From positions 2,967 through 35,910 of the forward strand of contig JBBTEL010000032.1 of NCBI GenBank assembly GCA_038042325.1: a DNA stretch of 32,944 bases. Reading direction: 5' to 3'. The position numbers and the translations under genes are program-made. The notes beneath the pieces were generated by a model. That model saw only the letters and a list, made by a program, of their open reading frames with translations, did not search any database and had not been told where the DNA came from. Of the stretch, positions 1 through 32,944 are shown piece after piece (position 1 is the stretch's first letter; the number at the start of each line of letters is the position of its first letter). The stretch comes from Candidatus Methylomirabilota bacterium. GTDB lineage: Bacteria > Methylomirabilota > Methylomirabilia > Rokubacteriales > CSP1-6.

Positions 1-68
1 TCTATGCGTCGCGCGAAGAGCTCGAGCGCCTGGTCGAGCAGATCTCGGGGAGCCGCCTGAAGCCGTGA
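1..68 (+). CDS. 3' end of an unidentified gene entering from the left edge (partial)
   Basis: The frame starting at base 3 is open from the window edge to TGA at 66-68 (...YASREELERLVEQISGSRLKP*). Its GC3-rich codon usage matches the neighbouring genes. Too short to name. Confidence 0.3.
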   Translation, partial: YASREELERLVEQISGSRLKP

Positions 69-109
69 TGAGGGAGTCGCATTCAGCGCGAGTGACCCGG
101 CTCGCGCTC

Positions 110-179
110 GTTCGAGCGCGGGCTCGGCCCGCGCAACCCTTGGGGGGAGGTGTCGGAAGGGGGGCGGAGCCCCCCTCCG
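110..179. repeat. REP-like two-hairpin intergenic element, copy 1
   Basis: About 70 nt aligning at roughly 80% identity with 8896-8969. Hairpin 1 is GCGCGGGC (116-123) / GCCCGCGC (127-134). Hairpin 2 is GGGGGGC (159-165) / GCCCCCC (169-175). It ends 5 nt before the mnmA ATG. Confidence 0.6.
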
Positions 180-183
180 AGAT

Positions 184-1269
184 ATGATGCAGCGCATCGT
201 CGTCGGGATGAGCGGCGGCGTCGATTCATCGGTGGCCGCCGCGCTCCTGGTCGAGCAGGGGCACGACGTCGTGGGGGTGACGCTCCGCGTGTGGCCGTGG
301 CAGGAGCCCGAGGACGCGCCCCGGCGCTTCGGCAGCTGCTGCTCGCCCCAGACCGTGGACGACGCGCGGCAGGTCGCGCGCCGGCTGGGGATCCCGTACT
401 ACCTGCTCAACTCGGAGCGCGAGTTCGACCGGACGGTCATTGACAACTTCGCCCGCGAGTACCGAGCGGGACGAACCCCGGTGCCCTGCGTGGTCTGCAA
501 CCAGGAGGTCAAGTTCGGGTCGCTCCTCAGGCGGGCGCGCGCGTGGGAGGCGACGGCGGTCGCCACGGGCCACTACGCGCGCCTGGGGCGGGATCCCGAG
601 ACCGGCCGGCACCTCTTGTTCCGCGGGCGGGATCCCAGGAAGGACCAGTCGGACTTTCTGTGGCCGCTGACCCAGGCGCAGCTCGCCGCGGCTGAATTCC
701 CCGTCGGCGCGCTGACCAAGGAGGAGGTGCGGGCCAAGGCCCGCGCCCTCGGGCTTCCCGTGGCGGACAAGCCCGAGAGCATGGAGATCTGCTTCATTCC
801 CGATGACGACTACCGGGGGTTCCTGCGGCGCCGGATTCCCGAGGCGTTCCGTCCCGGTCCGATCGTGGATCGCGCGGGGCGGTGGCTGGGAGAGCACCGG
901 GGACTCGCGGCCTACACCGTGGGCCAGCGGCGCGGCCTCGGCCTGACCTCCGAGCGCCCCCTCTACGTGCTCGCGCTGGACCCGGAGCGGAACGCCGTCG
1001 TCGTGGGCGAGGCGGAGGGCCTCGAGAGCGAGTGCCTCGTGGCGGCCGAGGCCAATTTCATCCCGTTCGACTGGCCGCGCGGGGAGCTGCGGGTGACGGC
1101 TAAGATCCGCCACGGCCACGCGTCGGCCCCGGCGGTGGTCCGGCCGCTGGGGGAGCGGCGCGTGGAGGTCCGCTTCGACGAGCCCCAGCGCGCCGTGACC
1201 CCGGGGCAGTCGGTGGTGTTCTACGACGGGGAGCAGGTGATCGGGGGCGGAATCATCACCAGGCCTTGA
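184..1269 (+). CDS. mnmA: tRNA-specific 2-thiouridylase MnmA (tRNA U34 2-thiolation)
   Basis: 361-aa ORF with the N-terminal PP-loop GMSGGVDSSVAA. Conserved MnmA blocks (RTPVPCVVCN, KDQSDFLW, ESMEICF, TPGQSVVFYD) and the length are typical of the family. Confidence 0.95.
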   Translation: MMQRIVVGMSGGVDSSVAAALLVEQGHDVVGVTLRVWPWQEPEDAPRRFGSCCSPQTVDDARQVARRLGIPYYLLNSEREFDRTVIDNFAREYRAGRTPVPCVVCNQEVKFGSLLRRARAWEATAVATGHYARLGRDPETGRHLLFRGRDPRKDQSDFLWPLTQAQLAAAEFPVGALTKEEVRAKARALGLPVADKPESMEICFIPDDDYRGFLRRRIPEAFRPGPIVDRAGRWLGEHRGLAAYTVGQRRGLGLTSERPLYVLALDPERNAVVVGEAEGLESECLVAAEANFIPFDWPRGELRVTAKIRHGHASAPAVVRPLGERRVEVRFDEPQRAVTPGQSVVFYDGEQVIGGGIITRP

Positions 1270-1293
1270 CAGTTTTCCGGCCCTCGTGATACT
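1266..1293 (+). promoter_or_regulatory. Candidate sigma70-type promoter for the atp operon
   Basis: TTGACA (1266-1271, overlapping the mnmA stop codon), 16-nt spacer, GATACT (1288-1293), about 60 nt upstream of the atpF ATG. Confidence 0.4.
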
Positions 1294-1352
1294 TGTCTAG
1301 TGTTTTGCTTGCTCCTCTTTTCACAACGCCTTCGGCCTGGAGAATTTCACGC

Positions 1353-1919
1353 ATGTCTAAGCTCGTAGGAGGACTCGTCGTCCTGTTGGGCCTGCTCCCC
1401 GGCGCGGCGCTGGCCTCAGAAGGGGGCGGGAGCTTCATCAATCTGGACCGATCCCTCCTGATCCAAGTCGTCAACTTCGTTCTCCTCCTGTTTTTCCTCT
1501 GGAAGTTTCTCTACCGGCCCTTCCTGGCCAAGCTCGACGAGCGCTCCCAGGCGATCAAGAAGTCGCTCTCGGAGGCGCAGGCGGCGCAGGCGGAAGCCGA
1601 GCGCCAGCGGGAGGAGCACCGGAAGCAGCTCCAGGCGGCCTACGCCGAGGCCCAGTCGATTCGCGAGGCGGCGCTCAAGGAGGCGGCGGAGGAGCAGCGG
1701 CGGCTCGTGGAGGCCGCCCGCGCCGAAGCGGGTCGGCTCGTGGAGGGTGCGCGCGCGGAGGTCGAGCAGGATGTCCGGCGGGCCCGACAGGAGCTCCGCC
1801 AGGAGGTGGCCGACCTGGCGGTCTCGGCGGCGGAGCGGCTCATCCGGAAGAGCCTTCGCGGCGAGGAGCACAAGAAGATCGTCACCGACGCCATCGCCGA
1901 GCTCGAGCGGACCCGATGA
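1353..1919 (+). CDS. atpF: F0F1 ATP synthase subunit b
   Basis: The listed ORF starts at a TTG at 1293. The ATG at 1353 is preferred because GGAG lies about 10 nt upstream. N-terminal hydrophobic segments are followed by a long charged Ala/Glu/Arg-rich helix (AQAAQAEAERQREEH...), which is b-subunit architecture. Position is first in the atp cluster. Confidence 0.85.
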   Translation: MSKLVGGLVVLLGLLPGAALASEGGGSFINLDRSLLIQVVNFVLLLFFLWKFLYRPFLAKLDERSQAIKKSLSEAQAAQAEAERQREEHRKQLQAAYAEAQSIREAALKEAAEEQRRLVEAARAEAGRLVEGARAEVEQDVRRARQELRQEVADLAVSAAERLIRKSLRGEEHKKIVTDAIAELERTR

Positions 1920-1986
1920 TTGCGCCGGCAAAGCCGGCGCTCGAACAGGCGATGAGGCGAAACACGAGGAGGGAGAAGGTAGCCCG

Positions 1987-2532
1987 ATGAGGCAGCAGGA
2001 GGCCACGGCCAGGCGATACGCCAAGGCCCTCTTCGGCGTGGCGCGGGAGGCGGGACGGCTCGATGTGGTGGGCGACGAGCTGGCCCGGGTGCTCGAGGTC
2101 CTGGCCGCCGAGCGCCGACTCCAGGAATTTTTGAGCCGGCCCTGGATCAAGGGCGCGGCGAAGAAGTCGGTCACGATGGGGGTCGCTGAGCAACTGGGCT
2201 GTTCCCCGCTGGTCCGGGACTTCATCGGACTCGTGGCTCAGCGGGGACGCACGGATCATCTGACGGAGATCGCGCGGGCGTACCGGAGCCTGCTCGATGC
2301 CGAGCGCGGGCAGGTGCGTGCTCAGGTCCGGAGCGCGGTCGCGCTCGGCGAGGCGGAGCGGGGGCAGCTGGCCGCGTGTCTGGCGCGAATGGCGGGCAAA
2401 GAGGTCATCGTCGAGGCCCGGGTGGACTCGAGCCTCCTCGGGGGGTTCGTGGCGCAGATCGGCAGCCTCGTAGTGGACGGCAGTCTCGACGGGCAGCTCG
2501 CGCGGATGCGCGAGCGCCTCGTGAGGGGATAG
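1987..2532 (+). CDS. atpH: F0F1 ATP synthase subunit delta (OSCP)
   Basis: Internal ATG at 1987 of ORF 1747-2532. The N-terminus is MRQQEATARRYAKALFGVA... and the C-terminal block is VDSSLLGGFVAQIGSLVVDGSLDGQL, typical of delta/OSCP. It lies between atpF and atpA. Confidence 0.85.
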   Translation: MRQQEATARRYAKALFGVAREAGRLDVVGDELARVLEVLAAERRLQEFLSRPWIKGAAKKSVTMGVAEQLGCSPLVRDFIGLVAQRGRTDHLTEIARAYRSLLDAERGQVRAQVRSAVALGEAERGQLAACLARMAGKEVIVEARVDSSLLGGFVAQIGSLVVDGSLDGQLARMRERLVRG

Positions 2533-4062
<1,530 letters not shown>

Positions 4063-4271
4063 CCGTGCCGACAACCGTCGCACGACCCGCTTCGCGGGTG
4101 CCCGCCGAGGATCGCCTTCGGCGACTGATCAGCGCTCGGTCGTCGGCCATCGTTCCTTTGCGGGCACCGAGTCCCGCCGCAGGCGGGCTTGGTCGTACGC
4201 CTCCGGTGGCCTCCTCCCTCGGGCCTTGGGCTGCTCGGTTCTCGGCCCGGTTCGAACAGGACTGACCGGCT

Positions 4272-6582
<2,311 letters not shown>

Positions 6583-6587
6583 CTCCG

Positions 6588-7007
6588 GTGGCCGAGCCGC
6601 GCGCGCGCTTCGAGCTGGCGACGCCGAACCGCCTCGTTGTCTCCGAGGACGTGGATGAAGTGGTGGCGCCGGGCCTCCAGGGCTACTTCGGCGTCCTCCC
6701 GGGGCACGTGCCCTTCCTGACCTCACTCCAGAGCGGGGAAGTCTCCTACCGGATCGGCCGCACCGAGCAGTACCTGGCCGTGAGCGGCGGGTTCGCCGAG
6801 GTGCAGGGGGACCGCGTGACGATCCTCGCCGAGCGCGCCGAGCGGCCGGAGGAGATCGATCGCGAGCGGGCCCTACGGGCGCGCCAGCGCGCCGAGCGGC
6901 GGCTTCAGGGCAAGACCCAGGAAGAGATCGACTACACGCGCGCCCTGGCGGCGTTCTCCCGGGCGCTCGCCCGCCTGCAGGTGGCCGGCCGGGTTCCTTC
7001 GCGCTAG
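6588..7007 (+). CDS. atpC: F0F1 ATP synthase subunit epsilon
   Basis: GTG start 6 nt after atpD; 139 aa. Contains epsilon-type N-terminal beta-sandwich motifs (VVAPGLQGYFGVLPGHVPFLTSL). Its last ~20 codons lie inside the left copy of the direct repeat. Confidence 0.9.
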   Translation: MAEPRARFELATPNRLVVSEDVDEVVAPGLQGYFGVLPGHVPFLTSLQSGEVSYRIGRTEQYLAVSGGFAEVQGDRVTILAERAERPEEIDRERALRARQRAERRLQGKTQEEIDYTRALAAFSRALARLQVAGRVPSR

Positions 7008-7110
7008 GCCGCCGCCCCGGCCGCTCTGCACACTCTCCGGGGCAGCCCCGCCCCGGGCCTGCACAGCCCGGCGTGCACCCACCGGTCGCCCCGCCCGCCA
7101 TCTCTCCGTC
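6943..7110. repeat. Direct repeat, left copy (atpC 3' end plus 103 bp downstream)
   Basis: 168 bp that recur at 8819-9060. There are two alignable blocks (71 bp and 87 bp) with about 11 substitutions by manual count. The middle 10 bp (7014-7023) is replaced by 84 bp in the right copy. Confidence 0.9.
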
Positions 7111-7171
7111 GGTTGGGGCCGGTGGTGCTGGCCCCGAGTGAAGTTGAAGGCATTCTTACGCTGAAGACACC

Positions 7172-7198
7172 AAGGGGGCCGGAAGGTCCGACCCCCTT
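7172..7198. terminator. Hairpin downstream of the small minus-strand ORF
   Basis: AAGGGGG (7172-7178) pairs with CCCCCTT (7192-7198), with an inner CGGA/TCCG stem. It lies 26 nt beyond the stop of ORF 7224-7508. There is no clear U-tract. Confidence 0.35.
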
Positions 7199-7223
7199 AG
7201 ATGGGCAGCCCTGAGCTGTAGTT

Positions 7224-7508
7224 CTAGGCCATGTCGGTATTCACGTCGAGATCCGGCCCGTCGGGAACACCGTTCCGGTCATTACACTCCGGCTTGAAGC
7301 GGAAATACAAGGCGCGCTCCGCCCCATCACGATCTTCCTCTCCCGCGACAGCTGCCCACGCCACATAGCAGCTGAACTGATTCACCTTCCCGCGAACGCA
7401 TTTGTTGTCGCTGTGGGTAGCGTGTTGGTCGATGCGCTCGCGAAGCTTTTCGGCGAAACCATCTCCGATGACCCGGAAAATACCAGGAAATGAACGGGGT
7501 GTCAACAT
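7224..7508 (-). CDS. Hypothetical small protein (94 aa), divergent from fic
   Basis: ATG-initiated ORF with plausible codon usage inside the cassette. It has no recognisable motif and no clear Shine-Dalgarno sequence, so coding status is uncertain. Confidence 0.3.
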   Translation of the reverse strand: MLTPRSFPGIFRVIGDGFAEKLRERIDQHATHSDNKCVRGKVNQFSCYVAWAAVAGEEDRDGAERALYFRFKPECNDRNGVPDGPDLDVNTDMA

Positions 7509-7622
7509 CTAACACATCAGAGCCGATATTAGTGATAAAAAGCCTTTAAAATTAACATTATAGATGTATTATTTAATGGGCATTGACATAGAAACGACTG
7601 TATACTAGAACATACGATCAAG
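7509..7622. promoter_or_regulatory. AT-rich divergent promoter region of the cassette
   Basis: The most AT-rich stretch in the window. A candidate promoter is TTGACA (7583-7588), 17 nt, TAGAAC (7606-7611), reading toward fic. Confidence 0.3.
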
Positions 7623-8810
7623 ATGATCCGCTACGAGACACCTGGAAATTGGATTCGCTACGATGGCCCCGCCCTGACCAACGCGCTGGCCGAGGCGAAG
7701 TCCGTTGTTCTTTCCCTCAAGACGGTTCCGTACCAGCGGCGCTGGGTCGAGCGCCTGCAGCAGATGGAGCTAAAGCGTGAGGTTGCCGGTACCTCTCGCA
7801 TTGAAGGGGCTGAGTTCACGGAACGGGAACTTGATGCAGCGATGAGAGAGACGCCGGAACAACTTGTCACGCGCTCGCAGAGACAGGCCCATGCCGCGGT
7901 AAAGACATATAGGTGGATTTCGAAGCTCCCGCACGACAGACCGGTTACCGTCGAGCTAATTTGCGCGATCCATCGACAGATCGTTTCGGGAGCCGATGAC
8001 GATCACTGCCCACCGGGACAGTTACGAGAACGCGACCAAAATGTGAACTTTGGGAGCCCCCGCCATCGTGGCGCCGAGGGGGGACAGGAGTGTGAGCGGG
8101 CCTTCGCGGATTTCGCAAAGGCGATCCAACACGAGTATCGTGACCACGATCCCATTGTTCAGGCGCTCGCGGCCCACTATCACTTGGCGGCTATGCACCC
8201 GTTCCTTGATGGGAATGGCCGAACGGCCCGCGCGCTTGAGGCCCTGATGTTGCAGCGTGCCGGGTTAAGGGATACGGCCTTTATTGCGATGTCGAACTAT
8301 TACTACGACGAGAAGAGTGCGTACCTCGCCACCTTGGCGGAGGTCCGTCAAAAAGATCACGACTTAACATCGTTCCTTCAATTCGCGCTCAAGGGCGTCG
8401 CACTTCAGAGTCAACGGCTGTTGACGGAAATTCAGCATGAGATTTCCAAGGAACTTTTCCGCAACCTCATGGTGGATTTGTTCACGCGGTTGAAGACGCC
8501 GCGCAAGCGAGTTATTGCCGAACGCCAGCTGGAGATCTTGAGAATCCTTCTTGAGGTCGAGTGGATGGACTGGCAACAACTTATTAGACAGACATCGGGA
8601 ATCTATGCGTCCTTGAAGACCCCCCTGAAAGCGATTGTGCGAGACGTGAATAATCTAAGCAGCTTGAATGCGATCAGAGTTGAAAAACTGGAAGAAGGTG
8701 GGTACCGACTTCGTGTTCGGTTGGAATGGCCAACGGAAATTACGGAAACAGACTTTTTTAGAAAGGCAAGGGAGCTCCCCAAAGCGAAAACGCTTTCGTT
8801 CCTGCATTGA
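7623..8810 (+). CDS. Fic family protein (class II: N-terminal inhibitory helix, Fic core, C-terminal wHTH-like region)
   Basis: Canonical Fic active-site motif HPFLDGNGRTAR. An upstream (S/T)xxxE(G/N) inhibitory motif, TSRIEG, is present in the same polypeptide. 395 aa is typical of Fic_N plus Fic proteins. Confidence 0.9.
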   Translation: MIRYETPGNWIRYDGPALTNALAEAKSVVLSLKTVPYQRRWVERLQQMELKREVAGTSRIEGAEFTERELDAAMRETPEQLVTRSQRQAHAAVKTYRWISKLPHDRPVTVELICAIHRQIVSGADDDHCPPGQLRERDQNVNFGSPRHRGAEGGQECERAFADFAKAIQHEYRDHDPIVQALAAHYHLAAMHPFLDGNGRTARALEALMLQRAGLRDTAFIAMSNYYYDEKSAYLATLAEVRQKDHDLTSFLQFALKGVALQSQRLLTEIQHEISKELFRNLMVDLFTRLKTPRKRVIAERQLEILRILLEVEWMDWQQLIRQTSGIYASLKTPLKAIVRDVNNLSSLNAIRVEKLEEGGYRLRVRLEWPTEITETDFFRKARELPKAKTLSFLH

Positions 8811-8820
8811 ATCGTCTCCC

Positions 8821-8883
8821 CTGACGGCGTTCTCCCGGGCGCTCGCCCGCCTGCAGGTGGCCGGCCGGGGTCCGTCCCGCTAA
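8821..8883 (+). pseudogene. Duplicated 3'-terminal fragment of atpC (20 codons plus stop)
   Basis: Encodes LTAFSRALARLQVAGRGPSR*, against LAAFSRALARLQVAGRVPSR* at the real atpC end. No upstream atpC sequence is attached. Confidence 0.8.
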
Positions 8884-8895
8884 GCCGCCCGTTCT

Positions 8896-8969
8896 GTTCG
8901 AGCGCGGGCTTTGCCCGCGCAACCTAGTGGGGGAGGTCTCGGAGGGGGGCCGTCGAGGCCCCATCCGAT
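8896..8969. repeat. REP-like two-hairpin element, copy 2 (nested in the right repeat copy)
   Basis: Hairpin 1 is GCGCGGGC (8902-8909) / GCCCGCGC (8913-8920), the same stem as copy 1 with a different loop. Hairpin 2 is GGGGCC (8946-8951) / GGCCCC (8957-8962), with the stem retained using different bases. Confidence 0.6.
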
Positions 8970-9107
8970 TAGGCTCTGCACACTCTCCGGGGCAGCGCGC
9001 CCCCAGGCCTGCACAGCCCGGCGTGCACCTCCCGGTCGCCCCGCCCGCCATCTCTCCGTCACCGTGAGCGCCTCCTCCTGGCACGGCGATTGCCCCCACT
9101 CCGGGCC

Positions 9108-9494
9108 ATGGCCACGGTGCTCATCGTGGACGACGAGCCGCCGATCGTGGAACTGGTGCGCTTCACGCTGGAGGACGAGCACGTGCGTGTGCTCGAGGCG
9201 GGCGACGGTCTCGAAGCGCTGGAGGTGGCGTTCGCCGAGCGGCCCGACCTCATTTTTCTCGACGTCCAGCTGCCGCGCCTGAACGGCTTCGAGGTCTGCC
9301 GGCGGCTCCGGCTGGAGCCGGGGCTCGAGAAAACGAGGATCGTCATGCTCACCGCCGCCAGCCAGGCGCAGGACCTGGCCCGGGGGCGCGCCGCCGGGGC
9401 CGATCTCTACCTGACCAAGCCGTTTTCTCCCCTCCGGCTCCTCACCCTCGTGTCGTCCCTCCTTCCCGAGGTCCCGCTGTGGCCGGAGCGGTAG
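9108..9494 (+). CDS. Single-domain response regulator (CheY-like receiver)
   Basis: MATVLIVDDEP..., with the phospho-acceptor context DLIFLDVQLPRLNG, then VMLTA and LTKPF. The ATG at 9108 is preferred over the TTG at 9090. Confidence 0.85.
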   Translation: MATVLIVDDEPPIVELVRFTLEDEHVRVLEAGDGLEALEVAFAERPDLIFLDVQLPRLNGFEVCRRLRLEPGLEKTRIVMLTAASQAQDLARGRAAGADLYLTKPFSPLRLLTLVSSLLPEVPLWPER

Positions 9495-10174
9495 AGACCT
9501 CCGAGGATCTCCGGCTCGCCTACACGCGCCTCCGGGCGGCCTACCAGCAGTCCCTCCGCTACGCGTGCGACCTCAAGAGCATTCACGACCGGCTCCAGCG
9601 GGCGTTCCTCCAGAGCCTGCTGGGACTGGCCAACGCCCTGGAGGCGAAAGATCCGTACACGCGTGGCCACTCCGAGCGCGTCGCGGGCCTGGCCCAGCGA
9701 CTGGCCTGCCGCCTCGGCTTCTCCCCGAGCGAGGCGCGGGTCATCGCCCAGGCCGGGCTCCTCCACGACCTGGGGAAGATCGGGATCCCCGAGTCGGTCT
9801 TGCGCAAGCCCGGTCCCCTGACCGGGGAGGAGTGGGCGCTGATGCGCGAGCACCCCGTCGTGGGAGCGCGGATCGTGGCCCCACTCGAGTTCTTCTCGGA
9901 CGGCGCGCTGATCATCCGCCATCACCACGAGCGGCAGGACGGCAGCGGCTACCCGGCGGGGCTCGCGGGCGGAGCCATTCCGCTCGGCGCGCGTATCGTG
10001 GCGGTGGCCGATGTCTACGACGCCCTGACGTCGGAGCGCCCGTATCGCCGGAGCCTCGAGCGAATGGAGGCGCTCCGCCGGATCGAAGCCGCGGCCGAGC
10101 GTCTGCTCGACGCCGGGATCGTCTCCGCCTTCCTCCGGCTCGTGACCGATGGATGCCCTGACGCGCCCCTTTGA
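9479..10174 (+). CDS. HD-GYP domain phosphodiesterase (c-di-GMP/cyclic dinucleotide hydrolase family)
   Basis: Motifs HSERV, LLHDLGKIGIP and HHHERQDGSGYPAGL. GTG start overlapping the receiver gene by 16 nt. Confidence 0.88.
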   Translation: MAGAVETSEDLRLAYTRLRAAYQQSLRYACDLKSIHDRLQRAFLQSLLGLANALEAKDPYTRGHSERVAGLAQRLACRLGFSPSEARVIAQAGLLHDLGKIGIPESVLRKPGPLTGEEWALMREHPVVGARIVAPLEFFSDGALIIRHHHERQDGSGYPAGLAGGAIPLGARIVAVADVYDALTSERPYRRSLERMEALRRIEAAAERLLDAGIVSAFLRLVTDGCPDAPL

Positions 10175-10976
10175 CCCGGAACGGCCGCCCCACGGCCCAC
10201 TCGTTCCATTCCGGCTGGCGATTCTGGTCCCGTTTGGGGGTGCCGGCCTGCTCGCGGTGGCCGCCGGCCATGCCGGCGTGCTGTCCCTCGAGGTCATGAG
10301 GGTCGTCGGCGTGGGGAGTTTTCACGGCGGGCTCTTGGCGGCCTCGCTGGCAGCCGCCTGGGAGGGGTCGCCGGGCTGGGGCCCTGCGGCCGGGGGACTG
10401 GCGCTCTCCCTCCTGATCGCCGCCGGGGCCTGCGCCGCGCTGCCGTGGGGATGTCTCGGTTACGTTCTCCCGCCGATCCTGCTGGCGTGCGTGGCGCTCC
10501 GCCGCGGCGAGTGCCGCCGGATGGGGCTTGGGGCCGGGACTCCCTGGGCGGCCCTCGGCCTCGGCGCGGCCGTGGGAGGGTTTCTCGGCGCCCACCTGCT
10601 CCTGTCGGCCTCGCGGACGTTCGGCTACCCTGTCCGCGTGGGCCCGCTGGCCTGGCACCTGAGCGCCCTCCTCTACGACGTCGGCGCCAACGTCCTGTCG
10701 GCGGAGTGCTTCTTCCGCGGGACGCTGTTCAACCGCTGGCAGCGGCGGTGGGGCTTTTGGCCGGGGGCCCTGGCGGCGACCGGGCTCTCGCTCCTCCGGT
10801 ATCTCGTGGATCCCGCCCTGCCGCGCGTGGTGGAGTTGATGATTGGAGCGGTGTTCTACCTCGCGCTCCTGTCGCTCTCGGGCTGCGCGCTCCTCTGGTA
10901 TTCGGGGAGCCTCCTGCCGTCCCTGGCCGCCGCGCTCGCGTTCTTCGGGGCGTACCGGACGCTCCAGGTGCGGTGA
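10149..10976 (+). CDS. Polytopic membrane protein, CPBP (CAAX protease/Abi)-like but with degenerate catalytic motifs
   Basis: About 7-8 hydrophobic segments. Motif 1-like AECFFRGTLF (versus EExxxR). The positions expected for FxxxH and HxxxN read SLLRYLVD and AAALAFFGAY. Overlaps the HD-GYP gene by 26 nt; the start is uncertain. Confidence 0.5.
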   Translation: MDALTRPFDPERPPHGPLVPFRLAILVPFGGAGLLAVAAGHAGVLSLEVMRVVGVGSFHGGLLAASLAAAWEGSPGWGPAAGGLALSLLIAAGACAALPWGCLGYVLPPILLACVALRRGECRRMGLGAGTPWAALGLGAAVGGFLGAHLLLSASRTFGYPVRVGPLAWHLSALLYDVGANVLSAECFFRGTLFNRWQRRWGFWPGALAATGLSLLRYLVDPALPRVVELMIGAVFYLALLSLSGCALLWYSGSLLPSLAAALAFFGAYRTLQVR

Positions 10977-11040
10977 GTCCTTTGCGGTCCGGCGATGCGT
11001 TCCTCGTAAGTAACCCCGGGGGCGATCGAGCCGAGCGAGG

Positions 11041-12558
11041 ATGAGTGGGCCCGGGATCCTCCTCGGCTTCGGCGCCGTCACGGCCGCCCTCGTCTGGATG
11101 GACGCCGGTCCCGCGTCGGGGTTCCGCCACCTGTACCTCGTGCCGACGCTCTGGGCGGCGCTCCGCTTCGGCGGGCTCGGCGGCGGGAGCGGAGGGCTCC
11201 TGGGCGCGCTCCTCTACGCGCCGTTCGTCCTGCCCGCGATCGAGCGAGACGGCCTGACGGCGGACGCGGTCGAGGGCTTGATCAGCCTCGGCCTGTTCCT
11301 CTTTGTGGGCAGCGTGACGGGGGCCCTGGCCCGCCGGGCGTGGACCCGGGCGGCCCGGGTTCAAATGCTCCTGTCCCTCCAGGGCGCGCTGACCGGCGGC
11401 GAGGGGCTTCGAGATCTCCTCGGAGAGGTGGTCCGGCAGCTTCAGACGGCTCTGGAAGCCGAGGCCGTGGCGATCGTTCTGGGGGGTGGCGCGGAGCCGC
11501 CCGTTGCGGCGCGGGGGGCGGAGGGAGCCGGCGCGGTCGCGGAAGATTCCGCGGCGAGGTGGGTGGTGAGGGCGGGGAAGAGCCTCTTCGTGAGCGATCT
11601 GGAGAGCGACCGGCGGTTCGGCGCGCCCTGGCGCAGCGCGGGGCCGCCCCGCCGCGCCCTGCTGGTGCCGCTCGGCGCCCGCGAGGGGCGGCTGGGGGTG
11701 CTGGTGATCGAGCGGCGCGGCGAATTCCCCCGCGAGCTGCGTGCGGCCGTCGAGACGCTGGCCCTCGCGCTGGCCCTGGGGATCGACAATGCCTGTCTCG
11801 CGGAACGCCAGCGCCGGTTCGCGGAGGAACTTGAGCAGAAGGTGGCCGCGGCGACCCGCCGGCTTCGGGAGCTCGATCGCGCGAAATCCGACTTCGTCTC
11901 CATCGTGTCCCACGAGCTCAGAACCCCCCTGACCTCGATCCAAGGATTCAGCGAGCTGCTCCTGACCCGGCCGCCGGCGGCGGAGGGGGCGCGCCGCTGT
12001 CTGGAGACGATCCACCGGGAGGCCGAGCGGCTGGGGCGCATCGTCGCCGACTTGCTCGACCTCTCGCGGATCGAGAGCGGGCGGGAGCGCGCGCTCGGGA
12101 CGGCGCCCCTGGCCCTGGGCCCGCTGGTGGACGCCAACGTGCACCTCTTCGCGTCCCAGAGCGCCGCCCACACGATCGAGCCGGACCTCCCCGCCGCGCT
12201 CCCCCCGGTCCTCGCCGATCACGACGCGCTGGACCGGGTGCTGAAGAATCTGCTCGCCAACGCCATCAAGTATTCGCCGAAGGGCGGTCCGATCCGGGTC
12301 TGGGCGCGCGTGGCCGAGGAGTCGGGCCGGGTCGAGCTCGGCGTGGAGGATCGAGGGGTCGGGATCCCCGCCGCGGCCCTCCCCCGGATCTTCGAGCGGT
12401 ACTGCCGCGTGCCCCATCCGGACACCGCCGAGGTGCGGGGGCTCGGGCTGGGGCTCGCCCTGGTCAAATCCCTCGTGGAGGCGCAGAGCGGCCGAATCCG
12501 GGTCGAGAGCCAGGTGGGAGTCGGGAGCCGCTTCATCGTGAGTCTCCCGATTGCGTAA
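11041..12558 (+). CDS. Sensor histidine kinase (membrane DUF4118-like N-terminus, GAF, HisKA, HATPase_c)
   Basis: H-box SHELRTPLTSIQGF, N-box NLLANAIKYSP, G-boxes DRGVGI and GLGLGLALV. A GAF-like segment (SLFVSDLESDRRF...LLVPLGAREGRLGVLVIERR) follows three or four N-terminal hydrophobic helices. Confidence 0.88.
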   Translation: MSGPGILLGFGAVTAALVWMDAGPASGFRHLYLVPTLWAALRFGGLGGGSGGLLGALLYAPFVLPAIERDGLTADAVEGLISLGLFLFVGSVTGALARRAWTRAARVQMLLSLQGALTGGEGLRDLLGEVVRQLQTALEAEAVAIVLGGGAEPPVAARGAEGAGAVAEDSAARWVVRAGKSLFVSDLESDRRFGAPWRSAGPPRRALLVPLGAREGRLGVLVIERRGEFPRELRAAVETLALALALGIDNACLAERQRRFAEELEQKVAAATRRLRELDRAKSDFVSIVSHELRTPLTSIQGFSELLLTRPPAAEGARRCLETIHREAERLGRIVADLLDLSRIESGRERALGTAPLALGPLVDANVHLFASQSAAHTIEPDLPAALPPVLADHDALDRVLKNLLANAIKYSPKGGPIRVWARVAEESGRVELGVEDRGVGIPAAALPRIFERYCRVPHPDTAEVRGLGLGLALVKSLVEAQSGRIRVESQVGVGSRFIVSLPIA

Positions 12559-12577
12559 ATTTCTCGCGGACGTTGCC

Positions 12578-12607
12578 TTGACACCCCGAAGGCCACCCGT
12601 GTAGTCT
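12578..12607 (+). promoter_or_regulatory. Candidate promoter upstream of the DUF507 pair
   Basis: TTGACA (12578-12583), 18 nt, TAGTCT (12602-12607), about 35 nt before the first ATG. Confidence 0.3.
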
Positions 12608-12642
12608 GTGGGCGGACTGGGATCCGGTGTTGAACCAACGAG

Positions 12643-12924
12643 ATGCTGAGACGCGAAGCAGCGATGGCTGAGCGGATGGCCGATGCCGTGGTGAAACGGC
12701 TGTTGGTGAAAAAGCTCGTGGAGACCAAGGATGAGGCCGCGGCCCGGGGGGCCGTCCGCAAAGTGCTGATGGACAACCTCCAGGCCGAGGAGCGGCTGGA
12801 CGCCGAGGCCCGGCAGATCCTGATGGAGCACACCAAGGAGATCCGGGACACCGCGGTCGACTACGCCCGCCTCCTGGCGATGGTCAAGGGGAAGCTCGCC
12901 CGGGAGCGGGGGTTCATCCTCTGA
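12643..12924 (+). CDS. DUF507-like small protein (paralogue 1)
   Basis: 93 aa, helical and charged. The pattern resembles DUF507 proteins as I remember them and the protein is paralogous to the next ORF. The start could instead be the internal Met 8 or Met 12. Confidence 0.6.
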   Translation: MLRREAAMAERMADAVVKRLLVKKLVETKDEAAARGAVRKVLMDNLQAEERLDAEARQILMEHTKEIRDTAVDYARLLAMVKGKLARERGFIL

Positions 12925-13214
12925 TGCGCCTGAGCCGGGAGCGCATCTTCTACCTGGCCGACCGGATCATCGCCGAGCTCCAGGCGACCGAGGGTGTGGT
13001 GGTGAAGGACGGCGACGAGGAGGCCCGGAAAGACGTGCGGAACGAGGTGGTGCGGACCCTCACCGACGAGGCCAAGCTGGAAGAGTCCATCGACCAGGAG
13101 GTCCGCCGGATTCTCTCCTCCTATTCGCGGCCGGCCCCCGAGGGGAGCCGCGAGTGGGAGGTGCTGCACAACAAGACGCGCGAAGAAGTGTTCCGGAAGC
13201 GCTTCCGCCTCTAG
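12924..13214 (+). CDS. DUF507-like small protein (paralogue 2)
   Basis: 96 aa, MRLSRERIFYLADRIIAELQ...EESIDQEVRRILSSY. The start ATG shares one base with the preceding TGA (TGATG), suggesting translational coupling. Confidence 0.65.
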   Translation: MRLSRERIFYLADRIIAELQATEGVVVKDGDEEARKDVRNEVVRTLTDEAKLEESIDQEVRRILSSYSRPAPEGSREWEVLHNKTREEVFRKRFRL

Positions 13215-13230
13215 CCCCGCGAGCACGATC

Positions 13231-13839
13231 ATGACGGACGCCAGGCGGATTGTCGTGGGCATCACGGGGGCCACCGGGGCGATCTACGGCATCCGGCTCC
13301 TCGAGCTGCTCCGCGGGTTCCCCGAGGTCGAGTCGCACCTGGTGATCTCGGGCCCGGGTAAACGGACCATCGTCGAGGAGACCGAGTACACCGTCGCCGA
13401 GGTGGAGGCGCTCGCGCACCGGCCCTACGACGACAAGGACATCGGCGCCGCCCTGGCCTCGGGCTCTTTCCGCACCGACGGCATGGTGATTGCCCCGTGC
13501 AGCATCAAGACGGCGTCCGCCGTGGCGCACTGCCATACGGACACCCTCCTGTCACGGGCGGCGGACGTCACCCTGAAGGAGCGCCGGCCGCTAGTCTTGT
13601 TAGTCCGGGAGACGCCCCTGCACGCCGGCCATCTCCGGTGCCTCCTGGCGCTCGCCGAGATGGGCGCGGTGGTGCTCCCGCCCATGCCCGCCTTCTACAA
13701 CCGGCCGAAGCAGATCGAGGACCTGGTCACCCACACTCTGGCCCGCGCGCTGGACCACCTCCGGCTCACGCACCGGCTCACGGAGGAGTGGAAGGGCACG
13801 CATCCGCGGCCACCCCGATTCGATCCTCCCGGTGCCTAG
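13231..13839 (+). CDS. ubiX: Flavin prenyltransferase UbiX
   Basis: RIVVGITGATGAIYGIRLLE, MVIAPCSIKT and LVLLVRETPLH are typical UbiX/Pad1 blocks. 202 aa. Confidence 0.92.
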   Translation: MTDARRIVVGITGATGAIYGIRLLELLRGFPEVESHLVISGPGKRTIVEETEYTVAEVEALAHRPYDDKDIGAALASGSFRTDGMVIAPCSIKTASAVAHCHTDTLLSRAADVTLKERRPLVLLVRETPLHAGHLRCLLALAEMGAVVLPPMPAFYNRPKQIEDLVTHTLARALDHLRLTHRLTEEWKGTHPRPPRFDPPGA

Positions 13840-14590
13840 CAGCCCATCGTCCGGCTCCACCCTCGATCTCTCCCTGGTCATCCCCGTGTACAACGAGGAG
13901 GCCAACCTGCCGCTCCTCTGGCCCGAGATCCGGGAAGTCCTCGATCCGGCCGGCCTTCGCTACGAGATCGTCTTCGTGGACGATGGGAGCCGGGACCGGA
14001 GCGCGGAGGTGATTCGTGGATTCCGCGAGCGCGATCCCCGCGTGAGGCTCGTCCGGCTCAAGGTCAACTCGGGGGAGTCGGCGGCCACCGACGCCGGGTT
14101 CAAGGCGGCCCGCGGGCGCTGGGTCGTCACCATGGACGCGGACCTCCAGAACGACCCCCACGACATCCCGACGCTGCTCAGCCACCTCGACCGGTGGGAC
14201 GCGGTGACGGGCTGGCGGACGCGCCGGGAGGATCCGTGGATCCGCAAGGTCTCCTCCCGCATCGCCAATTGGGTCCGGAACATGATCAGCGGCGACTCGA
14301 TCCAGGACAGCGGCTGCACCTTCCGGGCCTTCCGCCGCGAATGTCTCCGGGGGCTCACGCTCTACCGGGGGTTCCACCGCTTCATTCCCACGCTCCTTCG
14401 GCTGCAGGGCTTCCGCGTGCTCGAGGTCCCCGTCAACCACCGGCCGCGGCGCTTCGGGGAGTCCAAGTACGGGATCGCCAACCGGGCCTTCAGCGCGTTC
14501 CGGGATCTCCTCGTCGTGCGCTGGATGGCGCATCGCCACCTCCGCTATCAGGTGATCGAGGATCTGGGCGGCGAGGGGCCCCCGGAGTGA
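13832..14590 (+). CDS. GT2 family glycosyltransferase (polyprenyl-phosphate sugar transferase-like)
   Basis: LSLVIPVYNEE, VFVDDGSRD and TMDADLQNDP (the DxD region). GTG start overlapping the ubiX stop by 8 nt. Confidence 0.88.
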   Translation: MPSSPSSGSTLDLSLVIPVYNEEANLPLLWPEIREVLDPAGLRYEIVFVDDGSRDRSAEVIRGFRERDPRVRLVRLKVNSGESAATDAGFKAARGRWVVTMDADLQNDPHDIPTLLSHLDRWDAVTGWRTRREDPWIRKVSSRIANWVRNMISGDSIQDSGCTFRAFRRECLRGLTLYRGFHRFIPTLLRLQGFRVLEVPVNHRPRRFGESKYGIANRAFSAFRDLLVVRWMAHRHLRYQVIEDLGGEGPPE

Positions 14591-14594
14591 GGGG

Positions 14595-15566
14595 GTGAAC
14601 GTCCTGCTGATCGGCCTGGGCCGCTGGGGGGAAAAGCACCTCCGGGGGCTCTCCGAACTCGGGGTGACCGTGTGGGCCGCCGACGTGTCTCCCGAGCGTC
14701 GCGCCTGGGCGGCCAAGAACGGCGTGGATCCCTCCCGCGTCGTCGCCGACTTCACGACGGCGCTGGGCCGCGTGGACGCGGTGGACATCGTCACCCCCGC
14801 TGATAATCATCTCGAGATTGCGACTCACTGCCTCAGCGCAGGCAAGGGCTGTTTCGTGGAGAAGCCCCTCGCCCTGACGGTGGCGGAGGCGCGGCAGCTC
14901 GTCGAGGTGGTCAAGGCCACGGGGATGGTCCTCCAAGTCGGTCATATCTTCCGCTTTCACCCTGTGACCGACGCGCTCCAACGCTGCCTGGCGGAGGGCC
15001 GCGTGGGCCCCGTCCGGTACGTCACCGCCCGCTTCGCCGGCTTCAAGCGCCCCCGCCCGGACGTGGGCGTCACCCAAACCGACGCCATCCACTTCTTCGA
15101 CCTCTTCGCCCACCTGCTCGGCCGGGCGCCGACCGCCGTGACGGCCACCCTCCGGGATTATCTGGGCCGCGGCCTGGACGATCTGGCCTTTGTGACCGTC
15201 GAGTACGGGGAGGTGCCGGCGTTCGTGGAAGCGGGCTACTTCGTCCCGGGCACCCATCGCGACTGCCTGATCGTGGGCGAGCGCGGGAGCCTGGTGGCCG
15301 ACTTCGGCCGCTCCGTCGTCACGGTCTTCGGCCACCAGCACCAACGGGCCGGGGGGCAGTGGACGGCCCGGGAGGGCGAGCAGGAAGAGGTGAAGGCGGC
15401 GGGGGAGGAGCCGCTGCGCCGGGAACTCGAGGAGTTCCTAGATGCCGTTGCGGGACACCGACGGCCGGCCGTCGATGTCCAGGCGGGGCTCCAGGCACTC
15501 AGGGTGGTGGAGGCGGCCCAGCGCTCCTCGCGCCTGGGCCGGCGCGTCAGCCTCGACGAAGTCTAG
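14595..15566 (+). CDS. Gfo/Idh/MocA family NAD(P)-dependent oxidoreductase
   Basis: N-terminal Rossmann motif MNVLLIGLGRWGEKH and EKPLALT, the conserved EKP motif. 323 aa. Confidence 0.85.
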   Translation: MNVLLIGLGRWGEKHLRGLSELGVTVWAADVSPERRAWAAKNGVDPSRVVADFTTALGRVDAVDIVTPADNHLEIATHCLSAGKGCFVEKPLALTVAEARQLVEVVKATGMVLQVGHIFRFHPVTDALQRCLAEGRVGPVRYVTARFAGFKRPRPDVGVTQTDAIHFFDLFAHLLGRAPTAVTATLRDYLGRGLDDLAFVTVEYGEVPAFVEAGYFVPGTHRDCLIVGERGSLVADFGRSVVTVFGHQHQRAGGQWTAREGEQEEVKAAGEEPLRRELEEFLDAVAGHRRPAVDVQAGLQALRVVEAAQRSSRLGRRVSLDEV

Positions 15567-15576
15567 GGCTTGGGTT

Positions 15577-16647
15577 TCAGGCGGGGTTGAACAGCCGCAC
15601 CAGCTCGTAGGCGGCCACGGGCTTGGAGCGGCCCCGGAGCTCGATCTCGCCGAACTTCCGGGCGGCTACGAGCTCCTCCACCAGGGTGTGGGTCGTCTCG
15701 CCGATCAGAATCTGGCCCGGCCCCGCGCGCTCCTCAAGGCGTGCCGCGACGTTCACGGCGTCGCCGATCACGGTGTAGTTCATCAGCCGCTCCGAGCCCA
15801 GGTTGCCGACGATGACCTCCCCGGAGTTGATCCCGACCGCGAGGCCGAGCTGGGCGCGGGGTCCCTCGCCCCACTCGCTCTTGAGCGCCTGGAAGGCTTC
15901 CCGCATCTCCACCGCCGTCCGGACGGCGTTCAGGGCGTCGTTGTCGGAGGCGATGGGCGCGCCGTAGAAGGCCATCAGGCCGTCCCCCAGGTACTTGTCG
16001 AAGGTGCCGTGGTTGTCGGCGACGATCTTGGTCAGTTGCGAGAAGGTCTGGTTCAGGGTCTCCATGACGTGTTCGGGGGGCACGGCGTCGGCGAACGCGG
16101 TAAACCCGGTCAGGTCGGCGAAAAGAATCGTGACGAAGTCGCGCACGCCGCCGAGCTTCAGGAGGCTCGAGTCCTCCAGGATCTTCGCCACCACCTCTTC
16201 GGGCAGGTAGCGGTTCAGGATCTTCTCCAGCAGCGCGTTCTTCTCGATGACCTGCTGGCGGTAGATCTTGGCCTTCACCAGGGCCCTGACCCGCGTCTGG
16301 AGCTCCACCGTGTCCACGGGCTTGGTGAGGAACTCGTCGGCGCCCGACTCGATCCCCCGCACCTTGTCGGCCACCTCATGGAGCGCCGTGAGCATCATGA
16401 CCGGGATGTTGCGGGTCTGCTCCCACTTCTTGAGGCGGCGGCAGACCTCGAAGCCGTCCTTGCCCGGCATCATGACGTCGAGGAGGATCAGGTCGGGGTT
16501 CGCCTCGGCCACCTTCAGGAGGGCCTCGTCCCCGTCGTAGGCGACGACCACGGTGTAGTCGGCCGCCTCCAGCACCTCGCGCAGGAGCTCCACATTGTCG
16601 GGGTTGTCGTCGGCGACCAGGACGGTCGCCTTGAACTCCTCAGCCAT
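15577..16647 (-). CDS. Response-regulator receiver fused to a class III adenylate/guanylate cyclase
   Basis: Receiver: VLVADDNPDN...DLILLDVMMPGKDG...KP. Cyclase: TILFADLTGFTAF, KYLGDGLMAFYGAP and YTVIGDAVNVAARLE. The ATG at 16647 is preferred (GGAGGG 6 nt upstream) and overlaps the preceding gene by 8 nt. Confidence 0.88.
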   Translation of the reverse strand: MAEEFKATVLVADDNPDNVELLREVLEAADYTVVVAYDGDEALLKVAEANPDLILLDVMMPGKDGFEVCRRLKKWEQTRNIPVMMLTALHEVADKVRGIESGADEFLTKPVDTVELQTRVRALVKAKIYRQQVIEKNALLEKILNRYLPEEVVAKILEDSSLLKLGGVRDFVTILFADLTGFTAFADAVPPEHVMETLNQTFSQLTKIVADNHGTFDKYLGDGLMAFYGAPIASDNDALNAVRTAVEMREAFQALKSEWGEGPRAQLGLAVGINSGEVIVGNLGSERLMNYTVIGDAVNVAARLEERAGPGQILIGETTHTLVEELVAARKFGEIELRGRSKPVAAYELVRLFNPA

Positions 16648-17017
16648 GTTTGCCCTCCAGCATTTTGGTGACGGCCGGGACAAAATTGGGGACGTCGATG
16701 GGCTTGGTCATGAACTCGTCGCACCCCGCGTCGAGGGTTTTCTCCCGGTCGCCCTGCATGGCGTGGGCGGTCAGGGCGACGATGAGCGTGGAGCGAAAGT
16801 CGGGGAGTTGGCGCAGCGTCCGCGCGACGGTCCAGCCGTCGATCGCCGGCAGGGACATGTCGAGCAGGATGAGGTCCGGATGATGGGCCTGGGCCTGGGC
16901 CAGCGCCTCGCGCCCGTCCCGGGCCTCGACCACGCGGTAGTCCGCCATCTCCAGGAGGTTCTTGATGAGGATCAGGTTGTCCTCGATGTCTTCGACGATC
17001 AGCACCAGAGGCGCCAT
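16640..17017 (-). CDS. Single-domain response regulator (receiver)
   Basis: LVLIVEDIEDN...DLILLDMSLPAIDG...ALTAHAM...MTKP. The ATG at 17015-17017 shares one base with the kinase stop (TGATG); a GTG at 17020 is an alternative start. Confidence 0.88.
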   Translation of the reverse strand: MAPLVLIVEDIEDNLILIKNLLEMADYRVVEARDGREALAQAQAHHPDLILLDMSLPAIDGWTVARTLRQLPDFRSTLIVALTAHAMQGDREKTLDAGCDEFMTKPIDVPNFVPAVTKMLEGKHG

Positions 17018-19770
17018 CACACCCCCGCCGGGTGCCGCGAGATGGCGCTCTGAACGTCGTCGATGAGCTGGTCGAGCGAGACCTGTCCCTTCTGGAAGAG
17101 CGCCTGGATCTTGCCGTCGAGCGCGGCCCGCTCCCGCTGGTTGAGATCCTTGGCGGTGAGGATGACGACGGGGATGTCCTTGGTGGTCGGCTCGCTCCGC
17201 AGCTGGGCGAGCGTCTCGAAGCCGTCCATGACGGGCATCATCAGGTCCAGGACGATGAGGCGGGGAATCTGCTGCTTCACCGCCTGGAGCGCCTGTTTGC
17301 CGTTGTACGCGATGGCCACCGTGAAGTCCTTGACCTCCAGCGCCTCCTTTACCACCACCGCCGATTCGTGATCGTCGTCCACCACGAGGATGTACCCCGA
17401 GCCCGGCCCGATGCTGAGGCGGTTCAGCGTCTGGAAGAGGCCGTCCCGGTGGACGGGCTTGACCAGGTAATCCGCGGCGCCGAGCGAGAACCCCAGCGAC
17501 TTGTTGTCCACGGAGCTCATGATGACAACGGGGATCCCGGCCGTGATGGTGTTGGCCTTGAGGTCGTGCAGGACCTCCCAGCCGTCCTTGTTCGGCATGC
17601 GGATGTCCAGCAGGATGAGGTCGGGCCGGGCCTCCCGCGCGAGCCGGAGCCCCTCGTCGCCGTCCAGGGCGCGCAGGAATTCCACGCCGGTCTCCTTGAG
17701 GGTCTCCACGATGAGCGTGTGGATCTCCGGATCGTCGTCGATGACCAGGATCCGGCGCTTCCCCTCGAGCACGGCCGGCTTGGGCGCCGCCTTGGCGGGC
17801 GCGGGCATCGGCGGGAGCGTGACGGTTTCGGCCTCTTCGCCCGCGGCGACCAGCGGGAGCGTCACGGTGAACGTGGAGCCCTCGCCCAGCCGGCTCTCGA
17901 CCGAGATGCTCCCTCCCATGGCTTCGACCAGCCGCTTGGTGATCGCCAGGCCGAGCCCGGTGCCTTCGTACTTGCGTGTGAGGGACGTGTCGGCCTGGTA
18001 GAACTCGGTGAAGAGGTTGGCCAGGTCCTTGGTGGTCATGCCGATCCCGGTGTCCCGCACCTCGATCCGCACGCGGTTCGGGTCCAGGAGCCTAGCGGTG
18101 AGGGTCACGCCGCCCTCGTGGGTGAATTTGACCGCGTTGGAGAGGAGGTTGTTCAGGATCTGCATGAGCCGGACTTCGTCGGCTTGCAGCGTGGGGATCT
18201 CCGGGTCGATCTCCGCCTTCAGGGAAATCTTCTTCTCCAGCGCCTTGAACTCGAGGTTGCCGACCGCGGAGCCGATGAGGATCTTGACATTGACGGGCCC
18301 GAGCTTCAGCGTCATGCGATCGGCTTCGATCTTGGAGAGGTCGAGGATGTCGTTGATCAGCTGGAGGAGGTTCTTGGCGTTCCGCACGACGCGCCCCAGG
18401 GCGTCCTTCTGCTTGTCCGTGATCTGGCCGAAGGAGCCGGAGAGCACGAGGTCGCTGAAGCCGATGATCGAGTTGAGCGGGGTGCGGAGCTCGTGGGACA
18501 TCTTGGCGAGGAAGTCGGACTTGCTCTTGTGCATCCGGATCAGGTCCTCGTTGGCGCGCCCCAGCTCCTCGGATTTCAGCGTGAGGTCCTGGGTCCGGTC
18601 GGCGACCTTCTGCTCGAGGGTCGCAAAGCTTTCCCGGATCTGCTCGGCCATGGTCTGGAAGCTGGCCGCCAGCCGGGCAATCTCGTCCTTGCCTTTGACC
18701 TCGATCGGCGCGTCGAGGCGGCCGGCCCCGATCTCCTCCGCCGCGGTCATGAGCATGCGGAGGCTCCGGGTCAGGCGCGTGGCCAGGAAGAACGCCCCGA
18801 CCGCCGTCAGGATAATCAGCGCCGCCGACACGACGAGGTAGTTCCGGAGGGCTCCGAAGACGCGGGTCTCGGCGGGTTGATCCAGCGGCAGCAGGGTCAG
18901 CACGCGCAGGCCGGTCCCCGGGATCGAGGCGTGGGCGAAGATATAGCGCGTCCCGGCCAGAGTACCGCGGCCGTTGCCGGACCGGCCTTCCCGGAGGTTC
19001 TCCAGCACCCGCTTGCGCTGCTCGGCGTCCTCGAAGAAGAAGTAGGAGAGGGGCACGCGCCGGCTCCCGCTCGCCGTCTGCCCCCGGAGCTCGAGCGGGA
19101 TGAGGAGCTTGCCCTGGTCGTTGGCGAGCCCCGTGTGGTAGAGGTTCCCCGACAGCAGCCCCTCGAAGGGCGCCGTGAAGTCCCGGGTGGTCGTCCACAC
19201 CATGACGCTCCAGCCGGGGGCCCCACGGGGCACCTGCGCCGTCGCCAGGAGGAATTCAGGCCCCACCGAGACCGGCCGGAGCGCGACATTCTCGGCGGCC
19301 TGGGCCAGCGGGAACAGGGCGGCGTGGATGGCGGACATCCGTTCCCGCGGGACCTCGCGGTTCAGGACCTCCGCGAACCGGGCGCCCGAAAAGGCCAGGA
19401 GCCCTTCCAGCTCCGGGTGCAGGCCCAGGAACTCGCGGGCCAGGGCCCGGCAGGGGGCCGGGAGGTCCCCCTTCGTGGTCAGGCACTTGCCCTCCTGAAG
19501 CCGCGCCGTCAGGAACGTGAGCTGGCGGGTGTGCCGCTGGCCGACGGGGGTCAGGGCGCGAACCACCGATTCGTTGTGGGCGAGCGCCGTCTTCCAGAAA
19601 CGGAGGGCCGCGCGCTCCTCCACCTCTTCGCGGCCGTAATAGATGAGGTCTTCCCAGCGCAGGCCGCCCAGGGAGGAGACCAGGGTGTTGATCCAGAACA
19701 CGGCGGAAAACAGCAGGGGAGCCGCGATCAGGAGGCAGATGAGGATTGTCAGCTTGGTTCGGATCGACAC
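17017..19770 (-). CDS. Hybrid sensor histidine kinase (TM, ~280-aa extracytoplasmic domain, TM, HAMP, HisKA, HATPase_c, two receivers)
   Basis: H-box SHELRTPLNSIIGF, N-box NLLSNAVKFT, G-boxes DTGIGM and GTGLGLAI. Two receiver modules are present (ILVIDDDPE...LLDIRMPNKDG and ILVVDDDHE...VLDLMMPVMDG). GTG start. Confidence 0.92.
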   Translation of the reverse strand: MSIRTKLTILICLLIAAPLLFSAVFWINTLVSSLGGLRWEDLIYYGREEVEERAALRFWKTALAHNESVVRALTPVGQRHTRQLTFLTARLQEGKCLTTKGDLPAPCRALAREFLGLHPELEGLLAFSGARFAEVLNREVPRERMSAIHAALFPLAQAAENVALRPVSVGPEFLLATAQVPRGAPGWSVMVWTTTRDFTAPFEGLLSGNLYHTGLANDQGKLLIPLELRGQTASGSRRVPLSYFFFEDAEQRKRVLENLREGRSGNGRGTLAGTRYIFAHASIPGTGLRVLTLLPLDQPAETRVFGALRNYLVVSAALIILTAVGAFFLATRLTRSLRMLMTAAEEIGAGRLDAPIEVKGKDEIARLAASFQTMAEQIRESFATLEQKVADRTQDLTLKSEELGRANEDLIRMHKSKSDFLAKMSHELRTPLNSIIGFSDLVLSGSFGQITDKQKDALGRVVRNAKNLLQLINDILDLSKIEADRMTLKLGPVNVKILIGSAVGNLEFKALEKKISLKAEIDPEIPTLQADEVRLMQILNNLLSNAVKFTHEGGVTLTARLLDPNRVRIEVRDTGIGMTTKDLANLFTEFYQADTSLTRKYEGTGLGLAITKRLVEAMGGSISVESRLGEGSTFTVTLPLVAAGEEAETVTLPPMPAPAKAAPKPAVLEGKRRILVIDDDPEIHTLIVETLKETGVEFLRALDGDEGLRLAREARPDLILLDIRMPNKDGWEVLHDLKANTITAGIPVVIMSSVDNKSLGFSLGAADYLVKPVHRDGLFQTLNRLSIGPGSGYILVVDDDHESAVVVKEALEVKDFTVAIAYNGKQALQAVKQQIPRLIVLDLMMPVMDGFETLAQLRSEPTTKDIPVVILTAKDLNQRERAALDGKIQALFQKGQVSLDQLIDDVQSAISRHPAGV

Positions 19771-19774
19771 GGCC

Positions 19775-19996
19775 CTACCATCCCAATCCGTCGCGCTTCG
19801 GCGCGTCCATGCGGCCGCCCTCGGCCTCTTTGCGCGCGGGCTCGTACGAGCCGTCGAGCCAGTCTCGGAGGGCGTGGAGAATCACCCAGCGAATGTTTCG
19901 CCCCTCAGCCTTGGCCTTGGCCGTCACCGACTCCCACAAGTCGGGGGGGATGCTGCGAAGGTAGTAGGCGCTCGTCTTGTTCTTCTGGCCGCTCAT
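19775..19996 (-). CDS. Small ribbon-helix-helix (Arc/CopG-like) DNA-binding protein
   Basis: Internal ATG of ORF 19775-20092. The predicted beta-strand AYYLRSIP is followed by two helices, PDLWESVTAKAKAEG and NIRWVILHALRDWL. Its stop lies 4 nt before the kinase GTG. Confidence 0.6.
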   Translation of the reverse strand: MSGQKNKTSAYYLRSIPPDLWESVTAKAKAEGRNIRWVILHALRDWLDGSYEPARKEAEGGRMDAPKRDGLGW

Positions 19997-20000
19997 CTGC

Positions 20001-20027
20001 CTGATCACCCGGTGATGATCAGCTGAT
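20001..20027. promoter_or_regulatory. Operator-like TGATCA-type inverted repeats just upstream of the RHH gene
   Basis: CTGATCA (20001-20007), 8 nt, TGATCAG (20016-20022), overlapping a perfect 10-bp palindrome ATCAGCTGAT (20018-20027). Located 5-30 nt upstream of the ATG at 19996. Confidence 0.35.
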
Positions 20028-20074
20028 AGCACACGCGATGCCAATGAGAAACACCTGCAAAAACAAGTGGTTGT

Positions 20075-20133
20075 ATTATAGCCGGGGGGCAATTGACGGG
20101 ACAGACTGTCATCGTGTTGCCGAATTGACGGGA
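20075..20133 (-). promoter_or_regulatory. Candidate -10 box plus two 11-bp direct repeats for the RHH/kinase operon
   Basis: The minus strand reads TATAAT at 20080-20075. A perfect direct repeat AATTGACGGGA occurs at 20091-20101 and 20123-20133 (32-bp spacing). The proximal copy overlaps the -35 position, where no good -35 hexamer exists. Confidence 0.35.
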
Positions 20134-20167
20134 GGAAATCCGAGGGGACCTAGGGTATTGTTAGAGA

Positions 20168-20254
20168 TGGTGCCGAAGCGGGGACTCGAACCCCGACACC
20201 CTTGCGGGCACTAGACCCTGAATCTAGCGCGTCTGCCAATTCCGCCACTTCGGC
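20168..20254 (-). tRNA. tRNA-Leu (anticodon CAG), CCA encoded
   Basis: Minus strand: GCCGAAG-TG-GCG-GAATTGGCAGA-CGC-G-CTAGA-TTCAGGG-TCTAG-TGCCCGCAAGGGTGT-CGGGG-TTCGAGT-CCCCG-CTTCGGC-A-CCA. This folds as a class II cloverleaf with a long variable arm. Confidence 0.93.
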
Positions 20255-20302
20255 TCGGATATCCTACTTATCATACGGACAGGGACCAGGCAAGGGGACA
20301 GG

Positions 20303-20761
20303 ATGGCAATCGAGCGGGTGGTGGTCACGAACCGGAAGGCCACCCACCTCTACGAGATCTTGGAGACGTTCGAGGCGGGTCTGGTCCTCCGGGGGACGGA
20401 GGTGAAGTCCCTCCGGGAGGGGCACGCCAACTTCAAGGACAGCTACGCCCTGGTGGAGGGCGGGGAGCTCTGGCTCGTGGGCTGCCACATCAGCCCGTAT
20501 CACCACGGGTCGGACGCCAACCACGACCCCGAGCGCCGGCGTAAGCTCTTGCTCCACCGGGGGGAGATCAACCGGCTCTTGGGCAAGGTCCAGGAACGCG
20601 GGTTGACTCTGGTTCCCCTGCGGCTATACTTTAAGAACGGTCGGGCGAAGCTCGAGCTGGGCCTGGGGCGCGGGCGGAAGCTGCACGACAAACGCCGGGC
20701 CATCCGCGAGCGGGAGATGCGGCGGGAGCTGGACAAGGCCGTCCGCTCCCGCGAGCGCTAG
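20303..20761 (+). CDS. smpB: SsrA-binding protein SmpB
   Basis: 152 aa, with NRKATHLYEILETFEAGLVLRGTEVKSLR and a basic C-terminal tail. Immediately upstream of ssrA. Confidence 0.95.
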   Translation: MAIERVVVTNRKATHLYEILETFEAGLVLRGTEVKSLREGHANFKDSYALVEGGELWLVGCHISPYHHGSDANHDPERRRKLLLHRGEINRLLGKVQERGLTLVPLRLYFKNGRAKLELGLGRGRKLHDKRRAIREREMRRELDKAVRSRER

Positions 20762-20769
20762 GTCTTAGA

Positions 20770-21124
20770 GGGGGTGACTGGCTTCGACGGGGATCAACGA
20801 GGCGCAGGCGGCATCTCGAGGTTCTCTCTCCTCGTAAAACCGAGAGAACGGTTATAGCTGCCGACACTCAGCTAAGTCTGGCCGCCTAAGAACGGCTAGC
20901 GTCCCGCCGGGTTGAGCCATCAGGGCCTGGACTTGGGGCGCCATACTCTGGTGGCTGGTCCTGAACCCGGCCTCGGGGTGAGGGGCGAGATCTTTTGAGG
21001 CTGGCGGCCCGGGGATCCTGTCGGTAGGAGCCTCGGGTGGCGAGACTGAAAATACCGACTATTGATGTAGAAGCCTGACGCTGAGGGTTTCCGGACGAGG
21101 GTTCGATACCCTCCACCTCCACCA
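20770..21124 (+). ncRNA. ssrA: tmRNA (ssrA), one-piece
   Basis: The 5' end GGGGGTGACTGGCTTCGACGGGG pairs with the 3' end CACCTCCACCA, including a G3-U wobble. T-arm GGGTTCGATACCC. Internal tag frame GCT GCC GAC ACT CAG CTA AGT CTG GCC GCC TAA (20857-20889) gives AADTQLSLAA*. Confidence 0.9.
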
Positions 21125-22213
21125 TTGCGACCAATTCGAACCACCCTCCGGGGCCTCGAGGAGATCGAGGACCCGGAGGGTGGTCTCGGATTGGTAGTAC
21201 GGCTTTCCTACTTGCGGGGTGACCGGCACCAACCGTATCGGCCCGAGGATCCGACGTAGAATCAGGGCGGACCGGGGTGTCTCGCGCTCAAGAACTTCCT
21301 GCAGCTTACCTAGCCGTTCCGCAATCCATTCGATCGGTGGAGCCTTAAACAGCTCCCCCGCTGAAGTGTCCAGAGCCTGGAGCTCCTGACGGAGCGATGT
21401 GGCCCGTTGCTCGGCAGCGCCAAGGGCTTCTCCAAGTGCACGCGTTGCCTTCCCGTCCCCAATGAAAGCGATGTAGTTGGCGATGCGGCGCTCCTCAGTG
21501 GCCAGGGTGGCGCGCTTGAGCTCTGTTTCCTCGGGCAGATGAGCGTGAAGTCGTTTCACCTCAGCCTCTACCCGCTCCAGCACATAGCGGAGCGACGGGA
21601 GGTCCCGGAGCTGCTCCTGGACGGCGGCGAGCACTTTCTTCTCCGTGAGGCGTCGTGAAACCAGCAGCCTATTGCCGCAGGCGCTCAGTGAAGCCTTCAG
21701 ACAGCCGTAGTAGCCACTGCCCTTGCCGCTCACCTGACCGACGGCGCCGCCACACTCCCCGCAACGGAGGGCTCCCGACAGCAGGTGAGGGGGATTCGTT
21801 TCGACATAGCTACGTTGCCGATCCCCGGGAGTTTTCTCAGTGCGTCGTATTGGCCACGTGCGGTCTATCGCCTGCCAGCGGGCGATGACCTGGTCCCATG
21901 TCTTTTGGGAGACGAGACGAAACTCTTCGTTTTCGACGACGTGCCATTCACTGGCAGGCTTGAGAACCCGTCGCCTCCGGCCAGTTCTCGGATCGCGGCG
22001 TGTCTCAGTCCGGTTCCAGATCCAGTGGCCGATGTATTTTTCGTTCTTGAGGATCCGGCTCACCGTCGAGGTTGACCACCCCTTCTGGTTTCGCCGGCGA
22101 CCAGGCACCCCTTCCGCGTTGAGAGACTTGACGATAGTCTTGATCGCCTTGCCCTCACCGAATTCCCGGAAGACGCGTTGGACGATTGCTGCCTCTGATG
22201 CCTCGACCACCAT
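21059..22213 (-). pseudogene. Large serine recombinase lacking its N-terminal catalytic (resolvase) domain
   Basis: Recombinase-domain blocks (EAAIVQRVFREFGEGKAIKTIVKSLNAEGVP...WSTSTVSRILKNEKYIGHWIWN), a zinc ribbon (LRCGECGG...GYYGCLKASLSACGN) and a coiled-coil tail are present. In-frame upstream sequence has resemblance only back to GRPRPDGY. That upstream stretch has no canonical start codon before the in-frame TAG at 22355-22357, and no Ser-nucleophile domain. The ORF tail (..RWRVSNPRPE..) is the reverse reading of the ssrA T-arm. Confidence 0.75.
21140..21184 (+). terminator. Long hairpin after ssrA
   Basis: ACCACCCTCCGGG (21140-21152) pairs with CCCGGAGGGTGGT (21172-21184), with a nested CCTCGA/TCGAGG stem. 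It starts 16 nt after the tmRNA CCA. There is no obvious U-tract. Confidence 0.5.
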
Positions 22214-22354
22214 GCGGTAACCGTCAGGGCGTGGTCTGCCCGTTGGCCGTCGAAGGGACTCACTAAGCCAGATGAGATATTTCGAGACCTGGCGCCAGCG
22301 TCTCTGAGGAATATAGGACGAGATGACGAATAAGATGTGGTTCCATCCCGGGAA

Positions 22355-22747
22355 CTATTGAGTTTTGCATAAATAATGGAAGTGTCTCACCGCCATGGCA
22401 GATCCGAGCCGTAGAGACACGACCAGAGGAGATCTTGGGAGCCTCGTATTCTGCGGATCACGCCACGAAGGACCCTTCCCGCCGGGCGCGAAGTTTGAGG
22501 CGTCATCAATGGCCACGACAACACATCGGCAGCCTGGATGAAACGGAGGGACATCGCGCGACCAATGTTTCACTTCTCGCCGATCGAGAGCATCGCAGAC
22601 CGGGCAGGGTGCGCCAGTATCCCGTCTCGTGGTTTTGACGCGGACGTTTTGTGGCAGAAAAGCAAAGACTTCAGAGAAACCTTCCCGAAGCTTGGGTCGC
22701 GTATGAAGCCATATCACCGGGGTCTCGACGCCGGATGCGTCAGCCAT
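22355..22747 (-). CDS. Phage MuF/SPP1 gp7-like head-morphogenesis domain fragment (C-terminal motif only)
   Basis: CPVCDALDRR...(13 aa)...PPFHPGCRC matches the conserved C-terminal Cys motif of MuF-family proteins. The ORF is only 130 aa, versus more than 300 aa for intact members. The region is lower in GC. Confidence 0.4.
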   Translation of the reverse strand: MADASGVETPVIWLHTRPKLREGFSEVFAFLPQNVRVKTTRRDTGAPCPVCDALDRREVKHWSRDVPPFHPGCRCVVVAIDDASNFAPGGKGPSWRDPQNTRLPRSPLVVSLRLGSAMAVRHFHYLCKTQ

Positions 22748-22801
22748 GAAGGCCGGGTGGCGGCGACGTCACTCTGACACGAGACGAAGACTGGCCTCGG
22801 C

Positions 22802-25800
22802 TCAGCCGAGGACGATTCGGACGCGATGTGTTTTCCGGTCATCGGCGAGCATGATGCTGAGCTCGCCGTCGAGGGAGACGCCATCAACCTCCACTGACGA
22901 CACTCCCCGGGACACACCCTGTGTGTTCTCCACGACGATGTCATAACGCGCGGAGCGATAGCGGAACACCATTTCGAAGCCGTGCCACGCACGCGGGATA
23001 CACGGGTCTACCACGAGCCGCGCGCCACGCAGCCGGAACCCGAGAATCGACTCCAGCCCGGCCCGATACATCCAACCCGCTGATCCCGTGTACCACGTCC
23101 AGCCCCCGCGGCCGACGTGCGGCGGCTCGGCGTAGACGTCCGCCGCGACGACGTAGGGCTCGACCTTGTAGCGTTGAACGCCCGCTTCCGTGCTGGCGTG
23201 GTTGATCGGATTCAACATCGCGAAGAGTTCGACGGCCTTATCCCCGTCGCCGAGCGCCGCGAAGGCGATCGCCGACCAGATCGCCGCATGCGTGTATTGC
23301 CCGCCGTTCTCCCGGACGCCGGGCAAATACCCCTTGATGTAGCCGGGCTCCAGGGGCGTGTGGTCGAACGGCGGCGTCAAAAGCAACACGAGGCCGTCTG
23401 CGCGACGCACGAGGTGTTCGTCGACAGCCGCCATGGCGCGCGCTCCGCGTGCCGGGTCGGCCGCCGCCGAGATCACGCTCCAGGACTGCGCGATCGAATC
23501 CACGCGGCATGCGTCGTTGACGGCGGAGCCGAGCGGCGTCCCGTCATCGAAGTAGGCGCGCCGATACCAGTCGCCGTCCCAGGCCTCGTGTTCGAGCGAC
23601 TCCTTCAGCGCGCTCACGTAGCTCCGCCACTTCTCAGCGCGCTCGCCCTCCCCGCGCGCGTCGGCCAGCTTCGCCCATTCGGACAGAACTGCGTGAAGGA
23701 ACCACCCGAGCCAGACGCTCTCGCCCTTCCCTTCGGCACCCACTTCGTTCATCCCATCGTTCCAATCCCCCGTGCCCATCAGAGGCAGGCCGTGAGTTCC
23801 GGCCGTCAGGCTGTGGTCGAGCGCGCGCGCGCAGTGCTCGAAGAGCGTGCCCCGCTCTTCGGAGGCGCGGGGCTCGAAGTACGACTCGGGCTGTCCGACC
23901 ACGAGCTTCGGGCCATCGAGGAAGGGAACGATCTCGTCGAGGACAGTGCCATCGCCGGTGACCTCGACATACTGGGCGACGACGTACGGGAGCCAGAGCG
24001 GGTCATCGGAGATCCGGGTTCGGACGCCGCGACCGGTGGGCGGGTGCCACCAGTGCTGGACGTCGCCCTCGACGAATTGCCGCGCCGCGGCCCGGAGCAC
24101 ATGCTGCCGCGCCAGCTCGGGCTCGGACACCGCGAGTGCCATCACGTCTTGAAGCTGATCGCGAAACCCGTACGCCCCACTGGCCTGATAGAACGCCGAC
24201 CGCGCCCAGACCCGACACGCAAGCGTCTGGTACAGCAGCCACCGGTTGAGCAGTATGTCCATGGCCCGGTCGGGCGTCGCGACCTGCAGCGTGCCGAGCA
24301 CATCGTCCCAGCGCTCGCCGACAGCCCGCAAGACCGCCGCCACGTCGCGGGTCCGGTAGCGAACGATCAGCTCCCTCGCCTGCTCGGGGCTCGCCGCCTC
24401 GCCGAGGAAGAACACGACCTCCGCCCGTCCTCCAGCGGGCAGCTCGATCGTCGCCTGTAGCGCGCTGCACGGATCGAGGCCGGCGCCGACCCGTCCCGAG
24501 AGCCGGTCTCTTCGCGCGAGCGCCGCTGGATAATCCGGCGTGCCGTGACGCCCGAGAAATTCCGTCCGGTCGGCGGTCCACGCCGTTTGAGTCCCGCCGA
24601 GGTCGGCAAACGCGACGCGAGCGCCGAATTCGCGGCTCCACGCGTTACGCGCGAACATCGCGCCCGTCTTCTCGTCGATCTCGGTGACGACGAACGGCGC
24701 GGCGGCGCTCCGCGACACGCCGAGGACCCATTCGACGTAGGCGGTCACGGACAGCCGCCGTGCCCGGCCCGACGAGTTCGTCAGAGTGAGACGCGAGATC
24801 TTGATGGAGTCGTCGAGCGGCACAAGCTGCAGAAGATCGAGCGAGACGCCGTGCGAGACGTGTTCGAAGCGAGTGTAACCCTGCCCATGCCGGATGACGT
24901 AGGGCGAGGTCCCAGAGCGAATCGGGAGCGCCGTCGGACCCCATAGATCTCCGGTCTCTTCGTCCCGGACGTAGATCGTCTCGCCCGGCGGGTCGCTGAC
25001 CGGATCGTTCGACCAGGAGGTGAGCTGGTTCTCGCGGCTGTTGACCGACCACGTGTACCCCGAACCCGACTCGGAGACCTGGAAGCCGAAACTCGGATTC
25101 GCGATCACGTTGAGCCACGGGGCCGGCGTCCACCGCCCCTCGCCGAGGATCGTCACGTACTCGCGTCCATCCGCCTCGAAGCCGCCGAGGCCGTTGAAGA
25201 GCTCGAGATCCGGCTGGGGGATCGCCACGTCCGGCGTCGGCTTCGTCGCCGCCGGCCGCCGTGGCTGAGCGACCGGAGCGGCGTCGGGTCGCTGCGCACG
25301 CGTCATCTGCTCGGCGAGCGTCCCGCGCTGGCTCGACAGCACCGCGCGCGCCACGGCCTGTAGCACGTCACGTTGCGGCGCCGTCATGCGGTCCGCTCGG
25401 ACGATATACACGTTGCCGTGCGGCCCGTGTCCATCATGGGGTTCCGCCGACTGGCTCGTGCGGAGGAGCGTCTCCAGCAACGACTGCAGATCCTGAACGT
25501 AGGACGGCGCGCGCTCGTTCAGGATCACCAGATCGACCGCGAGCTGCTTGATCCGCCAGTACTCGTGCGCGCGGAGGAGCTGCCGCACGATGGCCACGTC
25601 CTCGGGCTCGTGGATCTGAACCAGCACGATCGGGAGGTCGCCGGAAATCCCGTGAACCCACAGCGCGTCGGGACCGCCCGTGTGACGCGCGAGCACGTCC
25701 GCGGAGGGCCGGAGCGTCCGGTCCGAGTAGAGCACGCGGCTGGCGAGGCTCTGGAAGAGGTGCGCCTCGTCGGGGCCGATGCCGAGGTGGTGCAGTTGAA

Positions 25801-28800
25801 CCTGCGCGTGCGTCCACGCCAGCATCGCGGCGCGGTCGAACGTCGCCGCATTGCGATACTTCTCGGCGAGGCCGAGGGCCTCCGCGCGCGACGGCGCGAC
25901 GAGCGTCGAGAAGGTGACGCGCACGGTGACGCCCGGCGGAAGCCGGACGCGGCGTCGGAGGCTCACGATCGGATCGAGCACCGCGCCGACGGTGTTGGAG
26001 AGGGGCTGGCCGTCGATCACCGCAGCGGGGGTTCGGATCCCGCGCCCGCGGCCGACGAACCGGGCGCGGTCAGTCTCCCATTGCAGTTGGCCAACCGTCT
26101 CGCCTTCGACGACAGCCACGTGGGCCAGCCAGACCTGGGCCTCGGCGCGGGAGCGCGGCCGGCGTGTCGCCAGCAGAGTGTCGAGTTCGGGGACGCACTC
26201 CGTCTCCACGCTCAGATTGGAGAACGCCGGGTGGGCCGCGTCCGCCGCCGCCGGCGCCAGCACGACTTCGGCGTACGACGTGAGCTCGACTTCCCGGCTC
26301 TTCGTCCCGGAATTCGTGAGCGATACGCGACGCACCTCGGCATCGTCCTCGGGCGACACGATCACCTGGAGCGTGGTGCGGATGGCGCGGTCTCGCCGGA
26401 CGATCTCCGCCCGATCCTCGGAGAACGTGACCTCGTAACTGTCCGGCTCGCCTCCGCGCGGCTGGTACCCGGCCGACCAGCTCTCGCCACTGTCGACGTC
26501 GCGAAGGAACACGTACGATCCCCACGCGTCGCGCGTGACGTCTTCCCGCCAGCGCGTGATCGCGAGATCGCGCCAGCGGCTGTATCCCGAGCCCGCCGTC
26601 GTCAGCATCACCACATATCGTCCGTTCGAGAGCAGATGTGTGCGCGGCATCGAGCCGTGCGGCGAGGTGAAGTGCCTCACGACCGGCGGGATGAACTCGC
26701 GCACGTCGCCGACGGCCTGCACCTCTTCCGCGCGCGGCCGGGCGACCGCCACGTCACGCGGCGTCCGTTCCTGCAGCAGCAGCTCGGTGGCCTGGACGAT
26801 CGGCTCGGCATGGAAGCGCGCGCGCATCGCGCCGTCGTGGAGGGCGTTCGCGATCGCGACGACCACCATTCCCTGGTGGTGCGCCATGTAGGCACGCACC
26901 ACCGCGAGCTCGGCACGCTCCGGAAGCCGGGGCGCGGTGTAGTCGAGCGCCTCGTAGAAGCCGTAGGCGCCGCTGGCCCCGGCCGCCGCCAAGCGCCGGA
27001 AGTTTCGAACCGCGGCCGTTGGATCGATCATGGCCGCCAGTCCCGTCGCATAGGGCGCGATGACGACGTCCTCGCTGAGTCCGCGTCGCAGCCCGAGCCC
27101 CGGCACACCGAAGCTCGAATACTGGTAGGTCATCTCCAGGTCGCGCGCGTTGTAGCCGGACTCCGACACACCCCACGGCACGCCGCGCTCGGCGCCATAC
27201 GTGATCTGCCGGCCGACGACGAGCCGGGATGTCTGCTCGAGCAGGCTTCCCGCCGGCGCGCGCATGACGAGCGCCGGCATCAGGTATTCGAACATCGATC
27301 CCGACCAGGACACGAGCACGGAGTCCCGTTCTACCGGTGTGAGGGCACGGCCCAGGCGGAACCAGTGCGAGACGGGGACGTCGCCCTTGGCGATCGCGAC
27401 GAAGCTCGCGAGACGGGCTTCCGATGCGAGGAGGTCGTACCGACCGGGGTCGAGGCTGCCGTCCGTGACGCGGTACCCGATCGCAAACAGCTTCCGCATT
27501 GGATCGAAGAGAAAGCCGAAGTCCATGGCGCCGACCATCGCCTGCGCGCTCCGGGCGAGGATCGTGAGGCGACGAATGAGCGTGTCGGGCATGTCGAGGT
27601 CGCGCGCGTGGCTTTCGACCGTGGCGCAGAGCGCTTCCGCCCAGACGAGGACGTCCGTCTGCACGCTCTGAGGATCCTCCTCGACCAGCGCTCGCGCGAT
27701 GCCCACCACCGTGTGAGCGTGTGCTTTCAGCATCGCGAGTCGAGAACCCCACTCGGACGAATCGTGCGGGGGCTCCTGGACTGCCGCCGTGACGGCGTCG
27801 ATGGCTTCGTCCAGGCGCCCGCGGATGACCGTGCGCGGGGGGGCATCGCCGGCCGTCACGAGGGTCGAGAGGCGGACGAGCAGGGCGGTGTCTTCGATCC
27901 CGGCGAGCGCCGCGCGGTCGAGGAGCGGACGGTCGATCATCTCTTCACAGGCGTGCCCGAGCGCGATGAGATGACCGGCGAGATTTCCGCTGTCGACCGA
28001 CGACACGTACTTCGGGTCGAGAGGATGGCAGGCCTTCGTGTCGTACCAGTTGTAGAAGTGGCCGCGGAAGCGCTCGAGGACGTTCATCGTCCCAAGCGTG
28101 GCCTCGAGACGCTCGACGGCGTCGAGGGTGCCGAGCCAGCCGAAATCGCGTGCAGCCACCGTGGACAGCAAATACAGGCCGATGTTCGTGGGCGACGTGC
28201 GATGCGCCACCGCCGGGCTCGGCGTTTCCTCGAAGTTGTCGGGCGGCAACGCGTGGTCTTCGGGACCGACGAACGTCGCGAAGAACCGCCACGTCCGGCG
28301 CCCGACCAGCCGGAGGGCTCGCGCATCCTCCGACGAGAGCGGCTGGGCGCTCGCAGTGCGCCGCGGCACGCTGATCCATCGAGCCACCGCGGGCGACGCG
28401 GCCCACAGCATGAGAAAGGGCAGCGCGGCGGGCCAGGCCTCTGGCCGCCCCCACGCGACGGCCACCGCCGCGGCGGCGGCGAGCGCGACCCCGCCGCCCA
28501 TTCGACGGTAGAAGCCAGGGAGATCGAGACGGAGACCGGCTTTCGCCTGCGCCGCGGTCACCCATTCCAGCAGCCGGCGATGCGTGACATACACGCGGAC
28601 GAGCGTCCGCACGATTGCGTCACTCATCAGCCAGGCCTGGTGCGTCAGCATCGTGATCGTGAGTCCGATCTGCGAGACGCCCAGGACGATGTCTCTGCCT
28701 ACCGCGCGGATATGGCTGCGCTTCGAAATACCGCGCCCGCGAGGGATCAATCCCCTGAGAACCGGCAAGAGCGAGGGCACGGCGATGGTCGCAAGGATGA

Positions 28801-31258
28801 ACGCGCTCCACACCGCGGGCGACGTGCCCGGCAGCATCCACGCGACCACCAGCGTCAGAAAGGCGGCCGGCGCCGACACCGTGCGACGCAGGTTGTCCAG
28901 CATCTTCCAGCGCCCGATCGCCGGGATTTGGGTTCCAAGAATCCACGGAAGCAGCTGCCAGTCGCCGCGCGCCCATCGGTGCTGGCGCGCCGCCGCGACC
29001 CCGTAATGCGATGCAGCGCTTTCGAACAGCTCGACGTCGGTGACGAGGCCGGCACGCGCGAACACACCCTCGAACAAATCGTGGCTCAGCAGCGCGTTCT
29101 CCGGCACCCGTCCCGCCAGCGCCGCCTCGAAGGCGTCCACGTCGTAGATTCCTTTGCCGGTGTAGGAACCTTCCCCCCAGAGGTCCTGGTACACGTCGGA
29201 CACGGCCGCCGCGTACGGGTCGATGCCTGCCGGGCCGGACGAGAGGCGTTGGAAGAACGAGCCCTCGCGTCCTGGGAGGGGCGGCGTGACTCGCGGTTGA
29301 AGCACCGCGTACCCTTCGACGACGCGCCGCCTTCCAGGATCGAACCGAGGCCGATTGAGGGGATGCGCCATCGTGCCGACCAGCCGATCAACCGCGCCTC
29401 TGGGCAGCCGCGTGTCGGCGTCGAGGGTGATGACGTAGCGGATGCCGAAGGGCGCGACGGCGCCCGTGGGCAAGAAGCTGGTGTCCGTCGCCCCTCGCAG
29501 GAGGCGATTCAGCTCGTGGAGCTTGCCGCGCTTGCGCTCCCACCCCATCCACGTCCGCTCGCTCTCGTTCCAAAGCCGCCGCCGGTGGAAGAGAAGGAAT
29601 CGGTCGCTGCCATCCGGCGCGGCGCCGTCGCGCCGGTTCAAACGTGCGATTCCCTCGCGTGCCGCCCCCAGAGTGTCGTCGTCACCCGGCATGCTCTCCC
29701 TAGGCGCATCCACCCAGTCGGAGAGGATGGCGAAGCGAAGATCCCCGTCCGAATTCGCCAAATAATGCACTTCGAGCCGCTCGATCAGCTCGGCGACCTC
29801 GGTGCGATCGGTCAAGAGGGTGGGCACGACAATCATCGTCCGCAGACTCGAGGGCACGCCGTCGCGCAGCTCGAGCCGAGGCAACACCCTCGGCGGGAGC
29901 AGCACCGGGACCCAACGATTCAGGAGCGCGATCACGAGGTCCGAGGCGGGAACCGCGGCCAGAAGCGCGAGCACCAGCAGGCTCACCGGTCCGACGCCGG
30001 ATGCACCTGCAGCGAGGAGGGGCAGCGCGAGCGTGAGCCCACTGAGGACGACGATGGTTCCGAGGTACCCGGGCGTCGCCGACGCGACGTACGCGCGAAA
30101 CACCCGGCGCGTCGCGGGAGGCCGGAAGCCAATCGCCAGCTCGAGGGCCGTGCGCCCGTTGCCGATGAGATAGAAGCCGGGATCGCTCTTCCGGCCGTCG
30201 TCCACGTCCGCGCGGTGCGTCTGAGCAATGGCCTCGCGCGCGACTTCGAGCTCGGGCCGGCCCGAGCCCCGCGCGAGCTCTTCGACCGCGTGCCGGTAGC
30301 GATCGCGGGTCGAGAAGTCCATCGCGACATAGGTGGTGCCCACTCGAAGCACCTCGTCGACCAGGCTGACACTCTCGAAGAATTGGGTCCAGTCGAGCGC
30401 GGACATCAGACTCATACTCATGATCACGTTGCGGACGGTCACGTTCATCGCGGCCTGCCGCTGATGCTCGACGCGGACGATGTCGTCGGATGTCGTCCCC
30501 TGCGCCTGCAGCCGTTGGTCGAGCCAGAGAAGCGCCGGAGTCGCCGCGCGATCTTGCTCCCGCAGCCGCTGGACGAGCTGCACCGTGAAGGCGGTCATCA
30601 GCGGGCCGCTCTCGAATCGCGCGAGGCCCCTCGCGGTCGGCGCGACGGCAGCGTCGCCGACGCCGAGCAGGTTGTCCGCCAGGGCGTCGGCCTCCTGGCG
30701 CGCCGCTCGCCCGCGAACCATGCTCTCCGCCAAGCGCCGAAGATTCTCGACGAGCACGACGCGCAGCGTGATCGCCACCGCCCACAGCTCGCCGATGGTC
30801 AGCGGCTGCACGCGCTGGTAGGCGTGCACGAACCGCCGGAGCGTGTCGGGATCGAACCGGCTATCGGTATGGGCAACGAATGCCCAGGCGATTCCGTAGA
30901 CGCGCGGATAACCGGCGAGCGGTCCGTCGCCCAGCTTGGGTAGCTCGCGATAAAACCCGGGCGACAGGTCGGCGCGGATCTCGCGCAGCTGTTCGTCCAC
31001 GACGTGGAAGTTGTCGACGAGCCATTCTGCCGCCGGAGTGATCGCGCGCTCCTCACGGATGGCGTTGGCGATCACGCGATACGACTCGCGGAGCACGCGA
31101 TCGTTATCCTCGACGCGCGACAATAATCGCCGCCCCCGGCCCGACTGCCTCATGACGCGCTGGGCGGCCGCCAGGCTCTCGGCGTGCTGCTCGAGGCGCT
31201 CGATGCCGAACAGCTCGGCGCGGATCGGGTTTTCGAGAGACTTCCGGGCGATGCGCAT
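22802..31258 (-). CDS. ndvB: Cyclic beta-1,2-glucan synthase (NdvB/ChvB/Cgs type: N-terminal membrane GT84 domain, central region, C-terminal GH94 phosphorylase-like domain)
   Basis: Uninterrupted 2818-aa ORF, the size class of ChvB/NdvB/Cgs. The N-terminus PIRAELFGIERLEQHAESLA and LTIGELWAVAITLRVVLVENLRRLA match the family. The glycosyltransferase DxD region is VITLDADTRLP, with several TM segments. The C-terminal GH94-type blocks are GTGDWNDGMN and GGWTWYTGSAGWMYRAGLESILG. Confidence 0.92.
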   Translation of the reverse strand: MRIARKSLENPIRAELFGIERLEQHAESLAAAQRVMRQSGRGRRLLSRVEDNDRVLRESYRVIANAIREERAITPAAEWLVDNFHVVDEQLREIRADLSPGFYRELPKLGDGPLAGYPRVYGIAWAFVAHTDSRFDPDTLRRFVHAYQRVQPLTIGELWAVAITLRVVLVENLRRLAESMVRGRAARQEADALADNLLGVGDAAVAPTARGLARFESGPLMTAFTVQLVQRLREQDRAATPALLWLDQRLQAQGTTSDDIVRVEHQRQAAMNVTVRNVIMSMSLMSALDWTQFFESVSLVDEVLRVGTTYVAMDFSTRDRYRHAVEELARGSGRPELEVAREAIAQTHRADVDDGRKSDPGFYLIGNGRTALELAIGFRPPATRRVFRAYVASATPGYLGTIVVLSGLTLALPLLAAGASGVGPVSLLVLALLAAVPASDLVIALLNRWVPVLLPPRVLPRLELRDGVPSSLRTMIVVPTLLTDRTEVAELIERLEVHYLANSDGDLRFAILSDWVDAPRESMPGDDDTLGAAREGIARLNRRDGAAPDGSDRFLLFHRRRLWNESERTWMGWERKRGKLHELNRLLRGATDTSFLPTGAVAPFGIRYVITLDADTRLPRGAVDRLVGTMAHPLNRPRFDPGRRRVVEGYAVLQPRVTPPLPGREGSFFQRLSSGPAGIDPYAAAVSDVYQDLWGEGSYTGKGIYDVDAFEAALAGRVPENALLSHDLFEGVFARAGLVTDVELFESAASHYGVAAARQHRWARGDWQLLPWILGTQIPAIGRWKMLDNLRRTVSAPAAFLTLVVAWMLPGTSPAVWSAFILATIAVPSLLPVLRGLIPRGRGISKRSHIRAVGRDIVLGVSQIGLTITMLTHQAWLMSDAIVRTLVRVYVTHRRLLEWVTAAQAKAGLRLDLPGFYRRMGGGVALAAAAAVAVAWGRPEAWPAALPFLMLWAASPAVARWISVPRRTASAQPLSSEDARALRLVGRRTWRFFATFVGPEDHALPPDNFEETPSPAVAHRTSPTNIGLYLLSTVAARDFGWLGTLDAVERLEATLGTMNVLERFRGHFYNWYDTKACHPLDPKYVSSVDSGNLAGHLIALGHACEEMIDRPLLDRAALAGIEDTALLVRLSTLVTAGDAPPRTVIRGRLDEAIDAVTAAVQEPPHDSSEWGSRLAMLKAHAHTVVGIARALVEEDPQSVQTDVLVWAEALCATVESHARDLDMPDTLIRRLTILARSAQAMVGAMDFGFLFDPMRKLFAIGYRVTDGSLDPGRYDLLASEARLASFVAIAKGDVPVSHWFRLGRALTPVERDSVLVSWSGSMFEYLMPALVMRAPAGSLLEQTSRLVVGRQITYGAERGVPWGVSESGYNARDLEMTYQYSSFGVPGLGLRRGLSEDVVIAPYATGLAAMIDPTAAVRNFRRLAAAGASGAYGFYEALDYTAPRLPERAELAVVRAYMAHHQGMVVVAIANALHDGAMRARFHAEPIVQATELLLQERTPRDVAVARPRAEEVQAVGDVREFIPPVVRHFTSPHGSMPRTHLLSNGRYVVMLTTAGSGYSRWRDLAITRWREDVTRDAWGSYVFLRDVDSGESWSAGYQPRGGEPDSYEVTFSEDRAEIVRRDRAIRTTLQVIVSPEDDAEVRRVSLTNSGTKSREVELTSYAEVVLAPAAADAAHPAFSNLSVETECVPELDTLLATRRPRSRAEAQVWLAHVAVVEGETVGQLQWETDRARFVGRGRGIRTPAAVIDGQPLSNTVGAVLDPIVSLRRRVRLPPGVTVRVTFSTLVAPSRAEALGLAEKYRNAATFDRAAMLAWTHAQVQLHHLGIGPDEAHLFQSLASRVLYSDRTLRPSADVLARHTGGPDALWVHGISGDLPIVLVQIHEPEDVAIVRQLLRAHEYWRIKQLAVDLVILNERAPSYVQDLQSLLETLLRTSQSAEPHDGHGPHGNVYIVRADRMTAPQRDVLQAVARAVLSSQRGTLAEQMTRAQRPDAAPVAQPRRPAATKPTPDVAIPQPDLELFNGLGGFEADGREYVTILGEGRWTPAPWLNVIANPSFGFQVSESGSGYTWSVNSRENQLTSWSNDPVSDPPGETIYVRDEETGDLWGPTALPIRSGTSPYVIRHGQGYTRFEHVSHGVSLDLLQLVPLDDSIKISRLTLTNSSGRARRLSVTAYVEWVLGVSRSAAAPFVVTEIDEKTGAMFARNAWSREFGARVAFADLGGTQTAWTADRTEFLGRHGTPDYPAALARRDRLSGRVGAGLDPCSALQATIELPAGGRAEVVFFLGEAASPEQARELIVRYRTRDVAAVLRAVGERWDDVLGTLQVATPDRAMDILLNRWLLYQTLACRVWARSAFYQASGAYGFRDQLQDVMALAVSEPELARQHVLRAAARQFVEGDVQHWWHPPTGRGVRTRISDDPLWLPYVVAQYVEVTGDGTVLDEIVPFLDGPKLVVGQPESYFEPRASEERGTLFEHCARALDHSLTAGTHGLPLMGTGDWNDGMNEVGAEGKGESVWLGWFLHAVLSEWAKLADARGEGERAEKWRSYVSALKESLEHEAWDGDWYRRAYFDDGTPLGSAVNDACRVDSIAQSWSVISAAADPARGARAMAAVDEHLVRRADGLVLLLTPPFDHTPLEPGYIKGYLPGVRENGGQYTHAAIWSAIAFAALGDGDKAVELFAMLNPINHASTEAGVQRYKVEPYVVAADVYAEPPHVGRGGWTWYTGSAGWMYRAGLESILGFRLRGARLVVDPCIPRAWHGFEMVFRYRSARYDIVVENTQGVSRGVSSVEVDGVSLDGELSIMLADDRKTHRVRIVLG

Positions 31259-31621
31259 GCTGCCTTTCTGCCGGGGTTAGCCGGGATTTCCGATATGAAC
31301 CATTCTTGCCTGCTTCCTGCCCTCCCTGGACAGCAAGGTGGGCCACGGGGACTCTGGGCCCGCACCGCTCCTAGCGAGTCACCCGCAGTCGGGCCCGGCG
31401 CTCCCGCCGCTCACCCGTGCTCTCGCTGGCAACTCCCATGAGCTGCCCCTAGCCCAAGAACGTAAGGTTGGCTGGACTCAGAAACGGGGAGGACCGCCAG
31501 CGCGGGCTGATTGACCTAGAGTTACCATAAGATTGTCTATTGGCTGATCATAAAGCAGTTTGGCACACTCGTCGTGACCTGCCCCCAGTTGTTGTACCAG
31601 CGGCTATGTTAGTCCAACCCA

Positions 31622-31650
31622 GCGGGACCTCACGGGATTCGAACCCGTGT
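31622..31650 (-). other. tRNA-like 3' fragment (T-arm plus acceptor 3' strand), no matching 5' half
   Basis: The minus strand reads ACGGG-TTCGAAT-CCCGT-GAGGTCC-C. No complementary GGACCTC, D-arm or canonical anticodon loop exists in the expected 50-70 nt upstream. Confidence 0.35.
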
Positions 31651-31826
31651 TTTAGCCACGACCACGTTTTCGCCAGATATTTCCGATCCCTGGTTCAACT
31701 CGGGGGCCCGCAACGCCGAATGCTACACGGTGCCCACGACCTACTGGATTGACCTTAGATCTTAGCTACTTGCGGCTTCGAAGTCTCGCGCACCAGGTCG
31801 CGGAACACGGGTGAAGGGCGCTGGGC

Positions 31827-32132
31827 CTACGAGGACTCCTCTCTCCTGATCTCGGCGATCTTACGGTCGCGATCATTCGCCAGCCTCTCCTTGTCGCGCC
31901 GTAGATCCTCGTTCAGCCGTTCGATCTCCTCGTGGGTACGGGCGTTGCGAAGCGCGGCCTGGTGGAGGATCTCGCGCTCGGCGACCTTCGCTTTGTAGAA
32001 CTGGCGGCCCTCGGCGATGGCGGCCTTCTGCTCGTCGGTGAGTGGGCGATCATCGATGCTGGCCTCCTTGTCCTTCTGCCGGAGGCGCTCCATCGCCAGC
32101 TCGAACGCGCTCTTCGGGCCGTCGTCGGACAT
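31827..32132 (-). CDS. Hypothetical small charged coiled-coil protein (101 aa)
   Basis: ATG-initiated ORF with host-like GC3-rich codon usage. The sequence is highly charged and helical (EIERLNEDLRRDKERLANDRDRKIAEIRRE). No family was recognised. Confidence 0.55.
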   Translation of the reverse strand: MSDDGPKSAFELAMERLRQKDKEASIDDRPLTDEQKAAIAEGRQFYKAKVAEREILHQAALRNARTHEEIERLNEDLRRDKERLANDRDRKIAEIRREESS

Positions 32133-32293
32133 TAGTCCGTAGTGTAGCAGAGGCCCTCACCCGTTTGTCCTTGCCCATACCCGTCCAGATGGCTACGCTC
32201 GGTCCACTCTTCCTCGGTGGACACCCAAAACCGGCCAGTTGTGGCGGCCCCTCGCGCTAGGGTCGCTGTACACTGTGGCTGGAGGAAACCGCT

Positions 32294-32647
32294 ATGGTAG
32301 TGTACGCGTTCGACGTGGATGAGACACTGGAAGTCAGCAAGGGTCCTGTGAAGCTGTTCGATCTCGTCAAGCTGCGCGAGCACGGCCATATCGTCGGCCT
32401 CTGTGGGAATTGGGCGATGGTGACGCTGCACTGTCCGGACTGGCACCACATCTGCTCGTTCGTGGGGCCATGCGGCATCCAGAAGCACGACTTCTTGCGC
32501 CAGCTGCGGCAGTACATTCCGGCGCATGACTACGTGATGGTCGGCAACATCCTCGGCATTTCCGGTGCGAGCGACGACCGTGGCGCTGCGGAGCGCGCAG
32601 GCTGGCGCTTCATCCAAGAAAGCGAGTTCGCCAAAGGAGTGCGATGA
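32294..32647 (+). CDS. Small HAD-superfamily-like protein (117 aa)
   Basis: GGAGGA lies 8 nt upstream of the ATG. The N-terminal DxDxT motif is FDVDETL; later Lys (QKHDF) and VGN...SDD segments resemble HAD motifs III/IV. The region is lower in GC. Confidence 0.55.
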   Translation: MVVYAFDVDETLEVSKGPVKLFDLVKLREHGHIVGLCGNWAMVTLHCPDWHHICSFVGPCGIQKHDFLRQLRQYIPAHDYVMVGNILGISGASDDRGAAERAGWRFIQESEFAKGVR

Positions 32648-32917
32648 TTGGGTGCGCCTGCGGATCCCCTCATCTTGAGCCAGCGGAGCCGGATTGTTCG
32701 CTTCGCGGTGGAGCATCGCATTCCGGCCATGTTCGAGTTCAGGGAGTTCGTGAGTGACGGTGGTCTGCTCTCCTACGGACCCAACCTCATGGAGATGTTC
32801 CGCCGGTCCGCCACCTACGCGGACAGGATCCTGAACGGCGCCAAGCCCAGCAACATCCCCATCGAGCGGCCGACGAAGTTCGAGCTGTCCGTCAACCGTG
32901 CGTCCAGAGAAAGCTGA
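32648..32917 (+). pseudogene. Internal fragment of an ABC transporter substrate-binding protein gene (ABC_sub_bind / PF04392-like)
   Basis: DPLILSQRSRIVRFAVEHRIPAMFEFREFVSDGGLLSYGPNLMEMFRRSATYADRILNGAKPSNIPIERPTKFEL matches the C-terminal third of this family. The first ~220 aa and the last ~25 aa are absent, and there is no ATG (the ORF opens at a TTG right after a TGA). Confidence 0.65.
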
Positions 32918-32944
32918 CGCGTTCAGCGGGAGGCAATCCCGCCG

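Follow-up and report, generated by a model that had tools for sequence, protein, structure and literature searches.

Protein-gene 3′ ends are already known to serve as integration sites, and so are islands that lack an integrase but are flanked by repeats, such as the cis-mobilizable integrative elements (CIMEs). CIMEs derive from ICEs and IMEs, with an example at the 3′ end of fda in Streptococcus thermophilus. By definition, a CIME has kept attL and attR, while genes for integration and transfer are absent (PMC5704250). In E. coli, e14 and phage 21 occupy the icd gene; according to PMC13626634, which cites Hill et al. 1989, diverged direct repeats with an icdC pseudogene fragment mark the site, and excision recombines the two copies. 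Direct repeats are also left by Campbell-type integration of suicide plasmids, in which a segment is duplicated and the two copies become reciprocal chimeras of donor and recipient. Here we describe a locus in a Rokubacteria chromosome that has features of all three. An earlier note on this DNA had considered the use of an ATP synthase gene terminus by such a minimal cassette unusual, a view that needs correction given the integration sites and islands just mentioned.

In the window (the whole stretch of 32,944 nucleotides that was analysed), the gene for the ATP synthase epsilon subunit, atpC, lies at 6588-7007 on the plus strand (PF02823, 3.4e-28; PF00401, 2.9e-16). A repeat search and a MAFFT alignment revealed that 6943-7110 is duplicated as a direct repeat at 8819-9060. 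The left copy (168 bp) takes in the final 20 complete codons of atpC along with its stop codon, plus 103 bp 3′ of the gene. Each copy is made of two blocks around a middle segment. Block 1 (6943-7013, corresponding to 8819-8889) is 71 bp long with 5 substitutions, and block 2 (7023-7110, corresponding to 8973-9060) is 88 bp long with 6. Each block is 93% identical between the copies, and the insert thus has direct repeats on both sides at the target gene, as attL and attR would be. The middle is 9 bp in the left copy (7014-7022) versus 83 bp in the right copy (8890-8972), which brings the latter to 242 bp. All remaining direct repeats in 6000-10000 are at most 26 bp long and weaker, and a chance origin of repeats this long at such identity would be far too improbable. 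The recurrence, its identity of about 93%, its roughly 11 substitutions and its content had been read correctly in the earlier note; of the sizes given there, the 71 bp of block 1 stands, but the 87 bp of block 2 and the middles of 10 and 84 bp are each off by one.

The five substitutions in block 1 comprise two non-synonymous changes, two synonymous changes and a change of TAG to TAA, and they leave the coding frame and the stop codon unbroken. In the right copy, block 1 (8819-8889) represents the 3′ end of a "B-type" atpC allele that has been displaced, while the C-terminus of the window AtpC is the native "L-type" allele. The 83-bp middle is a REP-like repeat of the host with two hairpins; it has homologues in the same window at 103-182 and 1918-1945, and a further contig (L103) gives a glimpse of a native allele with this middle. 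Within block 2, the right copy has "TC" at 9030-9031 versus "CA" in the left copy.

Between the copies lies an inserted low-GC cassette of 1708 bp (7111-8818), with a GC content of 54.4% versus 68-72% in the flanks. An AT-rich Fic promoter region within it (7509-7622, plus strand, 114 bp) has a GC content of only 30.7%, in agreement with the AT-richer interior noticed earlier. A TTGACA box at 7583-7588, 5′ of Fic, is conserved 5′ of Fic homologues elsewhere, and a similar TTGACA-N17 hexamer layout precedes Fic in two of them (L005 and L016). Among open reading frames of at least 40 aa in the cassette, the Fic gene and the remnant of a GIY-YIG nuclease gene were the only genes identified. Pfam, NCBIfam and PHROGs profiles found no recombinase in these frames; the open reading frame list, Pfam and the repeat search gave no transposase and no terminal inverted repeats pairing the cassette ends, and no short target duplication was found by the repeat search. 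The earlier description of a Fic gene and a small divergent frame unaccompanied by integrase, transposase or terminal inverted repeats is thereby confirmed. The cassette had no match in plasmid and phage collections, and an Rfam scan of 6500-9500 at E-values up to 1 found no structured RNA. The cassette is a non-autonomous, one-off islet of foreign composition. A transposon or insertion sequence was rejected given the lack of transposase and terminal inverted repeats and the flanking repeats of 168 and 242 bp, which are non-identical; dif/Xer (IMEX) and integron attC models were dropped as no dif-like or attC-like structure was present.

The Fic-domain protein (395 aa; 7623-8810, plus strand; PF02661, 5e-16) carries the catalytic motif HPFLDGNGRTAR at 8196-8231 (aa 192-203) and the N-terminal inhibitory motif TSRIEG at 7791-7808 (aa 57-62). 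Class II Fic proteins combine HxFx(D/E)GNGRxxR and (S/T)xxxE(G/N) in one chain, and both motifs are found in the window protein. The PADLOC SoFic model matches residues 10-357 at 4.7e-49, while the NCBIfam SoFic equivalog gives 67 bits, far under its cut-off of 550. Among PDB sequences, the protein is closest to a protein adenylyltransferase (9vjc), SoFic and FICD, with E-values of about 4e-11. With SoFic of Shewanella oneidensis and human FICD the protein shares the Fic fold family, the catalytic motif and an N-terminal inhibitory motif, here TSRIEG, but its identity to the solved SoFic is low (phmmer, about 4e-11) and its own role in defence is that of a candidate. The motifs and profile matches suggest a SoFic-like class II AMPylase, a candidate for single-gene anti-phage defence. 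More than 3000 relatives form the family, many of them 70-78% identical and occurring as low-GC islets, and many of the matches lie on contigs of about 2 kb. The protein cluster of the window Fic has a single member, from contigs of the Hainich population only, and when viral contigs were scanned with the Fic protein, a single homologue turned up, 55% identical. That the cassette belongs to a recurrent mobile Fic element was rejected, since its DNA similarity to homologous loci is limited to the Fic frame and no flanking direct repeats were found at Fic homologues in seven other contexts (L005, L015, L016, L196, L198, L199 and L202). A dedicated attachment site at the atpC terminus is likewise without support.

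Divergent from Fic, the minus-strand frame 7224-7508 (94 aa) is the 5′-truncated remnant of a GIY-YIG nuclease gene. A phmmer search found 65 relatives, which match PF01541 and have a family size of about 120-130 aa; the alignment is limited to their residues 45-128 or so, and the frame lacks about 40 N-terminal residues, among them the GIY strand. It has "FRVIGDG" in place of "FYVGQ", and a complete GIY-YIG domain with the GIY strand and YxGQ is absent, while the ...AERALY...P.CND tail conserved in the relatives has been kept. There is no leftover coding upstream in any frame. Pfam, NCBIfam, PHROGs and PADLOC gave no match to this frame, and a word-based search returned the self-match only. 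The relatives occur in defence-like or accessory neighbourhoods. An antitoxin was considered and rejected because the exhaustive phmmer search places the frame in the GIY-YIG family, and an active homing endonuclease because the GIY strand is missing. A single-sequence AlphaFold model of the frame reached a pLDDT of 41 and was useless.

For comparison we turned to further assemblies from the Hainich groundwater that represent the same Rokubacteria population. Empty sites, consisting of atpC, 150 nt and the regulator, are found there in L004, L100, L101 and L098, and the nearest species representative (L017) has an empty site too; the junction of atpC and regulator that the earlier note had suggested looking for thus exists. 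The empty-site contigs are short and of low coverage (e.g. 984 bp at coverage 5). The response regulator receiver gene (9108-9494, plus strand; PF00072, 6.6e-29), which comes next after the right copy, is the native right-hand neighbour of atpC: it lies directly 3′ of atpC both in related species and wherever a contig has the empty site. This order is conserved in the approximately 25 related Rokubacteria/Methylomirabilota loci in which both genes could be located, and the cassette is missing at this site from all of them. As had been proposed, the ancestral order is atpC, a short gap and then the regulator. Since empty sites occur in the same population, the cassette is a recent insertion and not an ancient fixed duplication.

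The cassette, the right copy and the regulator flank are joined in two further assemblies (L001 and L002), the left ends of which carry the left-copy "CA" and not the right-copy "TC". A MAG contig (L003) stops exactly at 7110 and L001 and L002 begin at 7056, giving a 55-mer overlap, while L002 stops at 9086, 55 nt past the TC/CA variant. Breaks at repeat edges with 55-mer overlaps are what would be expected if both alleles coexist, and occupied and empty sites do coexist in these assemblies.

The tail of the right copy can be traced to sister strains. Intact AtpC variants of such strains (P0187 and P0188) end in ...LTAFSRALARLQVAGRGPSR, the same tail as in the right copy, which is likewise found in the empty-site contig L100; in P0188, this B-type tail follows a body of the window type. 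Between strains, divergence is 3-4% in the left flank against 0.1-0.5% in the right. Over 6275-7046, the left flank of the cassette matches L004 at 100% identity. An exact-pattern scan of JGI metagenome contigs did not find the conserved 22-mer of block 2, and a scan of the same contigs with the regulator protein gave relatives of at most 75% identity and no new strain-level alleles. The earlier note had taken the second repeat for the element's own diverged atpC end. Instead, with its sister-strain tail and host REP-like middle, the right copy carries a natural allele of a co-occurring strain and is not an attachment site evolved by an element.

The two copies are reciprocal chimeras of such natural haplotypes, with a single switch. 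To the left of a 24-bp stretch that is the same in both copies (7023-7046, corresponding to 8973-8996), the left copy is recipient-type, and to its right donor-type; the right copy has the reverse. When the left part of the left copy was joined to the right part of the right copy, only 2 of 159 positions mismatched L004, and the opposite combination mismatched L100 at 1 of 156, compared with 7 of 159 for the unrearranged right copy against its best natural haplotype. Every variant between the copies is a segregating natural allele except "TC", which occurs in no sampled empty-site haplotype and forms the residual mismatch of this chimera test; as it is private, either the exact recipient is unsampled or the change came later. 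One switch interval between reciprocal chimeras fits the signature of a single Campbell-type crossover, and so agrees with the earlier proposal of such an event involving a circle with its own copy of the segment.

We consider that a single Campbell-type crossover of a circle of about 1.95 kb into an L004-like Rokubacteria chromosome brought in the cassette, with a probability of roughly 0.5. The incoming circle would consist of the cassette (7111-8818) and 242 bp of chromosome from a sister strain in the same habitat, made up of the B-type atpC end, the 83-bp REP-like insert and the intergenic block, and would itself come from recombination between the flanking repeats in the donor strain. 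In the L004-like recipient, one reciprocal crossover, resolved within the identical 24 bp at 7023-7046, would then duplicate the homologous segment on each side of the cassette and leave atpC and the upstream region of the regulator unharmed. As the cassette encodes no recombinase, the homologous recombination machinery of the host is the most likely agent, although resolution within 88 bp of 93% identity is possible but inefficient. We infer the circular intermediate, a dependence on RecA, the transfer route and an initial event behind the duplication. No circular junction was present among the assembled contigs, and the only cassette-sized contig (L002) has two non-identical ends and is therefore the integrated form. 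As an alternative to the single crossover, 7111-9060 may have been inserted at 7110|9061 without any internal crossover, because the unrearranged left copy is a perfect natural haplotype (0 of 159 mismatches to the empty-site haplotype L101).

The putative crossover sets this locus apart from e14. Both have an insert at the 3′ end of a housekeeping protein gene, with one copy of the gene end functional and the other displaced. However, e14 has its own integrase and is excised after SOS induction, while the cassette is without a recombinase, and the crossover of e14 lies inside icd, where the element supplies a working 3′ end, while here the switch interval lies 16-39 bp past the atpC stop. Consequently, the gene would not have been rebuilt by the element, and the incoming atpC end is a displaced and useless copy, with the sequence of a natural sister-strain allele and not one borne by an element. 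No replacement 3′ end from the element is in use: atpC is unbroken, identical in sequence to that of L004, and has a recipient-type tail. The earlier view that the element's copy kept atpC intact thus gives way to one in which atpC simply retained its native terminus. With CIMEs the locus shares att-like direct repeats, the lack of mobility genes and the position at a protein-gene end; in contrast to their short att cores and the related integrase-bearing elements at the same site, it has 168 and 242 bp of strain-level homology. Campbell-type cases are mostly laboratory constructs or backbone plasmids, in contrast to the natural 1.95-kb circle without a replicon envisaged here.

A decayed or cis-mobilizable integrative element, once larger, inserted by a tyrosine or serine recombinase at a core within 7023-7046 and with its integrase and other genes lost or only ever acting in trans, is an unlikely source of the same structure. 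It would agree with the repeat-flanked, integrase-less structure that defines CIMEs (PMC5704250), with the switch point within one short interval and with the decay seen in the 5′-truncated GIY-YIG gene, and a 76%-identical Fic homologue does lie at the end of an element with integrase, HTH_17 and Prim-Pol in L015. That element, however, is at a different site and its DNA homology is confined to the Fic frame, and the Fic homologues elsewhere have no flanking repeats. Although a truncated large serine recombinase is encoded elsewhere in the window (21059-22213), a trans-acting integrase in the window was rejected, as this sole recombinase-like gene has no catalytic resolvase domain; nor does 7111-7223 hold an integrase remnant. 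Chromosomal homology extends at least 150 bp to the left and 64-88 bp to the right of the switch interval and consists of natural sister-strain alleles including the host REP-like insert, unlike an attP maintained by an element, and the incoming atpC end plays no part in rebuilding the gene. The approximately 25 related loci contain no related element at the site, and no cognate ICE, IME or integrase targeting it. About equally doubtful is that the duplication dates from the first capture of the cassette by a B-type strain, possibly through replication template switching (MMBIR/FoSTeS-like) or staggered-break repair, and that the repeat-cassette-repeat unit then spread between strains as linear DNA by ordinary double crossover within or close to the repeats. 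This would account for the duplication without a pre-existing circle, in a population that is highly recombinogenic, with mosaic haplotypes and the P0188 chimera, and in which divergence is much greater in the left than in the right flank. Yet both crossovers would be needed in one 24-bp interval of a single-copy recipient and would have to miss kilobases of flanking homology, and no cassette-bearing B-type strain was sampled, with the Fic cluster single-member and confined to this population.

An assembly artefact, in which a foreign Fic contig was joined to the chromosome or a repeat collapsed or expanded, is very improbable. The data are metagenomic with several strains per sample, and the repeat edges are exactly where contigs of other assemblies end; however, 55-mer overlaps at the breaks are expected of true allelic branching, in three independent assemblies the cassette runs into the right copy and on into 12 kb of the same chromosome (L001), and the left join in L001 and L002 is a copy of block 2 with "CA", distinct from the right copy with "TC". 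Least probable of all is that the duplication is ancient and has become fixed in the lineage, Fic being a long-resident neighbour. Copies 7% apart with a 74-bp indel might suggest such an age, but empty sites exist in the same population and the nearest species, all variants other than "TC" segregate naturally, and the cassette is foreign in composition and absent from related loci.

The case is well documented, yet it is a fairly ordinary gain of an island and reveals no new class of element or attachment-site system. Its value lies in being a clean natural example from an uncultured phylum: public metagenome assemblies show the site both occupied and, several times over, empty, together with the two parental haplotypes, and the crossover is narrowed down to 24 bp. 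By this example, a candidate anti-phage gene can be gained beside an essential operon, without damage and without an element-encoded recombinase. There is also a practical warning: where contigs break at such repeats with an overlap of k-mer length, this reflects strain-level presence/absence polymorphism and not poor sequence. Beyond this single case, a recombinase-free "homology-patch" mobility may be envisaged, in which the islet loops out via its repeats, travels as a tiny circle that does not replicate and bears a piece of chromosome from its previous host, and re-enters sister strains at the matching locus through the homologous recombination of the host, leaving reciprocal-chimera repeats each time. 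Although we regard this as rather a long shot, it would, if true, be a general way, unrecognised so far, for small defence genes to move through recombining populations with no mobility enzyme dedicated to the task.

The inserted DNA lies between two unequal copies of the atpC 3' end. The repeat claimed at this place in the earlier note is present both in the self-repeat search and in the MAFFT alignment: the left copy (6943-7110) and the right copy (8819-9060) share a first block of 71 bp (6943-7013 and 8819-8889) and a second of 88 bp (7023-7110 and 8973-9060), each at 93% identity and with 11 substitutions over both blocks, around a middle of 9 bp in the left copy versus 83 bp in the right. 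The left copy begins in codon 119 of atpC (6588-7007; PF02823 and PF00401), includes the final 20 complete codons and the stop, and runs on for 103 bp past the gene; the right copy is followed by a response-regulator gene (9108-9494) and then by that of an HD-GYP-type protein. The cassette between them (7111-8818, 1708 bp) has 54.4% GC against 68-72% in the flanks, falling to 30.7% in the 114 bp upstream of its Fic gene. Searches of 7111-8818 by ORF listing, Pfam, NCBIfam and PHROGs found no integrase or transposase and the repeat search found the two cassette ends not to be paired by any inverted repeat, which bears out the description of an interior free of these features. The second block also holds the CTGCACA ... 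CTGCACA-N7-GTGCAC(C) motifs of the atpC-regulator spacer (7026-7080), with conserved counterparts in the nearest species that make up a perfect CTGCAC-N8-GTGCAG inverted repeat (contig L017, 4422-4476). These motifs are probably an operator or other regulatory site of the downstream response-regulator operon, and the region containing them has been duplicated by the insertion.

The cassette Fic protein (7623-8810, 395 aa, PF02661) carries the catalytic motif HPFLDGNGRTAR at residues 192-203 and an inhibitory N-terminal motif, TSRIEG, at residues 57-62. Proteins with both motifs are class II, self-inhibited AMPylases, and the pair marks the product as a predicted member of that class. It matches the PADLOC model of SoFic, a single-gene defence system, at 4.7e-49 over residues 10-357, is distant from the solved SoFic and FICD (E-values of ~4e-11), and scores 67 bits against the NCBIfam SoFic equivalog, far below the cut-off of 550. 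The small divergent ORF (7224-7508, minus strand, 94 aa) has no close homologues; an exhaustive phmmer search returned 65 relatives of 120-130 aa that align only through their C-terminal ~80 residues and have the GIY-YIG domain (PF01541). In the alignment the ORF lacks ~40 N-terminal residues, the GIY strand included, and 'FYVGQ' is degenerate. As there is no coding sequence upstream in any frame, the ORF is a 5'-truncated remnant abutting the Fic promoter. The relatives reside in accessory, defence-like neighbourhoods (HTH with M78 peptidase, HicA, UvrD, a SMODS/CBASS-like cluster, IS66), so the cassette is a piece of DNA of the defence-island type, composite and in part decayed. It is a non-autonomous candidate defence islet, of a known general kind.

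The view that the insertion is recent is well supported by empty sites. Exact-protein look-ups led to further assemblies from the Hainich groundwater population to which the window belongs; in these, contigs L004, L100, L101 and L098 have atpC, one copy of the segment and the regulator ~150 nt past the stop; the regulator also directly follows atpC in L017, a Candidatus Rokuibacteriota MAG that is the closest species representative (AtpC identity ~80-82%). In the MAG GCA_964358695.1, contig L003 ends exactly at 7110 and L001 starts at 7056, an overlap of 55 bases, and L002, a 2031-bp node, starts as L001 does and stops at 9086, 55 bases beyond a two-base TC/CA variant of the second block. We infer that the de Bruijn graph branches at these contig ends, as it should where a single sample contains both the occupied and the empty allele. 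In L001 and L002 a 'CA'-type second block (7080-7081 in the left copy) is joined to the left end of the cassette, unlike the 'TC'-type right copy (9030-9031), so two distinct copies flank the cassette in independent assemblies. A simple chimeric join is thereby ruled out, and an ancient fixed duplication is ruled out by the empty sites of the same population, the contig breaks and the distinct copies.

Against the window, the co-occurring strains of L098, L100 and L101 diverge by 3-4% over atpD/atpC to the left (5000-6942) versus 0.1-0.5% over the regulator, HD-GYP and beyond (9061-12000), so the atpC-regulator junction resembles a boundary left by recombination or a sweep in the population. 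The regulator comes after atpC in every one of the ~25 related Rokubacteria/Methylomirabilota loci in which both genes were found, none of which has a Fic or GIY-YIG gene in the gap. Some Rokubacteria species (L018, L021, L022, L024-L026, L117, L119, L124) carry a ~1-kb gene there, encoding a secreted cytochrome P460 and cupredoxin protein (L025, 4469-5260), so the spacer is a place where gene content has changed repeatedly.

The right copy had been thought to be the element's own diverged atpC end, serving as its attachment or homology site; it proved instead to be a natural allele of a sister strain. Its first block differs by two non-synonymous and two synonymous changes and by TAG to TAA, the pattern expected for a functional gene end. 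Two intact AtpC proteins of the same 90% cluster (P0187, P0188) end in exactly its tail, ...LTAFSRALARLQVAGRGPSR, and this 'B-type' atpC end is present in the empty-site contig L100. Its 83-bp middle (8890-8972) is a REP-like intergenic repeat of ~80 bp with two GC-rich hairpins, TTCGAGCGCGGGC-N3-GCCCGCGCAACC, then GGGGGAGGT.TCGGA..GGGGC...GCCCC.TCCGA. Within the window the repeat recurs in full at 103-182 and in part at 1918-1945 (minus strand), making three copies or part-copies versus 0 expected by chance. Presence of the repeat in the spacer varies between strain alleles, and the start of population contig L103 falls within such an element, directly before the second block, which shows that there is a native allele containing the insert. 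The natural AtpC tail and native insert together argue that the right copy is sister-strain chromosomal DNA rather than an element-evolved attachment site.

How the two copies came together is suggested by their mismatches over the 159 alignable positions of the repeat segment. Unaltered, the left copy is best matched by L101 (0/159) and the right by L004 or L100 (7/159). When the halves are exchanged, a reconstructed recipient site (left part of the left copy, right part of the right copy) matches L004 with 2/159 mismatches, only the private 'TC' at the equivalent of 7080-7081, and the reconstructed incoming copy (the reverse combination) matches L100 with 1/156. The switch falls in a 24-bp identical stretch, 7023-7046 (8973-8996 in the right copy). 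L004 is 100% identical to the window over 6275-7046, and L101 and L100 are ~4% different upstream. From these alignments, the most economical history, to which we give a probability of about 0.5, would be one reciprocal Campbell-type crossover: a circle comprising the cassette and a 242-bp L100-like segment with the REP-like insert would have recombined with an L004-like chromosome by a single exchange inside 7023-7046. Entry of linear DNA by double crossover is unlikely, as both exchanges would be needed in the same 24 bp of a single-copy recipient. For the crossover with a circle we prefer host homologous recombination to a dedicated integrase, because the homology reaches at least 150 bp to the left and 64-88 bp to the right of the switch, because it is made up of natural alleles, and because the cassette encodes no recombinase. 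Thus the Campbell-type event proposed earlier gains support from the reciprocal chimeras, and the site-specific integration offered beside it is less favoured. The idea that the element's copy kept atpC intact does not hold: the crossover lies past the stop codon, so the incoming gene end was never needed for gene integrity.

The cassette might otherwise descend from a decayed integrative element, or have been moved by a recombinase acting in trans, in the manner of a CIME. It is visibly decayed, and a 76%-identical Fic is carried as cargo in an integrase, HTH_17, Prim-Pol element on contig L015; that element, however, has only the Fic ORF in common with the window, and we regard such an origin as doubtful. 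CIMEs are integrase-less and repeat-flanked by definition (PMC5704250), as is the cassette. Short att cores and cognate ICEs, which go with CIMEs, were both not found here. In layout the arrangement comes nearest to e14/phage 21 at icd, with the icdC fragment displaced (PMC13626634). That element, in contrast to the cassette, brings an integrase of its own and provides the functional end of the gene.

Elsewhere in the window, smpB (20303-20761, PF01668) is followed by the tmRNA gene (20770-21124), whose 3' end is overlapped by ~65 bp by a 384-aa ORF (21059-22213, minus strand) that has two domains of a large serine recombinase, Recombinase and Zn_ribbon_recom, but not the catalytic resolvase domain. 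GC falls to 57-63% over 20000-23000. The region (20303-22213) is probably what is left of an element that had integrated at ssrA; no direct repeat flanking it was found. Unrelated to the cassette, a 2818-aa ORF (22802-31258, minus strand) combines domains of glycoside hydrolase family 94 and of glucoamylase and presumably encodes a protein resembling cyclic beta-1,2-glucan synthase.

Fic homologues occur in other settings. On L015 (1727-7188 and 10154-11925) the 76%-identical Fic is the last gene of its element, which also has two unknown genes and lies alongside the gene for aldehyde:ferredoxin oxidoreductase; another Fic copy in the vicinity is interrupted by an insertion sequence of the rve family, with ParE/antitoxin genes between the two copies. 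Other Rokubacteria (L005-L014, ~5850-7240; L016, 900-2510) have the same Fic family as a solitary gene of low GC behind an AT-rich TTGACA promoter of its own. In one case it sits in a trehalose/glycogen operon, squeezed between glgE and a 421-aa gene, and in another beside a tRNA-like sequence; the foreign DNA ends no more than ~10 bp from the Fic stop codon. No repeats flank Fic homologues in seven other genomic contexts, so the architecture is peculiar to this locus rather than characteristic of a Fic-element family. That small defence genes move in general by a 'homology-patch' route free of recombinases is improbable, and the worth of the case lies not in a new mechanism but in its unusually complete population record.
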